A program made the translations under genes and the position numbers. Positions 1 to 64,000 of a stretch of 64,000 nucleotides of DNA are shown here, one piece after another. Source of the stretch: Methanobacteriota archaeon (GTDB lineage: Archaea > Thermoplasmatota > E2 > DHVEG-1). The stretch lies in contig CAVYNH010000001.1 of NCBI GenBank assembly GCA_963769885.1, forward strand, positions 4,071 to 68,070. The letters are read 5' to 3'. The notes beneath the pieces were generated by a model. The model was given only the letters and a program-made list of their open reading frames with translations, made no database searches and was not told the DNA's origin. Numbering within the stretch: the first letter of the stretch is position 1; the number at the start of each line of letters is the position of its first letter.

Positions 1-107
1 AATACAATATTTTTACCATTGTCGGAGGATTGATGTTAAATGCAAACCAACTCGATGAACTAATATTACATTTAAAAAATATTAAAAAAGAGGTCGATAG
101 CATATGA
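1..107 (+). CDS. small hypothetical protein, 3' fragment cut by the window edge
   Basis: The translation (..NIFTIVGGLMLNANQLDELILHLKNIKKEVDSI) equals the C-terminus of the 91-aa ORF 11202..11477 on the other palindrome arm. The stop TGA at 105-107 overlaps the next ATG (ATGA). Confidence 0.5.
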   Translation, partial: YNIFTIVGGLMLNANQLDELILHLKNIKKEVDSI

Positions 108-1405
108 AAGAAAAAGTAAAAAGATCAACCCAAGTGATGATCTATCCTGAAAAGAAAGTAAACAACGCAAGAATTACAACGATCAATTTAAACAATAAAA
201 CAATCAAAACACCCTGTTATATCCCTAAGATAAGAACATCAAAAGAACTTGACATAATTATTGATGAAAAGAAAATAAATGACTATTTCCAAGGAATATT
301 TTTTGATATATTAAATGTATCATCATTGAACAGAGAGAAAACAATATTCAATCCTAAACAAACACGTTTAATCCCAATGATTTCCTATGATTTTAAAACC
401 TTAAAAGGCATCCTCCCTGTTTTCATTGATCCAAACACGGAATATCTTTATCTAAACAACAAGCAAAAAAGAACGCAATATAAAAATCTCCCGTCACTCC
501 CACAAAAAATTTCTGATTTTTTAACCAAATCAACATATGCGAATTATACTAAGATGTGGCAACAACTGTATAACTCAGGAGATACTACTACAGTCATCAA
601 CTGGAATGTAAGAGAACAAAATAAATATCAACCTGATGCGATAGTACCATTCGTACCATTTATCGAGGGTGAAAACTCCCCTCTAATAGATATAGCAATT
701 GATGTAAATAAAAAATCCGCTTTCACTATAGCGGATACCTTTGGTCTTGAACCATCTTTCTATTTTAACCTCAATTATTCAGCATTACGGAATTTAGATC
801 AACTTAAAAAAATCACAGATTTCTTAATGGACGTAGACGGAGAATATGAGAACGTAAAAATCATTTTCATCAAAATAAAATACTTCCCTCTGAATGATAC
901 CGATGTAAGAAGAAACCTCGGAACATTTGCCAAGTCTATTCAGGAAGCGGCTGAATTTAACAATAAATTTACTTTCTTGATAGATGCGGATGCATATGCC
1001 ATACCATGTATATCCACTGGATTTGACGGTTTCATCGAACCATTAAATGGTTACATTAATGATTATGGCGGTAGCGGTAAATCTTCAAAATTCAGATCAT
1101 ATTATGACAGAAAACGAATGGAATTGGTAAAAGCAAATAAGATTAAAAATAAACCGTTAAAATGCGGTTGCCCCCGATGTTCAAAGATTAATGAAGTATA
1201 TGGTGGCGCATTTTTTAACAAGATAGACCCGCATCTATGGAGTGCATGGAGTAAGGAACATTTGTTCTACAGTAGATGCCAAGAAGTAAAAGAAGTCAGG
1301 GACGCAATAAATGACAACGGCATAGCCAGGATACAGGATAAATTCATCAACTCCTCCAAAAAAGATTTCATTGAAATTCTTGGTTACTACACTGATGGAG
1401 ATTAA
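104..1405 (+). CDS. tRNA-guanine transglycosylase (TGT) superfamily protein, DpdA-like
   Basis: 433-aa ORF. The C-terminal CxCxxC (KCGCPRC) is followed about 27 aa later by EHLFYSRCQEVKEVRDAI. This matches the TGT zinc site (CxCxxC...H) and the helix after it. GFDGFIEP resembles the G-x-D-x-FD catalytic strand. A DNA-modifying (DpdA-like) role is inferred from the mobile-element context only. Confidence 0.7.
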   Translation: MKEKVKRSTQVMIYPEKKVNNARITTINLNNKTIKTPCYIPKIRTSKELDIIIDEKKINDYFQGIFFDILNVSSLNREKTIFNPKQTRLIPMISYDFKTLKGILPVFIDPNTEYLYLNNKQKRTQYKNLPSLPQKISDFLTKSTYANYTKMWQQLYNSGDTTTVINWNVREQNKYQPDAIVPFVPFIEGENSPLIDIAIDVNKKSAFTIADTFGLEPSFYFNLNYSALRNLDQLKKITDFLMDVDGEYENVKIIFIKIKYFPLNDTDVRRNLGTFAKSIQEAAEFNNKFTFLIDADAYAIPCISTGFDGFIEPLNGYINDYGGSGKSSKFRSYYDRKRMELVKANKIKNKPLKCGCPRCSKINEVYGGAFFNKIDPHLWSAWSKEHLFYSRCQEVKEVRDAINDNGIARIQDKFINSSKKDFIEILGYYTDGD

Positions 1406-1602
1406 AACAGATTAAATTTTTTACCATCCCTATCGAAAAAACTACATAAGTTTTTTGGCGAAACATATGAGCTTAATGATAGGGATGGCAAGAACATCAA
1501 TGTCATTTGTTTTTAAAATAGTTTGCAAACCTAAAATACACAAAATATTTAAAAAATAAAAAATTACATACATTCAGAAGAATAGAGATAGAGGACATAT
1601 TT

Positions 1603-2112
1603 ATGTGTGAAAAAGAAATAAGACAATACAATTCAATTATTTCAATTTGGGAAAGATGGGATAAAGGATATTGGGACTCATTTCATTTTTATATTATTGT
1701 CATATCCTTATTATTCGCAGGCTATTCTCAAATAATAAATAAAATAAATATTGCAGCAGTAATAGTTTGTTTTACTGGTTTTATAATAAGTATTTTCTGG
1801 TTCTTTATTTTGCATAGAAAATATGCCCATATTCTTATAGCAGAAAATGAAGGAAGAAAATTAGAGACTAAAATATTCACAGATTGTAATGGTTGTTTTA
1901 CTTCAAATAAAAATTTTAAGAAAGGAACATATAACGAAATTGATGAAGCTTTAGGTTGTAGAAAATTCTTAACAAAAATAAGTTCTGGTTTAATTGTATC
2001 ATTTTTTGTACCATTAACATTTACCATAATCTGGTTAACATTAATGATTATAACAACAGTTCATTGGATAATTAAGGATGTCTGTCCTTTCATCATATCA
2101 GTTATAACATAA
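1603..2112 (+). CDS. small polytopic membrane protein (hypothetical)
   Basis: 169-aa ORF with about four hydrophobic segments. An identical copy lies at 9199..9708 (-). Confidence 0.6.
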   Translation: MCEKEIRQYNSIISIWERWDKGYWDSFHFYIIVISLLFAGYSQIINKINIAAVIVCFTGFIISIFWFFILHRKYAHILIAENEGRKLETKIFTDCNGCFTSNKNFKKGTYNEIDEALGCRKFLTKISSGLIVSFFVPLTFTIIWLTLMIITTVHWIIKDVCPFIISVIT

Positions 2113-2116
2113 CCAT

Positions 2117-2216
2117 CTAAATTTCCCACTACTGATTTCCCACTACAGTATTACACAGAACCCTGAACAGGGTTCTGTGTAACCGTGGTTTGGGCAGTTT
2201 AGACTGGGAAATCTAG
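2117..2216. repeat. two abutted, inverted transposon ends separated by 8 bp
   Basis: The sequence ..TTACACAGAACC (ends at 2162), CTGAACAG (2163-2170), GGTTCTGTGTAA.. (starts at 2171) is a perfect 15-bp-arm palindrome at 2151..2182. The arms extend imperfectly to about 46 bp and contain TTTCCCACTAC sub-repeats. Confidence 0.75.
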
Positions 2217-2305
2217 GTTGGTTTCTCCGAGAGTCGCTGATAAAAGGAAAATGATAAAACAAACAAGATGATGTAGATTTGCTTTCAAATTTAAAGGAGG
2301 TAAAT

Positions 2306-2587
2306 ATGGGTGTTGAAGCTTATAAAGAATGCAGAGGCTTGGTAGAATCCTATGTTTGTAATAGAGGAACGACTATACAACGTGCTATAAAAAACATAAA
2401 CACAAGACTGAAAAAAGCAAAATTAACCGATCAAGATATTGAAAAAATTCTTGCGGAAGTCAATAAAAATAATGTATCTGATTTTGAAAATTCAACTGCT
2501 TTCCCCAATCTTTTTCAAGAAAGAAAACAAAGATTTGAACTCATAGAGAAAGAACTACAACAATTATTGAATATACATCTAGCTTAG
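2306..2587 (+). CDS. hypothetical protein
   Basis: ATG at 2306 follows AGGAGG (2295-2300). The longer ORF-track start at 2279 lacks an RBS. No recognisable domain. Confidence 0.5.
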   Translation: MGVEAYKECRGLVESYVCNRGTTIQRAIKNINTRLKKAKLTDQDIEKILAEVNKNNVSDFENSTAFPNLFQERKQRFELIEKELQQLLNIHLA

Positions 2588-2633
2588 TTTTAGGTCCTAC
2601 CGGAATTGAAGAATACTATTTCCCAAAGTATAA

Positions 2634-2786
2634 GGGCCTGGTTCATAATTCGTTTCTCCTGTTGAACAAATCGTAAAGAATCTTGTGAGCTGCTGCTTTC
2701 CTGCTTCTTTTCTTCCAAATCACGCGCACTCTAGAATCAACAGTCTTTTAGACAATTTCTCCTGTTGGGAATTATGAACCAAGCCC
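2634..2786. mobile_element. 153-bp MITE (copy A)
   Basis: Ends are GGGCCTGGTTCATAATTCGTTTCTCCTGTTG and ..TTTCTCCTGTTGGGAATTATGAACCAAGCCC, giving 16-bp terminal inverted repeats GGC(C/T)TGGTTCATAATTC. It is flanked by the 9-bp direct repeat AAAGTATAA (2625-2633 and 2787-2795). A second family member lies at 62328..62480. Confidence 0.75.
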
Positions 2787-2948
2787 AAAGTATAAACGAA
2801 AGGATGGGAATTTTAGTTTTACAAATCCTTTTAACAAGCCGATGGATAAACAGTATTGGTTTCCCCGTATTGCGTCGTTCACCAAACTACGCTCAGTAGA
2901 AGACTTCTGATAAGTCAGGCTTTCTACCAGGGGAGACGGGAAAAAAAT

Positions 2949-3272
2949 ATGGTCGAAGAAACAACAGAGAAGAGAACAGCTGAAAAAGGAAGAACCGATG
3001 AAAACGTGATATATGTTGGAAAGAAACCCCCAATGAGCTATGTGCTTGCAATAGTAACACAGTTCAATAGTGGATCAGATGAAGTAATAATAAAAGCTAG
3101 AGGCAGAACGATTAGCACAGCAGTCGATGCTGCAGAAATAACCAGGAACCGGTTTGTCACAGACGTGAAAGTCAAAGACATAAAAATTAGTACTGAAAGT
3201 ATCACCAATGAGGAAGGGAGAACCTCGAATGTATCTTCAATGGAAATCTGCTTAACGAAAAAGAAAAAATAA
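2949..3272 (+). CDS. albA: chromatin protein Alba
   Basis: The sequence ..[50 protein letters not shown].. is typical Alba. The internal ATG at 2949 was chosen because the upstream part of the ORF looks non-coding. Confidence 0.85.
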
Positions 3273-3317
3273 AGAAGTAATTGAAAAATAAGAGAAGAAA
3301 AAAAAGAGGGATATGGA

Positions 3318-5639
3318 CTAATATTGTAGTCCTAATCTTTGGATTATTTTTTGTAGGATTGGGAACAGATTAGGATGATTCTCTACGAACCTTAGGAATG
3401 GTACGTGAGTATATGCTTTGTTTGTAGGCATAGTCACTGACAATGTCGACTCTGGACCTATTAAACCATTAACATCCTCAGCTCTTGCTTTGATAAAATA
3501 AGTCCCTCGACTACTCCAAGTGTGTGATACCGTTACATCTGTACCAGATGGACTAAAAGCAGTCGTATCAGAGGTATTATCACCCCACTCAATGATGTAA
3601 CGAACTTGATCTCCATCTGGATCTACTGCGTTGAATATATAGTTATACCCTATTCCTACTATTCCACTTGTTGGACCATTTATTGTTGGTGCATTTGGAG
3701 GATTTCCACCGCCACCGGTGAACTTTGCCACAAAAGCATCTCCACCGCCGTTGTAGATTCTGTCGTAGGCTCCTAGTGTCGTCGGAAAATCAGAAGAATA
3801 GGTTGCACCGGTGATGGAGGCTTCCCCATCATCAATCGCAATATCATGGCCATAATCATAATAGGTTCCGCCGAGGTAGGTACTGTAGATAAGGATGTTA
3901 CCACCAGGGGAAAGCTTCGACACAAAAACATCTCCACCGCCGTTGTAGGTGGTGTCGTAGGCTCCTAGTGTCGTCGGGAAATTAGAAGAATTGGTGCCAC
4001 CGGTGATGTAGGCGTTCCCACCAGCAACCGCAATACAATAGCCCCGATCAATATCAGTTCCGCCGAGGTATGTACTATAGTTAAGGGAGTTACCAGTACT
4101 GAGTAACTTTGTCACAAAAGCATCTCCACCGCCGTTGTAGGTGGTGTCGTAGGCTCCTAGTGTCGTCGGGAAATTAGAAGAATAGGTGTAACCGGTGATA
4201 TAGGCGTTCCCATCAGCAACTGCAATACCAAGGCCCTCATCATTAAGGGTTCCGCCGAGGTAGGTACTGTAGATAAGGGAGCTGCCAGTACGGGGAAACT
4301 TTGTCACAAAAACATCATACCCGCCGTTGTAGGTGGGGTCGTAGGCTCCTAGTGTCGGGAAATTAGAAGAATTGGTGCCACCGGTGATGTAGGCGTTCCC
4401 ATCAGCAACTGCAATACCATAGCCATAATCATAACCTATTCCGCCGAGGTATGTACTGTAGGCAAGGGCGTTGCCAGCAGGGCGAAACTGTGTCACAAAA
4501 GCATCACTATAACCGTTGTAGGTGGTGTCGTAGGCGCCGGGTGTTATCGGAAAATCAAAATCAGAAGAATAGGTTGCACCGGTGATGGAGGCGTTCCCAC
4601 CAGCAACTGCAATACCATAGCCATAATCAGAACTGGTTCCGCCGAGATAGGTACGATAGATAAGAATGCTACCATAAGGGGAAAGCTTAGTCACAAAAAC
4701 ATCACAATAACCGTTGTAGGTGGTGTCGTAGGCTCCTAGTGTCGTCGGAAAATCAGAAGACCAGGTGCCACCGGTGATGTAGGCGTTCCCATCATCAACC
4801 GCAATATCATGGCCCCGTTCATTATTGGTTCCGCCGAGGTAGGTACTGTAGATAAGGGCGTTACCAGCAAGGGGAAGCTTCGACACAAAAACATCATACT
4901 GGCCGTTGTAGGTTCTGTCGTAGGCTTGTGGTGTCGTCGGAAAATCAGGAGAATTGGTGTAACCGGTGATGTAGGCGTTCCCATCATCAACCGCAATACC
5001 AAGGCCCTCATCATAATAGGTTCCGCCGAGGTAGGTACTATACGCCAGCGTAGGGTCGATAACAAGTGGATACAACGGATTGTATTCATCCTCGATAGCA
5101 AAACCGAAACTATTTGGCTGTCTGGGTTCGTATCTTCCTATAATCCCTTGTTTTATGCCGTTGATTTCTTGGTATATCACCGGTGATTTCTCGGAAAATA
5201 GACCAAACCGGGTCTCTATCGCAAGGTCACCATCTGATGTTACCCTCATGTTATCAACACCATCATATCGAATAAGAATCGTATCTGGGTCTCCACCAGA
5301 ATAGACAATGAAATCGTATTTCAACGTGTTCTCAATGAAATGGTACTGTAAATCAATTCCAGGGTAGATACCCTTGTACACAACCTCTTGGTAATTCGGA
5401 ACATCGGTATACCACTTCTCAGGGTTATTTCCAATGAAATAGTTGTTATTGTTAGGAAGTCGACGCTCACCGGTAACGACTGCACTGGGGTTTGCGCCAA
5501 CAAACTCCGCGACCGTAGAAATCATCTCCATCTGTTGCGGTTCTCTTACTTGTATTCGTTCCATCGGGTTTTTGTTATCCTTCAAATCGGCACTCTTAGA
5601 ATCGTTTAATTCCCGGAAGAAGTACCGTTTCAGACGCAT
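3318..5639 (-). CDS. SBBP-type beta-propeller repeat protein with C-terminal PKD-like module (5'-truncated)
   Basis: About nine tandem units of YSTYLGG..D.G.GIAVD.GNAYITG.T.S.DFPTT.GAYD..YNG..DVFV.KL are followed by DPDGDQVRYIIEWGD...HTW..G.Y. There is no signal peptide. The first 8 codons lie in the unique palindrome spacer, so the 5' end appears to be lost. Confidence 0.8.
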   Translation of the reverse strand: MRLKRYFFRELNDSKSADLKDNKNPMERIQVREPQQMEMISTVAEFVGANPSAVVTGERRLPNNNNYFIGNNPEKWYTDVPNYQEVVYKGIYPGIDLQYHFIENTLKYDFIVYSGGDPDTILIRYDGVDNMRVTSDGDLAIETRFGLFSEKSPVIYQEINGIKQGIIGRYEPRQPNSFGFAIEDEYNPLYPLVIDPTLAYSTYLGGTYYDEGLGIAVDDGNAYITGYTNSPDFPTTPQAYDRTYNGQYDVFVSKLPLAGNALIYSTYLGGTNNERGHDIAVDDGNAYITGGTWSSDFPTTLGAYDTTYNGYCDVFVTKLSPYGSILIYRTYLGGTSSDYGYGIAVAGGNASITGATYSSDFDFPITPGAYDTTYNGYSDAFVTQFRPAGNALAYSTYLGGIGYDYGYGIAVADGNAYITGGTNSSNFPTLGAYDPTYNGGYDVFVTKFPRTGSSLIYSTYLGGTLNDEGLGIAVADGNAYITGYTYSSNFPTTLGAYDTTYNGGGDAFVTKLLSTGNSLNYSTYLGGTDIDRGYCIAVAGGNAYITGGTNSSNFPTTLGAYDTTYNGGGDVFVSKLSPGGNILIYSTYLGGTYYDYGHDIAIDDGEASITGATYSSDFPTTLGAYDRIYNGGGDAFVAKFTGGGGNPPNAPTINGPTSGIVGIGYNYIFNAVDPDGDQVRYIIEWGDNTSDTTAFSPSGTDVTVSHTWSSRGTYFIKARAEDVNGLIGPESTLSVTMPTNKAYTHVPFLRFVENHPNLFPILQKIIQRLGLQY

Positions 5640-5684
5640 GCCCCCGGGGCAACCGTCTATCTCTGCAAGAACAAAATCGTCTCA

Positions 5685-7993
5685 GTGTTCACCAGAGAAT
5701 TAAACGATTCTAAGAGTGCCGATTTGAAGGATAACAAAAACCCGATGGAACGAATACAAGTAAGAGAACCGCAACAGATGGAGATGATTTCTACGGTCGC
5801 GGAGTTTGTTGGCGCAAACCCCAGTGCAGTCGTTACCGGTGAGCGTCGACTTCCTAACAATAACAACTATTTCATTGGAAATAACCCTGAGAAGTGGTAT
5901 ACCGATGTTCCGAATTACCAAGAGGTTGTGTACAAGGGTATCTACCCTGGAATTGATTTACAGTACCATTTCATTGAGAACACGTTGAAATACGATTTCA
6001 TTGTCTATTCTGGTGGAGACCCAGATACGATTCTTATTCGATATGATGGTGTTGATAACATGAGGGTAACATCAGATGGTGACCTTGCGATAGAGACCCG
6101 GTTTGGTCTATTTTCCGAGAAATCACCGGTGATATACCAAGAAATCAACGGCATAAAACAAGGGATTATAGGAAGATACGAACCCAGACAGCCAAATAGT
6201 TTCGGTTTTGCTATCGAGGATGAATACAATCCGTTGTATCCACTTGTTATCGACCCTACGCTGGCGTATAGTACCTACCTCGGCGGAACCTATTATGATG
6301 AGGGCCTTGGTATTGCGGTTGATGATGGGAACGCCTACATCACCGGTTACACCAATTCTCCTGATTTTCCGACGACACCACAAGCCTACGACAGAACCTA
6401 CAACGGCCAGTATGATGTTTTTGTGTCGAAGCTTCCCCTTGCTGGTAACGCCCTTATCTACAGTACCTACCTCGGCGGAACCAATAATGAACGGGGCCAT
6501 GATATTGCGGTTGATGATGGGAACGCCTACATCACCGGTGGCACCTGGTCTTCTGATTTTCCGACGACACTAGGAGCCTACGACACCACCTACAACGGTT
6601 ATTGTGATGTTTTTGTGACTAAGCTTTCCCCTTATGGTAGCATTCTTATCTATAGTACCTATCTCGGCGGAACCAGTTCTGATTATGGCTATGGTATTGC
6701 AGTTGCTGGTGGGAACGCCTCCATCACCGGTGCAACCTATTCTTCTGATTTTGATTTTCCGATAACACCCGGCGCCTACGACACCACCTACAACGGTTAT
6801 AGTGATGCTTTTGTGACACAGTTTCGCCCTGCTGGCAACGCCCTTGCCTACAGTACATACCTCGGCGGAATAGGTTATGATTATGGCTATGGTATTGCAG
6901 TTGCTGATGGGAACGCCTACATCACCGGTGGCACCAATTCTTCTAATTTCCCGACACTAGGAGCCTACAACCCCACCTACAACGGCGGGTATGATGTTTT
7001 TGTGACAAAGTTTCCCCGGTACTGGCAGCTCCCTTATCTACAGTACCTACCTCGGCGGAACCCTTAATGATGAGGGCCTTGGTATTGCAGTTGCTGATGG
7101 GAACGCCTATATCACCGGTTACACCTATTCTTCTAATTTCCCGACGACACTAGGAGCCTACGACACCACCTACAACGGCGGTGGAGATGCTTTTGTGACA
7201 AAGTTACTCAGGACCTGGTAACTCCCTTAACTATAGTACATACCTCGGCGGAACTGATATTGATCGGGGCTATTGTATTGCGGTTGCTGGTGGGAACGCC
7301 TACATCACCGGTGGCACCAATTCTTCTAATTTCCCGACGACACTAGGAGCCTACGACACCACCTACAACGGCGGTGGAGATGTTTTTGTGTCGAAGCTTT
7401 CCCCTGGTGGTAACATCCTTATCTACAGTACCTACCTCGGCGGAACCTATTATGATTATGGCCATGATATTGCGATTGATGATGGGGAAGCCTCCATCAC
7501 CGGTGCAACCTATTCTTCTGATTTTCCGACGACACTAGGAGCCTACGACAGAATCTACAACGGCGGTGGAGATGCTTTTGTGGCAAAGTTCACCGGTGGC
7601 GGTGGAAATCCTCCAAATGCACCAACAATAAATGGTCCAACAAGTGGAATAGTAGGAATAGGGTATAACTATATATTCAACGCAGTAGATCCAGATGGAG
7701 ATCAAGTTCGTTACATCATTGAGTGGGGTGATAATACCTCTGATACGACTGCTTTTAGTCCATCTGGTACAGATGTAACGGTATCACACACTTGGAGTAG
7801 TCGAGGGACTTATTTTATCAAAGCAAGAGCTGAGGATGTTAATGGTTTAATAGGTCCAGAGTCGACATTGTCAGTGACTATGCCTACAAACAAAGCATAT
7901 ACTCACTTACCATTCCTAAGGTTCGTAGAGAATCATCCTAATCTGTTCCCAATCCTACAAAAAATAATCCAAAGATTAGGACTACAATATTAG
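5685..7993 (+). pseudogene. frameshifted copy of the SBBP repeat protein
   Basis: It is split into ORFs 5685..7067 and 7388..7993 plus an unlisted middle piece. The cause is +1 indels at about 7019 and 7213 relative to 3318..5639. Confidence 0.75.
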
Positions 7994-8038
7994 TCCATAT
8001 CCCTCTTTTTTTTCTTCTCTTATTTTTCAATTACTTCT

Positions 8039-8362
8039 TTATTTTTTCTTTTTCGTTAAGCAGATTTCCATTGAAGATACATTCGAGGTTCTCCCTTCCT
8101 CATTGGTGATACTTTCAGTACTAATTTTTATGTCTTTGACTTTCACGTCTGTGACAAACCGGTTCCTGGTTATTTCTGCAGCATCGACTGCTGTGCTAAT
8201 CGTTCTGCCTCTAGCTTTTATTATTACTTCATCTGATCCACTATTGAACTGTGTTACTATTGCAAGCACATAGCTCATTGGGGGTTTCTTTCCAACATAT
8301 ATCACGTTTTCATCGGTTCTTCCTTTTTCAGCTGTTCTCTTCTCTGTTGTTTCTTCGACCAT
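8039..8362 (-). CDS. albA: chromatin protein Alba (duplicate copy)
   Basis: Identical translation to 2949..3272. Confidence 0.8.
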
Positions 8363-8524
8363 ATTTTTTTCCCGTCTCCCCTGGTAGAAAGCCTGACTTA
8401 TCAGAAGTCTTCTACTGAGCGTAGTTTGGTGAACGACGCAATACGGGGAAACCAATACTGTTTATCCATCGGCTTGTTAAAAGGATTTGTAAAACTAAAA
8501 TTCCCATCCTTTCGTTTATACTTT

Positions 8525-8677
8525 GGGCTTGGTTCATAATTCCCAACAGGAGAAATTGTCTAAAAGACTGTTGATTCTAGAGTGCGCGTGATTTGGAAGA
8601 AAAGAAGCAGGAAAGCAGCAGCTCACAAGATTCTTTACGATTTGTTCAACAGGAGAAACGAATTATGAACCAGGCCC
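8525..8677. mobile_element. 153-bp MITE (mirror copy of copy A)
   Basis: Reverse complement of 2634..2786 within the palindrome. Confidence 0.7.
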
Positions 8678-8723
8678 TTATACTTTGGGAAATAGTATTC
8701 TTCAATTCCGGTAGGACCTAAAA

Positions 8724-9005
8724 CTAAGCTAGATGTATATTCAATAATTGTTGTAGTTCTTTCTCTATGAGTTCAAATCTTTGTTTTCTTTCTTGAAAAA
8801 GATTGGGGAAAGCAGTTGAATTTTCAAAATCAGATACATTATTTTTATTGACTTCCGCAAGAATTTTTTCAATATCTTGATCGGTTAATTTTGCTTTTTT
8901 CAGTCTTGTGTTTATGTTTTTTATAGCACGTTGTATAGTCGTTCCTCTATTACAAACATAGGATTCTACCAAGCCTCTGCATTCTTTATAAGCTTCAACA
9001 CCCAT
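8724..9005 (-). CDS. hypothetical protein (duplicate of 2306..2587)
   Basis: Identical translation on the other arm. Confidence 0.5.
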   Translation of the reverse strand: MGVEAYKECRGLVESYVCNRGTTIQRAIKNINTRLKKAKLTDQDIEKILAEVNKNNVSDFENSTAFPNLFQERKQRFELIEKELQQLLNIHLA

Positions 9006-9198
9006 ATTTACCTCCTTTAAATTTGAAAGCAAATCTACATCATCTTGTTTGTTTTATCATTTTCCTTTTATCAGCGACTCTCGGAGAAACCAACCTAGAT
9101 TTCCCAGTCTAAACTGCCCAAACCACGGTTACACAGAACCCTGTTCAGGGTTCTGTGTAATACTGTAGTGGGAAATCAGTAGTGGGAAATTTAGATGG

Positions 9199-9708
9199 TT
9201 ATGTTATAACTGATATGATGAAAGGACAGACATCCTTAATTATCCAATGAACTGTTGTTATAATCATTAATGTTAACCAGATTATGGTAAATGTTAATGG
9301 TACAAAAAATGATACAATTAAACCAGAACTTATTTTTGTTAAGAATTTTCTACAACCTAAAGCTTCATCAATTTCGTTATATGTTCCTTTCTTAAAATTT
9401 TTATTTGAAGTAAAACAACCATTACAATCTGTGAATATTTTAGTCTCTAATTTTCTTCCTTCATTTTCTGCTATAAGAATATGGGCATATTTTCTATGCA
9501 AAATAAAGAACCAGAAAATACTTATTATAAAACCAGTAAAACAAACTATTACTGCTGCAATATTTATTTTATTTATTATTTGAGAATAGCCTGCGAATAA
9601 TAAGGATATGACAATAATATAAAAATGAAATGAGTCCCAATATCCTTTATCCCATCTTTCCCAAATTGAAATAATTGAATTGTATTGTCTTATTTCTTTT
9701 TCACACAT
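9199..9708 (-). CDS. small polytopic membrane protein (duplicate of 1603..2112)
   Basis: Identical translation on the other arm. It lies inside the TIR-bounded element 9149..14542. Confidence 0.6.
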   Translation of the reverse strand: MCEKEIRQYNSIISIWERWDKGYWDSFHFYIIVISLLFAGYSQIINKINIAAVIVCFTGFIISIFWFFILHRKYAHILIAENEGRKLETKIFTDCNGCFTSNKNFKKGTYNEIDEALGCRKFLTKISSGLIVSFFVPLTFTIIWLTLMIITTVHWIIKDVCPFIISVIT

Positions 9709-9905
9709 AAATATGTCCTCTATCTCTATTCTTCTGAATGTATGTAATTTTTTATTTTTTAAATATTTTGTGTATTTTAGGTTTGCAAACTATTTTAAAA
9801 ACAAATGACATTGATGTTCTTGCCATCCCTATCATTAAGCTCATATGTTTCGCCAAAAAACTTATGTAGTTTTTTCGATAGGGATGGTAAAAAATTTAAT
9901 CTGTT

Positions 9906-11205
9906 TTAATCTCCATCAGTGTAGTAACCAAGAATTTCAATGAAATCTTTTTTGGAGGAGTTGATGAATTTATCCTGTATCCTGGCTATGCCGTTGTCAT
10001 TTATTGCGTCCCTGACTTCTTTTACTTCTTGGCATCTACTGTAGAACAAATGTTCCTTACTCCATGCACTCCATAGATGCGGGTCTATCTTGTTAAAAAA
10101 TGCGCCACCATATACTTCATTAATCTTTGAACATCGGGGCAACCGCATTTTAACGGTTTATTTTTAATCTTATTTGCTTTTACCAATTCCATTCGTTTTC
10201 TGTCATAATATGATCTGAATTTTGAAGATTTACCGCTACCGCCATAATCATTAATGTAACCATTTAATGGTTCGATGAAACCGTCAAATCCAGTGGATAT
10301 ACATGGTATGGCATATGCATCCGCATCTATCAAGAAAGTAAATTTATTGTTAAATTCAGCCGCTTCCTGAATAGACTTGGAAATGTTCCGAGGTTTCTTC
10401 TTACATCGGTATCATTCAGAGGGAAGTATTTTATTTTGATGAAAATGATTTTTACGTTCTCATATTCTCCGTCTACGTCCATTAAGAAATCTGTGATTTT
10501 TTTAAGTTGATCTAAATTCCGTAATGCTGAATAATTGAGGTTAAAATAGAAAGATGGTTCAAGACCAAAGGTATCCGCTATAGTGAAAGCGGATTTTTTA
10601 TTTACATCAATTGCTATATCTATTAGAGGGGAGTTTTCACCCTCGATAAATGGTACGAATGGTACTATTGCATCAGGTTGATATTTATTTTGTTCTCTTA
10701 CATTCCAGTTGATGACTGTAGTAGTATCTCCTGAGTTATACAGTTGTTGCCACATCTTAGTATAATTCGCATATGTTGATTTGGTTAAAAAATCAGAAAT
10801 TTTTTGTGGGAGTGACGGCAGATTTTTATATTGCGTTCTTTTTTGCTTGTTGTTTAGATAAACATATTCCGTGTTTGGATCAATGAAAACAGGGAGGATG
10901 CCTTTTAAGGTTTTAAAATCATAGGAAATCATTGGGATTAAACGTGTTTGTTTAGGATTGAATATTGTTTTCTCTCTGTTCAATGATGATACATTTAATA
11001 TATCAAAAAATATTCCTTGGAAATAGTCATTTATTTTCTTTTCATCAATAATTATGTCAAGTTCTTTTGATGTTCTTATCTTAGGGATATAACAGGGTGT
11101 TTTGATTGTTTTATTGTTTAAATTGATCGTTGTAATTCTTGCGTTGTTTACTTTCTTTTCAGGATAGATCATCACTTGGGTTGATCTTTTTACTTTTTCT
11201 TTCAT
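9906..11205 (-). pseudogene. frameshifted copy of the TGT/DpdA-like gene
   Basis: It is broken into ORFs 10330..11205, 10085..10333 and 9906..10148. The cause is 1-nt deletions near 10381 (ttgcc to ttcc) and 10136 (a C5 run becomes C4) relative to 104..1405. Confidence 0.75.
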
Positions 11206-11477
11206 ATGCTATCGACCTCTTTTTTAATATTTTTTAAATGTAATATTAGTTCATCGAGTTGGTTTGCATTTAACATCAATCCTCCGACAATGGTAAAAAT
11301 ATTGTATTCATCTCTTGTTTTTTCTTGGATATACACAAATTTACCAAAAGGGTTTTCGATCAATTGAAAGTTATAATATTTTTCACCTATTTTTACATCT
11401 TTTATTAAAGTTGGATGGGCTACTTTTCCATTAGGATAATAGAGGAAATTTCTTTGACTAAACTGTCGCCTATACAA
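11202..11477 (-). CDS. hypothetical protein (TTG start)
   Basis: 91-aa ORF whose stop overlaps the start of the TGT-like gene. Its frame opens 24 nt before the stop of the upstream 77-aa ORF, so the two could be one frameshifted gene. Confidence 0.45.
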   Translation of the reverse strand: MYRRQFSQRNFLYYPNGKVAHPTLIKDVKIGEKYYNFQLIENPFGKFVYIQEKTRDEYNIFTIVGGLMLNANQLDELILHLKNIKKEVDSI

Positions 11478-11500
11478 CTCTCTGATCGCTGTAAGGTAAT

Positions 11501-11692
11501 CTAAAGTTGAGATGCGGTTCTGCGATCAATCCCTGCAACATCAGATACTTGAGGTAAACTAATTCCTTGTGGATTATCTTTAACAACTTTTAATATGATT
11601 GAACAAGCAAATCTTTTTCTATCTTCGGGAGACATTTTTTTTAATTCCTCTTTTGAAAATCCGATTTGACTTCTATTTATTGCGTCATCCAT
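11501..11692 (-). CDS. small HTH DNA-binding protein (putative)
   Basis: MDDAINRSQIGFSKEELKKMSPEDRKRFACSIILKVVKDNPQGISLPQVSDVAGIDRRTASQL has a helix-turn-helix-like C-terminal half. An internal ATG was chosen as start. Confidence 0.45.
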   Translation of the reverse strand: MDDAINRSQIGFSKEELKKMSPEDRKRFACSIILKVVKDNPQGISLPQVSDVAGIDRRTASQL

Positions 11693-11904
11693 TGTTTTTC
11701 TCCTTGTAATTTTATATACAACATTAAGATGCACATACCTTGTGCATAGTTATGTTGTACAGTTGATGTTGCACATAAACGGTTATTATATATATAAAGA
11801 TAACTGATAGCTTTATATACTGACAATGTATTATAAAACTTGGCGAAATATATGGGCAACAAAATAGATATTAAAGAAATGGTTAACGCAGAAAAGCTAG
11901 AGGC

Positions 11905-13010
11905 ATGACACTTTTAGAACAAGGAATAGAACCAACCGAGATTAATCCGCATACGTGGATAGTGCCAAGTCAGACAGGAAATGGAACATATCAAGTTGAT
12001 GTCCAGATGCGGTATTGGCATTGTACATGTCCAGATTTTGAACTAAAAGTATTGTAAACACATCAATGCGGTTAAGATATGGAAGAACCTGAAAGAGAAA
12101 TTTGAACAAATACATCTCAAAGTGAAACAGAAAATTACGTTAACAGATATTGATGTTGATTGCTGTAAGTTTTGTCATTCAACAGAAGTGACAAAATATG
12201 GGATGAAAAATAGTAAACAAGTCTATTTCTGTAAGACCTGTAATCGAAGATTTGTCAATAATGTTGACTTCGAGAATATGAAATATAACCCTAAGATAAT
12301 CGCATTAACGCTTGATCTGTATTTCAAAGGAATAAGTCTCAGGAAAATAAGCCAACATCTAAAACAATTCTATGAACTGAATATAAGCCATAAATCAGTT
12401 TACAACTGGATAGAAAAATATGTAGGGATAATGAATGAATACGTCAATGAAATACAACCTGATATTGGGGAAGTATGGCATACTGACGAAATGATGATTA
12501 AAATAGATGGCTCATGGAGACCTCTGGAATGTCATGGACGAACGTACACGGTTTCAACTCGCTTCTGTGGTATCAAAAGAACGATATGTTAAAGATGCAC
12601 GTATGGTATTTCAGAAGGCAAAAAAGAACTGCGGTGGACGCAAGCCGAAGTTCATGGTTACCGATGGTCTACCCGCATATAGGGATGCGGTGAACAAGGA
12701 GTTTAAAACTAATACTGATGAAACAGAACACCTATGGAATGTGGGGTTACAGCACCATCCAAATAACAACCACATTGAAAGATTACATGGGACAATACGG
12801 GATCGTGAAAAAACATTTAGAGGGTTAAAGATAGAAAGTACCCCTATTATTGATGGGAACAGGATTTACTACAATTTCATAAAACCACATGAAAATCTTG
12901 ATGGTAAAACTCCGAGTGAGGAATCGGGAATAATCATTGAAGGAAATAATAAATGGCTTACTCTTATGAAAAAATCAATTCAGTACCAAAAGGCTAAAAA
13001 TCAGAATTGA
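11905..13010 (+). pseudogene. IS6-like DDE transposase with SWIM and zinc-ribbon N-terminus, at least two frame breaks
   Basis: The DDE signature is VWHTDEMMIKIDG, MVTDGLPAYRDAV and NNHIERLHGTIRDR. The frame shifts near 12515 (ORFs 12122..12592 and 12507..13010 overlap). It shifts again near 12050, where the SWIM-like motif W-H-C-T-C-P..CKH is split between frames. Confidence 0.65.
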
Positions 13011-13041
13011 AAAGTTATATAATTCAAATGGAGATTTAAAA

Positions 13042-14484
13042 ATGGAAAACATGCAAATAAAAACCGATACTATTTACTGCGGAGATTGCCTTGATGTATT
13101 GAGGCGATTTCCAGAAGGATTTGTAAATTTAATTTATCTTGATCCACCATTTTCAAGTGGCAGGATTTATAATATAGTGTTTGGCACTAATAGCGAAAAA
13201 AAAGCCTTTGATGATCGATGGAAAGGTGGTATTCATCATTATATTGAATATATGAGGGAAAGACTCGAACTCTGCCATCGTGTTTTGGACAGTAAAGGGT
13301 CGATTTATTTACATTGCGATAGTCATGCAAGTCATTATCTCAAAATAGTGATGGATGATATTTTTGGTTATAATAATTTTAAGAATGAAATAATTTGGAA
13401 AAGAAAAGATGCTCAAAGTTTCACCAATAAATATGGAGCTATGCATGATACGATTTTATTTTATACAAAATCAAATGAGTACACGTTTAACAAAGCATTA
13501 GAAGAGTACATTCCACTTAGCGAAGAAACCGCAGATACTTGGTATAAATATGAAGAAATTGCATCGAAAAATATTATTAATCGTCTTGGGAAAAAAATTG
13601 AAAAAGGACATGTAAGACGATACAATAAAGGTGATATAAGCGCACCTGGGGATAGGCAAGGTACGGCAGCGCATTATAAATGGAACGGAAAATATCCACC
13701 AAAGGGGAGACATTGGGAATATACGGTTGAGGTGATGGGGAGATTGGAAAGAGAAAAACGTCTTGCTTATTCTAAGAATGGAAGGGTTTATGAAAAGCGA
13801 TATTTAGATGAAACAAAGGGGACACCTCCTCAAGACATTTGGACTGACATTTCTATGTTGCGTGGAATGGGTAAACATAGTGAAAAAAGTGAATGGATGG
13901 AATACCCAACTCAAAAACCAAAACGTTTACTTGAAAGAATAATACGGATTTCCTCAAATGAAAATGACATTGTACTTGATCCTTTCTGTGGCTGTGGTAC
14001 GACTATCGTTGCAGCACATTATTTGAGGAGAAAATGGATTGGTATTGATATTTCACCTACTGCATGTAATGTCATAAAAAATCGTATGGGAAATGTAAAA
14101 AAAATGGGATTGTTTGTCGTGAAAAACATTCCTATAATTGGACTCCCAAAGACAGAAGATGATCTTAGAAAATTGCATCCTTTCGAGTTTGAAAACTGGG
14201 TATGTGATGTTCTTTTCGCTATTCAGACGAAGAAAGCAAAAGACATGGGTATTGATGGATATACTATTGATGGAACAGTTCTCCAAGCAAAACAAATGGA
14301 TAAAGTAGGAAGACCCATAGTAGATAATTTTGAGGCATCAATGAAGCGAGCTAAAACCAATAAAGGCATAGTTATTGCTTTTAGTTTTACTAAAGATGCT
14401 TTTGAAGAGGTTGCAAGAATAAAAAGCGAGAATATAGATATTACATTAAGATCAGTAAAAGAATTATTAGAAATGGGTTTCTAA
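13042..14484 (+). CDS. beta-class N6A/N4C DNA methyltransferase fused to a C-terminal Mrr-like restriction endonuclease domain
   Basis: Motif IV is IYLDPPF near the N-terminus and motif I is VLDPFCGCGTTIVAA near residue 310. The C-terminal roughly 110 aa reads ..FENWVCDVL..GIDGY..LQAKQ.., a D..(E/Q)xK nuclease-like pattern. Confidence 0.75.
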   Translation: MENMQIKTDTIYCGDCLDVLRRFPEGFVNLIYLDPPFSSGRIYNIVFGTNSEKKAFDDRWKGGIHHYIEYMRERLELCHRVLDSKGSIYLHCDSHASHYLKIVMDDIFGYNNFKNEIIWKRKDAQSFTNKYGAMHDTILFYTKSNEYTFNKALEEYIPLSEETADTWYKYEEIASKNIINRLGKKIEKGHVRRYNKGDISAPGDRQGTAAHYKWNGKYPPKGRHWEYTVEVMGRLEREKRLAYSKNGRVYEKRYLDETKGTPPQDIWTDISMLRGMGKHSEKSEWMEYPTQKPKRLLERIIRISSNENDIVLDPFCGCGTTIVAAHYLRRKWIGIDISPTACNVIKNRMGNVKKMGLFVVKNIPIIGLPKTEDDLRKLHPFEFENWVCDVLFAIQTKKAKDMGIDGYTIDGTVLQAKQMDKVGRPIVDNFEASMKRAKTNKGIVIAFSFTKDAFEEVARIKSENIDITLRSVKELLEMGF

Positions 14485-14621
14485 TCTGATACCACTACAG
14501 ATTTTCCACTACTAAATTTCCACTACAGTATTACACAGCACCCTGTTCAGATAGGTTTATATAGAAGTGTCCATATGCTGGGAATGCTTTTAACCTACTT
14601 ATAAAGGAGGCATAGAACAGT

Positions 14622-16277
14622 ATGATGGCTGGAGGACAGACACCCATAATCATCCTTAAAGAAGGCACGAAACGCGAAAAAGGCAAAGGCGCCCAACTCA
14701 ACAACATCATGGCAGCCCGCGCAATCTCCGACGCCGTGAAATCCACGCTCGGACCCAAAGGCATGGACAAGATGCTCGTCGACTCCATGGGCGACGTCGT
14801 CATCACCAACGACGGCGCCACCATCCTCAAAGAAATCGACGTCGAACACCCCGCCGCAAAAATGATCGTCGAAGTCGCCAAAGCCCAAGACGAACAATGC
14901 GGCGACGGCACCACCACCGCCGTGATCCTCACCGGAGAACTCCTTCGCAACGCCGGCGAGCTCATCGAACAGAACATCCATCCCACCGTCATCACGGGCG
15001 GATACCAGAAGGCGGCCATAAAGGCGGTCGAAATCCTCAACAAGATGGCGATCCCGATCAAGCCCAACGACAAAAAAACGCTGAAGAACATCGCCATGAC
15101 CTCCATGGCCAGCAAGGGAGCCAGCTCCGCAAAAGCAATCCTCTCCGACGTCGTCGTCGACGCGGTCACCAGCGTCGCCGAGAAAATCGATGGACGCACC
15201 GAAGTCGACATGGACAACATCCAGATCCAGAAGAAACAGGGCGGTAGCATCAACGATACCAAGATCATCAAGGGCATCATCCTCGACAAGGAACGCGTCC
15301 ACGAAGGCATGCCCAAGCACGTCCACAACGCCAAGATCGCCTTGGTCAACGCCGCTTTAGAGATTAAGAAGACCGAGGTCGACGCCCGCATCCAGATCCA
15401 GGACCCCAGCCAACTCCAGGCCTTCCTCGATGAGGAAGAGACCATGCTGAAGAAGATGGTTGAAAAAATCAAGAAGAGCGGGGCCAACGTCCTCGTCTGC
15501 CAGAAGGGCATCGATGACATCGCCCAGCACTTCCTCGCCAAAGATGGCATCTACGCGGTCCGGCGCGCCAAGAAATCCGACATGGACAAGCTCGCCAAGG
15601 CCACCGGCGCAAAGATCGTCGCCAACCTCGACAACCTCAGCGTCAAGGACCTCGGACAGGCTGGCGCCGTCGAAGAACAGAAGATCGGCGACGACCGCAT
15701 GACCTTTGTTGTCGACTGCAAGAACCCCAAGGCCGTCAGCATCCTCATCCGCGGCAGCACCGAACACATCGTCGACGAGCTTGACCGCGGCATGCACGAC
15801 GCCCTCTTCGTCGTCAAAGTCGCCCTCGAGGACGGGAAGATGACCGCCGGCGGCGGCAGCGCAGCCACCGAGATCGCCATGCAGCTGCGCGAGTACGCCA
15901 CCACTGTCGGCGGCCGCGAGCAGATGGCGATCGAGGCGTTCGCCAACGCGGTCGAAGTCGTCCCCAAGACCCTGGCGGAGAACGCGGGTCTTGACCCCAT
16001 CGATATGATGATCAACGTCCGCCGCGCCCACAAGAAGGGCAACAAGTACGCTGGCATCGACGTCTTCAACGGCAAGATCACCGACATGATTGACAACAAC
16101 GTCGTCGAGCCGCTGCGCGTCAGCGTCCAGGAAGTCACGGCATCCACCGAAGCCGCCAACATGATCCTGCGCATCGACGACATCATCGCCTCCAAGAGCG
16201 GTGGCCCAGCGCCCGGCGGCCCCGGCGGCATGCCAGGCGGCCCCGGCGGTATGGGCGGTGACATGGACGAGTACTAA
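14622..16277 (+). CDS. ths: thermosome subunit (group II chaperonin)
   Basis: 551 aa with GDGTTTAVILTGELL and a C-terminal GGM-type tail. AAGGAGG lies 12 nt upstream. Confidence 0.95.
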   Translation: MMAGGQTPIIILKEGTKREKGKGAQLNNIMAARAISDAVKSTLGPKGMDKMLVDSMGDVVITNDGATILKEIDVEHPAAKMIVEVAKAQDEQCGDGTTTAVILTGELLRNAGELIEQNIHPTVITGGYQKAAIKAVEILNKMAIPIKPNDKKTLKNIAMTSMASKGASSAKAILSDVVVDAVTSVAEKIDGRTEVDMDNIQIQKKQGGSINDTKIIKGIILDKERVHEGMPKHVHNAKIALVNAALEIKKTEVDARIQIQDPSQLQAFLDEEETMLKKMVEKIKKSGANVLVCQKGIDDIAQHFLAKDGIYAVRRAKKSDMDKLAKATGAKIVANLDNLSVKDLGQAGAVEEQKIGDDRMTFVVDCKNPKAVSILIRGSTEHIVDELDRGMHDALFVVKVALEDGKMTAGGGSAATEIAMQLREYATTVGGREQMAIEAFANAVEVVPKTLAENAGLDPIDMMINVRRAHKKGNKYAGIDVFNGKITDMIDNNVVEPLRVSVQEVTASTEAANMILRIDDIIASKSGGPAPGGPGGMPGGPGGMGGDMDEY

Positions 16278-16325
16278 ACCGTACTCTCCCCTCTTCTCTT
16301 TTTTCACATTTTATTTTTTCATCCT

Positions 16326-16832
16326 ATGCCCGCAAAAAAGTCTGCCACCAAGACCCACCCGGTGGAGCAAACCGATATAAAGGTAAAATCCTTAGAGCAG
16401 CAAATCCAGGGACTGCGACGAGAACTTGCCGACAAACAGGACAAACTCCTCCGGGCGTACGCGGATTACCAGAACTACCAGAAACGCATGGAAAAAGAGC
16501 TTGCCGCTCGCGAACTCGAGATCAGCAGGCGCTACCTCATAGAGATTCTCGATTTCTCCGATCTTCTCAAAAAAGCAGCAGACGATCCTCACCCCCAGGA
16601 AGGCCTCAAGTCGCTCATCGCCACCATCGATCATTTCCTGGCCAAAGAGGGCGTCACGTACCTCGATTGCAAGGGCAAACCCTTCGACTACAAGCTCCAA
16701 CACGCACTCTCCACCCTTGAGCGGGAGGAATGCCCGGATGGCACCGTGCTTGAAGAGGTTAAAAAAGGCTGCCTCCTCGGCGATACCCTGCTCCGGCCTG
16801 CTCAAGTCATCGTCTCCAAAAAGAAAGACTAA
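16326..16832 (+). CDS. grpE: nucleotide exchange factor GrpE
   Basis: 168 aa with ..[14 protein letters not shown].. It lies directly upstream of dnaK. Confidence 0.9.
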
Positions 16833-16855
16833 CCCCTCATAGGAGGTATTCGATC

Positions 16856-18739
16856 ATGGCACATATCATCGGAATCGACCTCGGGACAACGAACTCCGAG
16901 GCCGCATATATAGAAGCTGGAAAACCCGTCGTAATTAAAAGCGCGGAAGGACAACCCTACTTCCCCTCGGTCGTCGCCATCACCAAGACCGGGGAGATGC
17001 TCGTCGGTGAAGCCGCGAAACGCCAAGCCGTCACCAACCCCGAGGGAACCGTCCAACGCATCAAACGCAAGATGGGGACCAACGAGAAGATTACGCTGCA
17101 CGGCAAGACCTATACTCCGCAGCAGATCTCGGCGTTCATCCTGCAGAAAATCAAGAAAGACGCCGAGGACTACCTTGGGGAGAAGGTCACGGACGCGGTC
17201 ATCACCGTCCCCGCCTACTTCAACGACAACCAGCGCCAGGCGACCAAGGATGCCGGCGCCATCGCCGGCTTCAACGTCAAACGCATCATCAACGAGCCCA
17301 CGGCCGCAGCCCTGGCCTACGGCCTGGACAAATCCGGGGACCAGCGGATCTGCGTCTACGACTACGGCGGCGGCACCCTCGATGTCACCATCATGGAAGT
17401 CGGCGAAGGCGTCTTCGAGGTCCTCGCGACCAGCGGCGACACCCACCTCGGCGGCTCAGACATGGACCAGGCGCTCGTCGACTACGTCGCCTCCGACTTC
17501 CAGAAGAAGAACCACATCGATCTCCGCAAAGACCCCAAGACCCACCAGCGGCTCCTCGAAGCCTGCGAGCAGGCGAAGATCGAGTCCAGCTCCACCCTCG
17601 AGACCGAGATCAACCTCCCCTACATCACCGTCGTCAACGACGAGCCCAAACACCTCGAAGTCAAACTGACCCGTGCGAAGGTCGAAGAGATCATCCGCCC
17701 CTTCGTCGACCGCAGCGTGCCGCCCTGCCGCCAGGCTCTAAAAGACGCCAAGCTCAACCCAGATCAGATTGATCACATCATCCTCGTCGGTGGCACCACC
17801 CGCATCCCCATGGTCCAGCGCAAGGTCGAGGAGAACTTCCAGAAGAAGCCGAAACGCGAGGTCGACCCTATGGAATGCGTCGCGATCGGCGCCGCGATCC
17901 AAGCTGGCGTCCTGTCCGGCGAGATTGAAAAAGAGATCGTCCTGCTCGACGTGACGCCCCTGACGCTCAGCGTCGAGACCCTCGGCGGCGTCGCCACCCT
18001 GATCATCGAGCGCAACACCACGGTGCCCACTAGAAAAGCACGCATCTTTTCCACCGCGGCCGACAACCAGACCAGCGTCGAGATCAACATCCTGCAGGGA
18101 GAACGCCCCATGGCCGCGGACAACAAGAGCCTCGGCCGCTTCCACCTTGACGGCATCCTGCCCGCCCCGCGCGGCATCCCCCAGATCGAGGTCTCCTTCG
18201 ACATCGACGCCAACGGCATCCTCAACGTCAGCGCCAAGGACCTCGGCACCGGCAAACAACAGTCCATCAGAGTCACCGGATCCACCCGATTATCCGAAAC
18301 AGAGATTGAACGCATGCGCGCCGAAGCCAAACAACACGAGACCGAGGACAAGCAGCGCAAGGAACGCGTCGAGATCCGCAACAACGCAGACACCCTCGTC
18401 ACCCAGACTGAACGCACCCTTGCGGAGCTGAAAGACAAGTTCACCGAGCAAGACCGCATCGCCATCGAGGCCGCCCTTAAGACTCTCCGTGAAAAACTCA
18501 CCACCGACAACACCGATGAAATCAAGAAAGCCATGGACAACCTCACCGCGGCGCTCTCGAAAGCCTCGACCACGATCTACCAGCAGGCGGCCCAACAGCA
18601 CCAGCAGGACCAACCCGGCGGCCCCGGCCCCGGCGGGCCCACGGAAGGCCAATGGCAGCCGCCCCCAGGGGGGCAGGGCTCGACCTACAACGCGGACTAC
18701 GAGGTCAAAAACAAGAAGAAGCACCCCGACGAACACTAA
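16856..18739 (+). CDS. dnaK: molecular chaperone DnaK (Hsp70)
   Basis: 627 aa with [10 protein letters not shown] and DYGGGTLDV motifs. Confidence 0.95.
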
Positions 18740-18746
18740 CGCCAGG

Positions 18747-19253
18747 TCATGGCCGTTGCGGCGGCTTCAGGCTCCGATGTGGCTCTAGTCGGAGGTCGTC
18801 CACCGACCACCGCTTCCCCTTCTCTTTAATGATCATTACCGCACAGGGAGCGTTCTTCAGCACCTCCTCGGAGACGCTGCCGAGCAGGAACTTGTTGAAC
18901 CCCTTCTTCCCTTGACTTGCCATCACCACTAGATCATCGTCATGGATGAACCTAACGATCTCCTTGGCGGGGTTGCCTTCCAGCATCACGGTCTTGCTCT
19001 CCACCCCGTGGTCCTTCGCGATCGCATTGACCTCGTCGAGGACTTCATGCTTCTTCCGCTCGATCTTGTCCTCCAGGACCGTCGACAGCATGAACTGCTG
19101 GGTATCATTCACGGATAAAATCGACACCTCCACATGCAGCAGCTTCGCAAAAAACGCGCCCTGCTCCGCCGCAATACGGGACACATCCGACGTATCGACC
19201 GGGATCACCACACGCTTGATCCGATCAGGCTCCTCGCATCCCTCACGCCTCAT
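18747..19253 (-). CDS. universal stress protein family
   Basis: ..RVVIPVDTSDVS...LVVMASQGKKGFNKFLLGSVSEEVLKNAPCAVMII is a UspA pattern. An internal ATG (MRREG..) was chosen as start. Confidence 0.75.
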   Translation of the reverse strand: MRREGCEEPDRIKRVVIPVDTSDVSRIAAEQGAFFAKLLHVEVSILSVNDTQQFMLSTVLEDKIERKKHEVLDEVNAIAKDHGVESKTVMLEGNPAKEIVRFIHDDDLVVMASQGKKGFNKFLLGSVSEEVLKNAPCAVMIIKEKGKRWSVDDLRLEPHRSLKPPQRP

Positions 19254-19385
19254 ACAAGAAACGAATCGCCTCCCGCCCAATAAAGGTTTGCCCCACATTG
19301 GATAACAACCGTCAACAACATCGGTACGACCTGTACAACAACGCCTTTTAAACCTCGCACACACAACAAACCCTGAGGAATAACC

Positions 19386-19508
19386 ATGATGATGATCGTC
19401 GGGCAAGTCTCAAGCCAAGAAGAGGCCAACGAAATCGAGACCATCGCCAAACACTTCGTCGTCGGCAACCGCGCCCGGTCCCTCGCCCAACGACTCAAAG
19501 AACCCTGA
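19386..19508 (+). CDS. small hypothetical protein (40 aa)
   Basis: MMMIVGQVSSQEEANEIETIAKHFVVGNRARSLAQRLKEP. It has the strong GC3 codon pattern of the host core. It is not in the ORF track because it is under 60 aa. Confidence 0.35.
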   Translation: MMMIVGQVSSQEEANEIETIAKHFVVGNRARSLAQRLKEP

Positions 19509-19536
19509 ACCACCACAACAAGGAGGACCCATCCCT

Positions 19537-19764
19537 ATGTCCAAGACCGCCGCCAAAATCTGGATCTGGCTCGACGGCACCACCCTCATCAAAGCCGTCT
19601 ACAACCCCCTCAACCGCACCCTCACCATCCTCGATGAAAACGACCGCCTCCTCCTCAAACGCATCGGCATCACCGTCGAACAAGCCTACCAGCTCGCCGC
19701 CAAACTCGCCGTCATCGGCGCCAAACGCATGGACGGCAACCGCGAACCCTTCACCTACCTCTAA
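19537..19764 (+). CDS. small hypothetical protein (75 aa)
   Basis: ORF with host-like GC3 bias. No recognisable domain. Confidence 0.45.
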   Translation: MSKTAAKIWIWLDGTTLIKAVYNPLNRTLTILDENDRLLLKRIGITVEQAYQLAAKLAVIGAKRMDGNREPFTYL

Positions 19765-19799
19765 GAAAACGCGCTCCCCAACCCCCTTTTTTTCTTACT

Positions 19800-20228
19800 T
19801 TAATCCCGCCACACCGGCTTCACCCACGAGTCGATGAACCGCTGCGACAAATCAGAGCCCGCCCGCGCGATATCCGTCACCGTCACAATCCCCACCACCC
19901 GGCCATCCACCACCACCGGCAGCTTCTTACAATGGCACTCCCGCATCACCCGCAACGCCACATCCGTCGTCTCCAACGCATGCACCGTCTTCACATCAGG
20001 CGTCATAATCTCCCGCACCGTCGTCCTCACCGGATCCCGACCCAGACAAATCGTCCGCTCGATCAAATCCCGCTCCGTCACAATCCCCACGCACTCCTCC
20101 CCAGAAACAACCACGAGACAGCCGACCTTCTTCTCCTTATACCTCATACACGCATCAAACACCGAGGCCCCGGCCTCAATCGACACCACCGACCGCGTCA
20201 TGATCTCCTTGACCAGCATCCAGACCAA
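19800..20228 (-). CDS. CBS domain pair protein
   Basis: Two CBS-like units are present (..IMTRSVVSIEAGASVFDA.. and ..IMTPDVKTVHALETTDVALRVM..). Confidence 0.8.
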   Translation of the reverse strand: MVWMLVKEIMTRSVVSIEAGASVFDACMRYKEKKVGCLVVVSGEECVGIVTERDLIERTICLGRDPVRTTVREIMTPDVKTVHALETTDVALRVMRECHCKKLPVVVDGRVVGIVTVTDIARAGSDLSQRFIDSWVKPVWRD

Positions 20229-20304
20229 CCCTCAGCCGCTACAGAATCAAGTACCAACGTTATATCCTTAGCCCCTCGCAAGCCAAAAAAAACAGGACTC
20301 CGTC

Positions 20305-21639
20305 CTACGGTTGACACGACGGGCCGCTCATATACAGAGGGATCTTTTCAACCGCAGCCGCACGCTTCCGCTGGATATCCGCCAACAGCTGATCCAGCAG
20401 CTCCGCCGCCCGCTTCTTACATGCCCCGCACAACAACGTCCCCTTCTTGCAGGACTCATGCAGCGCCGCGAGCTCCGCATCGCTCTCCAGCAGATGATAC
20501 AAGAACAACTCGTAGATGATGCACTCCTCTGGCTTCCCGCCAGTCCGCATCTGCTCCTCCTTCGTCGCCGCACCGCCCGTCTTCGCATTCAACAGCTTCT
20601 TGCGCGCCTCCGCCGGCGAGTCGGTCAGGAAAATCGAGCTCTCCGGCTTCGACGACGACATCTTCTCTCCAGTCAACCCCGTGATGAACCGATGGTACGT
20701 CGACGACGGCTGTAAAAACCCATACCCGCCGAACGCAGGCTCCGCCACCGCCAACCGAGCATCAATCCGACCCAGATCAGACTCAGAGGCATCCTCAATA
20801 TAGATCGCCTTATACTCCGTAATACGCCGCAGACGACGAAACCCTAGCTCCTTCAACACCCGCTCCGCGACATCCAACAACTCAACGACACACTCATCGA
20901 CCTTCACAAAGACGCCAATACGCTCATCCTTCGTCTTCATCACGTTAAACAACCGGAAATCCTGCGCGATATCACGACACAGCCGGATATGAGGATCCTG
21001 ATCAACCCCAACCGGCACCAGCGTCGGCCGGATCCCGCCATACTGCGGCAACTGCACATGCAAAATATCCCCCGCTTGAACCAACGGAGAAAACACATGC
21101 GCCAGGTTCGTGCCACCATCAAACCCATACGTCGCCACCATTTGCGACCAGTTCACCTTCCGGCCCAAGAGATAGGCGAGGTCCTTGACATCCTCGTTCT
21201 TCGACTGGAAATAGATCCGGCAACGCTCCGGCTTCAACCCAAGCGCGATGTAGTTGATGATATACTCATTAATAGCCATGTCCTTCGTTTGGTCTAGCGT
21301 CATTCCCCGGGTAGCATAGGCTTCGATATCCGCGACCGCAATCGCAATATCGGCCCCGATGCTCTGATAATAGATGACTTCGTCGATGACCATCTTATGG
21401 CCGAGGTGCATCCGCCCCGACGGCATCAGCCCGGTGAGGATCGCCCAGGGCTTCTTGGCAAGGATCGCTTCATGAATCTGATTGAACCCCCGCTGGCCGA
21501 AGACAACGCCACGGCGGAGCAGGCGGTGCGGCGACGGGAGGTCCTTCCAGCAGTCCTCAGTGAAGGCTTGAATACCGAATTCGTCACGCAACCGAGCATA
21601 GTCTTGATAGGAACGGGAACTCCACGGATCGATCTTCAT
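20305..21639 (-). CDS. trpS: tryptophan--tRNA ligase (archaeal/eukaryotic type)
   Basis: The N-terminus is DPWSS..YQDYARLRDEFGI. The HIGH-like motif is MHLGH and the KMSKS-like motif is KMSSSKP. Confidence 0.85.
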   Translation of the reverse strand: MKIDPWSSRSYQDYARLRDEFGIQAFTEDCWKDLPSPHRLLRRGVVFGQRGFNQIHEAILAKKPWAILTGLMPSGRMHLGHKMVIDEVIYYQSIGADIAIAVADIEAYATRGMTLDQTKDMAINEYIINYIALGLKPERCRIYFQSKNEDVKDLAYLLGRKVNWSQMVATYGFDGGTNLAHVFSPLVQAGDILHVQLPQYGGIRPTLVPVGVDQDPHIRLCRDIAQDFRLFNVMKTKDERIGVFVKVDECVVELLDVAERVLKELGFRRLRRITEYKAIYIEDASESDLGRIDARLAVAEPAFGGYGFLQPSSTYHRFITGLTGEKMSSSKPESSIFLTDSPAEARKKLLNAKTGGAATKEEQMRTGGKPEECIIYELFLYHLLESDAELAALHESCKKGTLLCGACKKRAAELLDQLLADIQRKRAAAVEKIPLYMSGPSCQP

Positions 21640-21707
21640 CTCCCCGGCTATCTCGTCAACGTGATAAAAAACTTCCCCCTAAAAAAAGAGGAGAAGGCCG
21701 GGGGGAC

Positions 21708-24700
21708 TTAGCGCTTCCGCCGGCGAAGCACCACGGCGATGATGACGATGACGAGGACCGCGATAATCCCGATGATCGCCAGCACCATCGTCTGGGAGAA
21801 GAACGAGGCCTGCTGCCGGACGTTGGGATGGTCCGATGCGCCGAATGGCGCGTGACCCGCGACGGAAAACCCTTCTTGCGGCGCATAGATCAAGGGTTCG
21901 ACGTCGCCTGGCTCCCAGTGATTCAGGGTGCTGAACGTGGTCCCGGGTACCCAGGTGCGCAGGTTGGGGTCGCCATAGAGGCAGACATTCTCCTCAAGGT
22001 CCCACCACCATACCGGCGGGTCGGAGATGTACTGGATGCCGACTTTCTTGATGCCCGCCTCGTAGATCTGGCCCATGGTCATGCCGAGGGCGATGCCGCG
22101 GGGCACGGAGTTCTGCCAGACGCCGGAATACCACGAGGTCGCCCAGGGATCCATGATTTGGACCACCGACCCATGCCGCATAAGGGAGATGTGGAGGTAT
22201 TTGCCGGCGGGTAGGCAAGCGACACTGCTGATGCTGACCGAGTGAATGTTTCCGAGCGAATCATCAACATTACTTCCATTGTAATAGGCGGTTCCCATGC
22301 GGGTGGCAAGCAGTGAGATGACAATGCCATCGTAATAATCCTGGGTGTCTTGGAACCATTTTGGGGTGATGAGGCGTAGGATCGGCAGGCTGGCGATGTT
22401 ACCCAGGATATCTCGGAGAGGGTGTTTGGCGAGCGCCAGATCCAAACCTGTTTTGATGAATCCGATGCGGGGATCCGGATTCCCAAGCATGGTGGCGATG
22501 AGGCCGTGGACCTGCATGGTCATGGTGTCCGGCTCCGTGGTGGATCCCATGAGCCATTCGTAGCCCCGCCAGGGGTTGACCTCCTTGGTTTCTGCAGCGA
22601 ACGGGAACGTCTTTTTGGCGTCAGGGTTCTGACCGGTGGGGTCCCAGAACATGAGGACGCCGCCGTCGCGTGGTCCGCCGTGGGTGTTGATGAGCCAGAG
22701 GAGGATGCCTTGGTTGAGGTTGTTCATGTTGGCGTCGAAGTTGGTGGAGTAGACAGGGGAGTACCCGCCCTGGTCGAGGTAAAAGGTCTGGACCTCGGCG
22801 GCGCTCATATCAGGCAGGTAAGCGCCGGTTTGTCCGTTGACCGCTAGCATGTCCCCGGAGTCGATAGGGTTGAAGGATGCGGTCTGGCCAGGGATGTCCC
22901 CGTCGGCGCATTTGTACGTGAAGCCCCAGTAATTGCTCGCCCGGCTGTTGAATTTTTCTTCGTAGCAGATGAGGGTGTTCAGGGCGGGGTAGTGCAGGGT
23001 GACGTCCCCGGAGGGTCTGATGATTTTTAATCCGAGTTTTCCGCGCCAGGGGAACTGGCGTTTGCTGATGCTACCGTTGGTGAGGGTGACGCCGTCAGGG
23101 TTTTTAATACCAGGGTTTTGGAAGACGATCTGGGGGTAGAAGACGGTTTTTGCGAGCCAGACTGACAAGTCGGTTGGAGACCCGAAGAAGCGGCCGGGCT
23201 CGGCTTTGCCGACGAACATTCGGTCCCAGGAGAAGCCGATGTTGTATTGTCCGCCGACGGTGATGAGGATTTCGTCGCCTTGTTTGTCATAGTCGAGTTG
23301 TTTGAGGTAGGAGTAGACGCGGGTTCCGGTGAGGTACATCTCGGCGACCGCGGGTTCTTTGCTGATGCCGTCGGAGTGACGTCGCCAGAGTTCGTTGTGG
23401 TAGATGACGGCGGAGGAGAACTGGGGGTGGTTTTCGACGATGAGGACGGGGCTGCCGTGTTGGGCGGCGATATAGGCGGCTGGTCCGACAGCGATTTCAC
23501 CCTCTATGGGGGCTCCGGGGTGGAAGGTGGCGTTGTCCATGGTCCAGTAGTTCACGGTGGAGAAGATGACGTCGTTTTGGCCTGAGAGGGATCGGATGGT
23601 GGTGTTGATGTCGTTGAAGGTGGTGAGGTAGTGGGTGTCGGTGATGCCGTCGGTGAGGGTGGTCTTGGTGGTGCTCTTCATTGTGTTGTGGAGGTCGACG
23701 ACGTAGAGGTGTGTCGTGCCGAGGGTGGCGAGGGTGCTGGTCGTGGTCTTCGGGGTGGATGCAGTGGAGGTGTAGAGGAGCGGGGCGTTGAGGAGGGAGG
23801 CGAGGACGGCGGCGTTGGCGGCGGAGTCGAGGCTGTCGCCGTAGCTGCGGGTCATGTTTTGCTTCCAGGAATAGTCGATGGTGAAGGGGGTGTCGCTGGT
23901 GAGGGGTGTTTCGGTGTAGACGCAGAGGCTGTAGTGTTCGCCGGGGAGGCATTCGCCGAGGCCGGTGAGGTGCATGTCGGTGCTGGTGCCGTCGGGGAGG
24001 GGGATGGCGCAGGCTCCCTCGGGTGTGGGGCAGGTGGTGGAGACGCCGGCTTCGCGGGTGGAGAGGATTTCTTCGCCGCTGGGGCCGATGAGGCTGAAGC
24101 CGAGGTCGACGCTGGGGTCGTTCCAGTGGAGGGTGATGGTGGCGTCTTGGCATCCGTAGGGGGGGAGGTCGGGGATGGTGAGGGTGGTGCCGGGGTACAT
24201 GTTGACGTCGATTTGGTAGGTGACTTTGTGGAGGTTTTGGAGGACTTCGAGGAGTCTGCCGTAGCGGCCGAAGTGGAGGAAGAGGAGGTTGCGGGTTTTT
24301 TCGATGGGGGTGTTTTGGAAGTTGGTTGGGGTTTGGTCGGAGAGGGTCTTGGTGGGGGCGTCGGTGAGGGCGACGCTCCATTTGCCGGGGTTGTAGACGT
24401 AGGTGGAGACGTAGTCTTTGTCCATGCCTTCCATGGCGTTCCAGGCGGCGACGATGCCGGCCATCATCCATTGGCCGTCTTTTTCGCAGTAGACTTGGAG
24501 GTCGCGGTCGCCGGCGGGGATGCTCATGTTGATGATGCCTTGGAAGCCGCCGCGTCCGATGTTGATGTAGACGCTGGGGTACCAGGAGCGGATGTAGAGC
24601 ATTTTGTAGCCGTCGGGGACGGTGAATTCGTTGTAGATGGGGTAGATCTCGTTGGTCTGGGGGACTTCGAAGTGTTGGGTGAGGGTGCCGCGTTGGGTGG

Positions 24701-25301
24701 TGACGGTGCCGTTGAGGGTGCCGTGGGTCTCGTTGCCGGTGGTGGGGAGGGTGGGGTCGATGGCGGCGACGACGGCGGTGTCGGCGTAGGCCCAGTCGGC
24801 GAGGGCGAGTTGGCTGGCGATGGTGGCGGGGTCGGTGCTGGTGATGGTGGTGAGGGTGTGGGTGTTCCAGTCGGGGTTGAGGCTGTCTTGTGGGACGTTG
24901 ATGGCGGTGAGGGTGTCGAGTTGGCCGTCGCAGTAGGCCATCCAGTCTTGCATGAAGTAGTCGATGCCTTGGCGGGTGTTGAGGAAGCGGTCGTCGAGGC
25001 TGGTGCCGGGGTGTGGGTCTTCGTAGAAGAGGAGGGGGTTGGTGTAGATGGTTTTGGTGGTTTTGTCGTAGAAGACGGCGGTGGGGACGGCGGCGAGGTA
25101 GGCGTAGTCGTCGATGAGGCTGTGTTCTTGTTGGGCGACGAAGGTGACTTTTTTAAGGGGGACGTAGGGCTGCCAGGTGACGCCGCGGGTGGAGGGTTGG
25201 GTGGTGTTGGCGGCGGTGGTGAGGGGGGCGGCGGTGGTGAGGAGGCAGAGGATGGTGGTGATAAGGAGTAAACTGTGGGTGACGGGCTTGTGGTGTGGCA
25301 T
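21708..25301 (-). CDS. large secreted surface protein, C-terminal TM anchor (function unknown)
   Basis: 1197 aa with an N-terminal signal-like segment and the C-terminal anchor ..VLAIIGIIAVLVIVIIAVVLRRRKR. N-x-S/T sequons are frequent. Confidence 0.8.
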   Translation of the reverse strand: MPHHKPVTHSLLLITTILCLLTTAAPLTTAANTTQPSTRGVTWQPYVPLKKVTFVAQQEHSLIDDYAYLAAVPTAVFYDKTTKTIYTNPLLFYEDPHPGTSLDDRFLNTRQGIDYFMQDWMAYCDGQLDTLTAINVPQDSLNPDWNTHTLTTITSTDPATIASQLALADWAYADTAVVAAIDPTLPTTGNETHGTLNGTVTTQRGTLTQHFEVPQTNEIYPIYNEFTVPDGYKMLYIRSWYPSVYINIGRGGFQGIINMSIPAGDRDLQVYCEKDGQWMMAGIVAAWNAMEGMDKDYVSTYVYNPGKWSVALTDAPTKTLSDQTPTNFQNTPIEKTRNLLFLHFGRYGRLLEVLQNLHKVTYQIDVNMYPGTTLTIPDLPPYGCQDATITLHWNDPSVDLGFSLIGPSGEEILSTREAGVSTTCPTPEGACAIPLPDGTSTDMHLTGLGECLPGEHYSLCVYTETPLTSDTPFTIDYSWKQNMTRSYGDSLDSAANAAVLASLLNAPLLYTSTASTPKTTTSTLATLGTTHLYVVDLHNTMKSTTKTTLTDGITDTHYLTTFNDINTTIRSLSGQNDVIFSTVNYWTMDNATFHPGAPIEGEIAVGPAAYIAAQHGSPVLIVENHPQFSSAVIYHNELWRRHSDGISKEPAVAEMYLTGTRVYSYLKQLDYDKQGDEILITVGGQYNIGFSWDRMFVGKAEPGRFFGSPTDLSVWLAKTVFYPQIVFQNPGIKNPDGVTLTNGSISKRQFPWRGKLGLKIIRPSGDVTLHYPALNTLICYEEKFNSRASNYWGFTYKCADGDIPGQTASFNPIDSGDMLAVNGQTGAYLPDMSAAEVQTFYLDQGGYSPVYSTNFDANMNNLNQGILLWLINTHGGPRDGGVLMFWDPTGQNPDAKKTFPFAAETKEVNPWRGYEWLMGSTTEPDTMTMQVHGLIATMLGNPDPRIGFIKTGLDLALAKHPLRDILGNIASLPILRLITPKWFQDTQDYYDGIVISLLATRMGTAYYNGSNVDDSLGNIHSVSISSVACLPAGKYLHISLMRHGSVVQIMDPWATSWYSGVWQNSVPRGIALGMTMGQIYEAGIKKVGIQYISDPPVWWWDLEENVCLYGDPNLRTWVPGTTFSTLNHWEPGDVEPLIYAPQEGFSVAGHAPFGASDHPNVRQQASFFSQTMVLAIIGIIAVLVIVIIAVVLRRRKR

Positions 25302-25535
25302 TTTCTCCCCCAGGGGTTCTTTAGGAGTATATGGGCGTAGGGGTTTATTAATATTTTTTTATATGTATAAATGGATTGGGATTGGGGTGCCTCTGGGGGT
25401 GGTGGTGGTGTCCGGTTTTGGGTGTGGCTTGGCGGCTGTTGTGTTTCTCTTTTTTCTTTTTGGTGAAATGATATCTTTATATCCCCCGTGGGTATTCGTA
25501 CCGGGTGTCTTTATGCGTGGGAGACATTGCACCCT

Positions 25536-25668
25536 TATGACTGAGCATTGTGCGATTTGCGGGGGCGAGATTAGCTCTGTGGACGACCGGGGGATCTGCC
25601 ATCTCTGCAAGCTGTCGATTATTTTCAACGAGGACACGTTTCCGGAGATCGAGGACTGCGCGTCCTGA
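25536..25668 (+). CDS. small zinc-ribbon protein (putative)
   Basis: MTEHCAICGGEISSVDDRGICHLCK.. has two CxxC pairs and host-like codon bias. Confidence 0.3.
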
Positions 25669-25734
25669 TTTTTCTTTCAGCGGGGAAACCCTCTTATAAC
25701 GCGGTGCTTTTCTCTGGCGGGGTTCAGGAGTGGT

Positions 25735-26643
25735 ATGAATCCGGAGTTGCGTTCGCTGCTGGGTCGTCAGCATTACGCGGTGGTCGGCGGGCATTCCGCG
25801 GTGAAGCTGTGCCATTGGACGAAGGAGAGCATCCTGCGGGGGCGGTCGTGCTACAAGCAGGATTTTTATGGGATTGCGTCGCATCGGTGTCTGCAGATGT
25901 CGCCGGCGGTGTCCGCGTGCACGCAGATGTGCCTGTTCTGCTGGCGGATCCAGACGTTCACCGAACAAGCGGTGGCGGCGCCGGATGACCCCGAGGCGAT
26001 CCTGGAGGGGTCTCTCCGTGCGCAGCAGAAGCTGCTCACCGGGTACAAGGGGGATCCGCGGACGGACCCGGAGAAGTTCGTGGAGGCGCAGCGGCCGACC
26101 ATGGTCGCCTGCTCGCTTTCTGGGGAGCCGACGCTGTATCCAAGGCTGGGGGAGCTGTTCGAGGCGTGCCATCGCCGTGAGATGACCACGTTCTTGGTCA
26201 CAAATGGGACGCAGCCGACGGTATTGGCGCGGCTTGATCCCTTGCCGAGGCAGCTGTATCTCTCCGTCGTGGCTCCGACTGAGGACGTATATAAGAAGTT
26301 ATGCGCGCCGTTGATTCCAGATGGTTGGGCGCGGATCCAGGAGACGCTGGCGGTGCTGCCGTCGCTGGGGACGCGGACGGTGGTGCGACATACGCTGGTG
26401 AAAGGCTGGAACATGGATCCCGGGATGGTCCCAGCGTATGCCCGGATGATCGCTGCGGCGCAGCCGGAGTTCGTCGAGGCGAAGGGCTTCGTCTTCGTCG
26501 GGTCCTCCCGCGGGCGGATGCATTTTGACGCGATGCCGTCGCATGAGGACGTCCAGCGGTTCGCGGCGGCGCTCGCCGAGGCGACCGGCTACAAGGTGAC
26601 GAAGGAGAAGCCTGACTCCCTCGTGGTTTTACTACAGAGGTAG
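25735..26643 (+). CDS. taw1: 4-demethylwyosine synthase Taw1 (radical SAM, TYW1 homologue)
   Basis: Contains ..CYKQDFYGIASHRCLQMSP and the radical-SAM motif CTQMCLFC. Confidence 0.85.
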   Translation: MNPELRSLLGRQHYAVVGGHSAVKLCHWTKESILRGRSCYKQDFYGIASHRCLQMSPAVSACTQMCLFCWRIQTFTEQAVAAPDDPEAILEGSLRAQQKLLTGYKGDPRTDPEKFVEAQRPTMVACSLSGEPTLYPRLGELFEACHRREMTTFLVTNGTQPTVLARLDPLPRQLYLSVVAPTEDVYKKLCAPLIPDGWARIQETLAVLPSLGTRTVVRHTLVKGWNMDPGMVPAYARMIAAAQPEFVEAKGFVFVGSSRGRMHFDAMPSHEDVQRFAAALAEATGYKVTKEKPDSLVVLLQR

Positions 26644-26677
26644 AAGGAAAAGAGAAAAAAAGGGTGAAAGGCGGTGT

Positions 26678-27037
26678 TTATCCTTTCAGTTTGCGGCGTT
26701 CGACTTTCACGCCGGCAGGTGAGACGACCATGAGGTTCTGGCCGATGCCGGCGATGTCGCCGCCGATGTCGTCGGTGATCCGTTTCAGCTCGTTGGTGAC
26801 GCGTTTCAGTAGCATCTCTTCATCGGCGATGGCGGTGAAGTCGAGGACGAGCACGTTGCCGCCGTAGACGTAGTCGGTGAGCTTGCGGAGGTCCTCGTAC
26901 CGCAGGATCTCTCCGACGGCGACATACATCCGTGCCCCCTGGGCGGTACCCGTGGTGTCCATGTATTTCTCCAGGTCGATGTACCCTTCGGTTGTACCTG
27001 TTTTTTTCTCGCCAAAAATCTTACCTGTCAATCCCAT
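26678..27037 (-). CDS. sepF: cell division protein SepF (archaeal)
   Basis: 119 aa with ..YEDLRKLTDYVYGGNVLVLDFTAIADEE..DIGGDIAGIG.. (DUF552/SepF pattern). Confidence 0.8.
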   Translation of the reverse strand: MGLTGKIFGEKKTGTTEGYIDLEKYMDTTGTAQGARMYVAVGEILRYEDLRKLTDYVYGGNVLVLDFTAIADEEMLLKRVTNELKRITDDIGGDIAGIGQNLMVVSPAGVKVERRKLKG

Positions 27038-27390
27038 AGTGCCATTCTCCTGTAATAAAGTCGGTATGCTAAAATAATTATCGCCTTATAAAGTCATCGC
27101 AACTGTTTGTTTATTAGAGATACCGACCCATCCACGAAATCTTATGAGCGCATGTCTGTTTAACTATTTTTGCTCCGTGAATAATCATCCACCAGATTAG
27201 ATGATAACTTATTTAACACCATTTATTGGGCTTCGACTGAGATGGTCTACTGCCCCCCCTCAATTTTTGCAAATTTCTTTACATAAACTAATTTTTTTCG
27301 CTTCGGGTTTTTTTTTATGATTATTATCCCTTAAGATAGAAAAATTAAAATATCTATTCACTCTTTTACAAGTCAGAGAGGGAGAATAAG

Positions 27391-28347
27391 ATGAACAAGG
27401 AAACAAAATATCTAATATTAATCATAACTTTATCATGCTTGGTTCTCACTGCAGGACCGTGCATCGCCGTCACAGGCTCGACCCAAAACGCAAGGATTCA
27501 AATGCCAGTACCAATAGTCCCAACATCGAAAACGTCTGGAAATGGTCTTGTCGATTACTGGAGCTTCGATGAGGGCTCCGGCAGCATCGCCCATGACTCA
27601 GTCGCAGGTAACGACGGCCAAATCCACTCGTGCAACTGGGTAGCCGGCCACTCGGGAACCGCCCTGGAATTTCCTTATACTGATAGTTGGGTTGTACTCC
27701 CGGGCAGTTTTGATAGCCAGATCACGACCTTCGTCTCTATCGACGCCTGGATTTATTGGTACGGCCATGGGACATTTCCCTACTCTCATATCATCTTCGA
27801 CACTCGAAGAGGCGGGTTTACTGGCGGCTACGTATTCTTCATCTGGCCTGACGGCATTCTCCGGTTCTACAACGACTTCAAGCCTGAGCAACACATCAAC
27901 AGCTCGGCACCGATACCAATCAACGTATGGACCCACGTCCGTATCGATTTCAATGATGCAACCGATACGATGCAGTTGTTTATCAACGATAAGCTTGATA
28001 CGACCGCGACAACAACGTACCCCCTGTTAAGTAATGATTATGGGGCTCTGATTGGGAATAATGTCTACTATGAACCGGCACCGTTTAACGGCATCATCGA
28101 TGAGGTGAAGATCTACAATTCGCGGCCAACCCCTCACAACCTGTTCCTGCTAGGCAGAATTACGAACAAGACCTCGGACAACTCCACCGTCACTTTCAAT
28201 GCGAAGTCGCTGATCGTCTGGGACAAGAACGAATCGATTATCATGAAGCTTAAATCAGGCGAGCAGATAGTCGTCCTGAAGGATTATCGGGGGTTTATCG
28301 GGAAACGGTTTGTCATCGGTAAGTTCATGGGTTACGTGAATTCCTAA
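27391..28347 (+). CDS. secreted LamG/concanavalin-like domain protein
   Basis: It has a signal peptide. The LamG-like jelly-roll pattern is ..LVDYWSFDEGSGSIAHDS..GN.G....W..G..G.AL.F...W.H....D. GC content is lower than in its neighbours. Confidence 0.65.
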   Translation: MNKETKYLILIITLSCLVLTAGPCIAVTGSTQNARIQMPVPIVPTSKTSGNGLVDYWSFDEGSGSIAHDSVAGNDGQIHSCNWVAGHSGTALEFPYTDSWVVLPGSFDSQITTFVSIDAWIYWYGHGTFPYSHIIFDTRRGGFTGGYVFFIWPDGILRFYNDFKPEQHINSSAPIPINVWTHVRIDFNDATDTMQLFINDKLDTTATTTYPLLSNDYGALIGNNVYYEPAPFNGIIDEVKIYNSRPTPHNLFLLGRITNKTSDNSTVTFNAKSLIVWDKNESIIMKLKSGEQIVVLKDYRGFIGKRFVIGKFMGYVNS

Positions 28348-28515
28348 AAATAACCCAAGATGACCGGGGCGGTTCTTCGTATCCTCGATTAATCGCCTCG
28401 GCCTTTCATTTATCATTTTCTATACTATTTTGTTGATTGGAAATTTGGTCTTATAAACATTTGGAGCAGGTGCAGATGCGGCCTGCGCTGCCGACGAATT
28501 GGCATGGTTCTTCTT

Positions 28516-29018
28516 CTATTGATGCGTGAGCATCCAGAGGTGGTCGCCGACGTAATGCAGCGTCTTGATTGCTTTCCCGGCCTTTGAGGCGGTCATCGCC
28601 TCCCCGGAGACGAGCGCGATACCGACGGCGAGGGGCTTGCGGTGCATCTCGTCGCAGACCCAAACCTCGTCCCCCTCCTGGATTTCAGGGTCCGCGGACA
28701 CGATTCCCGGGGCCATGACGTCCGCGCCGTTGCTAATGAACCGGATGGCGCCCATGTCGACGGTCACACAACGCCCCGGCGGCTTGTACTTGTCAATGCC
28801 GACCAGGGTCATGACCTCACGGTCGTTCCAGCGGAAAAAGTCGACCTCGTCATAGACGAGGATGACCGTGTATTCTTCAAGCGTCCCGGTGTCCACGGTC
28901 GCCGTCTCCGGGAACAGGTCGGTCTTGTACCTGCGCCCGCAGTCGAACAAGGAGATCCCGGACTTCTTTCTGCTTCAGACGATGCTGGTTCTTGACGTTC
29001 CTCGCCATACTCCTCTGT
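28516..29018 (-). CDS. PUA-domain RNA-binding protein with an apparent +1 frame break near 28930
   Basis: The PUA core is ..DMGAIRFISNGADVMAPGIVSADPEIQEGDEVWV.. The expected N-terminus MARNVKNQHRLKQKEVRDLLVRLRAQ starts at 29018 but is in another frame. Removing one G from cagGtac would join the two. Confidence 0.7.
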
Positions 29019-29118
29019 CGCTAACCCACCATGCATTTTTAAGACTTGCCGAAACCCTGAACAGGTGACCAAACTCTTATAAATCACACCTGTATTTCGT
29101 CCATCCTAGGTAATCCCC

Positions 29119-29337
29119 ATGGTGGAGAAACCGTTGAAACTGTTGCACGCCAGCCTCAACAACCGCGTCATCGTCGAACTCCGAGGTGGCGTCCAGTACC
29201 AAGGCGTGCTCGACGGCTACGACGTCCCCCATATGAATCTGGTGCTGAAGAATGCGGACGAGCAGATAAAAGAGAAAAAGACCAAGCATGAGAGGGTCAT
29301 CGTCCGGGGGGACAATATCATTTATATATCTCCATAG
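29119..29337 (+). CDS. Sm-like archaeal protein (SmAP/LSm)
   Basis: 72 aa with ..VIVELRGGVQYQGVLDGYDVPHMNLVL..VIVRGDNIIYI. Confidence 0.9.
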   Translation: MVEKPLKLLHASLNNRVIVELRGGVQYQGVLDGYDVPHMNLVLKNADEQIKEKKTKHERVIVRGDNIIYISP

Positions 29338-29354
29338 GATAGGGGGTAGCCACT

Positions 29355-29519
29355 ATGACGAAGGGAACCACGTGCCGATCCGGGGGACACCGGTCGCATA
29401 CGATCTGCCGCCGCTGCGGGCATCATTCTTTTCACCTGCAGAAGCGGCGCTGCGCGTTTTGCGGGTTCGGCGAGACCGCGAAGATCCGACGCTACAACTG
29501 GACGCGACGCAAAGTTTGA
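29355..29519 (+). CDS. rpl37e: 50S ribosomal protein L37e
   Basis: Hand translation gives MTKGTTCRSGGHRSHTICRRCGHHSFHLQKRRCAFCGFGETAKIRRYNWTRRKV (54 aa, absent from the ORF track). It has a C4 zinc ribbon. The Sm-L37e gene pair is conserved in archaea. Confidence 0.85.
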   Translation: MTKGTTCRSGGHRSHTICRRCGHHSFHLQKRRCAFCGFGETAKIRRYNWTRRKV

Positions 29520-29702
29520 ATCATCCGTCTTTTCTTGCTAGGAATAGGGCGTTGTCTCAAAACTCAAAGGTTCCTCCTGAAGCCACTTCAAGACGAGAAA
29601 AACGATCTCGGGGGACGGCTGAATACTTTTGAGACAAAGCCGGGGAATAGTTTCACCCACCCCCTCTTGATGTTTTTAAAGCGGGAGCCTGTTCACATTG
29701 GT

Positions 29703-29831
29703 ATGGCAACCCGTGCATGCCCCCGCTGCGGCCAGGCCATTGACGTGCAATTCCCGATCCGCCACTACATCTGTCGGGACTGCCGACGCTCTCTGTATCC
29801 GTGGCTCTCGACCCAGAAAACAGGATTATAA
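29703..29831 (+). CDS. small zinc-ribbon protein (putative)
   Basis: MATRACPRCGQAIDVQFPIRHYICRDCRRSLYPWLSTQKTGL has CxxC...CxxC. Confidence 0.3.
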   Translation: MATRACPRCGQAIDVQFPIRHYICRDCRRSLYPWLSTQKTGL

Positions 29832-29860
29832 GGGGAGAACGATTTCACTGTCACTGTCGT

Positions 29861-30598
29861 ATGTGCTACAGTCTCGCAGTCCTCAGTCCGAAGGAGATGA
29901 TCCGGGCGCGATTCAACGTCACTCTTCCCCCGGACGAGCCCCATCCGCAGTACTATTATGTTTCCGCGTTCGACTACCCGCGGCTGCCGGTCATCACCAG
30001 CGCGTCGCCGCAGACTCTGTCCTATTTTCAGTGGGGGCTGATTCCGTCCTGGGTGAAGACCACGCAGGAGGCGGAGACCGTGCGGAAGAAGACGATGAAC
30101 GCCCGTGCAGAGAGCATCTATGAGAAGCCCGCCTTCCGCCGGGCGGCCGCGTCGCAGCACTGCCTGGTTGTCGCGGACGGGTTCTTCGAGTGGCAGGAGG
30201 TCAATGGGCGCAAATACCCGTATTTCGTCCGGTTGAAGACCAAGGAGCCGTTCGCCCTGGCCGGCCTCTGGGATTCCTGGGCTGACCCATCGACACGCCA
30301 GCAGCTGTGTACGGTGAGCGTCGTGACGTGTCCGGCGAGCCCGTTGCTGGCGGTGATTCATAACACGGCGAAGCGCATGCCGGTGCTGTTGCCCCCGGCG
30401 GTGGAGCGGCGGTGGATCGACCCGCGGCTGCCGATGTCGGAGGCCCAGGCGCTGCTCGTGCCGTGTACCGACGAGATCTTGGAGGCGTTCACGGTCGCGA
30501 AGATTCCGACTGGCAGCAGGGACGCGAACCGGCCGGAGACGATTGCGCCGCATCGCTACGCGGAGCTATCCTCGCGAGGTCAGTCCTCGCTGTTTTGA
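29861..30598 (+). CDS. SOS response-associated peptidase (SRAP/YedK family)
   Basis: The start was reassigned to MCYS.. because Cys2 is catalytic in SRAP proteins. It also has ..DGFFEWQ.. and ..LAGLWD.. motifs. Confidence 0.8.
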   Translation: MCYSLAVLSPKEMIRARFNVTLPPDEPHPQYYYVSAFDYPRLPVITSASPQTLSYFQWGLIPSWVKTTQEAETVRKKTMNARAESIYEKPAFRRAAASQHCLVVADGFFEWQEVNGRKYPYFVRLKTKEPFALAGLWDSWADPSTRQQLCTVSVVTCPASPLLAVIHNTAKRMPVLLPPAVERRWIDPRLPMSEAQALLVPCTDEILEAFTVAKIPTGSRDANRPETIAPHRYAELSSRGQSSLF

Positions 30599-30684
30599 AC
30601 ATCTTTGGTTAGCGAAACCCGTATATAGGTCGAGCTAATTAATGGGCCCCAACATAAAGCAGAAACCCCTTTGAGGTAGCAACG

Positions 30685-31002
30685 ATGGCATTCATAGACC
30701 GGATGGAAAAGAACATCGCGAAGCTGGAGAGACGCATCGAGCGCGAGCAAGGGCGGATCGCCAAGCTGGAAGAGAAATGCGAGGCCAAGAAGATCACCAG
30801 GGCTGACTACAACATCAAGCGCCGGGAAAGCGACGAGCGTACCCGGGGCTGGAACGCCCGGATCCAGACGCTGAAGGGCGGCATCGTCCGCGAGAAGAAA
30901 CACCTCGAGGAAAAACAAGAGGAAAAAGAGAAGAAGCGCGAGGAAAAAGAAAAGAAGAAGGAACGCGCAGAGAAAAAGGAAGAGGCAAAAGAATCGCCCT
31001 AA
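30685..31002 (+). CDS. K/E-rich coiled-coil protein (hypothetical)
   Basis: 105-aa ORF of low-complexity charged sequence. Confidence 0.45.
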   Translation: MAFIDRMEKNIAKLERRIEREQGRIAKLEEKCEAKKITRADYNIKRRESDERTRGWNARIQTLKGGIVREKKHLEEKQEEKEKKREEKEKKKERAEKKEEAKESP

Positions 31003-31026
31003 TCCTTTTTCATTATTTTTTCACTT

Positions 31027-31311
31027 TCATCGTCGGACCGCGAACGAGGGAAATGCCCCGGAGAAGTCCGCGAAGTTCACCGCCACATCCTCCACTTTTG
31101 CGAACGGCGGGCCTTTCCGGCACCATTTGATCATGTCCTCGACTCTGGTCCGGTCTCCTTCAAAGACCGCCTCGACGCAGCCGTCCTCGGTGTTGCGCAC
31201 CCAGCCCTTCAACCCGAGTTCTTCTGCCTTGCGCTGGGTGCTCGACCGGAACCAGACGCCCTGCACCATCCCTGAGACTATCACGTGGGCATGCACCTTC
31301 ATTGTCCTCAC
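31027..31311 (-). CDS. acyP: acylphosphatase
   Basis: Contains VSGMVQGVWFR...GWVRN..DG.VE. Confidence 0.85.
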   Translation of the reverse strand: MRTMKVHAHVIVSGMVQGVWFRSSTQRKAEELGLKGWVRNTEDGCVEAVFEGDRTRVEDMIKWCRKGPPFAKVEDVAVNFADFSGAFPSFAVRR

Positions 31312-31326
31312 AACTCCTCCAAATTT

Positions 31327-32637
31327 CTATGGGCGGAACCGCAGCAGCGTGCGTGGGAACGGGATCGTATCCTTGATGTTCTCCGAATGGCAGATCCACG
31401 CCACCGTCCGCTCGACGCCAAGGCCGTAGCCGGCGTGCGGCACCGAGCCGAACCGCCGCAAATCAAAGTACCACTGATAGTTCTCGACCTTCTCCCCCAT
31501 CTTCCGCAGCCGCTCAGACATGTACGCGATGTCGGTGCTGCGCTGCGAGCCGCCGATGAGCTCCCCGTACCCATCCGGCGCCAGCATATCGAAACACAAC
31601 GCGGTCTTCGGGTCCTTAGGGTCCGGCGACTTGTAAAACGCCATGATGTCCAACGGATAGTTCGTCACCACCACCGGCGTCTGAAAATGCTTCATGATGC
31701 TATCCTCCTCGATGGTGCGGAGGTCCTTGCCCCACTCGACCTCCATCCCCTCCTTCTTCCGCAAGACCTCTAATGCCTCCGTATAGGTAATAGTTGGATA
31801 CGAGGCGGTGGCCAACCGCTGCAGGCGATGGGTATCGCACTCGAGGACTTTGAGGTCAGCGGCGTTCTTCTCCAACACCTGGCTGACGATGAAGCGGATC
31901 TCGTCCTTGGCGATCTCCGTGATGTCATGCAGGTCCATCCAGGCGGCCTCCATCTCCGCCATCCAGAACTCCGAGAGATGCCGCGACGTCTTCGACCGCT
32001 CCGCCCGGAACGTCGGCCCCACGTTATAGATCTTCTCCAACGCGAAGACACCGGCCTCCGCGTACAGCTGCCAGGACTGCGACAGGTACGTCTTATCCTG
32101 GTAATACTTGACCTCAAACAGCGTCGAGCCGCCCTCACACTGGTTCGGCTGCAGCACCGGCGCATCAAACTCATAGAACCCCCGGTCGCGGAAGAACTGA
32201 TGGATCGCCCCGACCACCGTCGACCGGATCTTCATCGTCGCCGTTAATTTCCGGGACCGAAGCCACAGATGCCGCTGATCAAGCAGGAACTCCGGGCTCT
32301 GATCCTTCGTGATCGGGAACGGCTCCGCCGCATTCACCACCGTCACCGTACGGGCGAGAATCTCGTAGCCGCCCGGTGCCCGCGGATCCACCTTGACCTC
32401 ACCACAGAGCTCCACCGACGACTCTATCAACGCGGCCTTCGCCGCCTCGAACTCCGCATCCAGCAGATTCCCCTTCTTCACCGTCACCTGGATCACGCCG
32501 GAGACGTCCCGCAGCGTCATGAACACGATGTTCCCGCTGCTCCGAGTCCGATAGATCCAGCCTCGGAGGCAGACCCGCTGCCCCGCCGGCATCCCAATAA
32601 GCACATCCTGGACTTGAGACCACGCTGTCGTCGCCAT
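31327..32637 (-). CDS. asnS: asparagine--tRNA ligase
   Basis: The class II motif is ..GPTFRAERSKTSRHLSEFWMAEMEAAW.. An internal start (MATTAWSQ..) was chosen. Confidence 0.85.
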   Translation of the reverse strand: MATTAWSQVQDVLIGMPAGQRVCLRGWIYRTRSSGNIVFMTLRDVSGVIQVTVKKGNLLDAEFEAAKAALIESSVELCGEVKVDPRAPGGYEILARTVTVVNAAEPFPITKDQSPEFLLDQRHLWLRSRKLTATMKIRSTVVGAIHQFFRDRGFYEFDAPVLQPNQCEGGSTLFEVKYYQDKTYLSQSWQLYAEAGVFALEKIYNVGPTFRAERSKTSRHLSEFWMAEMEAAWMDLHDITEIAKDEIRFIVSQVLEKNAADLKVLECDTHRLQRLATASYPTITYTEALEVLRKKEGMEVEWGKDLRTIEEDSIMKHFQTPVVVTNYPLDIMAFYKSPDPKDPKTALCFDMLAPDGYGELIGGSQRSTDIAYMSERLRKMGEKVENYQWYFDLRRFGSVPHAGYGLGVERTVAWICHSENIKDTIPFPRTLLRFRP

Positions 32638-32832
32638 ACTCAGACCAAGGGGATAAGTTAGCCAGATAAAGCAATTACGGTCAAACCAGCCACCAACCTC
32701 CCCTGAGTCGCGGCCGCCACTCTCAGATACCATGGACCAAATGCTTAAGTAGGGGTTTTTTTATATTGGCAATACTTTCCCATCCTTATTCCGATGAGAA
32801 TTCACATCTAATCCTACACTGGGGTATCAACC

Positions 32833-33462
32833 TTGCCAGAAGAAGAGAAACAACCAACCGAAGCCGGAGAGCAACCAACCGAAGCGCCACGCAAGGAGAA
32901 ACAAGAGGCCGGTAAACAGCCCAAAAAAGAAAAGAAGCAAAAACCAGCCGGCGAAGAAGGCGCCAAGAAAAAGGTCGAACACGACGCGAACTTCAACTAC
33001 ATCGTCCGCATCGCCAACACCGACATCAACGGCGAACGCAACGTCGTCCAAGGCCTCACCAGCATCAAGGGCATCGGCCGCCACATGGCCGCCTTCGTCG
33101 CAGACGCCTCAGGCGTCGACCGTAACCTCAAATTCGGCACCCTCAGCGAAACCCAGATCCAACAAATCCAGACCGCGCTCCAGAACATCGAGACCACCGC
33201 CCCCGCCTGGATGATGAACCGCCGCAAAGACCTCTACACCGGCGAAAACCAGCACCTCATCAGCGTCGAAGTCGCCACTAGGCTTCGCGACGACATCAAC
33301 CTCATGAAGATGATCCGCAGCTACAAAGGAGTCCGCCACGAGGCAGGACTCCCCGTCCGCGGCCAACGCACCCGCGCCAACGGCCGCTTCGGACTCGCGC
33401 TCGGCGTCTCCAAACGCCGCGAAGTCAAACCAGGCGGAGCAGGAGCAAAGAAAGAGGAGTAG
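32833..33462 (+). CDS. rps13: 30S ribosomal protein S13 (uS13) with about 55-aa K/E-rich N-terminal extension
   Basis: The core is ..FNYIVRIANTDINGERNVVQGLTSIKGIGRHMA.. It uses a TTG start, and there is no alternative start before the core. Confidence 0.85.
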   Translation: MPEEEKQPTEAGEQPTEAPRKEKQEAGKQPKKEKKQKPAGEEGAKKKVEHDANFNYIVRIANTDINGERNVVQGLTSIKGIGRHMAAFVADASGVDRNLKFGTLSETQIQQIQTALQNIETTAPAWMMNRRKDLYTGENQHLISVEVATRLRDDINLMKMIRSYKGVRHEAGLPVRGQRTRANGRFGLALGVSKRREVKPGGAGAKKEE

Positions 33463-33468
33463 TAACCC

Positions 33469-34254
33469 ATGAGCAGCCCAAAGTTCCCCAGCAAGAAATA
33501 CGAGACTCCCCTGCACCCCTGGAAAGAGAGCCGGATCAAGGCTGAACGCGAAATCATCAAGAAATATGGCTTGAAGAATCACGTCGAGGTCTGGAAGGCG
33601 AAGACATACCTGGGCAAGAACCGTCACCATGCCCGTGAGCTCCTCGCCAAGGTCGGCACCCCGACCCCTCAGGTCAAGAAAGAGAGCGACCAGCTCCTCA
33701 ACCACCTCACCCACATGGGCATCCTGCCCATGGGATCGTCCCTCGACGACGTCCTCGCGTTGGACATCGACACCGTCTTGAACCGACGCCTGCAGACCCT
33801 CGTCTACCTGAAAGGCTTCTCCAGCACCCCGTTCCAGGCCCGCCAGCTGATCAGTCACGGGCACATCGCCATCGGGCCGCAGAAAGTCACGGTCCCCGGT
33901 TACATGGTCCCCAAGGAACAGGAGACCCTCATCCAGTACACCATGAAATCCCCGCTGAACGAGCTGTCCCACCCGGCCCGACCGAAGATCGAAGGCCTCG
34001 CTCGCCCAGCCGCGCCATTGCCACGTGAGCCTGGAGCAGCACCCGCCCCTACCCCTACTCCTGCTCCTGCCCCTGCCGCTCCTCAACCCGGTGCAGCGAC
34101 ACCAGAGGCACCCCGTCCGGCCCCGGCGGCACAGCCCGCGCCGACGGCGCCCCCACGGCAAACGGAGCCGCGCCCGAAGAAGGCCAAGAAACCGAGGAGA
34201 GAAGAGAAGAAGCCTGCTGAGACGGCGAAGGAGCCGACAAAGGAGGCTGCGTAA
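33469..34254 (+). CDS. rps4: 30S ribosomal protein S4 (uS4) with about 85-aa P/A-rich C-terminal extension
   Basis: The S4 core runs from [18 protein letters not shown].. to ..[15 protein letters not shown].. The tail is [18 protein letters not shown]...[12 protein letters not shown]. Confidence 0.85.
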
Positions 34255-34256
34255 GC

Positions 34257-34640
34257 ATGGCACGAAAAGGCATCGCCCATATCTATTCTTCATTTAACAA
34301 CATCATCATCACCATCACTGATTCGACGGGAGCTGAGACCGTCGCGAAATGCTCGGGAGGCATGGTCACCAAATCCGCAAAGGATGAGGGATCCCCCTAC
34401 GTCGCGATGCGCGTTGCTCAGGCCGCCGCTGAGGCTGCTTTGGAGAAGGGGTTTGACAACGTCAACGTCCTGATTCGCGGTAAGGGCGGCAAGAAGGGCG
34501 GTACTCCCGGCCGAGGTGCCCAGACGGCGATCCGCTCGCTGGTGCGGGCTGGCTTGAAGATCGGTACGATTGAAGATGTGACCCCGCATCCGCATGATGG
34601 CTGCAAGCCGAAGGGCGGGAAACGCGGCCGTCGGATCTAA
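34257..34640 (+). CDS. rps11: 30S ribosomal protein S11 (uS11)
   Basis: Contains ..[18 protein letters not shown].. and matches the expected operon position. Confidence 0.9.
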
Positions 34641-34642
34641 GG

Positions 34643-35443
34643 GTGACCCTTATGATCGTGAAGTCGATGGAGTTTAAAGGGAATAAGGCTGAGGTTCGGC
34701 TTGAGGACACGGATCTGTATTTTGTCAACTCGCTGCGCCGGGTGATGCTGGCGGAGCTGCCGAAGCTGGCCATCGACGACGTCATCATCTACGACAACAC
34801 CAGCCCGCTGTTCGATGAGATCATCGCGCATCGGCTCTCGCTCATCCCTATCCCCACGGACCTGGAGCTGCTGACGTATCGGAGTCAGTGCAAATGCGAA
34901 GGCAAAGGCTGTCCGAGCTGCACCGTGCGCTACACGCTGAGCAAGGAGGGCGCCGGGGTCGTCTACTCTGGTGACCTGCAGCCGGAGCATCCCAGTTTTG
35001 CGATTAAGGAGACCCGGATTCCGATCGTGGAGTTGTCCAAGGACCAGCGGGTGATCCTCGAGGTCGAGGCCGTGCTGGGCAAAGGCCGGGAGCATGCCAA
35101 GTGGCAGCCGGTGATCGCCCCGCGGTACAGCATGGAGCCGGTCATCGAGATGGACAAGAAGCATCTCACCGAGGCCAAGGCGTTCCTGTCTGAGCTGCCT
35201 GCGGGGCTGGTCGAGGTCAAGGGGACGACGGTCGTGCTGAAGGACCGGTCCCGCCTGCCGGAGCTGGAGCAGTACCTGGAGCGCGGCAAGGAGGGCAGCG
35301 TCACCCTGCGGCGGGATCCGACGCGGATCACGTTCACGTTTGAGACCGACGGGTCGCTGAGTCCCAAGGACGCCTTGAAGGAGTCGGTGGCGATACTTTT
35401 GCGGAAGTACGAGGAGTTCGCTACGCGCCTCAAGAAGCTCTGA
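34643..35443 (+). CDS. rpoD: DNA-directed RNA polymerase subunit D (Rpo3)
   Basis: It follows S11 as in archaeal operons. It carries the Cys cluster CKCEGKGCPSC. Confidence 0.85.
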   Translation: MTLMIVKSMEFKGNKAEVRLEDTDLYFVNSLRRVMLAELPKLAIDDVIIYDNTSPLFDEIIAHRLSLIPIPTDLELLTYRSQCKCEGKGCPSCTVRYTLSKEGAGVVYSGDLQPEHPSFAIKETRIPIVELSKDQRVILEVEAVLGKGREHAKWQPVIAPRYSMEPVIEMDKKHLTEAKAFLSELPAGLVEVKGTTVVLKDRSRLPELEQYLERGKEGSVTLRRDPTRITFTFETDGSLSPKDALKESVAILLRKYEEFATRLKKL

Positions 35444-35625
35444 GTTGATTGTTCTCATACCTTCCCGATGAGTCAACTATTTTATCTGAATGGTCAAGTT
35501 ACTTGTTAATTATTTTACTAATTGTTTCCCTTGATAAACACCGTTTTCAGTTGGTTCCGTGTTGCTGGTGCGTCTAAGGTTTTATTAAGGACGCGATGAT
35601 TTTTATTCGTAATAGAGGAAGGAAA

Positions 35626-38103
35626 ATGGCTAGAAAACTACTCGCTATTCTTGCATGCCTGCTCATGATGGGCAGCGTGTTCGTAGGCATCTCTTCCAGT
35701 GGAACACCAAAAACCGGCACCCTGACCGTCACCATCCCCGTCGGCCCCTACACCATCGAGCACACCCCGCAGGGCGACGTTATCTCCGTCGAAGGATACG
35801 GCCGCCTCCTCACCCCGGGCAAGCCGAGTCTGCCATCCCGCATCTTCTCCATCGCCATCCCACCAGGCGCAACGGTCGTAGACGTCAACGCTGATTCGAC
35901 GGAAACCCCGATCGTAGGAGTCTATACTATACCGCCGGCGACGCTGCCGCGCGTTATCGGGGAAGAAGACCCCAGCGTCTACGCGCAGGAGCTGCAGACC
36001 TACCAGTCCAACTACGCCAGCGTCTACTTCACCAACGCCCCGTACCCATCCACCGTCGCACAACTCGTCGGCGCCGGCGGTTACCGGAAATACAACCTCG
36101 TCGACATCCGTATCAACCCCATCGCCTACAACCCTATCGAAAGCACCTTGACTCTCCGTTCCTCGATCTCGGTCACACTCTCGTACACGATTCCTGATGG
36201 CGTCCAATTAATGAATGACAACCTTCCAAGCACTGAGCGAACAGCCCAGGACATCATCCTTAACTATGCGCAGGCACAATCCTGGTATCCCCCCTCTGCC
36301 TCAGCGAGGGGGCTGTATGAATATGTCATCATCACTACGGATGCCCTTGCGTCCTCGGTGAGCGCCCTCTCCTCGTGGGAAAGCACGAAGGGGAAGAGCG
36401 TCAACGTGGTGACAACCTCCTGGATCGACAGCCATTACACCGGTTACAACCTCTCTGCGAAAATGCGAGCCTTCCTCCGCGAGAAGTATCCCTCCTCGCA
36501 GTGGGGCATCGAGGACGTCTGCCTCATCGGCAGCTACGCGGATGTCCCCATGCGGTCCACTGCGCAGGATGTCGGCTACGGCGCTACCAAGACCGACTAC
36601 TACTATGCGGAGCTCTCCCTCCCCGACAGCCAATCCTGGGATATTGACGGGGACCACCGATACGGCGAGGACTCCGACCCCATTGATTTCCAGGCAGAGG
36701 TCAACGTCGGCCGCATCCCCTGGAACACCCCAAGCGTTGTGGCCGGCATCTGCGAAAAATCGGTCGCCTATGAGCAGAACACGGAGGAATCCTACAAGAA
36801 GAACATCCTCCTGCTCGGCTCCTTCTTCTGGGCGGACACCGACAACGCCGTCCTCATGGAGGCAAAGGTCAACCAGCCGTGGATGTCGGACTGGACGATG
36901 ACCCGCTTATACGAGGACGCGCAATCTTCCCACCCCTGTAATTATGACCTGACGTACGCCAACGTCGAGTCCGTCTGGTCCCAGGGGACGTACGCCTTCG
37001 TCGACTGGGCCGGACACGGCTCAGAGGACGCGGCCTATGAGCTGTATCCCCAGCAGCCGTTCGTTGACGAGGACACGTTGTTGTCTCTCGATGACGGCTA
37101 TTCAGCGATCGTCTTCGCCGACGCCTGCAGCAACGCGGATTCTGACTACCTCAACATCGCGCAGGCGACGCTGAAACAGGGCGGCGTCGGGTTCGTCGGC
37201 TCCAACAAGGTCGCCCTCGGATGCCCGGGATGGACCGGGCCCATGAGTGGTTCCAGCCAGTCTCTCGACTACTTCTTCACCACCTGCTGCACCTCCTGTA
37301 ACTATACCCAGGGTGCAGCGCTGCAGTACGCCCTCCGCCAGATGTACCAGAACAACCTCTGGGACTATCTGCGCTACGAGATGTTCGAATGGGGGGACCT
37401 GTACGGGAACCCTGATCTCTCCATGGGACCTGCCATTACGAGCAATCCGCCGAGCACCCCCACGCTCGTCGGCCCGGCCCACGGTCTCGTGAACTTCACC
37501 TACCAATACTCGAGCTCCTCGTCTGACCCGGACGGCGACCAGATTTATTTCTTGTTCGACTGGGGCGACGGGTTGAACAGCGGCTGGCTCGGGCCTAAGG
37601 CCTCGGGATCGACGGCCACGGCGAATCACACCTGGTCTGCGTTAGGCAACTATACCGTGAGAGTCAAGGCTAAGGATGTCAACGGGGCAGTGAGCGAATG
37701 GTCGGCTCCGATTGCCCTGACTATCGCGAAGAATAGCGCGCCTGAGCGTCCTCTGGTCCATGGGCCGACGTCCGGTGCACCGCGCAAGCCCTGTTCGTAC
37801 ACCATCCAGACCACTGATATCGACGGGGATAACGTCTCCTATTACGTCGACTGGGGCGATGGCAGGACAACCGACTGGATCGGGCCCTACGCGTCAGGTG
37901 AGCAGATCATCCAGAACCATACCTGGCTGATCCGCGGGCTCTATAACGTGAAGGTGAAGGCCCGAGACGGCCTGGGCTTTGAGAGCGGCTGGGGGACCGT
38001 GCAGGTGCACATGCCGTACTATCCGCCGTTGCTGGCCTTGCTGCACCGGCTGTTCGACCGGTTCCCGAACGCGTTCCCGGTCCTGCGGCATCTCTTCGGT
38101 TAG
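35626..38103 (+). CDS. secreted peptidase C25 (gingipain)-like protein with two PKD-like modules
   Basis: The signal peptide is MARKLLAILACLLMMGSVFVG. YEYVIITTDAL.. is a C25-like feature. The His/Cys dyad is WAGHGSED...(37 aa)...FADACSNAD. It has two D.DGD..Y..DWGDG...HTW..G.Y.V.VKA.D modules. The C-terminus is ..RFPNAFPVLRHLFG. Confidence 0.75.
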   Translation: MARKLLAILACLLMMGSVFVGISSSGTPKTGTLTVTIPVGPYTIEHTPQGDVISVEGYGRLLTPGKPSLPSRIFSIAIPPGATVVDVNADSTETPIVGVYTIPPATLPRVIGEEDPSVYAQELQTYQSNYASVYFTNAPYPSTVAQLVGAGGYRKYNLVDIRINPIAYNPIESTLTLRSSISVTLSYTIPDGVQLMNDNLPSTERTAQDIILNYAQAQSWYPPSASARGLYEYVIITTDALASSVSALSSWESTKGKSVNVVTTSWIDSHYTGYNLSAKMRAFLREKYPSSQWGIEDVCLIGSYADVPMRSTAQDVGYGATKTDYYYAELSLPDSQSWDIDGDHRYGEDSDPIDFQAEVNVGRIPWNTPSVVAGICEKSVAYEQNTEESYKKNILLLGSFFWADTDNAVLMEAKVNQPWMSDWTMTRLYEDAQSSHPCNYDLTYANVESVWSQGTYAFVDWAGHGSEDAAYELYPQQPFVDEDTLLSLDDGYSAIVFADACSNADSDYLNIAQATLKQGGVGFVGSNKVALGCPGWTGPMSGSSQSLDYFFTTCCTSCNYTQGAALQYALRQMYQNNLWDYLRYEMFEWGDLYGNPDLSMGPAITSNPPSTPTLVGPAHGLVNFTYQYSSSSSDPDGDQIYFLFDWGDGLNSGWLGPKASGSTATANHTWSALGNYTVRVKAKDVNGAVSEWSAPIALTIAKNSAPERPLVHGPTSGAPRKPCSYTIQTTDIDGDNVSYYVDWGDGRTTDWIGPYASGEQIIQNHTWLIRGLYNVKVKARDGLGFESGWGTVQVHMPYYPPLLALLHRLFDRFPNAFPVLRHLFG

Positions 38104-38228
38104 ACGACGTGAGAGGGGATTCCCTCCTCTTTCTTTTTCTTTTTGTCTTTCACCTGGAATTTGGGAAGAGCTTTTCGGACGGTGAGGCAAATCTAATAAC
38201 CTGATGCTTTATTACGAGACTTCGCCGC

Positions 38229-38301
38229 GGGCCTGTGGGGTAGCTTGGTATCCTTGTGGCTTCGGGAGCCATCGACATGCGTTCAAATCGCATCAGGCCC
38301 A
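38229..38301 (+). tRNA. tRNA-Pro (anticodon CGG)
   Basis: Manual cloverleaf follows. Acceptor stem is GGGCCTG/CAGGCCC. D-loop is AGCTTGGTA with A14, G18G19 and A21. Anticodon stem is GTGGC/GCCAT with loop TTCGGGA. T-arm is ATGCG-TTCAAAT-CGCAT. The discriminator is A and no CCA is encoded. Confidence 0.9.
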
Positions 38302-38356
38302 TTATCTTCTACAGGAGAAAAGTCTGGTAACAGACCCAAATTTGGCGTTCTGTTGG
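38278..38356 (+). repeat. tRNA-Pro 3' end plus downstream sequence (repeat copy 1)
   Basis: ..TCGCATCAGGCCCAT..CAGGAGAAAAGTC..GGCGTTCTGTTGG is shared with copies at 40352-40428 and 42132-42181. Confidence 0.8.
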
Positions 38357-38525
38357 TTTTTTCCTTGCCTCGCTTTCCTGCTGATAGTTGTGTTGGTTTT
38401 TTGTATATAATTAAAGGGCTTGATTCATAATTCCCTGATGGAGGAAAAGAAGAAGGGATATCGCATCCTAATCGACATGAAATATGATAAATTGAAAAAA
38501 GGAAAAAAAGAGGAGAGGTAGGTAA

Positions 38526-39914
38526 TCATTGACCGCAAGTTCTGCAGCTCAGGTGGGGTACGAGCTGCACGTCATTAATTGAAAATAAAAACAATTTTGC
38601 TGTTGCGATAAATGGTGGGCAATCATCGATAACAATAGTCATTGTGATTTTACCTATCCCAAGAACAAAACCATTTATACTTTCGGTTGCGTACGGTAAA
38701 AAGTTGGGTATCATGCCACTCTTATGTGCTCCAAGAAGTATAAGTCCACCAGTTATTGTGACACTCCACGGTACGTTAGTTAAAGTTTTATTGCAAATGT
38801 TATAGAAATAAATATGATACCCGGGGCCTCCTGTTATGTTGACATAGAAACAGCATTCGCCGCAGACAGGAGTGTCTTCTATGATGGGCGCTGAAGAATT
38901 CTCATCGCTCGTTGCAAATGCCATATTATGGATTATGGTTCCATTCGCGGTTTCTGGACGGACAAGAACTAGCAGCCAGACGCATTTGGTTGAGTTCGCT
39001 ATGATTGTACCGATATCCCAACGGACCGTACGGCTGCTAATGTTATAGCCTGGCGAGGCGTCTATGAAACCCGTTTCATTCGGGAGCTGATCGGTGATAA
39101 TAACATTATGTTGGGTAGATGCATGTGCGGATGTGCAAATTGTGTAATTAATGTACTCGCACTGCCATACGCAATCGGTTTCGTTGAGGTTGTCAGTCTT
39201 TGTAATTATTAAGTGTGAGCCGCAATCGATGTATGCTTCGATTAGCCAGTTGCGATCCCAAAGACTACCGTAACTCTGTAATTCAATCCAGCCTGAGCCT
39301 GAACCGTCATTATACCAGTCGCCCTTCCCATCCACGGCCGGTCCTGAATCGAACCCTATTGGGATTTCATCGGGATCCTGGACCATCTCCACTGATATCC
39401 ATAAGTCTTCCGTGCAGTTAAATGGTACCGGCGTCGAAAGGGTTACTACAAACCAGCCTGAATCATTAACGAAATAGGGCTGTGAACAGAGGAGCTGGCC
39501 TGGTGTAGTAGGAGTTCCCTGCCTATATATTTTGATGTTTCCATGAAGATAATTTGCATCCCAGTGATAGAACTGAACAGCGGTGAGCCGACAGCCGCAA
39601 TACGGCGCGAGTTCAGTAGGGGTTAACCGTATCGCTGCTTCCCATGTAGCCCCGCCTGATATTTTAAATCCAACCCATTTGTTTGTATAGTAGTAATAGA
39701 GCCATCCTCCATTACAAATCGCGCAGGGTGTGCCTACTTCATGGTTTGTCTGTTGATGTGTAGCATCGTGAGTGTTTGTATCGAGTAGAAATGGCGCTGT
39801 ATTTTCTGACTTTTTAATATCTGCCGTCACCATAAGTGATGATAAGATCAGGAGCAACGCAATCATTACAATACCAGCATCTTTCAAAATAGTTTTTCCA
39901 CCAATAGATTTCAT
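38526..39914 (-). CDS. secreted protein (hypothetical; DUF11-like repeat in C-terminal half)
   Basis: 462 aa with an N-terminal signal/TM segment. It lies in a low-GC island. Confidence 0.65.
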   Translation of the reverse strand: MKSIGGKTILKDAGIVMIALLLILSSLMVTADIKKSENTAPFLLDTNTHDATHQQTNHEVGTPCAICNGGWLYYYYTNKWVGFKISGGATWEAAIRLTPTELAPYCGCRLTAVQFYHWDANYLHGNIKIYRQGTPTTPGQLLCSQPYFVNDSGWFVVTLSTPVPFNCTEDLWISVEMVQDPDEIPIGFDSGPAVDGKGDWYNDGSGSGWIELQSYGSLWDRNWLIEAYIDCGSHLIITKTDNLNETDCVWQCEYINYTICTSAHASTQHNVIITDQLPNETGFIDASPGYNISSRTVRWDIGTIIANSTKCVWLLVLVRPETANGTIIHNMAFATSDENSSAPIIEDTPVCGECCFYVNITGGPGYHIYFYNICNKTLTNVPWSVTITGGLILLGAHKSGMIPNFLPYATESINGFVLGIGKITMTIVIDDCPPFIATAKLFLFSINDVQLVPHLSCRTCGQ

Positions 39915-40266
39915 CGTTTTCCTCCTTCCCCAAAACTCAGGTTATGAAAAGAAAATCTCTCGAGGGTATTTATATTTTTTTGTCTGAAATCTTATGAAAT
40001 AGAAATGGTAAAAAAACCGATGTCGCGCTTCATTTGGCGTTCTCATGAATTTCCTTTCTTTTAATAAAGATACTTTTGGAACCTTGTTTAAAACTCTATT
40101 TACCCACAATTGATGCTGGGACGCCGTGGTCATTTTAGATTTTGCGATCTATTCCTGCTTTTTCTATCCTATTCTTGATTGACGTATTTCCTAGGTTGTT
40201 TGGGCTTTATGGGAGCCTTTCTAAAAATATGTGTGAGTTAAGTATGGGAAAACATGAGAAAAAAAA

Positions 40267-40403
40267 GAAAGAGAGAGTCGGATTCAACCGTCCTTAAAAC
40301 CGACAGGCCTAACAACCGCGTTCTGTCGCCGAGAATTCCTCCTGTTGACCAGATGCAGGTCGCATCAGGCCCATCATCTTTTCCAGGAGAAAAGTCCGGC
40401 GAC
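40267..40403 (+). repeat. 137-bp repeat unit containing a tRNA-Pro 3'-end copy (copy 2)
   Basis: It aligns without gaps to 42045..42181 at roughly 85% identity. It contains GTCGCATCAGGCCCA and a long imperfect hairpin (40320-40344 pairs with 40383-40408). Confidence 0.8.
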
Positions 40404-40544
40404 AGAGCCAAAAACGGCGTTCTGTTAGTTTTTCGGCCTCGCAGGCGGATATTTGCCCGCGTTCTTTTATTTTCTGAAAACATTTAAATAAATCCATGGG
40501 ATAGCTCTTCTTTGCTGTTTTGGAAAGAAGGAGGAATAGAGAAT

Positions 40545-41030
40545 ATGAGGGAAAAAATAATTGGAATATTTGCAATAGTTCTGTTGATAGCACCTGTAAT
40601 GCCAGTTTCAGGGGCATCCGAAAAAAATAGTAGTATTTCACCAGTCCCTTCTAATAGTGTTATTAAAAATGGAAATAGAGATTTAGTTTTTAATGGTGTT
40701 ATTAAAAATTGTGAATTAGATATAACCTTTGACAGATGGGTTTTAAATTTGCCTATCGGAATACCTAACAAAATATTTGCGGTTTTATTTTATTTTTATG
40801 CTCAGGATGCTGGTACAACCGCGGAACCTTCGAATACGCATTTAAAAATCACAGGTGGAACTAAAGTATCTGGTGACGGTGATATACCTATTGATGTCAC
40901 CTGTTCCTGGTGTACATTTGCTTTGTATGGATTCTTTGGAACGAGTTCTGTCACCCCCCTAATTTCCCTTGGTGGTGAAATTAAGGGTGTTGCAAAGAGA
41001 GCAAGATTTGACTGTGGTTATCCAACATAA
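40545..41030 (+). CDS. small secreted protein (hypothetical)
   Basis: The signal peptide is MREKIIGIFAIVLLIAPVMPVSG. An internal ATG after an RBS-like GGAGGA was chosen as start. Confidence 0.55.
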   Translation: MREKIIGIFAIVLLIAPVMPVSGASEKNSSISPVPSNSVIKNGNRDLVFNGVIKNCELDITFDRWVLNLPIGIPNKIFAVLFYFYAQDAGTTAEPSNTHLKITGGTKVSGDGDIPIDVTCSWCTFALYGFFGTSSVTPLISLGGEIKGVAKRARFDCGYPT

Positions 41031-41059
41031 AAATAATGTCAATTAATGTCTTCTAAGCG

Positions 41060-41655
41060 AGAAATCCCCATGCTTTAGCGTGGGGATGAATCGCGTCATT
41101 TTTCTTCAAAAATTCGTTACCACGTACTGGGTGGACGCGCCCGCAGTCGCGGGCGCTCTGAAGCACCTGCCCAGGACATCTTGTATGGAACTTATTAGCA
41201 GTAGCCATAGCGTAGGCCAGAATATATACCATTTGGAATGGTGCCCGAAATACCGCTACCACATGATGCGACGGGAGGAAATCCAAAAACTAATCGAGAA
41301 TGTGGTGCGTGATGTAGCAGCACGGCATCACATCACCGTCATCGAACTCAGTGTGATGCCGGACCACATCCACCTGGTTGCCGGCCTCCCGGCGACCATG
41401 AGCGTCTCCTCCGCCCTCCACCTCCTCAAAGGAGCCTCCTCCCATGAGATCTTCCTACGGATTCCCGCCTTCCGAATGCGGTACCCCCGGGGAGCCTTCT
41501 GGAGCCCCGGGAAATTCTTCCGCACCATTGGCGACGCCAATACAGAAACCGTGATCAACTACGTCAGAAACCATCGATTCCAACAAGCCACCCTTGACGG
41601 GTTTCCGGGGACAGCCTAACCCCCGGAAGCCCCGGCATTTATGCCGGGGAGGATG
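41060..41655 (+). mobile_element. IS200-type (IS200/IS605 family, TnpA-only) element
   Basis: The Y1 transposase gene is flanked by hairpins TCCCCATGC-TTTA-GCGTGGGGA (41065-41086) and CCCCGGCA-TTTA-TGCCGGGG (41630-41649). An additional hairpin GCGCCCGC-AGTC-GCGGGCGC lies in the leader. The boundaries are approximate. Confidence 0.65.
41185..41619 (+). CDS. tnpA: IS200/IS605 family transposase TnpA (Y1 HUH)
   Basis: Contains ..YHLEWCPKYRYHMM.. and ..MPDHIHLV.. (HUH). It is about 144 aa from the internal ATG. Confidence 0.8.
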   Translation: MELISSSHSVGQNIYHLEWCPKYRYHMMRREEIQKLIENVVRDVAARHHITVIELSVMPDHIHLVAGLPATMSVSSALHLLKGASSHEIFLRIPAFRMRYPRGAFWSPGKFFRTIGDANTETVINYVRNHRFQQATLDGFPGTA

Positions 41656-41720
41656 TCACATTCAATTTTTTTTTTATCATCGATTAGCATAAAACATGAG
41701 TCAAAACCGTGTCACTGCTT

Positions 41721-41915
41721 CTAAGGAACCTTTCTTATTCGTAGTTCACCAGCACCGATGGGTTCAATGCTCAACCGGTCTCCTGCTTTGAGGTTGTAGA
41801 GATCACAGACTCGCTTCGGCAGGGTGAGAATCATACTGTCGTTGATCTCACGAATTGTTCGTTCCATACGGAAAACGATATAGTTTTTTAATGTTAAATC
41901 GTTTGGGATTTCCAT
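41721..41915 (-). CDS. AbrB/SpoVT-family DNA-binding protein
   Basis: ..ILTLPKRVCDLYNLKAGDRLSIEPIGAGELRIRKV is a swapped-hairpin barrel pattern. Confidence 0.65.
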   Translation of the reverse strand: MEIPNDLTLKNYIVFRMERTIREINDSMILTLPKRVCDLYNLKAGDRLSIEPIGAGELRIRKVP

Positions 41916-42044
41916 ACGAATCAGGATTCGAAGGCACTGGTTTTTTTGGTACCGGTCTACAGATTCAGATAAGCATATTCTACCGGTATTTCAGTATTCG
42001 AATCCCGATGTGGGCGTGTAAACGTGCAATAAGAAAAAAGAAAA

Positions 42045-42181
42045 GAAAGAGAGAGTCGGATTCAACCGTCATTAAAACCGATAGGCCTAAAAACCGCGTT
42101 CTGTCCCCGAGAATAACTCCTAGTGACCAGATGCAAGTCGCATCAGGCCCATTAACGTCTACAGGAGAAAAGTCGGGCGAC
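42045..42181 (+). repeat. 137-bp repeat unit containing a tRNA-Pro 3'-end copy (copy 3)
   Basis: See 40267..40403. Confidence 0.8.
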
Positions 42182-42428
42182 GATGTTGGTGTCAGGGCGA
42201 GGCTCTTGGTCTGACTTCTTCGTTAAAATAGGGGATTCTGCAGATATGTTTTTAAAGAAGTAAAACCAGGTTCTGAATCCCTTCTGTCATGTATTTTTAT
42301 CTTTTACAGACATTTATATCAAGCTACAGGATAACAAATGGCAAGGAGGAACAGGTTCTTATACAGAATAGCTGGTTAAAGTAAATCCTGTTTTGGTAAT
42401 TTTAGAAAATAGAAGGAGGAAAAAAGAA

Positions 42429-43616
42429 ATGAAAACGAAAATCATAGGAATATGTGTAGGTATGCTGATGTTCGCCACTGTTCTTTCAGTGGCAGCGCCG
42501 ATAAATAAAAATGTCACGGAAGTTACACCCGTTACGTCTCCGTTCGCTGGAAACACAGGAGCTCCTTCGGTGTCACCGCTTTCTCAGATAAGTACGTTAC
42601 TTGGGAAAACTGTGTACGGATCCAAGGTATACCCTCCTTATCCATGTAAGGAGCTTGTTTCGTTCACCTTGGATAACCCTGGCACCATCAACAATATTAC
42701 TAATGCGACCTCGAAATATTTCCTTTCTGGTGGCTGTTGGGCGAATGGCGTCTGGTGGGGCTGCGAATATTCAGGGTGGTCAGATAATAACTCTAAGATA
42801 TGGAAGATCAACCCCACAACTGGGAAAATGACTCTAGTCGGTCCCTCTAATACCCACGATGATGAGAGTCTGCAAGGGCTAGCGTATGATGACACAACTG
42901 GCACCATGTATGCTTGTAGTCCCATTAACCTCTATACTATCGATATGCTCACAGGTAACGCAACACGGGTGGGTTCCTATCTGGGACATGTTATGATAGG
43001 TATTGCATGTGATTCCAAAGGGAACCTGTATGGGGAAGAAGTAGGGAACCCGGGGTCTCTCTATGCTATCAACAAAACGACTGCACATATCAGTTTAATT
43101 GGTCATTTCGGCTTCTATCTCAACCATTGTCAAGATATGGCATTTGATAAAGATAATGATAAATTATACCTCGCAGCTTTAACTCAGAATGGAACAGAAA
43201 ATGAAGGTGCGTTGTACTACTGTGATCAAAACACGGCAGCATGCACAAAGATCGGTATTTTTGGAACCAACCTCACTGAGATTGACGGGTTTGCTATACC
43301 CTATACATCTGATGTTGAAATAAATGGATTGAAAGGTGGAATCGGCGTACACGCGACCATAAAGAATACTGGTACGGTCAATCTCAGTAGCGTGAAATGG
43401 AGTATTGTCTTAGAAAAAGGTCTCATCATTCTGGGCAAGAAAAGTAACGGGACAATACCCTCCCTCTCTGTTGGTCAATCCGTAGATATCAAAACAGGCT
43501 TAATCCTTGGATTCGGAATGCCGAGGGTTATGATTAAGGTCGAAACTCCTGATCATTTTATAGAGAAAACTGCGAAAGCGACGGTATTGTCATTCTTCGT
43601 CCTTGGGGTAAAGTAA
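42429..43616 (+). CDS. secreted beta-propeller-like protein (hypothetical)
   Basis: The signal peptide is MKTKIIGICVGMLMFATVLSVAAP. The motif L[YW].I[ND]..TG....[LIV]G recurs (IWKINPTTGKMTLVG, LYTIDMLTGNATRVG, LYAINKTTAHISLIG). Confidence 0.6.
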   Translation: MKTKIIGICVGMLMFATVLSVAAPINKNVTEVTPVTSPFAGNTGAPSVSPLSQISTLLGKTVYGSKVYPPYPCKELVSFTLDNPGTINNITNATSKYFLSGGCWANGVWWGCEYSGWSDNNSKIWKINPTTGKMTLVGPSNTHDDESLQGLAYDDTTGTMYACSPINLYTIDMLTGNATRVGSYLGHVMIGIACDSKGNLYGEEVGNPGSLYAINKTTAHISLIGHFGFYLNHCQDMAFDKDNDKLYLAALTQNGTENEGALYYCDQNTAACTKIGIFGTNLTEIDGFAIPYTSDVEINGLKGGIGVHATIKNTGTVNLSSVKWSIVLEKGLIILGKKSNGTIPSLSVGQSVDIKTGLILGFGMPRVMIKVETPDHFIEKTAKATVLSFFVLGVK

Positions 43617-43901
43617 CCCTCCTCTTTTTTTCTTTTTTTTCTTTTGTCTTTGATTCGCACAAAAACCCATGTGTTTTAAACCTGTCACTGCGTGACCGCT
43701 CATAGGAGATGAAGTAATATGTCTTTGTTTTCTGCGTGCGTCCAGGCGTGCTGAGCGCGGTTTTTTTTACGCAAACAGCGCGTCGTCGGGTTGCTTCCGT
43801 AGGCGGTGCGTCGGTTTCCTCTGGGCCATGGTTTTATTTTTATCGTGAATTTTACTCCTCTTTCATGGTAACTGTTATATAATAGAAGAGGTGTACCGAG
43901 T

Positions 43902-44222
43902 ATGGGGGCCTACGGCCTCTTTATTGCGGGGGAAAAGAATATTTTCAACAATCGGCGGTCAGAAATCGATATTATGCAGGAGATTTTGACGCTGACGCAG
44001 AACAGTGCCCGAAAGACGCAGATCCTTTACCAGGTGAACCTGAGCTACACACTACTGAAGAATTATCTCATGTTCCTTATAAGCAATGACTTCATCCGTG
44101 AGGTGACGGTCGATAACGATCATAATCCCTATTCGGCCTACCAGCTAACTGAAAAGGGTCATCTTTTTATGAAGGATATTAAAAAAGTGCAGTCTCATTT
44201 GAACGGAAAATTTTTTTGGTAA
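43902..44222 (+). CDS. small winged-helix transcription regulator (putative)
   Basis: ..ILYQVNLSYTLLKNYLMFLISNDFIREV...YQLTEKGHLFMKDI is a wHTH pattern. It lies directly upstream of the TasA-like genes. Confidence 0.55.
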   Translation: MGAYGLFIAGEKNIFNNRRSEIDIMQEILTLTQNSARKTQILYQVNLSYTLLKNYLMFLISNDFIREVTVDNDHNPYSAYQLTEKGHLFMKDIKKVQSHLNGKFFW

Positions 44223-44448
44223 CTTTTTTCTCACACCCGCAAAAACAACGGGAGAGATAGAACATTGTTCTAGAACAATGCTTCTGCTCTTCTTATAACC
44301 CCGAGGGTATTTATTTTTTGTAGGCGAATGATAGCAGGAACGTGGTGTTCCGTTTTCGTTCGTATATCTGGGGGAGACACTCGGCTTTGCACTCCGCCTT
44401 GCATAAGAAATCAAAGCAGAAGTAACTGAAAAGGAGGAAAAGGTAACC

Positions 44449-45648
44449 TTGAAAAAGAACAAGATCGGCGTAATGTTTCTAGTGTCAGTCCTAGCGCTAT
44501 CTGGGATCGGGATCTCTTATGCGGCATTCACAGACACCATCACCGTCCACGGTACAGTCCAGTGCGCATCCGTGCAATTCAACATACAAGACTTTTCGGG
44601 CACCTGGGTCTACAAGGTCTACGGCGGGACAAGCCCACCGCAGCATGAGATCTATGTGGACTATGAGCACCTGACTTCGGCGGAGCTTGCCACGATGTTT
44701 CCGGGCAGTACGATAGTGTTGGTGTCGTCAGCGACCGGAGCCGCCGGGCCGAGCCCCTACGATGCGACGTTCACCTTCGACAAGCTGTTCCCCTGCATCC
44801 AATTCAAAGCAGATGTGAAAACGACGATTGGGACGATTCCGGTGAAGATCCAGGCCATCACCCTGACGCCGCTCAACGGCGCTGAATGGATACGGCCGTT
44901 GATCAGCAACAACGAGATTAGGGTAGAGCTGAAGATGTTGCGGAATGGCCAGTGGAGTACAGTCGGCGTCGGCGCGCAGGTACACCCAACCGATATCATC
45001 GAGATCATCGTATGGGTGCATATCCCCCAGAACAACGCGTACCAGGGGTTAACGGGCTCGCTGCAGGTCACCGTCAGCGTCCAGCAGTGGAACGACCTGT
45101 GCGGTCAGACCACCGGACCAAAAGAGTTGAATCTCCCGACGGGGACAATAAACGCAGTCTACTACCATTACGGACCCTCTAGCTACTGGCAGACGGTCCT
45201 CAGCAACGTCGGGACCGGGTATACCGTCCATGATGGGTCCTACATCGGCTGGTGCAACGACGAAGACACGTACATCGTCCCAGGCAACTTGTACAACGTA
45301 AGGCTGTTTTCAAGCTATGACCAATCGTTCTTCTTGGCTCATCCCAACTGGAACGGGAATTATTGGTATAGCTGGCCATGCGTCAACTACCTCATAAACC
45401 ACAAGATACCAGTGACGAGTCAGCTGCAGAAGGATCAGATCCAGTTCGCGATCTGGTATTTCATCGACCACGGCTACACCGGCACTGATCCTATCGTCTG
45501 GGGCATGATCAACGCTGCGCTCGCCAACGGGAAGTACTTCGTCCCGCAGACCGGTCAAAATATGGCCGTGCTCGTCGTTGGATATCCCTTCGATGGAGTG
45601 CAGCATGGATACGTAGTTCAGCACACCTTCATCGAAGTCGACCCATAA
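44449..45648 (+). CDS. TasA/camelysin-like secreted protein with thioester-domain (TQXA)-like C-terminal domain
   Basis: The N-terminus MKKNKIGVMFLVSVLALSGIGISYAAFTDT resembles the SipW-type signal (compare B. subtilis TasA ..GGGTWAAFND). The C-terminal half has ..YIGWCNDED.., ..VNYLINHKIP.. and ..DQIQFAIWYFIDHGYTG. Confidence 0.7.
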   Translation: MKKNKIGVMFLVSVLALSGIGISYAAFTDTITVHGTVQCASVQFNIQDFSGTWVYKVYGGTSPPQHEIYVDYEHLTSAELATMFPGSTIVLVSSATGAAGPSPYDATFTFDKLFPCIQFKADVKTTIGTIPVKIQAITLTPLNGAEWIRPLISNNEIRVELKMLRNGQWSTVGVGAQVHPTDIIEIIVWVHIPQNNAYQGLTGSLQVTVSVQQWNDLCGQTTGPKELNLPTGTINAVYYHYGPSSYWQTVLSNVGTGYTVHDGSYIGWCNDEDTYIVPGNLYNVRLFSSYDQSFFLAHPNWNGNYWYSWPCVNYLINHKIPVTSQLQKDQIQFAIWYFIDHGYTGTDPIVWGMINAALANGKYFVPQTGQNMAVLVVGYPFDGVQHGYVVQHTFIEVDP

Positions 45649-45774
45649 ATAAATAAGAATACCTGAGTCCGGGGGTCCCGGACTTGGCAGTTCAAACGGC
45701 GGAGACGCTCAGCCTTGAACTCCGCCTGAAAAAAGAAATCAGGGCAGAGAAACCATAAAGGAGGAAAAAAAGAC

Positions 45775-46446
45775 ATGAAAAACAAACTCGGCGTGATATT
45801 CGCCGTATCTGTAATGGCGCTAGCTGGTATCGGCATTAGCTACGCAGGGTTCACGGACACCATAACCGTGCATGGAAGCGTAACGACCGCGACTGTGACC
45901 CATACTATTGGTTCCACCTTCTCTGGGACATGGGTCTACAAAGTCTATGGAACGGGAGCACCCACCCATGAAATCTACGTTGACCACACAGGCCTTGGGA
46001 TAACAGAAGTTCAGCGACTTTATCCTACTGCCATTGTTCTAGGCCCGATTGCGAGTGCGACAGCCGCACCCGGGACAGGCTATGATGTTGAACTCACATG
46101 GACCAACATCTTCCCCTGCATCGACTTCTGCTGTGACTTCGACTTCACGTACACCGGAACCATACCCGTGAAAGTAAACAGCATGACGATGACCTATGAC
46201 CCTAACCCCGGTGGAACGCCATCTGGCTGGATCGATCAGTACCTGACCTATACATTAACTACGGGTACTGGCACAACACCGGTTCCGATAGGTCTTGGCT
46301 CCCAGCTCCATCCTGGTGATGTAGTGCACTGTGTATTCTGCATCCACTTGCCGCAACTCGACAGTTTGCAGGGCAAGTGCGCCGTTGGACATGCATCACT
46401 GCAACTAGTCCAGTGGAACGAGTTCCCATACACGCCAATACCATAA
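45775..46446 (+). CDS. TasA/camelysin-like secreted protein (short paralogue)
   Basis: The N-terminus MKNKLGVIFAVSVMALAGIGISYAGFTDTITVHG is nearly identical to that of 44449..45648. The shared core includes ..SGTWVYKVYG..HEIYVD.. and ..FPCI.F..D...TIGTIPVK. Confidence 0.7.
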   Translation: MKNKLGVIFAVSVMALAGIGISYAGFTDTITVHGSVTTATVTHTIGSTFSGTWVYKVYGTGAPTHEIYVDHTGLGITEVQRLYPTAIVLGPIASATAAPGTGYDVELTWTNIFPCIDFCCDFDFTYTGTIPVKVNSMTMTYDPNPGGTPSGWIDQYLTYTLTTGTGTTPVPIGLGSQLHPGDVVHCVFCIHLPQLDSLQGKCAVGHASLQLVQWNEFPYTPIP

Positions 46447-46637
46447 ATAAGTGATAGAACCGACCACAAACCCCTAACCACATGAGCTGGATTGGGAGAA
46501 ACCAACCCCCCAATTCATCTCTCATTTCTTTTTTTATATTCAACTATTTCAAGACCGCGTTTCATGGCGTTCTTCCATAATGCCATATTTCATACCAACA
46601 GTTATAAGCATTTATATAAAACATATAAGATAACGAG

Positions 46638-49600
46638 ATGGAAGGAGTCATAGTGAGACGATGGACTAACAAGGGAAGTGGTACACAGAAAACGACATCC
46701 AGCCTTCTGCATACCATCCCGGTCATCCTCCTCCTTCTCAGTACCACCGCGGCTCCTGCGATAGCCGGACCTTCCCACACGACCGGCTCAGGCGCATCGC
46801 TGAGCTACACCTTCTCCTTCAGGACCCCGACCCTCACCGAAATCCAGCTCGACAACCGGACGTTCACCAAAATCGAGATGGACGAATGCCTCGCCTCATC
46901 GCAGCCCGGCCTCCCGGCGCTGCCGGTCTTCCCCGCCCACCTGCTCCTCCCCCCGGGAGCAACCGTCACGAGCATCCATACCCCAACACAGGGCACCATC
47001 GACCTTCACCTGGACACCCCGGTCCTCCCAGCGCAAGAACTCGTCCACCCCGGTACAGACGAGATCCCCGCCTTCGTCATGAACACGAGCGCCTACGCCT
47101 CACCAACCCCGGTATCCGACACCATCTATGAAAACCAGGGAATCGGCTACTGCCGCGGATACACCATCCTCACCCTCACCATTCATCCCGTCCGGTACAT
47201 CCCGAAAACCGGCTCCTTATCCTACTACCCAGAACTCACCCTCACCATAGACCTCCAGCAGCCCGACGCTACACGGCTCGGGAAAGCCACCACGTTCCTC
47301 CGAGACAACACGGCAGACCAAGCAGCGATCCGCGGCCTGGTCGACAACCCCTCACTCCTGACAGCCTACAACCCGACCATCGACGCCCCCCTCGGGGATG
47401 ACCCGCTACGGACCGACGGCCTGTGCAGCGCCTCCGGACACTACCCCTACGTCATCATCACCAGCAACAGCCTCAAGAGCACGACCGGCTACCCCTACAA
47501 CTGGACCAGCCTCATCACCCACCGCGAGACCCACGACGGCCTCAACGGCACCATCGTCACCGTCCAAGACATCGACGCCTGCCACGCCTACTGGAACACC
47601 ACCGCACTCTACAACGACAGCCAAGCCCACATCAGGGAATTCTGCAAAGACGCCTACCAGAACTGGGAGACCGACTACATCCTCCTCGGCGGCGACTGGG
47701 ACAGCGCCCCCAGCGACCAGATCGTCCCCTACCGACTCTTCACCGACCGCTATCTCCCTGGTGACCTCTATCAAACCATGGCCTGCGACATGTACTACAG
47801 CCACCTCGACGGTACCTGGTGGGACGCCACAGACAACGTCTGGGGCGGCAGCGCAGGAAGCGGCGCCAACAACCTCTACGCAGAACTGTACATCGGCCGC
47901 ATCGCCGCCTACAACGCCTCCATGGTCTCCAACGCGGTCCAAAAGATCATCTGGTATGATCTGAGCGCCTCCGGCGACTGGCTCCATCAAGCAGTCTTCG
48001 CCGGCGGCAACCTCGGCTGGAGCGCCACCTCCAAACAATACATGGAGGAACTCAGGCTCGGCACCGACACCTACCGCACCTTCACGGGCTTCCAAGAATG
48101 GAACACCGCCCACCCAGCCTCCACCATTGACTTCGAAACATACTATCATGCCGACCTCGGAAGTAACTACCCAGAGTATTTCTCAGACTCCATCGAGGAC
48201 GACAACGCCTCGATCATCAACCACCTTGACCACAGCGACTGGAACAGCCCCTTCGGCCTCACCTGGTGGTCCGACCGCATCAACGCCAAACCCTTCTTCG
48301 GCTACTCCCAAGGATGCCTCGCCGGCCGCTTCCACGAAGGCTACGCCGGCTCCGAACAACTGCAGTGCCGCTTCGCCGGACGCAACGCCTTCGCCCTCAT
48401 CCTCAACACCGGCTACGGCTACGGTAGCTACTACGACACGGACGGCGCAAGCCAAGCCCTCGAGTGCTACTTCTGGGACTACTTCTTCAACAACCAATCC
48501 GCTCACACCGAAAACTGGCAGCTCGGCAGAGCCCAGGCCTACTCCGAGGACAAGATGAGCACGTACATCGACAGCTACAGCCACGCCTGGTGTTACGCCT
48601 GGTACAGTAGCCACCTCTTCGGCGACCCAGCTCAGACCCTCCGGCTCTCAGACACGCCACAAGAAAACATCCACCTCGCCAGCGAATCCCCGACCAATGG
48701 ATCCACCACAGTCCCGATTACAACAACATCGCTCAGCGTCCAGATCACGCATGCACTCGGACACACGTTCAACTATACAATTCAGACAAGCCCCAACATC
48801 GGAAGCGCCTCAGGAACAGGCGTCCACAACGGGACCAAATCCTGCACGATCACTGGCCTGAGTTACGCAACAACCTACCAATGGACCGTCAGGGTCACTG
48901 ACGGAGAATCATGGGTGAACGAGACGTACACCTTTACCACCCAGAACGCGCCAATCAATCATCCCCCCACGTTGACTAGCCCCAGTCCTACCAATGGCGC
49001 GACCGGCGTCTCGATCAGCACCTCGTCCCTGAGCATCACCATCCAAGACCAGGATGGAGACCATTTCAACTGGACCATCACGACAGCACCCAACATCGGC
49101 AGCAGCGCGGGAACCTCATCGACGAATGGAACCAAGACATGCGCAGTATCAGGCCTGGCCTACTCAACCGCGTACACCTGGACCGTGCGGGCGAACGATG
49201 GGCATCAATGGACGAACACCTCGTACACCTTCACCACGCAAAGCGCGCCAGTCAACAACCCGCCAGCCCTATCCAACCCCAGCCCAGGGAACGGCTCCAC
49301 AAGCATCCCGATTAGCACCACCTCGCTGAGCATCACGATCGGAGACCCTGAAGGGGATCCATTCAATTGGACCATCACCACGACACCAAATATCGGGAGC
49401 GGCTCAGGAACCCTTGCAGGCAACGAGAGCAAGTCTTGCAGCGTCTCCGGCTTGGCTTATTCAACCCTCTATACATGGACCGCGAGAGCCTATGACGGGC
49501 ATCACTGGACGAACGCAACCTACACCTTCACGACACAGAGCGCACCGATCAACAACCCCCCCACCTTGACCAATCCCAGCCCAGCGAATGCTTCTACGAC

Positions 49601-51200
49601 CGTACCAATAACCACCACGACTCTCAGCATCAAAATCCAAGACCCCGAGGGAGACTCGTTCAACTGGACCATGACAACGACGCCGGACATCGGCAGCAGC
49701 TCAGGTACATCCGCAAGCAACGGCACCAAATCCTGCAGCGTCTCCGGCTTGACGTATTCAACCACGTATAATTGGACCGCCAAGGCCTACGACGGGCATC
49801 ACTGGACGAACGCAACCTACACCTTCACGACACAGAACGCGCCCGTCAACAATCCACCCACCCTCACCAGCCCAACACCCGCCAACGGCTCAACCACCGT
49901 ATCAGTCTCGACAGCATCCCTCACCATCCTCATCCGGGACCCCGAGGCAGACCCGTTCAACTGGACCATGACAACGACGCCGAACATCGGCAGCAGCTCT
50001 GGAACCTCCGCAAGCAACGGCACCAAAACCTGTCCGATTTCCGGCCTCGCCTACTCTACTGTCTATTCATGGACCGCGCACGCCTACGACGGCCACCACT
50101 GGACCAACGCGACTTACACCTTCACGACTCAAAACGTGACCGTCAATTCCCCTCCCGTCGTCTCCAGCCCCAGCCCTGCAAACGGATCCAGCGATCTGTC
50201 CACCCAATCGACGACGCTGCACATCACGATCCGAGACCAGGAAGGAGACGACTTCAACTGGACGATCACCACCATTCCTAACATCGGCAGCAGCTCAGGC
50301 ACCGCCTCCGTAAACGGCACCAAGAACTGCACCGTCACACACCTTGCCTTTTCGACCACCTACACCTGGGTTGTCCGAGCCACTGACGGACACGGGTGGA
50401 CCAACAAGACGTACCACTTCTCCACCCAGGCTCAGCAAGGCGGCGGCAACCCCCCGCAAGGCGGGGAGCCTCCAGGCAACGGTGGCGCGACAGAGAACCA
50501 TCCCCCGCAGACACCCGCGCGACCCCGCGGCACAGTCCTCCTTGAGATCGGCGTCGGCTCCACGTTCACCAGCTCAGTAGTCGACCAGGACGGCGACAGC
50601 CTCCGCTACCGCTTCGACTGGGGAGACGGGACGATCAGTGACTGGAGCGCATGGCAAGCGCCGAACACCACGATCTCCATGGAACATCACTGGACGACGA
50701 ACGGCACTTACCTGGTCCGAGTCCTCGCGCAAGACGAACCTGGAGAGAACAGCAGCTGGTCCCCCACCCTCACCGTGACGGTCACCGCAGCCGCTGAGAC
50801 AGTTTCCCACCCCGAAGGGCAGATCGAGATCCCCTCGGTCATCCCAGCAAACAAAGGCGTCGTCTTCAACGCCTCAGGATGGACGAACCTCACCGGGGAT
50901 GCCCTCACCTACACCTGGGACTTCGGGGATGGAACCACCGGCACCGGGATGACCATCACCCATGTCTACGCGAAGCCCGGGAACTACACCGTCACCCTCA
51001 CCGTCACGAACAGCAGCGGCCACCGCCAGACCAAGACCGTCGCCATCACGGTCACCAGCTCCACCACCGCCCTCGCTCAAACCTCCCGAGCACCCCTCCT
51101 CAGCCCCCTCCCACTCCTCCTGATAGTAGTCACCATACTCCTCTTCGTCGCCATCGTCATCTGGCTCGTGAAACGATATCTAAAACCTCGGAAAACCTAA
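46638..51200 (+). CDS. giant surface protein: C25-like peptidase domain, six ~99-aa Ig/Fn3-like repeats, PKD-like and PKD modules, C-terminal TM anchor
   Basis: 1520 aa. YPYVIITSNSL.. is C25-like, with the His/Cys dyad HLDHSDW..(28 aa)..SQGCLAG. Six repeats run from about 48680 to 50430. It also has DQDGDSLRYRFDWGDG.. and ..YTWDFGDGTTG..Y.VTLTV. The anchor is LLLIVVTILLFVAIVIWLVKRYLKPRKT. GTG at 46653 after GGAAGGAG is an alternative start. Confidence 0.85.
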   Translation: MEGVIVRRWTNKGSGTQKTTSSLLHTIPVILLLLSTTAAPAIAGPSHTTGSGASLSYTFSFRTPTLTEIQLDNRTFTKIEMDECLASSQPGLPALPVFPAHLLLPPGATVTSIHTPTQGTIDLHLDTPVLPAQELVHPGTDEIPAFVMNTSAYASPTPVSDTIYENQGIGYCRGYTILTLTIHPVRYIPKTGSLSYYPELTLTIDLQQPDATRLGKATTFLRDNTADQAAIRGLVDNPSLLTAYNPTIDAPLGDDPLRTDGLCSASGHYPYVIITSNSLKSTTGYPYNWTSLITHRETHDGLNGTIVTVQDIDACHAYWNTTALYNDSQAHIREFCKDAYQNWETDYILLGGDWDSAPSDQIVPYRLFTDRYLPGDLYQTMACDMYYSHLDGTWWDATDNVWGGSAGSGANNLYAELYIGRIAAYNASMVSNAVQKIIWYDLSASGDWLHQAVFAGGNLGWSATSKQYMEELRLGTDTYRTFTGFQEWNTAHPASTIDFETYYHADLGSNYPEYFSDSIEDDNASIINHLDHSDWNSPFGLTWWSDRINAKPFFGYSQGCLAGRFHEGYAGSEQLQCRFAGRNAFALILNTGYGYGSYYDTDGASQALECYFWDYFFNNQSAHTENWQLGRAQAYSEDKMSTYIDSYSHAWCYAWYSSHLFGDPAQTLRLSDTPQENIHLASESPTNGSTTVPITTTSLSVQITHALGHTFNYTIQTSPNIGSASGTGVHNGTKSCTITGLSYATTYQWTVRVTDGESWVNETYTFTTQNAPINHPPTLTSPSPTNGATGVSISTSSLSITIQDQDGDHFNWTITTAPNIGSSAGTSSTNGTKTCAVSGLAYSTAYTWTVRANDGHQWTNTSYTFTTQSAPVNNPPALSNPSPGNGSTSIPISTTSLSITIGDPEGDPFNWTITTTPNIGSGSGTLAGNESKSCSVSGLAYSTLYTWTARAYDGHHWTNATYTFTTQSAPINNPPTLTNPSPANASTTVPITTTTLSIKIQDPEGDSFNWTMTTTPDIGSSSGTSASNGTKSCSVSGLTYSTTYNWTAKAYDGHHWTNATYTFTTQNAPVNNPPTLTSPTPANGSTTVSVSTASLTILIRDPEADPFNWTMTTTPNIGSSSGTSASNGTKTCPISGLAYSTVYSWTAHAYDGHHWTNATYTFTTQNVTVNSPPVVSSPSPANGSSDLSTQSTTLHITIRDQEGDDFNWTITTIPNIGSSSGTASVNGTKNCTVTHLAFSTTYTWVVRATDGHGWTNKTYHFSTQAQQGGGNPPQGGEPPGNGGATENHPPQTPARPRGTVLLEIGVGSTFTSSVVDQDGDSLRYRFDWGDGTISDWSAWQAPNTTISMEHHWTTNGTYLVRVLAQDEPGENSSWSPTLTVTVTAAAETVSHPEGQIEIPSVIPANKGVVFNASGWTNLTGDALTYTWDFGDGTTGTGMTITHVYAKPGNYTVTLTVTNSSGHRQTKTVAITVTSSTTALAQTSRAPLLSPLPLLLIVVTILLFVAIVIWLVKRYLKPRKT

Positions 51201-51353
51201 GAAAAACGCCTCCTTTTATTAAGATTAATAAATAAAAAACAGGAGACCACGCCTTTCTCTCGAAGGAATCGGAGAAAAAAACAGGTGAAAACGACGCCAC
51301 CCTCCCAAAGATAATTTTTTATATACAAGAATCATAGTAACAGACTTGAAGCT

Positions 51354-52538
51354 ATGTGGTACCTCATCCTTGGACTTCTCGGGCTCCTCTACCTGGCATC
51401 CAACACCATCCTCCCTAGCCAAGGCACCATCGGCACCTACCTCCTCCAACCCCTCCTCTGGATAGGCCTCGCCATCCTCACCTTACTCGTCGCCAAAAAC
51501 GAAGACCTCAACATCCTCAAGTTCAAACGTGTCTCCCACTGGTACTTCGGCAACTCACCCCTCCAGGCCGGCCTCCTCATCGGCGGCCTCCAAGTCACCC
51601 TCCTCATCCTCGTCGGCGTCTTCACCGGCTTCGGAAAAAGCCCCAACAGCTTCACCCCCACCCCCCTCATCCTCAACCTCGTCTTCGTCGCCTCCCTCCT
51701 CACCGGCACCGAGATCACCCGCGCCTACCTCATAAAACGCGGCACGCAAACCCGCAGGCACACCACCCTCGTCCTCATCGCCGCCACCGTCATCTACGCC
51801 GCCTTCCAACTCACCATCACCCAGATCCTCACCCTCACCACAAACACCCCCATCATCCTCCTCGAATTCCTCGGAAAAACCGTCATCACCGCCATCGCCA
51901 TCAACCTCCTCGCCTCCTACCTCTCCTACATGGGCGGCGCCACCGCCTCCCTCAGCTACATCGGCATCCTCACCGCCTTCGACTGGTTCTCCCCAATCCT
52001 CCCCAACCCCCACTGGACCATCCTCGCCCTCATCGGCACCATCATCCCCGCCATCGGCTACTCCCTCATCCAAAACTCCATCCGAGAACCAGGCATCAAA
52101 AAACACCGGAAACCACACCGAACCACCGCCGACGGCTATGGCTGGACCGCCGTCACCGTCTTCAGCGTCCTCATCGTCTTCTTCTCCTTCGGATACCTCG
52201 GCGTCAAACCCACCGTCATCTACAGCGGCAGCATGCAACCAGAACTCCAAGTCGGCGACCTCGCCATCATCCAAAAAACCGACCCCGCCACCCTCAAAAA
52301 TGGAGACATCATCCAATTCAACAACGACAACATGACCCTTATCCACCGCGTCATCAACATCACCTCACAACAAGGCCAGACACTTTATACCACCAAAGGC
52401 GATGCCAATAAAGACCCCGACATCCCCCCCATTAAAGAAGACCAAATCATCGGCAAATCCATCTTCACCATCCCCAAGATAGGATGGATACAAATCCTCG
52501 TCAAAGACCTCGCCAGAAAAGCAGGCATCAAAGTCTAA
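51354..52538 (+). CDS. signal peptidase I (archaeal/ER, SipW type) fused to an N-terminal ~270-aa polytopic membrane domain
   Basis: The C-terminal part has ..VIYSGSMQPELQVGDLAII.., ..TLIHRVI.. and ..TKGDANKDPD.. (the S26B Ser/His/Asp boxes). The N-terminal part has about eight hydrophobic helices. Confidence 0.8.
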   Translation: MWYLILGLLGLLYLASNTILPSQGTIGTYLLQPLLWIGLAILTLLVAKNEDLNILKFKRVSHWYFGNSPLQAGLLIGGLQVTLLILVGVFTGFGKSPNSFTPTPLILNLVFVASLLTGTEITRAYLIKRGTQTRRHTTLVLIAATVIYAAFQLTITQILTLTTNTPIILLEFLGKTVITAIAINLLASYLSYMGGATASLSYIGILTAFDWFSPILPNPHWTILALIGTIIPAIGYSLIQNSIREPGIKKHRKPHRTTADGYGWTAVTVFSVLIVFFSFGYLGVKPTVIYSGSMQPELQVGDLAIIQKTDPATLKNGDIIQFNNDNMTLIHRVINITSQQGQTLYTTKGDANKDPDIPPIKEDQIIGKSIFTIPKIGWIQILVKDLARKAGIKV

Positions 52539-52555
52539 AAAAAAGAGAATGCACC

Positions 52556-53806
52556 ATGAGTAGAGCCAAAAACAGAAAAGCCAGGACCCTCCCCAGAAAA
52601 ACCATCCCACGGACACCGCGGTACATCATCATTGCCGTAATCAGTGTCATCCTCATCTACGCCCTCACCAGCACCTACCTCGCCTACCAAACACCCACGA
52701 CACAACGACAGACCCAAACCATCGTCCATTACTCAAACAACGGCCGCTTCACCTACCTCATCTACCTCCACAACAACACTATCTACAATAAAACCGTCCT
52801 CTACCCAGAAGAAGGCATCATCTTCACCCAACTCCTGGACCACATCAACGCCACGTTCACCTACACCTACGAAATCAACACCACCTCATCCATCAGCGGC
52901 AACTGCAGCATCCTAGGCATCATCCAAACCAACCTGTGGAGCAAAACCTTTTCCCTCCGCCCCCAAACCCCCTTCAGCGCCATGGGACAGTACGCCACCG
53001 CGACCGTGGACTTCCCCATCGACTACGCGTACTTCGAACAAGTCTTAGAAGAAATCAATACAGAGACCGGCGTCCCGGCCCAAAACCCCGTCCTCATCAT
53101 CCAAAGCCATGTGACTATCACCGCGCATACAAACCAAGGGGCCGTCTTCACATCCTTCTTCCCCGCCTTCAACCTGACCCTCGGACAGCGAACCATCGAT
53201 GTTTCAAAGAATCTGATCTCCAGCGACCCGGGATCATTAACAAAAACAATAACGATAGAGACCCCTAATATCCAATCCCAGAGAAACAACTGGTCCATCA
53301 TCAGCATTATCACCCTCCTCGGGCTGGCCTCAGTTGTACTATTCACCGCGAGTCCTGTCGAAACAAAAACAAATACAGTGACCGAGGTCAAAAAAATCAA
53401 GAAGAAATATAACGAGTGGATTGTCGAAGCAGACGAACATCCGGATGCTGCGGAAGCCCGCATCGTTTCCATTAAGTCAATCCAGGATCTCGCTAAAATC
53501 GGAGAGGAACTCGGGAAGCCCATCATCCATTATTCCCCAAAAAACGAGAACGACAAGAACAATACCTTCTATGTCATCGATGAAACAGTCTTTTATGAAT
53601 ACGTGCTCAAGCCAGCGGAGAGCAGCAAAAAAAGCACCACCTGCCCACAATGTGGGGCAACCATCGACTATGAGGAAAATGCAGGACGAAAAGTAACCTT
53701 ACGATGCCCGAACTGTGGAAGTAAGGCAGTCGCTGACGTATCTGAGGAAAAACCCTGGTCAAATCTGTTAGCTCGAATAAAAAAACGAAGACTCAATGGC
53801 AAATAA
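52556..53806 (+). CDS. 2-TM protein with extracytoplasmic domain and C-terminal zinc ribbon (hypothetical)
   Basis: The start was reassigned to MSRAKNRK.. TM1 is YIIIAVISVILIYAL and TM2 is WSIISIITLLGLASVVLFTA. The C-terminus has CPQCG...CPNCG. Confidence 0.7.
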   Translation: MSRAKNRKARTLPRKTIPRTPRYIIIAVISVILIYALTSTYLAYQTPTTQRQTQTIVHYSNNGRFTYLIYLHNNTIYNKTVLYPEEGIIFTQLLDHINATFTYTYEINTTSSISGNCSILGIIQTNLWSKTFSLRPQTPFSAMGQYATATVDFPIDYAYFEQVLEEINTETGVPAQNPVLIIQSHVTITAHTNQGAVFTSFFPAFNLTLGQRTIDVSKNLISSDPGSLTKTITIETPNIQSQRNNWSIISIITLLGLASVVLFTASPVETKTNTVTEVKKIKKKYNEWIVEADEHPDAAEARIVSIKSIQDLAKIGEELGKPIIHYSPKNENDKNNTFYVIDETVFYEYVLKPAESSKKSTTCPQCGATIDYEENAGRKVTLRCPNCGSKAVADVSEEKPWSNLLARIKKRRLNGK

Positions 53807-53921
53807 CCAAAGAATCTAAGGAAATTTTACTGTTTTCTCCCTGTCTATAATCTAGACTAGTATCTGCTTTGACTTCGATGGAACCAATGGCGATGTTTCA
53901 ACAGCTTGTGTTGTAGGTAGG

Positions 53922-54305
53922 TTAGGCGATAAGGGAGGCGATGAGGTAGCCGAGGACGACGAGGAAGGCGCCGGTGAAGTATATCAGGAGGGATGAGACG
54001 GATGTGTGGCGCCATTTTTTGATGTTTTGGTGGAGGATGAAGTTGGCGCTGATGACGAAGACGCCGAAGATGCTGATGATGGGGACCAGCTTAATGATGA
54101 GTTTTGAGAGTTCGGCGATGACAGGGGTGAGGAGGCCGAGGATGCCCATGCTGCCGATGTAGATGACGACGGCTTCGTGTTTTTGGCGGTATCTGCCGCC
54201 GCTTTTGAAGCCGTGGGCGGTGGTGGTGTAGAGGAAGCCGGTGATGAAGGTGATGATCATCCCGGTGAGGATGAGGGTTCCCTCCTCGGTCAGGAAGTCT
54301 GCCAT
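53922..54305 (-). CDS. small membrane protein (hypothetical)
   Basis: 127 aa with four hydrophobic segments. Confidence 0.5.
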   Translation of the reverse strand: MADFLTEEGTLILTGMIITFITGFLYTTTAHGFKSGGRYRQKHEAVVIYIGSMGILGLLTPVIAELSKLIIKLVPIISIFGVFVISANFILHQNIKKWRHTSVSSLLIYFTGAFLVVLGYLIASLIA

Positions 54306-54372
54306 GCGGTGCTCGCCATCCCAAGTGTATTGAGTGCGAATCTCCCATCCCTTTTTAAACCTGATTTTTTTG

Positions 54373-54543
54373 TTAAAATTCTCGGTTGACTTTGGTGTCG
54401 ATGATCCGTTGTGGTTCGAAGAACTCCTGTTGGCAGTTGGGGCAGTGGATGGGGTTCTCCCGCGATTCGCAGATCCACCGATGCCCGCAAAAGGGGCACA
54501 TCTCTCGTTTCATGACACTGTGCTTCCCAAGTTGCATGTCCAT
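54373..54543 (-). CDS. small zinc-ribbon protein (56 aa)
   Basis: MDMQLGKHSVMKREMCPFCGHRWICESRENPIHCPNCQQEFF.. is the C-terminal part of the otherwise spurious ORF 54373..55188. It has CxxC...CxxC. Confidence 0.4.
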   Translation of the reverse strand: MDMQLGKHSVMKREMCPFCGHRWICESRENPIHCPNCQQEFFEPQRIIDTKVNREF

Positions 54544-54554
54544 GAGTTGTTTTT

Positions 54555-55814
54555 TTATGGGGTGTTTACGATGAGGAGGAACCCGAGGAGGAGGCCGGTG
54601 GTGGTGACGGTCTGTTTGCCGGCGTTCTTCGCGGTGGTGTGGACTTGGATTTGGACTTTGCCAAGGGCGAGGAGCGGGATCCGCTGCGTCTCGGCCTGTC
54701 CTGGCGTCAGGGTGTCGATGGTGTCGGAGAAGCTGAGGTTGATGTCGTTTTTCCGGCCGCCGGTGATCGTGATCGTCCATTTCAGCTGCGTCAGGTTCGT
54801 TGTGGCTGGGTTGTAGAGTCGGACGCGTAGGCCGAGGGGTCCGCCGTGGATTTCGATGCCGGTTTTCGGGGGGTAGACGACGTAGGCGGCGGCATAGCCG
54901 ACCTTGCAGCAGCCGTATTCGATGTACATGAAGCCGTTCTCGCCCCAGTAGGGTCCCCAGGAGTTTTTCAGGATCCAGCAGCCGTGCTCGCCGAGGGTGT
55001 CGTCCCAGCCGACCAGGGTGACCGCATGGTTGATGTTCGCGGGGGAATTGTTGTTGAAGACTCCGCCGGTGTAGGCGCCGAAGGCTTCGTTGACGGCGAC
55101 GCCGCTGGAGACGGGCCCGTAGGTGTAGATTGCGTTCTTTATTGCCTCGGTGCTGGGCACTCCTTGGTTGACGCCGACGTATTTCCATGAGTCGAGGTGG
55201 TACGGGTGATGGTAGGGGCCGTCGCAGGGTGCGTCCTCGGCGACGTACGGGAAGCCCTGTTCAAGGACCGCGCCTGAGCCGTCGAATGTGTCAGTACGCC
55301 ATTGGTGGTAGTCGTGGGCGTACCAGCCGCCGTTGCATCCCCAGTGGTTCTGGTTGCAGCTGACGAGCCATTGTTCGGAGAGGTCGACTTCGACGTGGTC
55401 GTGGATGAGGATCGCGCTTTCCATGGGTCCGACGGTGCCGAAGGCCCAGCAGCTGCCGCAGCCGTCTTGGTCCTTGACGCTGGAGACGCCGTTGTGGTCC
55501 CGCCAGTCCCATCGGTCCGGGAGGGTGGTGGTGGGCAGGCAGGGGTCGAAGCTGGCGTTGACCCACCAGTCTGCTGGCTCGACGAGTCCGCAGAGCTGTG
55601 AGAATGGGCGCTGGGTCGCGGGGTTCTCTCCGACCGTGAACGTCCAGCCGTTTTCTGTTGCGTGTTGCTGCATGGTGGCGATGTCTGCGGGGGTCAGCCA
55701 GGGCGTGGTGCCGGTCGTCGTGAGGGAGTCAAGCGTGCATCCGCAGGAGCCGAGGACGGTTGGTGTGATGAGGGTAAGGAGGCATAACAGGCAGGGTATC
55801 CAGGGGGTTTTCAT
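54555..55814 (-). CDS. secreted papain-family (C1A) cysteine peptidase
   Basis: It has a signal peptide. Catalytic motifs are ..DQDGCGSCWAFGTVG.. and ..NHAVTLVGWDD..WILKNSWGPYWGENGF. Confidence 0.9.
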   Translation of the reverse strand: MKTPWIPCLLCLLTLITPTVLGSCGCTLDSLTTTGTTPWLTPADIATMQQHATENGWTFTVGENPATQRPFSQLCGLVEPADWWVNASFDPCLPTTTLPDRWDWRDHNGVSSVKDQDGCGSCWAFGTVGPMESAILIHDHVEVDLSEQWLVSCNQNHWGCNGGWYAHDYHQWRTDTFDGSGAVLEQGFPYVAEDAPCDGPYHHPYHLDSWKYVGVNQGVPSTEAIKNAIYTYGPVSSGVAVNEAFGAYTGGVFNNNSPANINHAVTLVGWDDTLGEHGCWILKNSWGPYWGENGFMYIEYGCCKVGYAAAYVVYPPKTGIEIHGGPLGLRVRLYNPATTNLTQLKWTITITGGRKNDINLSFSDTIDTLTPGQAETQRIPLLALGKVQIQVHTTAKNAGKQTVTTTGLLLGFLLIVNTP

Positions 55815-55984
55815 GAGGGATCCTCAGGGTGTTTTTATTCTTGATTTTACCTTAATTAATTCAGACTTATAAATATATCCTCCTGGGGTGGGGGGCGAGT
55901 CTGGTCCTGGCCGACGGTGGTGATGGGTTGGATGGTTTGCTACTGGCTTTTCCGGGGGAATAATAACTAATTTATAGCAGGAGT

Positions 55985-56653
55985 GTGTTTCCTTGTGTGC
56001 ACTCTAGGAGGAATGCGATGCCTGCGTCGTCGTTTGAGCACATGCCAGTTGAGGCTTCTTGTGATGACCGTCCCTCGTCCCCGATTGAGGTTCATCGGTT
56101 CCATTGTCTGCGGACGGTGTTTCTCGTCGGGTACGTCCTCGTCCTGATCGGGATGGTGCTGTCTGTCCGGTTCGTCTCCGCGGAGACGGATCTGGGCAAG
56201 GTGATCCTCGTGTTCGGCCTTTTGGTGGGACCGGCTGCGATGTTGTTGTTGCTCCTGCATGTGTACGAGACGTGGGGGCTGGTGCGGTTTGGCACACATG
56301 CCGTGCCGTTGACGCTTGATTTAACGTACTTCGGGTTCTTCGTCGTGTCCGCGGTCACCTTCGGTGGGTTCTGGTCTCTCTTTCTTTTCTATGAGATCAG
56401 CGCCCCGGCGCTCAGTCTGATGTGGTGGGGGCTGGTGGTGTTATTGGTCGGGGAGTTGCTGGGCTGCATGCTAGCCTCGCGGTTCATCGTGAGACGGTTG
56501 GTGTGTCCTCGGCTGCCGTCGTTCTTTGCGCACTCGGAGCACCATAATTTCCGTCACCCGCGGGACCGGCCGCGGCTGTTCCTTCACCGGAACATCCCGA
56601 ATTGGGCGATCTGGGAGCAGGATGACTGCTTCATCCGGATGAAGCACGGGTAG
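55985..56653 (+). CDS. membrane protein (hypothetical)
   Basis: 222-aa ORF with about five hydrophobic segments. The start is uncertain. Confidence 0.5.
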   Translation: MFPCVHSRRNAMPASSFEHMPVEASCDDRPSSPIEVHRFHCLRTVFLVGYVLVLIGMVLSVRFVSAETDLGKVILVFGLLVGPAAMLLLLLHVYETWGLVRFGTHAVPLTLDLTYFGFFVVSAVTFGGFWSLFLFYEISAPALSLMWWGLVVLLVGELLGCMLASRFIVRRLVCPRLPSFFAHSEHHNFRHPRDRPRLFLHRNIPNWAIWEQDDCFIRMKHG

Positions 56654-56739
56654 TCCTTGGACTGGGGAAAAAGGAGAAAGGGGTCTCTCCCCGTCTTTTT
56701 TTTTGATTTGTGGTCGAGGAGAGAGGACGATTGCGGGTT

Positions 56740-56997
56740 TTAGAAGGAGCTGATGAGTTCGGCGATCCGTTTCCGCTTGTCTTCCTCGTCGGGGAGGGTG
56801 ATGGAGGATTTCCATTTCTTCGTCCCGTCCGGGAGGTAGAACCCGCGGGAGACCGCGAGGAATTCTTTTGAGAGTGCTTCACCGATGGCCTTCTTTCTGG
56901 CGACTTCGATGAAGTTGTTTTTTCCAAACTTCACTTCTTCGGCTTTCATTGTCTCGAATTCAACCATTGCAATCACTTTGGCGCCAGGGAAGTGCAT
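56740..56997 (-). CDS. PC4/YdbC-like ssDNA-binding protein (putative)
   Basis: ..VKFGKNNFIEVARKK...FLAVSRGFYLPDGTKKWKSSITLP.. resembles the PC4 fold pattern. The start may be the internal MVEFE.. at 56967. Confidence 0.45.
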   Translation of the reverse strand: MHFPGAKVIAMVEFETMKAEEVKFGKNNFIEVARKKAIGEALSKEFLAVSRGFYLPDGTKKWKSSITLPDEEDKRKRIAELISSF

Positions 56998-57080
56998 AAC
57001 TGGATTTAAATTTTTTCACTTGGTGGAAATGCAGCATTCTCGGTTGTTTGGGGTGAAAAAAAGAGGAGGAGGGGGGCACG

Positions 57081-57314
57081 TCAGCAGAACCCTTTGACGT
57101 ACCCTGCGGCTGGTTTGGGGGTGACGAGAGGAGTATGGGCTGGTGGTCGGGGAAACGGTTTCTTGACGCTTGGCTGTGGACAGTGGAGTCTGAGTGGTGT
57201 GGTGAAGCTTTTCATCCGCTGTTCGTAGACAAAGACCTTGGCGATGTCTTCGATTTCCTCGACCATCGCCTCGTCACTGGCCGCTCCAACGATTTTGATT
57301 CCCGCCATAAACAC
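57081..57314 (-). CDS. hypothetical protein
   Basis: 77-aa ORF with no recognisable domain. Confidence 0.3.
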   Translation of the reverse strand: MFMAGIKIVGAASDEAMVEEIEDIAKVFVYEQRMKSFTTPLRLHCPQPSVKKPFPRPPAHTPLVTPKPAAGYVKGFC

Positions 57315-57524
57315 CTCCGCGCCTTTGCTAGTCTTTGACTAGCAATGTACTATTTGTCACTACTTGCATATAAACTTTCTGAAAAAAACAAGGCTCTGGC
57401 GGCGTCCAGCGTCCGTCATGGAGAACCAGGCGGGCTACCCACTCAACCCGGGAGGGGTGGCTCGATAGGCGGCTGGAAAGTATTAAAAGCATGGAACAAA
57501 TAATGGCCTTCAGGAAGGAAGGGC

Positions 57525-58010
57525 ATGGCTGCGGACGTCCCAGAAGGCGCAAGTATACGGCTCCGGGCGAAGTACCGGCGGATCACGCTGTGGTTGCTCA
57601 TCGTCGCGATCATTTTCACGGTCTGGACCCTTTCCGTCCTCTTCGCGGTGTTCTCCCTGCAGTTGGGCGGACGGTGGACGATAATCTCGCCGACGTACTG
57701 GGTTGTGGCAGACGTCATCGTCGTCGCCCTGGTCCTGCTCATCGATGCCCTGATTTTCATGCGGTATCAGGGGAAGACCCGATCCACGCGACCCAAGGTC
57801 GTGAAGGAGAAGAAGGGGCGGAGAGCCAGGAAGGAGAAGGCTCCTGAGCCGGAGATGCTCAAGGGCAGACAGGTCTACACCGTGACGCTGCCGCACGGTG
57901 CTAAAGGCGGGATCTTCAGCAAGACCTTCGTCGCCATTGACGACCGCCGCGTGCTCCAGCTGCGCTACCAGATGATCCCTCCAGCGACGCTGTGGCCGCT
58001 GCAGCAATGA
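57525..58010 (+). CDS. 2-TM membrane protein (hypothetical)
   Basis: 161 aa with two hydrophobic helices followed by a basic linker. Confidence 0.5.
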   Translation: MAADVPEGASIRLRAKYRRITLWLLIVAIIFTVWTLSVLFAVFSLQLGGRWTIISPTYWVVADVIVVALVLLIDALIFMRYQGKTRSTRPKVVKEKKGRRARKEKAPEPEMLKGRQVYTVTLPHGAKGGIFSKTFVAIDDRRVLQLRYQMIPPATLWPLQQ

Positions 58011-58271
58011 ACATACCAATGAAATACGTCAGCATTCTGCTTGCAACTTTCACATCGCAACTATCCTCTTGACCTTACTGGAAATTTTTTGTTATCGGTC
58101 CCGGATGGATTGATCTACCTGGATACTCGCAATCAGTTTTCAGTTTTTTTATCGAAAGATAAGCTAAGCTATTAAGGATAAACATCAGATTCTGCCGGAA
58201 CCATCACATTTTCGGATGCACGGTCTTCAGAGAAGGAGAAGGGGAGATAGATTGGATTTGTGCTGAATATA

Positions 58272-58288
58272 GGCCGTAAGCCTCTTTA
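58272..58288 (+). repeat. 17-bp direct repeat GGCCGTAAGCCTCTTTA (copy 1)
   Basis: It is identical to 59083..59099, which overlaps the top6A stop codon. Confidence 0.85.
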
Positions 58289-58483
58289 CTGCTCCTAAAA
58301 ACAATCTTATTAGAAGTTCAAAAAATTGTAATTTCTCGAGAAGAAACCCTGATTATTAAAGAGATTTTATTAGGAATAATCAATCAAGAAGTTGATGAAT
58401 CTCCTAATCCCACGACAACTTAATTGAAAAAAGAAGGAAAGTATCAACTGACTTTTCTTCACAGAAGAAGAGAACGGCGTGCT

Positions 58484-58792
58484 TCACTTCTCTGTTGGAA
58501 TTATCTTGATGCTATTTTTGTCTGGTATCAATGAGACTACATCGTTAGCTTTCAAATGGTATTTCGTGGCAAGTTCTTTTGGAATGCGAAACCCTAGACT
58601 TTGTCCCCATCTTGTGACCTTCGCGCGATATAACTTTATCGCCCTGTATCGGTCAGCAACATCATGAAGCTGCTTCATATCAACGATCTCATCGCCGCAC
58701 TTCGAACAAGCGTAATATTTATAGCTGATTCCCTCTGGAGTCAACGCCTCTTTCTCTTCCATCTGTTTTCCACACGTACCACATTTTTTCAT
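58484..58792 (-). CDS. antitoxin-like protein: zinc ribbon plus AbrB/SpoVT domain
   Basis: Contains CGTCG...CSKCG followed by ..VTRWGQSLGFRIPKELATKYHLKANDVVSLIP. Confidence 0.65.
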   Translation of the reverse strand: MKKCGTCGKQMEEKEALTPEGISYKYYACSKCGDEIVDMKQLHDVADRYRAIKLYRAKVTRWGQSLGFRIPKELATKYHLKANDVVSLIPDKNSIKIIPTEK

Positions 58793-58793
58793 A

Positions 58794-59033
58794 TTACACC
58801 TTCTTTTCTATAGTTACAATTTTTATTCTGTTTCCAATGATTTCGTCAACGCAAATTACCGTGAAGTGTTTGTATTTTTTACTGAATTTCACGTTACTCT
58901 TACCATATCTTTTTATCGTTCCACCTTTGATGGTTGCTTCGATCATATCCGGTGTTATTCCTCGGTCCATGGCACGTATGAATGCGTGCCGTTTGATCTC
59001 TACTTCATATTGAGAGATATCCATTGATATCAT
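58794..59033 (-). CDS. DUF4258-like toxin candidate
   Basis: ..IKRHAFIRAMDRGITPDMIEATIKGGTI.. It sits 1 nt upstream of the antitoxin-like gene. Confidence 0.55.
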   Translation of the reverse strand: MISMDISQYEVEIKRHAFIRAMDRGITPDMIEATIKGGTIKRYGKSNVKFSKKYKHFTVICVDEIIGNRIKIVTIEKKV

Positions 59034-59082
59034 ATAGTATCCTTTAATATATAAAAGTATTGTCTGAAAATTGCTAAGTGGG

Positions 59083-59099
59083 GGCCGTAAGCCTCTTTA
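59083..59099 (+). repeat. 17-bp direct repeat GGCCGTAAGCCTCTTTA (copy 2)
   Basis: See 58272..58288. Confidence 0.85.
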
Positions 59100-60215
59100 T
59101 TTCTTCATCAGGCCCATTTCTACGAGCTTCTCCGGTAGGTACGTGTCTGTGACGTAGTCCAGCCCGTACTTCGCCAGCGCCTGCTGCTCGGACTTCTTCC
59201 CGATTTCCAGCTGCAGCTTGATCTCATGCTTCCAGAACTGGTCCTGGAACCGCGGGTCGTCCAACTCGCTCTTCAACGCATGGATGTCCTCCGCAGTGAG
59301 CGTATCCGTCGGCAGCTTGTAGTTGACGATATCCGAGGGCGTCACCCCGAGGTACTGGGCCGCCGGCGTCGCGAGGTACTCCGAGATATGCGCGGTCTTG
59401 ATCGCCCCGTACGCGACGCTGCCGTAGATCCGGAAGCTCCAGGGGTCGCAGTCCGTGAAGACCAGGACCGGCAGCCGTTTTTCCTCGTTGAGCCGCTTGA
59501 TGAAACGCCGCGTCGACCGCGCCGGCTGCCCCTTAAGATGCACGAGGATCGCACGGGAGTCCGTGTCGAACCCGTTCTCCACCAGCCGGTCGAACATACC
59601 GCCGGTCTCGATCGCGACCACGAAGTCCGCGTCCACCTCCTTGAATGACAGCTTCTCCTTCTCGACATTGTAGGGGATGCCGTAGCCGGCGTCGCCGACA
59701 TCGTCCTGGCAGTGGATCCGCTTCTTCTTGTTGTTCCTGGTCACCTCCTCGATGACGAGGTTGCCGATGACGCGCGCGCCGTCCTCCTCCGGACGCAGCT
59801 TGAAGTCCTCCCGCATGCAGCCGGTGATGACCTCAAGGTCCTCCGCGAGCAGGTCTGACTCATCCTGCGTATGGAACTTCGCCAGGTTCCAGCCCTCAGA
59901 GATGTAATAGGTTTCTCTGAGCGTCGACGACTTCTTCTGGTTGATCATCTCCTTGATGAAGTCCACCATATACATCGTCCGCAGCAGCATGTACGCCCCA
60001 TCCAGGGACATCGCGGACCGCTCCGTCGTCTGCTTCCCGTACTTCCAGACGTTCAGATTATCATCGAACCGGATGTTCGCCTTCGTCCGAGTGGACAGGT
60101 TCAGATGCGGGATCTCCGCCTTCTGCAGGTCGGAGTACACCTTCTGCGCGATACTATCGATCTTGGAGATGACCTCCTTGTAGCTCTTCTCAACCATGGT
60201 TACTCGCCCTCCCAT
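59097..60215 (-). CDS. top6A: DNA topoisomerase VI subunit A
   Basis: 372 aa, Spo11/Top6A-like, overlapping top6B by 16 nt. Confidence 0.9.
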
Positions 60216-62188
60216 TGATCCGCACCGATCACGTACGTGGGATTAATCCCCTGAACGTACAGATCATTCTCATCGAAGTCTCCCTTGTTCAGCCCCGCGA
60301 GCTCGAAGTACACGTCGACCTTGTTCGTCGGGTCGATACTGTCCAGGTTCCAGCGGATATAGTCCGGGGTGACCTTTACTGGCGCCGGCTTGACCGTGCC
60401 GACCACCGCGTCCTTCGGGATGAGTGCGTAGAGGCTGAACCGTTGCGGCTTGTTCTTGTAATTGACGATGAGGATGCTGCTCTTCGTGATCCACCCGCCA
60501 TCGTCCTTCAACTGCGACAAGTCGGTGGAGAGCTTCGCCTGCATCGCCTTCCCCGGCGTCCGCTTGACTTTCTCGTATTCAATCGCATCCTCGATCCAGA
60601 CGACATCCATGATCCTCGTGATGACTTTATCTAATGAGGGGATTGGTTTATCCAGCATCTTGGCCGACTTCTTCGCGATTTCCGGTAGGATCTTCGTGAT
60701 CAAATCGAACTTCTCCCGGGTCTTCACCCGGCGAACCTTCTTATGGATATGATACTGCACCTTGCGCGCACACTCCCGAAACGCGAGGCGCACTTCGTTC
60801 TCGATCTCCTCGATATCCGCGATCGCCTCCTTGCTCTCCGAGGTGTACGGGATCTGCGTCGAACACAGATGCGTCAGGAAGATTGCCGGCCCGGTCGGGA
60901 CCCCGGAGCCGTTCGGCTGGTCGAACCCGTACCGCCGCCAATCCATGCTCGCGATCGCCGCGGTCGACGCACAATCCCCCTGCTGATACAGCAACGGGAT
61001 GCGGTTGGCGAACCGCATGAGCCGCACCGGCTTGTCCTTCGGCAACGTCCCACCGTACACGATCCCGACCTCGACCTGAAAGGGGTTGCCGGAGAAGACC
61101 GCAGGCGGCCGCGTGCCAGTCACGATGAACTCCGGCGAGATCTCCTGCGTCTCATTCTTCAAGCTGCGTTTGATGAGCATCTCCCCGATCGGCGAGAGGC
61201 ACTCCGTCGGCGGTGCCATCATCTTCACGGTCTTGAACGCCTTGTGGAGCTGCGCGAGCTGCTCGCGGCTCATCTCCCGCGGGTTGAGGTTGCGGTCCAA
61301 TTGAGCAGCCTGGCAGACCGCATCCGCGGTCCGGTCGCCCATGCTGCAGAACTCGGTCTTCAAAAACCCGGCGAGCTTGCGGTTCTTCGACTCCTTCGCC
61401 ATCTTGATCAAGGTCCCGAGCTCGACGCCATAGGGATGCGGTTGAATCTCCACGGATTTCGGCGGCAGCGTGTCCGCCGTACGCTCGAACACCGTCGTCT
61501 GACCCTCGGCATCCTTGTACGTGATGCGGGCATGCGGGTTGACAATAGAGGTGCTTTGGAGGTAATCGTAGACGAAGCGTTTCCCGTTCTTGTAGTTCGC
61601 AATGATGGTGACCTCGATGCGGGTGCCGCTGGGCTTGTCCCAATGCTGGATCTCCTGCCCGACGACCTCGCCGCGGTTCTTGGTCGTATCCATCGCAAGC
61701 GACGTCACGACCGCGGGACGGTCTGCCGCGATCTTCGACATGATGGTCGCATGCTTCCCCGTCGTCAACTGACCGTACAACACGACAGCGGAGATCCCGA
61801 TGCCCTGCTGCCCGCGCGTCTGTCGAACGGCATGGAACCGCGAGCCATACAGGAGCCGGCCAAAGATATGCGGAATCTGCTGCTTGATGATGCCGGGCCC
61901 GTTGTCCTCGACGATGATCGTGCATTCATCGCCTTCGTGATTCCGGAGTTCCACGCAGAGGTCGGGGAGGATGCCGGCTTCCTCGCAGGCATCAAGCGCG
62001 TTGTCGACCGCCTCTTTCACACTGGTGACGAGCGCCCGAGTCGGGTTTCCGAGACCAAGGATATGCTTATTCCGCTCAAAGAACTCCGCAACGGAAATCT
62101 CCTGTTGTTTCTCCGCAAGTTTGTAAGCTATGGGATCGGTCAAGAACTCATCCCTCCACAAGCCCACCATGGCCTGGGCATCCGACAA
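60200..62188 (-). CDS. top6B: DNA topoisomerase VI subunit B
   Basis: 662 aa with the GHKL ATPase N-terminus ..EAVDNALDA.. and ..DNGPGI.. Confidence 0.9.
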
Positions 62189-62327
62189 CGTAATCTGTCA
62201 AGCTCATATAAAATTTATTCTGGTTTATTTTCAGCATCAGAAAATAATCCTACGACTCTTGCGATGACAAAGTCGCAGATGGCATAGCTACCCGTCAATA
62301 AACATACCAGGATGTTAGTGTATACTG

Positions 62328-62480
62328 GGGCTTGGTTCATAATTCCCAACAGGAGAAATTGTTTACACGACCGCGGATTCTAGAATGCGAATAATTTGGA
62401 AGAAAAAAAGTAGGGATGCGTTAGACCTGGGAATTCTTCATGATGTATCCAACAGGAGAAACGAATTATGAACCAGGCCC
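62328..62480. mobile_element. 153-bp MITE (copy B, opposite orientation to copy A)
   Basis: It has the same 31-nt ends as 2634..2786 but a divergent core. It is flanked by the 8-bp direct repeat GTATACTG (62320-62327 and 62481-62488). Confidence 0.75.
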
Positions 62481-62656
62481 GTATACTGTTTAAATAGATG
62501 TTTCATAGAGGAGACTAGTTATTATTGATATACAAATCCCTCTTTCATATTATGCAAGATATAAATATATGATATAGATTATCATATCAAAAGTTGGAAC
62601 GAAGTATGAAAGATAAATTCTTAGAGTTTATCATAGAGGCATTGCTGGTTGGGTAG

Positions 62657-63598
62657 ATGAAAGATAGAGCGTTGAAAGTCATGGACTTATTATCGAGCAG
62701 CGATAGCTCTTTGGCAAAATTTCTAAGGATTCAAAGGAGTATCGCAGCCCTCCCGGGGATTGCTGTTTACCTTGTCGTCGGATCATATTTTACAGGGTTA
62801 AATTTTTTCCACTTGAAATTCTTACTTGGCGAGCTTGCTCTCTATCTGCTTTCAGTAGCTGTCAATGGTTATAATAATCTCTTTGACATCGAAGAGGATA
62901 AACTAGCTACATCCAGTGGAATCGTGAAGGCGAACTATTTACTGAAAGAGTTTACATGGAGGCAATTGAAATGGAATTTTATACTCACAAGCATCGCCCT
63001 TGCTTGCGTAGTGCTTCTTACTGGAAATCTAGAATTTATTGCCTTGTGCGCTTTTACATACGCCCTTGGAATTGTATACACCAAACCAATTAGACTGAAA
63101 AACAGGCCACTCATAGGTACTTTATCCAACACATATGGGTTCTCAATTTTTCCCGTACTGAGCGCCTTCTTTTTGCTCAATGGCACGCTTACAGTCGCGA
63201 TTGCATTTAGCCTGTCTATTTTTCTACCCACATTCGCATCTTGCCTTATCGCCGAAATCGCGGACCGGGAAATTGACGGGAAAATTGGAACAAGAACTAC
63301 CGCCCGTTGGCTTGGTAAACGCGCCAAGACAGCTATCATGGCCGTTTTGATCTTTTCAGTTGCTTTTTATTTTGTCGCTATCTACATCCACTGGGCTGTG
63401 ATTCTTGTAACTCCATTTGTGGCAGCAATTCTCTATGAAACCCGTAAGCTTTACATGGACTTCACGGATAAGAAAGCTGATTCTGTACTTGTAAAAATAG
63501 GCGCGAATATCTCTAGAATTCTCATAATCTATGTAATAGCCGCGATAATCCTGCACGCGACAGCAGCTACTCTACTTGCAAATATTTTTAATGCCTGA
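62657..63598 (+). CDS. UbiA-family prenyltransferase (membrane)
   Basis: The Asp-rich motifs are NGYNNLFDIEEDK and IAEIADREIDGK. It has multiple TM helices. The segment is AT-rich. Confidence 0.75.
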   Translation: MKDRALKVMDLLSSSDSSLAKFLRIQRSIAALPGIAVYLVVGSYFTGLNFFHLKFLLGELALYLLSVAVNGYNNLFDIEEDKLATSSGIVKANYLLKEFTWRQLKWNFILTSIALACVVLLTGNLEFIALCAFTYALGIVYTKPIRLKNRPLIGTLSNTYGFSIFPVLSAFFLLNGTLTVAIAFSLSIFLPTFASCLIAEIADREIDGKIGTRTTARWLGKRAKTAIMAVLIFSVAFYFVAIYIHWAVILVTPFVAAILYETRKLYMDFTDKKADSVLVKIGANISRILIIYVIAAIILHATAATLLANIFNA

Positions 63599-63858
63599 AA
63601 AAGGATTCTATGCTTCAAGTATTAGCACGACTTAAACCAACTTTTGTGCTAATCATTAACAACCCTGGATAAAACATCCAAGGGTTCAAATCCCTTCCCC
63701 TGAATTGAATTTTATATAATACGAGTTTTTATTTTAACACAACCACGAGCGTAGTTCTCTCGGTCAATGTATCAAATCAAGGTCCAGACTCCTGCAATAA
63801 CTATTCCTGCGAAATAAAAATCTATGGCATTGTTGGTCATAGAGTTAATCTTATCAGA

Positions 63859-64000
63859 ATGTGGTTGTACCCATGGTTTGCTGGAATAACGTATAACGGT
63901 TCAGCGATTGCACCTGGTGATTATGAGAAAAAAAATGTTACAATATGTAATCCAGGAAGGGGATTGTGGATTGCACGATGTACTATCACTTCTTCTGGAG
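63859..64000 (+). CDS. open reading frame running off the window end (hypothetical)
   Basis: The frame is open from 63709 to the window end. The first ATG is at 63859. Nothing is recognisable. Confidence 0.2.
   Translation, partial: MWLYPWFAGITYNGSAIAPGDYEKKNVTICNPGRGLWIARCTITSSG

Follow-up and report, generated by a model that had tools for sequence, protein, structure and literature searches.

Results

Organisation of the locus

The window, by which we mean the whole stretch of 64,000 nucleotides that was analysed, carries near its start a gene of the tRNA-guanine transglycosylase (TGT) superfamily, here called the TGT-like gene. It occupies positions 104–1405 on the forward strand, starts with ATG and encodes an intact protein of 433 amino acids. 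As the initial annotation had described, the protein contains the zinc site C354-x-C356-x-x-C359 ... H386 together with a TGT-like helix (EHLFY...VKEVRDAI).

This copy lies in the first arm of a near-perfect palindrome that spans positions 1–11308 and is most likely a fold-back artefact of the assembly. Its sequence is the correct one. A second copy, in arm 2, marks the true chromosomal position of the gene (9906–11205, reverse strand) and is broken into three open reading frames by two deletions of 1 nt each, near 10381 and 10140. The independent contig L122 is 100% identical to the copy at 104–1405 and shows the connectivity of arm 2 with an intact TGT-like gene. We also considered that the palindrome could be a genuine inverted duplication of which one copy is decaying. 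Three observations contradict this: the indel-to-substitution ratio, an independent assembly that matches arm 1 exactly, and related natural contigs, which diverge exactly at the centre of the palindrome. The errors in the second copy and its neighbours were enriched at GTAC.

The start codon of the TGT-like gene is overlapped by a smaller partner gene at 11205–11749 (reverse strand), which encodes an N-terminal winged helix (wHTH) and a C-terminal, possibly PUR-like domain. The partner gene has one frameshift in the window, and its HMM matches fall at 11749–11504 and 11525–11205, with tblastn also detecting it. In arm 1 the 3′ end of the gene is found at 1–104 (forward strand), where tblastn placed residues 158–191 of ORF191 at positions 3–104; the window begins inside this gene. 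An IS6/IS240-type DDE transposase with a SWIM zinc finger (Pfam DDE_Tnp_IS240) lies at 11905–13010 on the forward strand, divergent from the pair, and is split into three open reading frames. Both the partner gene (163 amino acids) and the transposase gene (388 amino acids) are intact in L122. Because the frameshifted genes are intact there, we rejected their reading as pseudogenes. The transposase is followed at 13042–14484 (forward strand) by an N6/N4 DNA methyltransferase (PF01555, E = 7.7e-50) fused to an Mrr_cat nuclease domain (E = 2.3e-8). Downstream of the pair a membrane protein of the 8xMP family (PF24838, E = 5.5e-10) is encoded at 1603–2112 on the forward strand.

Mobility and gene neighbourhood

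The initial annotation had described the TGT-like gene as AT-rich, borne by a transposon and linked to a DNA methyltransferase-nuclease, and we could confirm low-GC foreign DNA and a physical link with both a transposase and a methyltransferase-nuclease. The GC content is 0.30 at positions 1–2000 compared to 0.59 in the host part of this Thermoplasmatota chromosome, which begins at ~14.6 kb. The IS6/IS240 transposase is linked to the pair, and a 3.2-kb block of transposase, partner and TGT-like gene recurs with 88–91% nucleotide identity in an unrelated contig of 52.8 kb. When the window is compared to locus L003, the shared block ends with the 3′ end of the transposase on one side and ~130 nt past the TGT-like stop codon, at window position 1535, on the other. 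The 8xMP gene is inside the low-GC island and outside the block common with L003.

An inverted repeat of 18 nt brackets the partner and TGT-like genes. One arm (TTGGCGAAACATATGAGC) is located at 1455–1472 (forward strand), ~50 nt past the TGT-like stop codon, and is conserved in L003; the same arm appears in the fold-back copy at 9839–9856 (reverse strand). The other arm lies at 11840–11857 (forward strand), between the partner gene and the start of the transposase. The chance expectation is 0.05 matches per window.

The methyltransferase-Mrr_cat gene is a variable neighbour and falls outside the conserved unit. Its place is taken by a methyltransferase with BglII in L003, with EcoRII-C in L129 and with a PLD nuclease in L126. 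The pair is thus accompanied by four different nucleases, each together with a PF01555 methyltransferase, which amounts to four restriction-modification modules. Further DNA-directed neighbours across the loci are a GAPS4 PDDEXK protein, Mrr_N with a helicase, and SIR2. The unit of partner and TGT-like gene is mobile.

The partner gene

The partner has 160–190 amino acids. We sampled 13 contexts starting from the TGT-like gene, and 12 of them have the partner directly upstream, mostly overlapping the TGT-like start codon, so that the gene does not stand alone as was initially proposed. For P0005 (loci L001/L002), a close homologue, there was no detectable partner. Partners are homologous (E = 6e-9) even where their TGT-like genes share 20% identity, and the partner is as conserved as the enzyme. 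The winged helix was matched by HTH_11 (8.9e-5), and by the RPA32 winged helix, Z-alpha and ArsR at E-values between 0.007 and 0.1. PurA (PF04845) was matched weakly by three out of six partners (best E = 0.067), and a profile of 31 partner sequences gave E-values of 0.09–0.56 against four Pur-alpha entries, which is below significance. A resemblance to the Pur-alpha motif is visible in the partner alignment, and the C-terminal half is possibly PUR-like.

Fold and relatives of the TGT-like protein

Searches of Pfam, NCBIfam, PADLOC, PHROGs and PDB with the single sequence gave nothing usable, and phmmer against PDB returned no match. The Pfam TGT model (PF01702) reached the C-terminus only, with E = 2e-3 and 17.7 bits compared to a cut-off of 26.3. 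The NCBIfam models (TIGR00449/TIGR00432) stayed below their cut-off as well, with 20 bits compared to 47.6. An AlphaFold2 model of the protein has a pLDDT of 91.8 and an order of strands and helices that fits the TGT superfamily; an earlier model built on an alignment of 6 sequences reached a pLDDT of 50 and was set aside. With the former, Foldseek matched ArcTGT and bacterial TGT at E-values between 3e-11 and 1e-9. The best match was ArcTGT (E = 3.4e-11) with a TM score of 0.63 on the query and 0.49 when normalised to the target of 577 amino acids. For bacterial TGT we observed E-values of ~1e-9 and TM scores of up to 0.70 on the target.

The profile of 103 family sequences found ArcTGT (1iq8) in PDB at E = 1.4e-13. 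In hhalign, the family aligned over 350 columns with 7 bacterial Tgt sequences, at a probability of 92.9%; when E. coli Tgt was used on its own, the zinc region alone was aligned. Model, Foldseek and family profile therefore agree with the membership in the TGT superfamily that the initial annotation had read from the zinc site and helix, and the relationship is beyond chance, though hidden from simple searches. The protein has a TGT-superfamily fold and zinc site, and its nearest known relatives are ArcTGT/TgtA. The zinc-binding subdomain (C354, C356, C359 ... H386; 1163–1261, forward strand) aligns with the C279/C281/C284/H307 region of ArcTGT and is kept in 71–90 of the 103 members. The protein stops at residue 433, past this subdomain, and neither PUA nor TGT_C was found in the Pfam search; the domains C1, C2 and PUA are absent, which bears out the remark that the C-terminal domains of ArcTGT are lacking.

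The protein shares with ArcTGT of P. horikoshii an N-terminal beta-sheet with a 'TP' motif, the (beta/alpha)8 barrel, an Asp after strand beta3, a G-x-D motif at beta8 and the CxCxxC...H subdomain with its helix. The identity is 12–14% only, and the tRNA-binding domains C1, C2 and PUA occur in ArcTGT alone. ArcTGT is universal in archaea, whereas the TGT-like gene is mobile, rare and equipped with a dedicated partner; none of the 80 archaeal loci examined contained an ArcTGT gene. With bacterial Tgt (Z. mobilis, E. coli) it has in common the zinc site, the general acid/base Asp and a profile alignment over the full length, but helical insertions at 120–173 replace the beta-hairpin insert of TGT.

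The name 'DpdA-like', which the initial annotation had given to the gene, is not borne out. None of the DpdA models in NCBIfam and PADLOC was matched by the protein or its 103 relatives. For DpdA1, hhalign of the family with a 7-sequence alignment of the 9g type gave a probability of 0.4%. A Foldseek search of BFVD found the phiST protein M4SLA5, presumably the DpdA3 protein of that phage, only at E = 0.12 with a TM score of 0.38. PF20314 (DpdA4) was absent for the protein at E ≤ 10 and for the 103 relatives at E ≤ 0.01. The DpdA subfamilies comprise bDpdA with DpdB, the phage DpdA1–3 and DpdA4 of archaeal viruses; DpdA3 is defined by homology to Cellulophaga phiST and Campylobacter phage proteins, and DpdA4 by PF20314 (DUF6610) (PMC10516641). 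Similarities to DpdA are the TGT barrel without PUA and the location on mobile or defence DNA. bDpdA also requires a second protein, DpdB (PMC10164549), but the partner found here is wHTH/PUR-like and not a ParB-like ATPase. The protein does not group with the bona fide ArcTGT, from which it forms a separate family, and it does not match DpdA either.

Size and distribution of the family

The family comprises 123 representatives at E < 1e-3, nearly all of them 420–450 amino acids long and matched over the full length, or about 120 clusters when grouped at 50% identity. Even at E < 0.01, the Pfam TGT model is reached by no more than 4 of 103 members. The TgtA model was weakly matched by 14 of 103 (E < 0.01) and the ArcS model, also weakly, by two family members. 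Close homologues are rare: we found 7 among 5.8 billion proteins. A word-indexed homologue search with the profile of 103 sequences added one protein only, and a metagenome scan with an alignment of 10 sequences returned 4 loci only. A tblastn search of 50,697 GenBank phage records gave no match at E ≤ 10. Pattern scans of IMG/VR and of the GTDB species representatives revealed no relative, which is weak evidence of absence as the patterns are specific to the close subfamily. The TGT-like gene belongs to a separate, remodelled and unannotated family of archaea that is in no known DpdA group.

Active-site residues

Three aspartates are invariant in TGT and DpdA, and one of them, the base-recognition Asp, reads the Watson-Crick edge of guanine or 7-deazaguanine (PMC10164549). 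The pocket residues of the TGT-like protein were assigned from profile alignments and the secondary structure rather than from superposed 3-D structures. In the hhalign alignment D109, within D109-P-N-T-E113 (428–442, forward strand), is the counterpart of the general acid/base Asp (D89 in E. coli, D102 in Z. mobilis, D95 in DpdA). Among the 103 sequences, 96 have D and 5 have E at this position, 94 have P at position 110, and at position 113 there are 83 with E and 14 with D. D-P-x-x-E is thus a signature of the family and a new invariant compared to TGT.

The other two aspartates are not conserved. The base-recognition Asp (Z. mobilis D156, E. coli D143, DpdA D130) aligns with V184 in P182-P-x-P185. 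This position varies between V, T, S and C across the family, and PPxP stands where the guanine-recognition Asp would be. The nucleophile Asp, which is D280 in Z. mobilis, D256 in DpdA and D264 (the second Asp of GIDMFD) in E. coli, aligns with I311 in D308-G-F-I311-E312-P313 (1025–1042, forward strand), in local and global hhalign alignments alike. In the 103 sequences position 311 is S in 51, I in 15, V in 14 and C in 8. Position 312 is E in 50, T in 22 and D in 11 and thus acidic in 61 of 103. E312 is the sole acid nearby, and it is invariant only in the closer subfamily of 25 sequences, which includes the gene in the window. Lys257 (872–874, forward strand), at the end of the predicted strand beta6, is a near-invariant residue specific to the family (93 of 103 sequences have K and 8 have R) and probably lies at about the position of the base-binding backbone of the TGT GGL motif. 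The active site is by this alignment remodelled, with one of the three aspartates kept (D109) and with Glu113 and Lys257 as new invariants.

Because two of the three invariant aspartates are lost, the canonical double-displacement exchange may be lost as well, and the protein could be non-catalytic. The N-terminal domain of ArcS and QTRT2, the paralogous subunit of the TGT heterodimer, are examples of a TGT barrel that outlives the loss of its catalytic aspartates and takes on other roles. ArcS, however, has C1, C2, PUA and a PC-x3-KPY motif, and neither of the two is mobile or paired with a wHTH protein. With the guanine-recognition residue lost, the enzyme may also act on a base other than guanine or preQ0.

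Discussion

To our knowledge, no enzymes other than those of the TGT fold swap whole bases in nucleic acids. In tRNA they give rise to queuosine and archaeosine, and in the DNA of phages and bacteria to 7-deazaguanines. We propose that the TGT-like protein and its partner form a mobile two-component system for the exchange or excision of nucleic-acid bases, a reading to which we assign a probability of roughly 40%. The TGT-like enzyme would be the catalytic subunit, co-transcribed with the wHTH and possibly PUR-like partner, and the pair travels as cargo of mobile DNA with an IS6-type (elsewhere an IS5-type) transposase, usually beside restriction-modification or defence genes. The partner would bind and perhaps locally open a nucleic acid, most likely double-stranded DNA, and present a flipped-out base to the pocket of the barrel. 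The enzyme would then break the N-glycosidic bond with Asp109 as the acid and Glu312 or Glu113 (or Lys257) as the nucleophile. Subsequently the base could be exchanged, leaving a modification that marks or protects the DNA of the element, or it could simply be removed. The only pointers to DNA rather than RNA as the probable substrate are the neighbourhood and the predicted wHTH domain.

A bolder version of this proposal describes the pair as a machine that writes or erases DNA bases. The catalytic residues would have moved (Asp109, Glu113 or Glu312, Lys257), the base specificity would have changed and a duplex-opening wHTH/PUR-like subunit would serve as the DNA guide. The outcome would be a base modification other than methylation, possibly an unknown one, that is placed on archaeal mobile elements at a defined motif, and the GTAC-linked long-read errors in this island could be its footprint. 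We regard this as a long shot.

The insertion of host-made preQ0 is a special case of base exchange or excision, and not the favoured one. In this scenario the protein would be an analogue of DpdA that swaps DNA guanine for preQ0 or a derivative and so shields the element from restriction. Archaeal hosts generally make preQ0 for archaeosine, and the TGT fold, the zinc site and the conserved general acid/base Asp would suit such a reaction, as would E312, which is next to the nucleophile position and invariant in the subfamily of the window. The gene is also mobile and adjoins restriction-modification systems, and the divergence of the DpdA subfamilies is itself extreme (PMC10516641). Nonetheless we consider this scenario unlikely. 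Besides the missing match to any DpdA model or relative, the residue that reads guanine is replaced by PPxP and the nucleophile Asp is not conserved. Furthermore, none of about 15 loci contained folE, queC, queD or queE, DpdB, a ParB-like gene or any dpd-type gene, and there was no match in the phage records or in IMG/VR (close-subfamily patterns). The insertion of a 7-deazaguanine into DNA, which the initial annotation had put forward, is possible but unsupported; it is weakened by the poor conservation of two of the three TGT/DpdA aspartates and by the absence of preQ0 genes from the surroundings of the cassette in all loci.

The pair could also serve as a module for defence, abortive infection or addiction. 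As its effector or toxin, the TGT-like protein would then remove a base from DNA that is invading or modified, or from tRNA or rRNA, and leave abasic sites; Lys257 might be a Schiff-base nucleophile and the wHTH partner a sensor, antitoxin or autoregulator. A small HTH gene that overlaps a larger enzyme gene on mobile DNA, in surroundings that resemble a defence island, would fit this description, and so would the loss of the base-exchange nucleophile together with the gain of an invariant Lys. We know of no TGT-fold glycosylase or toxin, and the pair has no PADLOC match. Antitoxins usually evolve faster, whereas the partner found here is as conserved as the enzyme. Several family members also sit amid housekeeping genes, as in L090 and L120, where neither a transposase nor a defence gene is close by. 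Defence effectors are now known to include DNA glycosylases (bioRxiv 10.1101/2025.10.29.685425), and we hold such a role to be conceivable though improbable.

A role as an accessory module of the IS6-like transposon, e.g. in the choice of target sites or in DNA remodelling, appears very unlikely. It would be in line with the joint divergence of the transposase, partner and TGT-like genes, which form a triad in four lineages, including more diverged forms in the three further contexts L127/L128 (77/52/51% protein identity) and L129 (39/46/33%). The 18-nt inverted repeat that brackets the pair beside the transposase start, and two islands located directly upstream of a thermosome gene in distant archaea, point in the same direction. 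However, most members examined (L087, L088, L090, L091, L120, L121 and L123) have no adjacent IS6 transposase, in L125 and L126 the pair is adjoined by an unrelated transposase of the IS5 type, and we found no terminal inverted repeats at the ends of the 3.2-kb unit.

The proximity to ArcTGT/TgtA and, weakly, to ArcS would suit a diverged ArcTGT/ArcS-type enzyme that acts on tRNA or other RNA with the partner in place of PUA, and RNA is, besides single-stranded DNA, a ligand of PUR domains. We rate this as highly improbable given the rare, patchy and mobile distribution of the family (not found among the GTDB species representatives in scans with close-subfamily patterns), the loss of the guanine-recognition Asp, the winged helix of the partner and the DNA-directed neighbours.

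Finally, the enzyme could resemble Cap10 of type IV CBASS and conjugate a nucleobase to a protein, here possibly the partner. Cap10 sets a precedent: it is a TGT-fold enzyme with a remodelled surface and active site in a conflict system, and the obligatory partner protein that it holds bears a conjugate of 7-deazaguanine (bioRxiv 10.1101/2025.04.06.647259). The TGT-like protein likewise has a protein partner and a remodelled active site. This is nevertheless the least probable of the readings, as the zinc site lost in Cap10 is kept here and no locus contained a Cap9 (QueC-like), CD-NTase or effector gene or gave a PADLOC match.

No model in Pfam, NCBIfam or PADLOC covers the TGT-like or the partner family, and both are called 'hypothetical' everywhere; alignments of the two families could seed new models. 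The TGT-like family is a further branch of the superfamily, with an apparently rebuilt active site and a predicted nucleic-acid-binding partner, that transposons carry from one uncultured archaeon to another. Its members could bring to light a substrate or a chemistry that is new for the TGT fold, and possibly a new archaeal DNA mark or defence principle.

Gene, host chromosome and palindrome

The TGT-like gene (TGT, tRNA-guanine transglycosylase) is a 433-aa ORF at positions 104..1405 (+). Its product contains the zinc motif C354-x-C356-x-x-C359 ... H386 followed by EHLFYSRCQEVKEVRDAI, as the initial annotation had described. GC content is 30% in the first 2 kb of the window compared to 58–60% from ~14.6 kb onward. 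The high-GC part encodes thermosome, GrpE and DnaK, Trp/Tyr- and Asp/Lys/Asn-type aminoacyl-tRNA synthetases and topoisomerase VI B, and is archaeal chromosome. Its thermosome is 86–87% identical to those of the uncultured Thermoplasmatales/Thermoplasmatota MAGs SM1-50 and LFW-68_2, which share the order thermosome-GrpE-DnaK. The analysis thus confirms the gene and its motif as well as the AT-richness and the archaeal host.

A second lower-GC stretch (38000-44500, 43–45% GC) starts right after tRNA-Pro(CGG) at 38229-38301, encodes DUF11 and DUF4394 proteins, contains a direct repeat of 145 nt (40259-40403 and 42037-42181, 89% identical) and is possibly a further integrated element. Large surface proteins of the C25-peptidase/PKD type are encoded at two places, 35596-38103 and 46638-51200, the larger holding five 297-nt tandem repeats (48836-50320). 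At 21708-25301 (-), where the GC skew reverses strongly, an ORF of 1197 aa matched nothing in Pfam.

Positions 1-11308 form a near-perfect 11.3-kb palindrome. Comparison of the arms showed that 1-5621 is the reverse complement of 5688-11308 (centre ~5608-5688) with only 7 substitutions and 4 single-base indels. The second arm carries another copy of the TGT-like gene (9906-11205, -), split by two 1-nt deletions, and the adjoining partner gene and IS6-type transposase (11202-13010) are frameshifted in the window. An independent assembly of the same island from another run (L122, 6146 bp) is 100% identical to 1-2663, that is, to the arm-1 sequence, and its genes follow one another as in arm 2: thermosome start, MTase-Mrr, transposase, partner, TGT-like gene, 8xMP. 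Contigs of a ~98%-identical strain, obtained from two runs, follow arm 2 to position 5608 and then continue into unrelated sequence, which we searched for in the window and found nowhere. As L122 combines arm-2 order with arm-1 sequence and the strain contigs diverge at 5608, the palindrome is most likely a fold-back chimera of long-read assembly. We conclude that there is only one TGT-like gene, that its true place is in arm 2 and that its true sequence is the 104..1405 copy. Pseudogenisation of partner and transposase was rejected, since every gene is intact in L122 (transposase 388 aa, partner 163 aa, TGT-like 433 aa) and the breaks in the window are assembly errors. The 773-aa SBBP ORF (3318-5639, -), whose gene holds 192-nt repeats (3786-5048), probably has a chimeric N-terminus. 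A gene for an Alba chromatin protein with an N-terminal extension (2856-3272, + and 8039-8455, -) lies in the low-GC region (~38% GC), flanked by the cassette and the gene for the SBBP/PKD surface protein; none was found beside the thermosome in related MAGs.

Superfamily placement

The single protein sequence matched Pfam TGT (E=2e-3, C-terminal only) and NCBIfam tgt_general (E=2.6e-4) below the cut-off, and gave no match in PADLOC, PHROGs or the PDB. Close relatives are rare, with only 7 among 5.8 billion proteins. Searching 1.84 billion cluster representatives with a profile yielded 123 relatives, nearly all 420–450 aa long and matching end to end, and 103 of them formed the alignment used for the model, the family profile and the conservation counts. 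The AlphaFold2 model (pLDDT 91.8, pTM 0.92) had P. horikoshii ArcTGT as its first Foldseek match (E=3.4e-11, TM 0.63), followed by ~170 Z. mobilis TGT entries. The family profile matched ArcTGT at E=1.4e-13 and bacterial TGT at ~1e-4 in three collinear pieces, and hhalign against a 7-sequence bacterial Tgt alignment gave 92.9% probability over 350 columns. Weak NCBIfam matches among the 103 members were to TgtA (14), tgt_general (7) and ArcS (2); Pfam TGT was reached at E<0.01 by only 4. Structure, profile, hhalign and TgtA matches therefore identify the protein as a genuine member of the TGT superfamily, derived from the archaeal TgtA side. These proteins form a family of their own, described in no curated library.

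The designation as DpdA-like did not hold. No NCBIfam or PADLOC match to bDpdA was obtained for any of the 103 members, and hhalign against an alignment built around the phage 9g DpdA (DpdA1) gave 0.4% probability. PF20314, which defines DpdA4 (PMC10516641), was absent from the Pfam results for the protein and its relatives. Foldseek against the viral structure library matched M4SLA5 of Cellulophaga phiST, probably the DpdA3 protein, at E=0.12, and the best viral match overall (E=5e-5, TM 0.48) was weaker than ArcTGT. A tblastn search of 50,697 phage records returned nothing even at E<=10, and no folE/queC/queD/queE or DpdB-like genes were seen in the ~15 loci examined. The protein is not a DpdA.

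Active site

Three Asp residues are invariant in TGTs and DpdAs, serving as general acid/base, in base recognition and as nucleophile (Gedara et al., PMC10164549). We mapped them using the hhalign alignments, residue counting in E. coli Tgt (D89, D143, D264) and the secondary structure of the model. The general acid/base D89 aligns with D109 (D in 96 and E in 5 of the 103 sequences). The base-recognition residue D143 aligns with V184 (V/T/S/C), within a conserved P182-P-x-P185, and the nucleophile D264 with I311 (S in 51, I in 15, V in 14). The next residue, E312, is acidic in 61/103 sequences and invariant only in the 25 closest relatives, where D109 and R391 are likewise invariant. Newly near-invariant are P110, E113 (E83/D14), K257 (K93/R8), N202, D308 and R/K at position 384. 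Judged from profile alignment and the secondary structure of the model, the family thus retains the acid and the zinc subdomain but lacks the guanine-edge-reading residue, and no Asp occupies the nucleophile position across the family.

Partner gene and mobility

The gene had been described as stand-alone. However, directly upstream lies a partner gene, first visible as a 191-aa ORF overlapping the start of the TGT-like gene in L003. A partner HMM found it in 12 of the 13 contexts reached from the TGT-like side (window/L122, L003, L087, L088, L090, L091, L120, L121, L123-L126), the sole exception being P0005, a close homologue in loci L001/L002. Even where two TGT-like proteins are just 20% identical to each other, their partners can be recognised as homologous (E=6e-9). 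The N-terminal half of the partner shows many weak winged-helix matches (HTH_11 8.9e-5; RPA32 wH, Z-alpha and ArsR, E=0.007–0.1). The C-terminal half gave repeated Pur-alpha matches, all sub-significant, and a PUR-repeat-like motif (IG.KYY.F..IEN.FG.F.YIQEK) is visible, so that the PUR assignment may serve as a lead. The partner family comprises 32 clusters annotated only as hypothetical. The pair is bracketed precisely by a conserved inverted repeat of 18 nt (TTGGCGAAAYATATGRGC), one arm of which lies beside the transposase start (window 1455-1472 (+), 9839-9856 (-) and 11840-11857 (+); L003 9348-9365 and 11351-11368); cassette boundary, regulatory palindrome and relic transposon end are possible interpretations.

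The window and L003-L006 share a 3.2-kb block with transposase, partner and TGT-like gene at 88–91% nucleotide identity; beyond the 3' end of the transposase and ~130 nt downstream of the TGT-like stop codon the similarity ceases. The L003-L006 contigs are full of small ORFs with no known function and carry a different methyltransferase and a BglII-like nuclease. The same triad recurs in L127/L128 (77/52/51% protein identity), adjoining SIR2 and reverse-transcriptase genes, and in L129 (39/46/33%), adjoining EcoRII-C, a PF01555 methyltransferase and MazE. Among more distant members, L125 and L126 have an IS5-type transposase downstream. The shared block, the recurring triad and the other transposases therefore support a location on mobile DNA. 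The L129 island (4401-12059, cf. window 9906-16277: EcoRII-C, PF01555 methyltransferase, MazE, IS240 transposase, partner, 526-aa TGT-like gene) lies, as in the window, immediately upstream of a thermosome-GrpE-DnaK-DnaJ cluster, here in a distant archaeon whose thermosome is only 51% identical; this may reflect an insertion-site preference or coincidence.

Four times a PF01555 (N6/N4) methyltransferase adjoins the unit, and its nuclease companion differs at every locus: an Mrr_cat fusion in the window (13042-14484), BglII in L003 (6696-8196), EcoRII-C in L129 (6129-8231) and a PLD/NgoFVII-like enzyme in L126 (4623-6637). The reported link to a methyltransferase-nuclease is thus true as adjacency in the window, but not as a fixed association, the restriction-modification module being interchangeable among loci. 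Other neighbours include a GAPS4-type PDDEXK gene (L088) and Mrr_N with a helicase (L121); L090 and L120 have housekeeping genes only.

Discrepancies near GTAC

We compared the error-carrying arm-2 side (5688-14783) with the arm-1/L122 sequence and found 29 differences in 18 clusters. Nine of these clusters lie within 5 nt of GTAC, whereas only 4.6% of all positions are that close (P=3e-8), and no other tetramer is nearly as enriched at the discrepancies. Two GGTACTCC sites carry multi-base deletions. Long-read basecalling would be expected to leave such errors where a modified motif occurs in a repeat copy that has not been polished. We hypothesize a GTAC-specific DNA modification, written by the adjacent MTase-Mrr or something else; the methyltransferase would be the simplest candidate and the TGT-like pair a possible alternative. 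The host part of the window appears unaffected: its ORFs are long and intact, and 25 low-coverage contig pieces from the same strain showed a single difference from it (the 8 pieces listed contain only 3 GTAC sites).

Possible function

The reading with the best support makes the pair a two-component system that exchanges or excises nucleic-acid bases. DNA would be the more likely substrate, in view of the winged helix and the DNA-directed neighbours. The partner would supply nucleic-acid binding and perhaps strand opening, while the barrel would take the flipped-out base and cleave the glycosidic bond, with D109 as the acid and E312/E113 or K257 as the nucleophile. Insertion of a preQ0-derived base, as initially proposed, would be a special case of this reading; missing guanine-recognition Asp and lack of any kinship with DpdA both weaken it. 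Rival readings are a defence or addiction effector acting as a glycosylase and an accessory module of the transposon. The protein might also be an RNA enzyme. Protein conjugation as in Cap10 is a further rival; Cap10 has lost its zinc site and requires Cap9 and a CD-NTase (bioRxiv 10.1101/2025.04.06.647259), whereas the TGT-like family has kept the site.

No curated model covers the family and the DpdA/TGT literature searched does not mention it. The fold and the superfamily are already known; the family, its partner, the remodelled catalytic set and the transposon association appear not to have been described before.

Follow-up and report, generated by a model that had tools for sequence, protein, structure and literature searches.

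The segment at positions 9149–14542 of the window, which is the whole stretch of 64,000 nt analysed (contig CAVYNH010000001.1 of assembly GCA_963769885.1, contig positions 4,071–68,070, forward strand), is read here, with a probability of about 0.85, as an autonomous passenger-carrying transposon of the IS6 family, belonging to a clade that is common in Thermoplasmatota and has distant members in Methanoregula. The target choice of this clade is non-random, with a fixed spacing to TATA boxes. The element resides in an uncultured Thermoplasmatota archaeon and has five genes, as shown in Table 1; its length is 5394 bp in the window and 5404 bp in L101, an independently assembled contig (Logan ERR10755944) in which all five genes are intact.

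Table 1. Features of the element, its surroundings in the window, and related elements.
Feature	Position in window, or length	Strand	Remarks
Mirrored partial element copy (8xMP gene and intact TGT-like gene)	1..2162	-	part of the palindrome 1-5612 / 5697-11308
Outward-facing end of older truncated family element X	9095..9140 (tip 9129-9140)	-	exactly the 8-bp repeat between X and IRL
Left 8-bp target-site duplication CTGTTCAG	9141..9148	.	identical to 14543-14550; junction also in L101
IRL	9149..9198	+	tip GGTTCTGTGTAA, then subterminal GTAGTGGGAAA repeats with ~14-nt spacing
8xMP-family membrane protein, 169 aa	9199..9708	-	Pfam PF24838, E 5.5e-10
Predicted TGT-superfamily protein, 433 aa	9906..11205	-	frameshifted near 10140 and 10381; intact at 104-1405(+) and in L101
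Partner protein, 163 aa	11202..11692	-	stop overlaps TGT-like start; frameshifted near 11505
Transposase, 388 aa when intact	11852..13010	+	SWIM Zn finger, IS1/IS1595-type Zn ribbon, HTH, IS6 DDE domain
N6_N4 DNA methyltransferase + Mrr_cat restriction-endonuclease fusion, 480 aa	13042..14484	+	PF01555 E 8e-50; PF04471 E 2e-8
IRR	14493..14542	-	tip GGTGCTGTGTAA, then three GTAGTGG(A)AAA repeats
Right 8-bp duplication CTGTTCAG, native target DNA	14543..14550	.	L099 homology restarts at 14547, within the 8-mer
Thermosome TATA box TTTATATAG, putative target landmark	14556..14564	+	starts 5 nt past the duplication
L102 element	4850 bp		perfect 8-bp duplication TGGTCGCA
L103 element	6685 bp		perfect 8-bp duplication GGTTTTTT
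L107 element	5098 bp		perfect 8-bp duplication TGTTGGTT
L108 element	4626 bp		perfect 8-bp duplication CTATTTAT
L072 element	5347 bp		perfect 8-bp duplication GTTTTCAA

Boundaries and family of the element

Both ends of the element extend over about 50 nt and share the tip GGTnCTGTGTAA. The left end begins with GGTTCTGTGTAATACTGTAGTGG at 9149, and the right end, GGTGCTGTGTAATACTGTAGTGG as reverse complement, ends at 14542, with one mismatch in 23 positions; a repeat search of the window gives the ends as an inverted pair of 50 nt with 86% complementarity. When the terminal 23-mer was searched with up to three mismatches, three matches were found in the window and none in 100 shuffles, the third match, at 2140–2162, being part of the mirrored copy. 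The original prediction had placed terminal inverted repeats from 9149 and to 14542 between identical 8-bp repeats, and both are read directly in the sequence. The same junctions are present in L101, which indicates that they are not an artefact of the window assembly. The GC content rises from 0.33 at 14001–14500 to 0.53–0.64 past 14500 (about 33% inside the right end and about 58% outside it); the jump in composition that had been described at the right repeat is therefore seen at that boundary only, because the left flank is likewise GC-poor. The layout formed there by X and the left end, in which two ends are separated by 8 bp, was found identically in L108.

The only transposase inside the element had been called IS6-like, and the profile searches agree. 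The NF033587 transpos_IS6 model (cutoff 125) scores the intact L101 transposase at 137.6 bits and the window copy, after reconstruction, at 126.4 bits, and Pfam DDE_Tnp_IS240 is matched with an E-value of 4e-15. The transposase clade comprises 862 matches at E<1e-20, one of which carries the NCBI name "IS6 family transposase [Ca. Thermoplasmatota]". IS6 elements are characterized by an 8-bp direct duplication, short inverted repeats of 15–20 bp, a GG tip, and cTGTt and caaa motifs (PMC7986276). The present element has in common with IS6/IS26 the duplication, a GG tip and the CTGT motif at positions 5–8, whereas it lacks the caaa motif and its conserved ends, which include three subterminal repeats, span about 50 nt, compared with 14–20 bp in IS6. 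Members of IS6 have one ORF and a length of 0.7–0.9 kb, a few reaching 1.46 kb, and the sole member recorded with a passenger gene is ISDsp3 (PMC7986276). The element departs from this simple organization with 5394 bp and five genes, so that it is far larger than classical IS6 elements, as had been pointed out, and its size and gene number mark it as a passenger-carrying derivative (tIS) rather than a classical IS.

Relatives of the transposase lie in elements of 4.6–6.7 kb with the same ends at five other insertion sites, each flanked by a perfect 8-bp duplication, and 18 columns are invariant over the 14 aligned ends of the family. The relatives occupy chromosomes and virus- or plasmid-like contigs; one copy, L001, has no duplication, as is also known for IS6/IS26 copies after rearrangement. 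Empty sites were found in L099 and L008/L009/L011 for the L102 element and in L041/L062 for the L072 element, with the flanks contiguous in these relatives. These five elements, together with the clean empty sites, establish movement as a unit, in line with the mobile package described in the original prediction. For the window copy itself, homology to the empty relative L099 restarts inside the right 8-mer, and a clean two-sided empty site is lacking because the left flank is another element.

These observations bear on a different origin, in which the 5.4 kb derive from an integrated plasmid, an integrated virus or a genomic island that simply includes an IS6 transposase. The terminal repeats would then be solo ends left by unrelated events, and the agreement of the two 8-mers would arise from a near-palindromic CTGTTCAG that extends the inverted repeat. 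The left flank is also foreign DNA, the relatives L001–L005 and L103–L106 are in virus- or plasmid-like contigs, and CTGTTCAG agrees with its own reverse complement at six of eight positions; however, the direct match is eight of eight, and the duplications of the five other elements are perfect without being palindromic. In addition, the window and L001 cease to be similar at the element ends, and in the empty relatives described above the DNA on either side of L102 and L072 is contiguous. Such an origin is already largely refuted and is considered very improbable.

Target sites beside TATA boxes

The TATA box lies exactly 5 nt beyond the duplication in five of the six independent insertions, which include both orientations of the element; four of the five are at thermosome (chaperonin) promoters and one is at a ribosomal protein S8e promoter. 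In L103, a TATA-like motif lies at 7 nt, not 5 nt. The background frequency of TTTAWATA is 0.14–0.76 per kb, and the chance probability of the +5 pattern is below 1e-14 by a rough hand estimate. The sample is small, consisting of six insertions and three remnants, with four of the six at one kind of promoter. One remnant is X in the window, another is el2 in L108, and the third is a 2.4-kb element carried by L059; all are at the same position.

Insertion could be random in itself, with the promoter-proximal position arising through later selection for a harmless "safe harbour" or for IS-driven expression. Since the thermosome is encoded by essential genes with high expression, the cell would tolerate an insertion that lies just outside the promoter, and the exact spacing is absent in L103 and L001. 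Selection would, however, permit any site upstream of the BRE, whereas a spacing of exactly 5 nt was observed in five events with unrelated 8-mers and in both orientations, and the same 8-bp site was hit again by second insertions in two lineages. We therefore regard selection after random insertion as an unlikely cause of the pattern.

In the proposed process of targeted insertion, the transposase would bind each end at its tip and at the subterminal GTAGTGGRAAA repeats and would join the ends to the target with an 8-bp stagger, the cut falling 5–12 nt upstream of the TATA box, usually at the highly conserved thermosome promoter sequence TTTATATAGAAG/C. The insertion harms neither the promoter nor the gene, and of the two duplication copies the one nearer the promoter is still a target, which explains the pile-ups of two ends separated by 8 bp with older truncated copies. 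By analogy with IS26 and other IS6 elements, movement would be replicative, via cointegrates between the chromosome, plasmids and viruses; the transposition chemistry and the cointegrate pathway are assigned from family membership only, and the occurrence of the family on chromosomes as well as on virus- or plasmid-like contigs, with one copy lacking a duplication, is circumstantial in this respect. The TATA box may be read by the transposase, or its SWIM domain, on the TATA DNA itself or on bound TBP/TFB.

Yeast Ty3 is targeted by TFIIIB (TBP and Brf1) through a retroviral-type integrase acting on cDNA, and archaeal TFB is a homologue of TFIIB/Brf1. By analogy, the element would resemble Ty3 in integrating a short, constant distance away from DNA occupied by TBP together with a TFIIB-family factor, although Ty3 is a eukaryotic retrotransposon. 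It is conceivable, at somewhat less than even odds, that this IS6 clade reads the archaeal core promoter (TATA, or bound TBP/TFB) via its extra SWIM domain and integrates at a fixed 5-bp offset, as a DNA-transposon counterpart of the Ty3–TFIIIB system and a natural "safe-harbour" system, and that its TGT-fold protein and partner may write a non-methyl (7-deazaguanine-type) mark on DNA. Transposons of the Tn7 type insert at the attachment site attTn7 downstream of glmS, at a fixed offset from a conserved sequence, leave the gene undamaged and carry defence cargo. The fixed offset, the spared gene and the cargo including defence genes are analogous in the present element, whereas its machinery is a single IS6-type DDE protein, its insertions occur in both orientations, and a promoter element rather than a coding sequence serves as its landmark. 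Domain searches found no TnsA/B/C or TnsD homologues among the element proteins, and the likeness to Tn7 is functional only.

IS6 elements have no marked target preference (PMC7986276), in contrast to the present transposase, which has an extra N-terminal SWIM domain and inserts at a fixed distance from the TATA box. The clade thus departs from minimal IS6 in inserting with single-nucleotide precision beside a TATA box, repeatedly at the thermosome gene, and in its length of 5–7 kb with an exchange slot for restriction-modification genes and a TGT-fold/partner pair maintained across archaeal classes. If the targeting is mechanistic, it would be a mode of target selection undescribed in archaea in the literature searched, would open a direct way to study how a transcription pre-initiation site can be read by a DDE transposase, and would offer a candidate tool with which to insert DNA site-specifically in archaea.

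Cargo genes

The cargo had been listed as a membrane protein, a TGT/DpdA-like gene, two small genes and a methyltransferase–nuclease fusion. The membrane protein (8xMP family), the fusion and the TGT-fold protein are retained, while the "two small genes" are one frameshifted gene of 163 aa. The 8xMP gene is present in L108 and absent from L001 and L102. In the fusion, PF01555 covers residues 28–346 and Mrr_cat (PF04471) residues 375–478, and PADLOC assigns MTase_II. Comparison within the family shows that a constant slot directly 3' of the transposase holds a restriction-modification module of varying type, with five types found (MTase-Mrr, BglII+MTase, ThaI+MTase, Type ISP, and MT-A70+BglII). 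Mobile restriction-modification systems and methyltransferase–endonuclease fusions are likewise exchangeable cassettes on mobile elements, whereas here the cassette is fixed 3' of an IS6 transposase and swapped among the five types. The module would provide defence and post-segregational stabilization, and the element shows defence genes travelling between archaeal chromosomes and viruses or plasmids.

The TGT-like profile matches archaeosine TGT (ArcTGT, PDB 1iq8) with an E-value of 4e-13. The AF2 model has a pLDDT of 91, and the top 50 Foldseek matches are all TGTs, with 1iq8 at an E-value of 8e-11 and a TM-score of 0.62. By this modelled fold, the protein is a TGT-superfamily TIM barrel with a CxCxxC...H zinc site; the zinc motif C354/C356/C359/H386 is invariant in its family, and the aspartates D109 and D308 are near-invariant. 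The scores are under the curated thresholds (17.7 bits against a cutoff of 26.3 for PF01702, and 20 against 47.6 for TIGR00449), and Pfam TGT is matched at E<0.01 by only four of the 72 members of the family. The TIM barrel, the zinc site, the N-terminal beta-hairpin motif ending in TPxYxP and the two aspartates are shared with DpdA and archaeosine TGT, from which the protein differs in an identity of only 11–13%, its sub-threshold Pfam score and its 163-aa partner. DpdB/DpdC and preQ0-synthesis genes were absent from the element and its relatives, and PADLOC gave no hit for such a system; the original label is therefore narrowed from TGT/DpdA-like to the TGT superfamily.

The partner protein, which had no family match in profile searches, appears from reading the sequence by eye to be a winged-helix DNA binder. 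Its homologues lie beside the TGT-like gene in L001 (94%), L103 (34%) and L072 (29%), and the pair, which usually occupies the arm opposite the restriction-modification slot, recurs even in an element of Methanoregula with a transposase of only 37% identity; this recurrence across the family indicates that the pair is not arbitrary cargo. The L102 and L108 elements are without the TGT-like gene, which is thus dispensable for targeting and movement. The pair might form a base-exchange (7-deazaguanine-type) nucleic-acid modification module that draws on the host preQ0 pool. Alternatively, at less than even odds, the substrate of the TGT-like protein may be tRNA or another RNA, the protein being for example a decoy or an ArcTGT of altered specificity, or the protein may be a non-catalytic nucleic-acid binder, rather than a DNA-modifying analogue of DpdA. 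Its nearest structures are tRNA enzymes (ArcTGT and bacterial and human TGT, TM 0.5–0.62) and viral DpdA-like models fit less well (TM ≤0.5), and the missing Dpd and preQ0 genes and the low Pfam score point the same way. On the other hand, the protein, with 433 aa compared with 582 aa, is without the C-terminal tRNA-binding domains of ArcTGT, and its gene is coupled to the putative winged-helix partner and adjoins restriction-modification genes on a mobile element, which is circumstantial. The TGT-like family, with about 120 uncharacterized clusters at 50% identity, is worth testing for DNA modification.

Mirrored copy and frameshifts

Positions 1–5612 of the window are the reverse complement of 5697–11308 with 99.8% identity, around a centre of 84 bp (5613–5696) inside a gene. 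The mirrored duplicate, the X end, the three frameshifted genes, the SWIM domain and start of the transposase, the low GC content of the left flank, and the target-site rule had been overlooked by the earlier reader. The mirrored copy is probably an assembly duplicate or misassembly. IS6 elements can make inversions with inverted copies (PMC7986276), and the arms differ at 11 positions, as might a genuine product of transposition or of genomic inverted duplication; we consider this improbable, since 6.9 kb of DNA outside the element are mirrored as well and the pivot is an intragenic centre, an arrangement that transposition does not produce. Moreover, arm A is 100% identical to L101, whereas the differences in arm B are rich in indels and clustered at GTAC, a pattern that would result from joining an accurate contig, as one arm, to a long-read fill of the same region, as the other.

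The TGT-like gene, the partner gene and the transposase (near 11889, 12046–12051 and 12515–12519) are frameshifted in the window, with about six frameshifting differences from L101. Because all five genes are intact in L101, these frameshifts look like sequencing errors; the window copy would be dead if they were real. The discrepancies between the window and the independent assembly fall at GTAC in eight of 17 events (P = 2.5e-8); this is the only hint of an exchange of guanine in DNA for a 7-deazaguanine base, and a methyltransferase could be the cause just as well.

Ends, composition and proteins of the element

As read directly from the sequence, the 8-mer CTGTTCAG occurs at both borders of the element, the left end (IRL) begins with GGTTCTGTGTAATACTGTAGTGG, and the reverse complement of the right end (IRR) is GGTGCTGTGTAATACTGTAGTGG; this reading reproduced all coordinates of the original prediction. 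A repeat search of the window gave IRL and IRR as an inverted pair of 50 nt with 86% complementarity. The 23-mer tip, with at most three mismatches, was matched three times in the window and 0 times in 100 shuffles; the third match in the window is part of a mirror arm. The predicted jump from AT-rich to GC-rich DNA at the right repeat is seen in the GC content, which is 0.27-0.39 within the element and 0.53-0.64 from position 14501 on.

Positions of features in the window
Feature	Position	Detail
Mirror arm A	1-5612	reverse complement of arm B
Third TIR match	2140-2162	within mirror arm
SBBP/PKD-repeat gene	3318-5639 (-) / 5685-7993	773 aa, 46% GC
Mirror centre	5613-5696	84 nt
Mirror arm B	5697-11308	
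Alba gene	8039-8378	
Foreign segment	8379-9140	MITE, 102-aa ORF, outward end
MITE copies	8525-8677 and 62328-62480	~153 bp; 18-nt terminal inverted repeats GGGCTTGGTTCATAATTC
102-aa ORF	8724-9032 (-)	good RBS
Outward-facing end	9095-9140	GGTTCTGTGTAACCGTGG...
Left and right 8-mer	9141-9148 and 14543-14550	CTGTTCAG
Element	9149-14542	IRL begins 9149, IRR ends 14542
tRNA-Pro(CGG)	38229-38301	
Island	within 38229-46000	44% GC
tRNA 3' part and recurrences	38284-38361; ~40360-40433 and 42134-42174	
IS200-like Y1 transposase	41080-41619	in island
Direct repeats	48800-50340	period ~297 nt, 71-74% identity

The intact transposase scores 137.6 bits against the NCBI IS6 equivalog model (cutoff 125), in agreement with the predicted IS6-like enzyme. 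Its N-terminus is formed by a SWIM zinc finger, and it further contains a zinc ribbon of the IS1/IS1595 type. The finding of a mobile element is real, and its interpretation as an IS6-like transposon was essentially right in view of the IS6 model, the duplication and the related elements described below: it is an IS6-family element that carries passengers, has long structured ends and inserts in a promoter-specific manner. Members of the IS6 family measure 0.7-0.9 kb, with seven reaching 1.23-1.46 kb; they generate 8-bp repeats, their tips are GG and include a cTGTt motif, and a single member carries one passenger gene (PMC7986276). The present clade agrees with this family in its enzyme and its duplication, but its multi-gene elements of 4.6-6.7 kb do not correspond to a simple IS, and are larger than classical IS6 elements, as had been claimed.

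The predicted methyltransferase-nuclease fusion and membrane protein were recovered as a 480-aa protein in which an N6_N4 DNA methyltransferase is fused to an Mrr_cat nuclease domain, and as a member of the Pfam 8xMP family, on which the literature collection searched contained nothing. The TGT-like protein of 433 aa has only seven close relatives among the 5.8 billion proteins searched, and a profile search gave 121 clusters at 50% identity, mostly of 400-470 aa. A profile of 72 sequences matched the archaeosine tRNA-guanine transglycosylase 1iq8 with an E value of 4e-13, the match covering the CxCxxC...H zinc site as well as a strand motif at the N-terminus. The AlphaFold model from the 72-sequence alignment reached a pLDDT of 91 (that from a 7-sequence alignment, at 50.6, was discarded); its best 50 PDB neighbours were all TGTs, and the TM score to 1iq8 was 0.62. 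The protein lies below the Pfam and TIGRFAM TGT thresholds, its gene neighbourhood contains no DpdB/C and no preQ0-synthesis genes, and it resembles viral DpdA-like models less closely than tRNA enzymes. Because profile and model both match TGTs, while the scores are sub-threshold, DpdB/C are absent and the fit to viral DpdA is poorer, the modelled protein is best described as a divergent TGT-superfamily enzyme. Of the original TGT/DpdA-like label, the superfamily assignment is upheld by the 1iq8 profile and model matches, and the DpdA-like part stays hypothetical. A homologue with 54% identity in contigs L006/L007 has neither a transposase nor a partner gene nearby, and therefore the TGT-like gene also exists outside these elements.

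The gene of the 163-aa partner protein lies upstream of the TGT-like gene and overlaps its start codon. This protein had zero matches in Pfam or NCBIfam and was predicted, by eye, to be a winged-helix DNA binder. PADLOC gave no match for the TGT-like, partner or 8xMP proteins, and Pfam gave none for the cargo of the related elements L102 and L107.

Related elements and the spacing to the TATA box

At E<1e-20, 862 proteins related to the transposase were found, of about 390 aa and mainly from Thermoplasmatota metagenomes, and all of those placed on long contigs lie within elements of 4.6-6.7 kb sharing the window-type ends. In an alignment of 14 ends, 18 positions are invariant, and the ends have in common the tip GGTnCTGTGTAA and a subterminal GTAGTGGRAAA motif repeated three times; the second copies of the TIR that were sought are thus present at the ends of these elements. 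The Thermoplasmatota elements have transposases 79-95% identical to that of L101, an independently assembled contig of the window locus, and differ in cargo, the slot 3' of the transposase holding five different restriction-modification types across the family. The DNA similarity between the window and L001 ends at the element ends. As judged from these sequences, the elements form a family moving as a unit, and the restriction-modification slot varies while the unit moves with the same ends, which corresponds to the mobile DNA-modification/restriction package originally proposed.

Related elements and their insertion sites (promoter side: duplication, 5-nt spacer, TATA box)
Element	Length	Duplication	Promoter side	Downstream gene	Cargo
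Window		CTGTTCAG	CTGTTCAG ATAGG TTTATATAG	thermosome	
L102	4850 bp	TGGTCGCA	TGCGACCA CAATA TTTATATAG	thermosome	DUF8203, MTase, ThaI nuclease
L103/104/106	6685 bp	GGTTTTTT			TGT-like, partner protein, Type ISP enzyme 1021 aa
L107	5098 bp	TGTTGGTT	AACCAACA TATTC TTTAAATAT	ribosomal protein S8e	distant TGT-like and others
L108/109	4626 bp	CTATTTAT	L108: ATAAATAG TTAGC TTTATATAG	thermosome	8xMP, PIN, MT-A70 MTase, BglII-like nuclease
L001-L005	4886 bp	none			BglII-like nuclease, MTase, partner protein, TGT-like 95% identity
L072	5347 bp	GTTTTCAA	GTTTTCAA CAACG TTTATATAG	thermosome	partner homologue 29%, TGT-like E 7e-30 vs family profile

The element of a Methanoregula MAG (L072), with ends GGTTCTGTTGCG..., has a transposase that is merely 37% identical and retains the SWIM domain. 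The TIR pattern GGTNCTGTGTAANNNNNNAGTGGRAAWT, which was validated on the window and the loci and then applied to IMG/VR alone, had 0 matches there, as had the transposase and the TGT-like protein. The contigs of the family elements L001-L005 and L103-L106 consist of many small unannotated ORFs, together with an integrase of phage type and a gene for a pilin-like protein, and are probably archaeal viruses or plasmids shuttling the transposon.

As shown in the table, the flanks of five of the six insertions have a common layout, in which exactly 5 nt separate the duplication from a TATA box on one side. On the virus- or plasmid-like contig L103, TTTATGTT is found at 7 nt, not 5, and in L001 the duplication is absent. 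The target 8-mers have no consensus among the insertions, and both orientations of the element are found. TTTAWATA has a background density of 0.14-0.76 per kb, and the chance probability of 5/6 insertions at one exact offset is <1e-14, as a hand estimate from few placed insertions. Since L102 and L108 were recovered via the similarity of the transposase and not of the thermosome, their position involves no selection bias.

Across the thermosome loci L008-L087, L099 and L100, whose MAGs are labelled Thermoplasmatota, Methanosarcina, Methanothrix, Methanoregula, Bathyarchaeia and Woesearchaeota, the TATA region TTTATATAGAAG/C of the thermosome promoter hardly varies, which makes it a durable landmark. 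Once an element has inserted, the duplication copy next to the promoter retains the 5-nt spacing, and therefore these 8 bp can receive a second element. The order of older element, 8 bp, newer element, 8 bp and promoter is found in the window, where the truncated element X precedes the present one, and in L108 (9317/9326). In Methanoregula sp. UBA247 (L059, 7490-9925), this position 5 nt ahead of the thermosome TATA box is occupied by a 2.4-kb non-autonomous element that lacks a transposase. Its ends are GGTTCTGATAAGTT..., and its duplication is degenerate (ATTTTAGA / TTTTTACA).

The TGT-like/partner pair was considered as the target selector and ruled out: L102 and L108 lack the pair and are still inserted at the +5 position, so that it is dispensable for targeting. 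A literature search of incomplete coverage found nothing relevant on archaeal TATA-directed insertion, on SWIM-IS6 transposases or on DpdA on archaeal transposons, and because of that coverage the silence is weak evidence of novelty.

Empty sites, left flank and mirror duplication

In L099 and L100, relatives without the element at this site and with a thermosome that is 94% identical, the thermosome gene is preceded by Alba. Identity to their sequences is 91.5% for the Alba gene of the window and 92.6% for 14547-14721, which indicates that the window has 8379-14546 where these relatives have 429 nt of intergenic sequence. The homology resumes inside the right 8-mer; therefore, the right copy is native target DNA. 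The empty-site check was thus clean on the right side only for the window copy, and by synteny the GTDB relatives at 81-87% thermosome identity provided no clean empty site for it. It was fully clean for two other elements, as the flanks of L102 are contiguous in L099, L008, L009 and L011, and those of L072 in L041 and L062. L099, empty at the thermosome site, has a solo family-type end (GGTTCTGTGTAACGGAGAATTGGG...) at 5850 (-) beside a 169-aa gene.

Directly left of the left 8-mer, the outward-facing end shares its first 12 nt with the IRL tip. The foreign segment that it closes is, judging by its sequence, the stump of the older family element X, the other end of which is missing. The two MITE copies are ~80% identical; the repeats at their borders are TATACTTT for copy 1 and GTATACTG for copy 2.

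A self-comparison showed that arms A and B mirror each other with 99.8% identity around a centre inside the 5' end of the SBBP/PKD-repeat gene. Four indels distinguish the arms, each breaking ORFs in arm B alone. Three genes of the element are interrupted in the window: the TGT-like gene and the transposase lie in three pieces each, and the small upstream gene in two. Regarding the two small genes originally predicted, the upstream gene is present, but the two are pieces of one broken gene, which is intact (163 aa) in L101. This contig of 6146 nt, from the Logan assembly of ERR10755944, was recovered by transposase look-up and has the order outward end, CTGTTCAG, element, CTGTTCAG and thermosome gene start, with all five genes intact (8xMP 169 aa, TGT-like 433, partner 163, transposase 388 and MTase-Mrr fusion 480).

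L101 is 100% identical to arm A across 2663 nt, and differs from arm B, which is contiguous with the chromosome, and the element by 17 events comprising 25 nt, none of them past 12519; insertions and deletions account for more than half of these 25 positions. Positions no more than 3 nt away from a GTAC make up 3.3% of the sequence and contain eight of the 17 events (P = 2.5e-8), and 8/30 GTAC sites in 5697-12519 are affected. By this comparison, arm A is probably the accurate contig, and 5697-12519 the same region filled in from long reads and joined the wrong way round. The discrepancies at GTAC look like a long-read basecalling error caused by base modification, and hint that GTAC is modified in the native DNA of the window organism. 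Whatever the origin of these differences, the junctions are genuine and an intact element exists. Arm A was ruled out as independent evidence of transposition because the mirror contains flanking non-element DNA.

The SBBP gene encodes a DUF7948 + SBBP beta-propeller + PKD protein and has internal repeats of ~190 nt with 81-84% identity. Its GC content is between those of the element and the chromosome, and it has no synteny with relatives.

Proposed mechanism and other features of the window

The ends, the duplication length, the mobility as a unit and the target spacing are observed, and membership in the IS6 family suggests DDE chemistry and replicative cointegrate formation. With these, one could account for the occurrence of the family on both chromosomes and extrachromosomal contigs, the lack of a duplication in L001, and the truncation of older neighbours by adjacent deletion. 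As the spacing suggests, the transpososome may read the TATA box or factors bound to it, and the extra SWIM domain of the transposase is an obvious candidate for this role. Defence and stabilisation of the carrier are the probable functions of the restriction-modification cassette. In archaea, preQ0 is the substrate of ArcTGT, and the TGT-like pair may modify nucleic acid with the preQ0 pool of the host.

Elsewhere in the window, the tRNA-Pro gene is followed by an island that encodes, in addition to the Y1 transposase, DUF11 and DUF4394 proteins, and the 3' part of the tRNA recurs twice, like tandem att sites. The direct repeats further downstream presumably belong to a gene for a repeat-domain protein.

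Follow-up and report, generated by a model that had tools for sequence, protein, structure and literature searches.

The six-gene cluster described here probably encodes a surface fiber of the AbpX/TasA superfamily together with its own processing machinery. It occupies positions 43902 to 53806 of the window, the 64-kb stretch of DNA analyzed, and its source is an uncultured Thermoplasmatota archaeon. An ORF check across the window recovered all six genes (A to F) at the coordinates listed in an earlier note on this DNA, all on the + strand. The reading draws on what is established directly: the genes present, their homologies and conserved synteny, the motifs, and the predicted folds.

In the proposed model, proteins B and C would be exported via the Sec pathway. 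E, working with F, would cleave them after ...SYA. The cut would free an N-terminal strand, (A/G)-F-T-D-T-I-T-V, whose position +2 is aromatic and whose position +4 is acidic. By donor-strand complementation, this strand would then enter the beta-sandwich of the following subunit, leading to polymerization. C, a bare pilin domain, would likely be the major subunit. B would be a minor or tip subunit, and its thioester-type adhesin domain could tether the fiber covalently to a target. A would regulate the cluster. D would be a companion to the fiber, a gingipain-like protease anchored in the membrane and carried on a long stalk of Fn3 and PKD domains. No cell-anchoring component was identified for the proposed fiber.

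B (44449 to 45648, +) contains 399 aa and C (45775 to 46446, +) contains 223 aa. They had been called adjacent paralogs, and they share 44% identity over about 220 aa (E value, 1e-49). Their signals are nearly identical, as had also been noted, and read ...LA(L/G)(S/A)GIGISYA followed by (A/G)FTDTITVHG. The signal peptide spans residues 1 to 25 in B, with predicted cleavage at SYA|AFTDT, and residues 1 to 24 in C, with predicted cleavage at SYA|GFTDT. In B, a donor-strand-like segment (residues ~26 to 42) precedes the pilin beta-sandwich (residues ~43 to 214). The AF2 model of B has a pLDDT of 82.4. That of C has a pLDDT of 87.7 and shows a beta-sandwich with residues 22 to 42 unstructured. 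C is the candidate major fiber subunit.

Several lines of evidence place B and C with TasA and AbpX. The support is transitive, via intermediate sequences, and is joined by a weak predicted fold match. Neither protein has a direct Pfam or NCBIfam match above cutoff, and Peptidase_M73/TasA was not detected in either. The proposed SipW/TasA class of signal held up at family level: 15 of 42 family members match TIGR04088, and B scores 15.7 bits on it, below the 19-bit cutoff. Three of the 42 match the TasA model. Profile A1 had only three matches in the PDB, and two of them were AbpX (9sj2_C; E value, 0.031) and TasA (5of1; E value, 0.95). The TasA match spans the C-terminal QG..(F)....QWN motif. 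In a Foldseek search with C, the TasA fiber 8aur_A ranked second (probability, 0.99) and the Sulfolobus thread fourth. No match reached an E value of 1e-3, and the TM-score to TasA was only 0.38. An hhalign comparison with an approximate TasA query gave 13% probability. A partial AbpX sequence retrieved pilin ORFs adjoining E homologs (e.g., in locus L037 at 2.7e-8), with E values computed on a small local set of 4,156 ORFs. These pilin ORFs also match C, and an iterated search arrives at the family of the window. Both fold and profile thus point to TasA/AbpX, weakly.

The cluster opens with A (43902 to 44222, +), which contains 106 aa. The wHTH regulator that had been placed ahead of the locus is a member of HTH_45 (72.2 bits) and the Sso10a family (67.1 bits). 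Homologs of A lie just upstream of pilin genes in eight loci (L009, L015, L025, L037, L094, L101, L102, and L103). A is probably the transcription factor of the cluster.

E (51354 to 52538, +) appears to be a dedicated signal peptidase I of 394 aa. The SGSMQP, HRV, and GDAN motifs on which the SipW-type assignment had rested are all found in it. It scores 97.6 bits on TIGR02228 (cutoff, 51.85), and its closest solved relatives are SEC11A/C (1e-19). The fusion of the peptidase to a polytopic domain was borne out. An N-terminal domain (residues ~1 to 262) has 8 or 9 hydrophobic segments by hydropathy and is followed by an ER/SipW-type S26 domain with catalytic-domain residues Ser293, His331, and Asp350. 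The N-terminal domain contains invariant residues E120 and R123 and has no Pfam model. Its family comprises 511 representatives, almost all of about 390 to 440 aa, and the S26 domain was usual in the 60 members scanned.

F (52484 to 53806, +) was correctly read as a zinc-ribbon protein with two TM segments. It also belongs to DUF5305 (PF17231, 110.3 bits), a family that the earlier note did not name, and is a TafG-like accessory protein. The TM segments (residues 48 to 66 and 271 to 289) enclose an extracellular domain and are followed by a cytoplasmic C-terminal domain and a terminal CxxC...CxxC ribbon. The ribbon was absent in all 14 homologs checked. The listed start at 52484 overlaps E by 55 nt, and the true start is likely the ATG at 52553, just past the E stop codon.

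The genes co-occur elsewhere, and neither of the findings that the earlier note would have taken as refuting its reading was obtained. An F homolog directly follows an E homolog in more than 20 loci, and pilin-family genes lie alongside in about 18. The complete six-gene set recurs in L101. L102 contains the set minus the subunit bearing the thioester domain (TED)-like module, with a transposase inserted.

D (46638 to 51200, +) contains 1,520 aa and matches its first description as a membrane-anchored C25/Fn3/PKD protein. It encodes, in order, a signal peptide, a gingipain-type propeptide (Propeptide_C25; 2.7e-9 to the Kgp prodomain), a Peptidase_C25 domain, about seven Fn3-like repeats (Pfam fn3), two PKD domains, and a C-terminal TM anchor. 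Candidate catalytic residues His532 and Cys560 are conserved in orthologs. The gingipains (Kgp and Rgp) likewise combine Propeptide_C25 and Peptidase_C25, with the candidate His and Cys, and then Ig-like domains. D differs from them in its seven Fn3-like repeats and two PKD domains and in having a TM anchor in place of the T9SS C-terminal domain. PorU is a C25-type sortase.

It is quite possible, if somewhat short of probable, that D stands outside the fiber system. In that case, the host would be a protein-degrading Thermoplasmatota archaeon with many extracellular peptidases, of which D would be one, syntenic in one clade. D has neither the signal nor the strand of the SYA|xFTD type. The window holds a second C25 gene (35596 to 38103) and a C1 peptidase gene (54555 to 55814), and C25 proteins have been reported to be common among the extracellular peptidases of Thermoplasmatota in sediments (PMC6461988). 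Two similarly diverged loci (L009 and L103) do not contain D. Nor was it seen in any of some 40 metagenome loci whose E homologs are more distant, most of them on short contigs. Against this, D orthologs (790 to 1,400 bits) occur in the same cluster in five loci. They lie immediately upstream of the E and F genes in three of these (L101, L102, and L104), with differing flanking genes. In L094 the ortholog follows the pilins, and in L001 it is upstream of a pilin array. At least four Thermoplasmatota loci have the C25 gene immediately ahead of that for the peptidase, an arrangement that looks new. D may be a clade-specific companion, most simply a surface protease working beside the fiber.

The C-terminal module of B (residues 219 to 399; 45103 to 45645, +) resembles a TED, as the thioester-like tip subunit of the earlier note had implied. 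Its best Foldseek match was Clostridium perfringens CpTIE-TED (5a0d_B; probability, 1.00; E value, 7e-3; TM-score on the target, 0.54 over 189 columns). TEDs are defined by three motifs (PMC4450167). B has Cys269 in GWCND, Gln332 and Trp336 in IQFAIW, and Gln391 in VQHTF. TEDs have been reported only from Gram-positive bacteria, and a TED-like domain on a putative archaeal fiber subunit is apparently new.

B may form a thioester bond. A less likely reading, though one to be weighed, is a TED-like fold without a thioester, acting as a noncovalent binding domain or a cysteine-dependent enzyme. The Foldseek E value is modest, the module has no sequence-level match to solved TEDs, and Pfam TED does not match B and is only subthreshold in 2 of 12 relatives. 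Trp precedes the Cys in B, where the published motif has Tyr, Phe, or Leu. A thioester is favored by the invariance of Cys269, Gln332/Trp336, and Gln391 in all 12 relatives, whereas a second cysteine, C311, varies. The motifs also occupy the elements in which class I TEDs would have them, namely a strand, the central helix, and the C-terminal strand, and the Cys-Gln spacing of 122 residues is near the 129 of CpTIE.

Gram-positive TED adhesins (Cpa, SfbI, and CpTIE; PMC4450167, PMC6194298) share the predicted fold and the positions of the Cys, the Q..W helix, and the C-terminal Gln. Cpa is a pilus tip adhesin, and as in B the domain is on a protein that probably lies at a fiber end. Their TEDs lie at the N terminus of sortase-anchored LPXTG proteins, whereas that of B lies at the C terminus of a putative donor-strand pilin in an archaeal host. 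B also differs in lacking isopeptide stalk domains, in its Trp before the Cys, and in escaping the Pfam model.

Polymerization of B and C is suggested by family-wide features. In a 42-sequence alignment, the first ~20 mature residues, directly after the signal, are the most conserved, and they bear the AbpX donor-strand signature, as B and C do. Arrays of three to seven pilin-domain paralogs occur in L001, L003, L006, and L008. Their C-terminal modules vary (VWA, PKD, LTD, Laminin_G, and TED-like). Two proteins, P0059 and P0060, consist of a signal, the N-terminal strand, and a TED-like domain and nothing else, an architecture best understood with the strand acting as a donor. It is improbable that B and C are instead nonpolymerizing secreted or surface proteins (monomeric adhesins or envelope components) with a special signal and a dedicated peptidase: direct likeness to TasA-family fibers is weak, many family members have large C-terminal modules of adhesin type that could work as stand-alone adhesins, and certain family genes (in L004, L011, and L097) are remote from any E/F pair, but the conserved strand, its unpaired state in the AF2 model, its retention in P0059 and P0060, and arrays with one short bare member, which resemble major-plus-minor pilin sets, all argue for a fiber.

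The earlier note did not recognize this combination of genes. That stands only for the TED-like domain and the C25 gene. The core is of a known kind, because the same set has been described for abpX and related tafi loci in 2025 and 2026. The abpX account (bioRxiv 10.64898/2026.01.04.697558) gives major and minor subunits, tip proteins, a dedicated signal peptidase I with about 10 TM helices, a DUF5305 protein with two TM segments and extracellular and cytoplasmic domains, and occasional transcription factors, all as here. In the Pyrococcus abyssi AbpX loci it likewise describes a Sec signal and then a donor strand that is aromatic at +2 and acidic at +4. By the same account, AbpX homologs are acidic (pI ~4), as is the family of the window (median pI, 4.05; 15.3% Asp plus Glu). 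B and C themselves are far less acidic (pI 4.85 and 5.19; 7% Asp plus Glu), so AbpX-style calcium-dependent assembly may not apply. They are also remote from AbpX (profile E value, 0.03) and joined to it via intermediates. F has an extra zinc ribbon compared with the DUF5305 protein described there. Thermoplasmatota, the host lineage here, is not among the lineages given in the section of that account consulted, nor does it describe a TED-like tip module or a co-located C25 giant.

The haloarchaeal tafi loci (TafA to TafG) and their Sec-type DUF1102-pilin relatives (PMC11821415, PMC12337348) follow the same cluster logic. They contain pilins, the dedicated signal peptidase TafD, the DUF5305 protein TafG, the regulator TafB, and variable adhesin-like proteins. 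Deletion of tafD abolishes pilin processing and fibers. Unlike in tafi, the signals here are Sec-type and have no twin arginine, and neither B nor C showed similarity to DUF1102 or TafE. TafD has an N-terminal peptidase domain, four TM helices, and a C-terminal Ig-like domain, whereas E is reversed, with the polytopic domain first.

Of the two parallels that had been drawn, Bacillus subtilis tapA-sipW-tasA shares several features. An ER-type signal peptidase gene lies beside substrates that begin A-F-x-D after cleavage, TasA has the C-terminal QG...QWN motif, and its fibers assemble by donor-strand exchange, as proposed here. This cluster differs in having no Peptidase_M73 match and no TapA homolog. 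SipW has no polytopic N-terminal domain, and on the SipW equivalog model E reaches 78.9 bits, short of the 190-bit cutoff. B. subtilis also lacks a DUF5305 partner such as F. The other parallel, the Pyrobaculum ABP operon, fits less well, since it has no dedicated peptidase.

The cluster thus makes two unusual additions to a recently described kind of locus. One is a thioester-type subunit that may act as a covalent hook, and the other is a giant gingipain-like protease.

The earlier note described six genes in a row at window positions 43902-53806. All six ORFs are present, on the plus strand and tightly spaced. Gene A (43902-44222, +) encodes an HTH_45/Sso10a-type winged-helix regulator. Gene B (44449-45648, +) encodes a 399-aa pilin-like protein with ~180 extra C-terminal residues relative to C (45775-46446, +), its 223-aa paralogue. 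Gene D (46638-51200, +) encodes a 1,520-aa protein with a C25 peptidase, fn3-like repeats, and PKD domains. Gene E (51354-52538, +) encodes a 394-aa protein that joins a polytopic domain to a signal peptidase I. Gene F (52484-53806, +) encodes a DUF5305 protein, and the ATG at 52553 is more likely to be its start than 52484. The source of the window is archaeal. Its genes include those for a thermosome and for the B subunit of topoisomerase VI.

B and C are clear paralogues, with 44% identity across ~220 residues (E 1e-49). Their signals are nearly identical, as had been noted earlier. Each is hydrophobic, closes in GIGISYA, and is followed by (A/G)FTDTITVHG. The best-conserved stretch in the alignment of relatives contains the signal end and the first ~20 mature residues (LALAGIGISYA, then GFTDTI.V.GTV.TATV), and Y23, A24, and D28 vary little or not at all among 42 relatives. 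In the preprint on AbpX, a fibre subunit of P. abyssi in the TasA superfamily, the donor strand is marked by two residues, an aromatic one at +2 and an acidic one at +4; AbpX homologues are given a pI of ~4 and an Asp/Glu content of ~15% (bioRxiv 10.64898/2026.01.04.697558). Both proteins follow the strand rule, with SYA followed by G-F-T-D in C and by A-F-T-D in B. The medians of the pilin family are a pI of 4.05 and 15.3% Asp+Glu; B and C of the window are less acidic than the family median, with pI values of 4.85 and 5.19.

The earlier note placed the paralogues in the SipW-dependent TasA signal class and the peptidase in the SipW type. HMM searches recovered the S26-type signal peptidase, but B and C had no Pfam or NCBIfam match above the cutoff in direct scans at E values up to 10. 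The only match was a subthreshold one to TIGR04088, the SipW-dependent signal model (15.7 bits for B against a cutoff of 19). At E values up to 1, TIGR04088 matched 15 of 42 family members and the TasA model matched 3 of 42. Database searches retrieved 55 relatives of the pilin family, all metagenomic. None has a Pfam domain in the pilin region, and two have a C-terminal LTD match only. Every genome match was an uncultured Thermoplasmatales/Thermoplasmatota MAG. The JGI name for one relative, [quoted passage not shown] was rejected because the family consists of folded proteins of 200 to 700 aa.

B and C may have the TasA-like jelly-roll fold that the earlier note proposed to look for. The AF2 model of C (pLDDT 87.7) is an all-beta sandwich in which the N-terminal mature segment (22-42) is unpaired. 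In a Foldseek search of the PDB, 8aur, a TasA fibre, was the second-ranked match (prob 0.99, E 9e-3, TM 0.38) and fourth place went to the Sulfolobus 0406 thread, but no match fell below E 1e-3. The profile of the pilin family matched three PDB sequences. One is AbpX, at E 0.031, and another is TasA of B. subtilis, at E 0.95; the alignment of the profile to TasA spans a common C-terminal motif (QG.S....F.FEATQWN). The top match of the profile, MtrE (E 0.0016), was rejected as spurious because the alignment is confined to a signal-peptide/low-complexity region. An hhalign comparison of the profile with a TasA sequence reached a probability of 13% over the C-terminal motif only and was taken as a lead, not as evidence. 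A phmmer search of B against PDB sequences had no match. The partial AbpX sequence shown in the profile match was also used as a query against a small local set of 4,156 ORFs, to which its E values refer. It found pilin ORFs beside E homologues, and these ORFs match C as well; one of them (L037_2_667) matched AbpX at 2.7e-8 and C at 2e-9. Iterated jackhmmer searches from the partial AbpX reached the pilin family of the window. We assign B and C, as probable members, to the TasA superfamily; within it they would form a divergent subfamily from Thermoplasmatota, nearest to AbpX. The earlier reading of the locus as a TasA-type fibre system with its own peptidase was right in kind.

The catalytic part of E (residues ~265-385) is an archaeal/ER-type signal peptidase I (TIGR02228, 97.6 bits; cutoff, 51.85). 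Its SGS293M, H331-R, and GD350AN motifs are nearly invariant in 61 relatives, and its best solved relatives are SEC11A/C (1e-19). It scored 78.9 bits against the Bacillus SipW equivalog NF046067, under the cutoff of 190. E is SipW-like in type and not a SipW orthologue. The polytopic domain of E comprises residues 1-262. Hydropathy gave seven clear segments ahead of the catalytic domain, and inspection gave more; we scored E as having about ten TM helices, as in the AbpX-type signal peptidase I, and this count is approximate. The family of this N-terminal domain has 511 representatives at 50% clustering, almost all ~390 to 440 aa, and most of the 60 members scanned have an S26 domain. Named homologues of E come from Thermoplasmata/Thermoplasmatota MAGs. 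The N-terminal domain has no Pfam model and no PDB sequence match. An archaeosortase/exosortase or a CPBP protease was considered and rejected, as the domain lacks a conserved Cys, EExxxR, FxxxH, and HxxxN and only E120 and R123 are invariant. It is 60% identical across loci with pilins that are 35 to 40% identical.

F matches PF17231 (DUF5305) at 110.3 bits (cutoff, 29). It contains two TM segments (48-66 and 271-289) that flank an extracellular domain, and like TafG it combines DUF5305, two TM helices, and a neighbouring peptidase. It encodes a CPQC...CPNC zinc ribbon at its cytoplasmic C-terminal end (window 53639-53731). [quoted passage not shown]

Related systems have been described. The AbpX preprint reports that abpX loci encode major and minor subunits, structurally varied tip proteins, occasional transcription factors, a ten-TM signal peptidase I, and a DUF5305 accessory protein with two TM segments and extracellular and cytoplasmic domains (bioRxiv 10.64898/2026.01.04.697558). 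The tafi system contains the peptidase TafD, which is needed for pilin processing, the DUF5305 protein TafG, and the regulator TafB; TafD has an N-terminal peptidase, four TM helices, and a C-terminal Ig-like domain (PMC11821415, PMC12337348). The tafi pilins have a Tat signal, whereas the signals of B and C (MKKNKIG... and MKNKLG...) have no RR motif, and the domain order of E is the reverse of that of TafD. The Pyrobaculum ABP operon differs in having no dedicated peptidase. From abpX- and tafi-type loci the locus differs in its lineage, its very divergent pilins, its thioester domain (TED)-like module, its giant C25 protein, and the zinc ribbon of F. The core of the locus thus belongs to an already described type. 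The locus offers two testable leads: a candidate archaeal TED borne by a probable donor-strand fibre, and synteny of a C25 protease with the peptidase of that fibre.

The gene set recurs, in full or in part, in loci from related genomes and metagenomes. The closest relatives, L094 to L096 (C is 68% identical), have the gene order of the window: wHTH, 399-aa protein, 218-aa protein, and C25. The full set is present in L101, in which E is 70% identical, as wHTH, pilin, pilin with TED, pilin, C25 (1,531 aa), E, and F. In L102 and L104, C25, E, and F are adjacent. L001 and L002 contain seven pilin-domain paralogues, some with VWA, PKD, or TED-like modules, followed by E and F. L001 has a C25 giant just upstream of the array; L002 starts inside the array, and the upstream region is not covered. 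L009 and L103, from Thermoplasmatota, contain wHTH, pilin, E, F, and a TED-like protein but no C25 gene. The genes therefore do co-occur in related genomes, contrary to the outcome that the earlier note had named as one that would refute its reading.

About 40 metagenome loci contain a full-length, more distant homologue of E. In more than 20 of them the next gene is a homologue of F, ~18 have neighbouring pilin-HMM genes, and several have a wHTH gene. No C25 gene was found in these loci, most of which are on short contigs. The presence of C25 in the cluster is recurrent, though clade-specific. L001, L003, L006, and L008 contain arrays of three to seven pilin-domain paralogues with differing adhesin-type C termini (VWA with CLIPPER, SdrD_B, PKD, Laminin_G_3, LTD, and Glug), which points to a modular repertoire of tip and minor subunits.

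The C-terminal domain of B resembles a TED. Walden et al., who found TEDs in Gram-positive bacteria exclusively, give them three motifs (PMC4450167). A strand bears the bond-forming Cys within [YFL]C-hydrophobic-hydrophilic, a helix bears TQxx(hydrophobic)W, and a C-terminal strand bears the Gln that forms the bond, within the weak motif (hydrophobic)Q(hydrophilic)(hydrophobic)(hydrophobic). B matches all three. The Cys motif is W-C269-N-D at the end of strand 263-269 (family consensus, W-C-V-D); it was counted as a match, though Trp takes the place of Tyr, Phe, or Leu. The second motif is I-Q332-F-A-I-W336 within helix 325-340, and the Gln motif is V-Q391-H-T-F ahead of the last strand (393-397). 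The W, C, Q, A, I, W, and C-terminal Q residues are invariant among 12 relatives; a second Cys varies. In B the Cys and the Gln are 122 residues apart, near the distance in CpTIE, the C. perfringens TED adhesin (129). The best meaningful structural match of the AF2 model of B (pLDDT 82.4) is this C. perfringens TED (5a0d_B; prob 1.00, TM 0.54 on the target, 189 columns, E 7e-3), and three chains of 5a0d are among the top five matches.

B has no match to the Pfam TED model PF08341. That model is the only family matched by more than one relative, at subthreshold level in 2 of 12 (best, 0.018). The profile of the TED-like domain matched no solved TED in the PDB. A word-indexed search with the domain retrieved only five relatives, none with a Pfam annotation. 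A literature search on thioester domains in archaea turned up none described from an archaeon. A papain- or transglutaminase-like hydrolase was rejected, as the Cys lies at a strand end and not at a helix N terminus and there is no invariant His. The TED-like domain of B probably forms a thioester.

Two relative proteins, P0059 and P0060, contain a SipW-type signal, an N-terminal strand (W-S-D/E-T/N...), and a TED-like domain only, without the pilin sandwich. Proteins of this kind could give a strand but not receive one, and therefore would have to lie at the end of a fibre. Together with the unpaired N-terminal segment in the monomer model of C, they hint indirectly at donor-strand complementation. 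A gene of this type lies in L099 (10001-10711), ~8 kb from an E/F pair and beside a GH10 glycosidase.

D matches Peptidase_C25 at 111.5 bits and Propeptide_C25 at 46.8 bits, and it matches the Kgp prodomain at 2.7e-9. It contains an N-terminal signal, a gingipain-type propeptide, C25, fn3-like repeats, two PKD domains, and a C-terminal TM helix. His532 (LDHSD) and Cys560 (SQGCLAG) are kept in orthologues and, assigned by inspection, are the candidate catalytic residues. The chances that D is functionally part of the fibre system are about even. C25 and other cysteine peptidases have been reported as extracellular enzymes of sedimentary Thermoplasmatota (PMC6461988). It is therefore plausible that D lies beside the fibre genes through simple co-location of attachment and digestion functions. 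PorU is a C25-type sortase, and by analogy one might speculate that D processes the fibre.

The region upstream of the locus is dense in secreted surface proteins and peptidases. It contains a second protein with Propeptide_C25, Peptidase_C25, and PKD (835 aa; 35596-38103, +) and a DUF11/CLIPPER-domain protein (38526-39914, -), both 6 to 10 kb upstream. A DUF4394/DUF6923-like secreted protein is encoded upstream (42393-43616, +), and a C1 papain-like peptidase is encoded downstream (54555-55814, -). These two share a ~100-aa C-terminal domain with a hydrophobic tail (28% identity, E 6e-7) that, from its sequence, may serve in surface sorting or anchoring. Both are matched by an ORF in L102 (960-2960, -).

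A 179-aa ORF (41080-41619, +; ...PDHIHLV...) looks by eye like an IS200/IS605-type Y1 transposase, and in L102 a DDE transposase is inserted between the regulator and the pilin gene. Taken together, the two elements suggest mobile-element activity around the clusters. GC content differs widely along the window, with 2-kb segments ranging from 0.30 to 0.60. The long genes have strong strand-specific skew; within the locus the values are about -0.27 to -0.33 for GC skew and about +0.16 to +0.28 for AT skew. Many long spurious ORFs occur in other frames because of the high GC content. Elsewhere, the window encodes an N6/N4 DNA methylase fused to an Mrr-type restriction endonuclease domain (13042-14484, +) and, in a high-GC stretch, a 1,197-aa ORF with no Pfam match at E values up to 1e-4 (21708-25301, -). 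It also encodes a divergent pair of paralogues with DUF7948 and SBBP beta-propeller repeats (3318-5639, -, and 5685-7067, +), one of which has PKD domains as well.

We consider it quite likely that the system works as a whole in the following way. B and C would be exported via Sec, and E, with F, would cut after SYA. Polymerisation would then proceed by donor-strand complementation, C being the major subunit and B a minor or tip subunit that bears the adhesin. A would regulate the cluster. A fuller reading joins a donor-strand fibre, in one clade of uncultured Thermoplasmatota, with a true thioester "harpoon" subunit, D as part of the unit, and the polytopic domain of E as an assembly platform; that all of these hold jointly is unlikely. 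If they did, no earlier TED would be known from outside Gram-positive bacteria, nor any on a TasA-type fibre. Cells would be tethered covalently by the fibre to proteinaceous particles, which D would digest, or else D would process or release the fibre. The polytopic domain of E (E120, R123) would then be the missing membrane assembly platform for chaperone-free fibres.

Bacteria and archaea are increasingly seen to have in common a system for matrix and adhesion built on TasA-superfamily fibres. The locus would extend these fibres to uncultured Thermoplasmatota, which are reportedly abundant in sediments, and its pilins, with 55 database relatives, make up a family for which Pfam has no matching model. 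The polytopic domain of E, highly conserved, is a defined target for asking how fibres assemble when neither chaperone nor usher is present. Should the TED-like domain form a thioester, adhesion by covalent chemistry would extend beyond Gram-positive bacteria and would be carried on a donor-strand fibre, not a sortase pilus. The recurrent set of C25, signal peptidase, and DUF5305 genes is a concrete candidate, open to testing, for a connection of attachment with the breakdown of protein outside the cell, in archaea that are considered to mineralise detrital protein.
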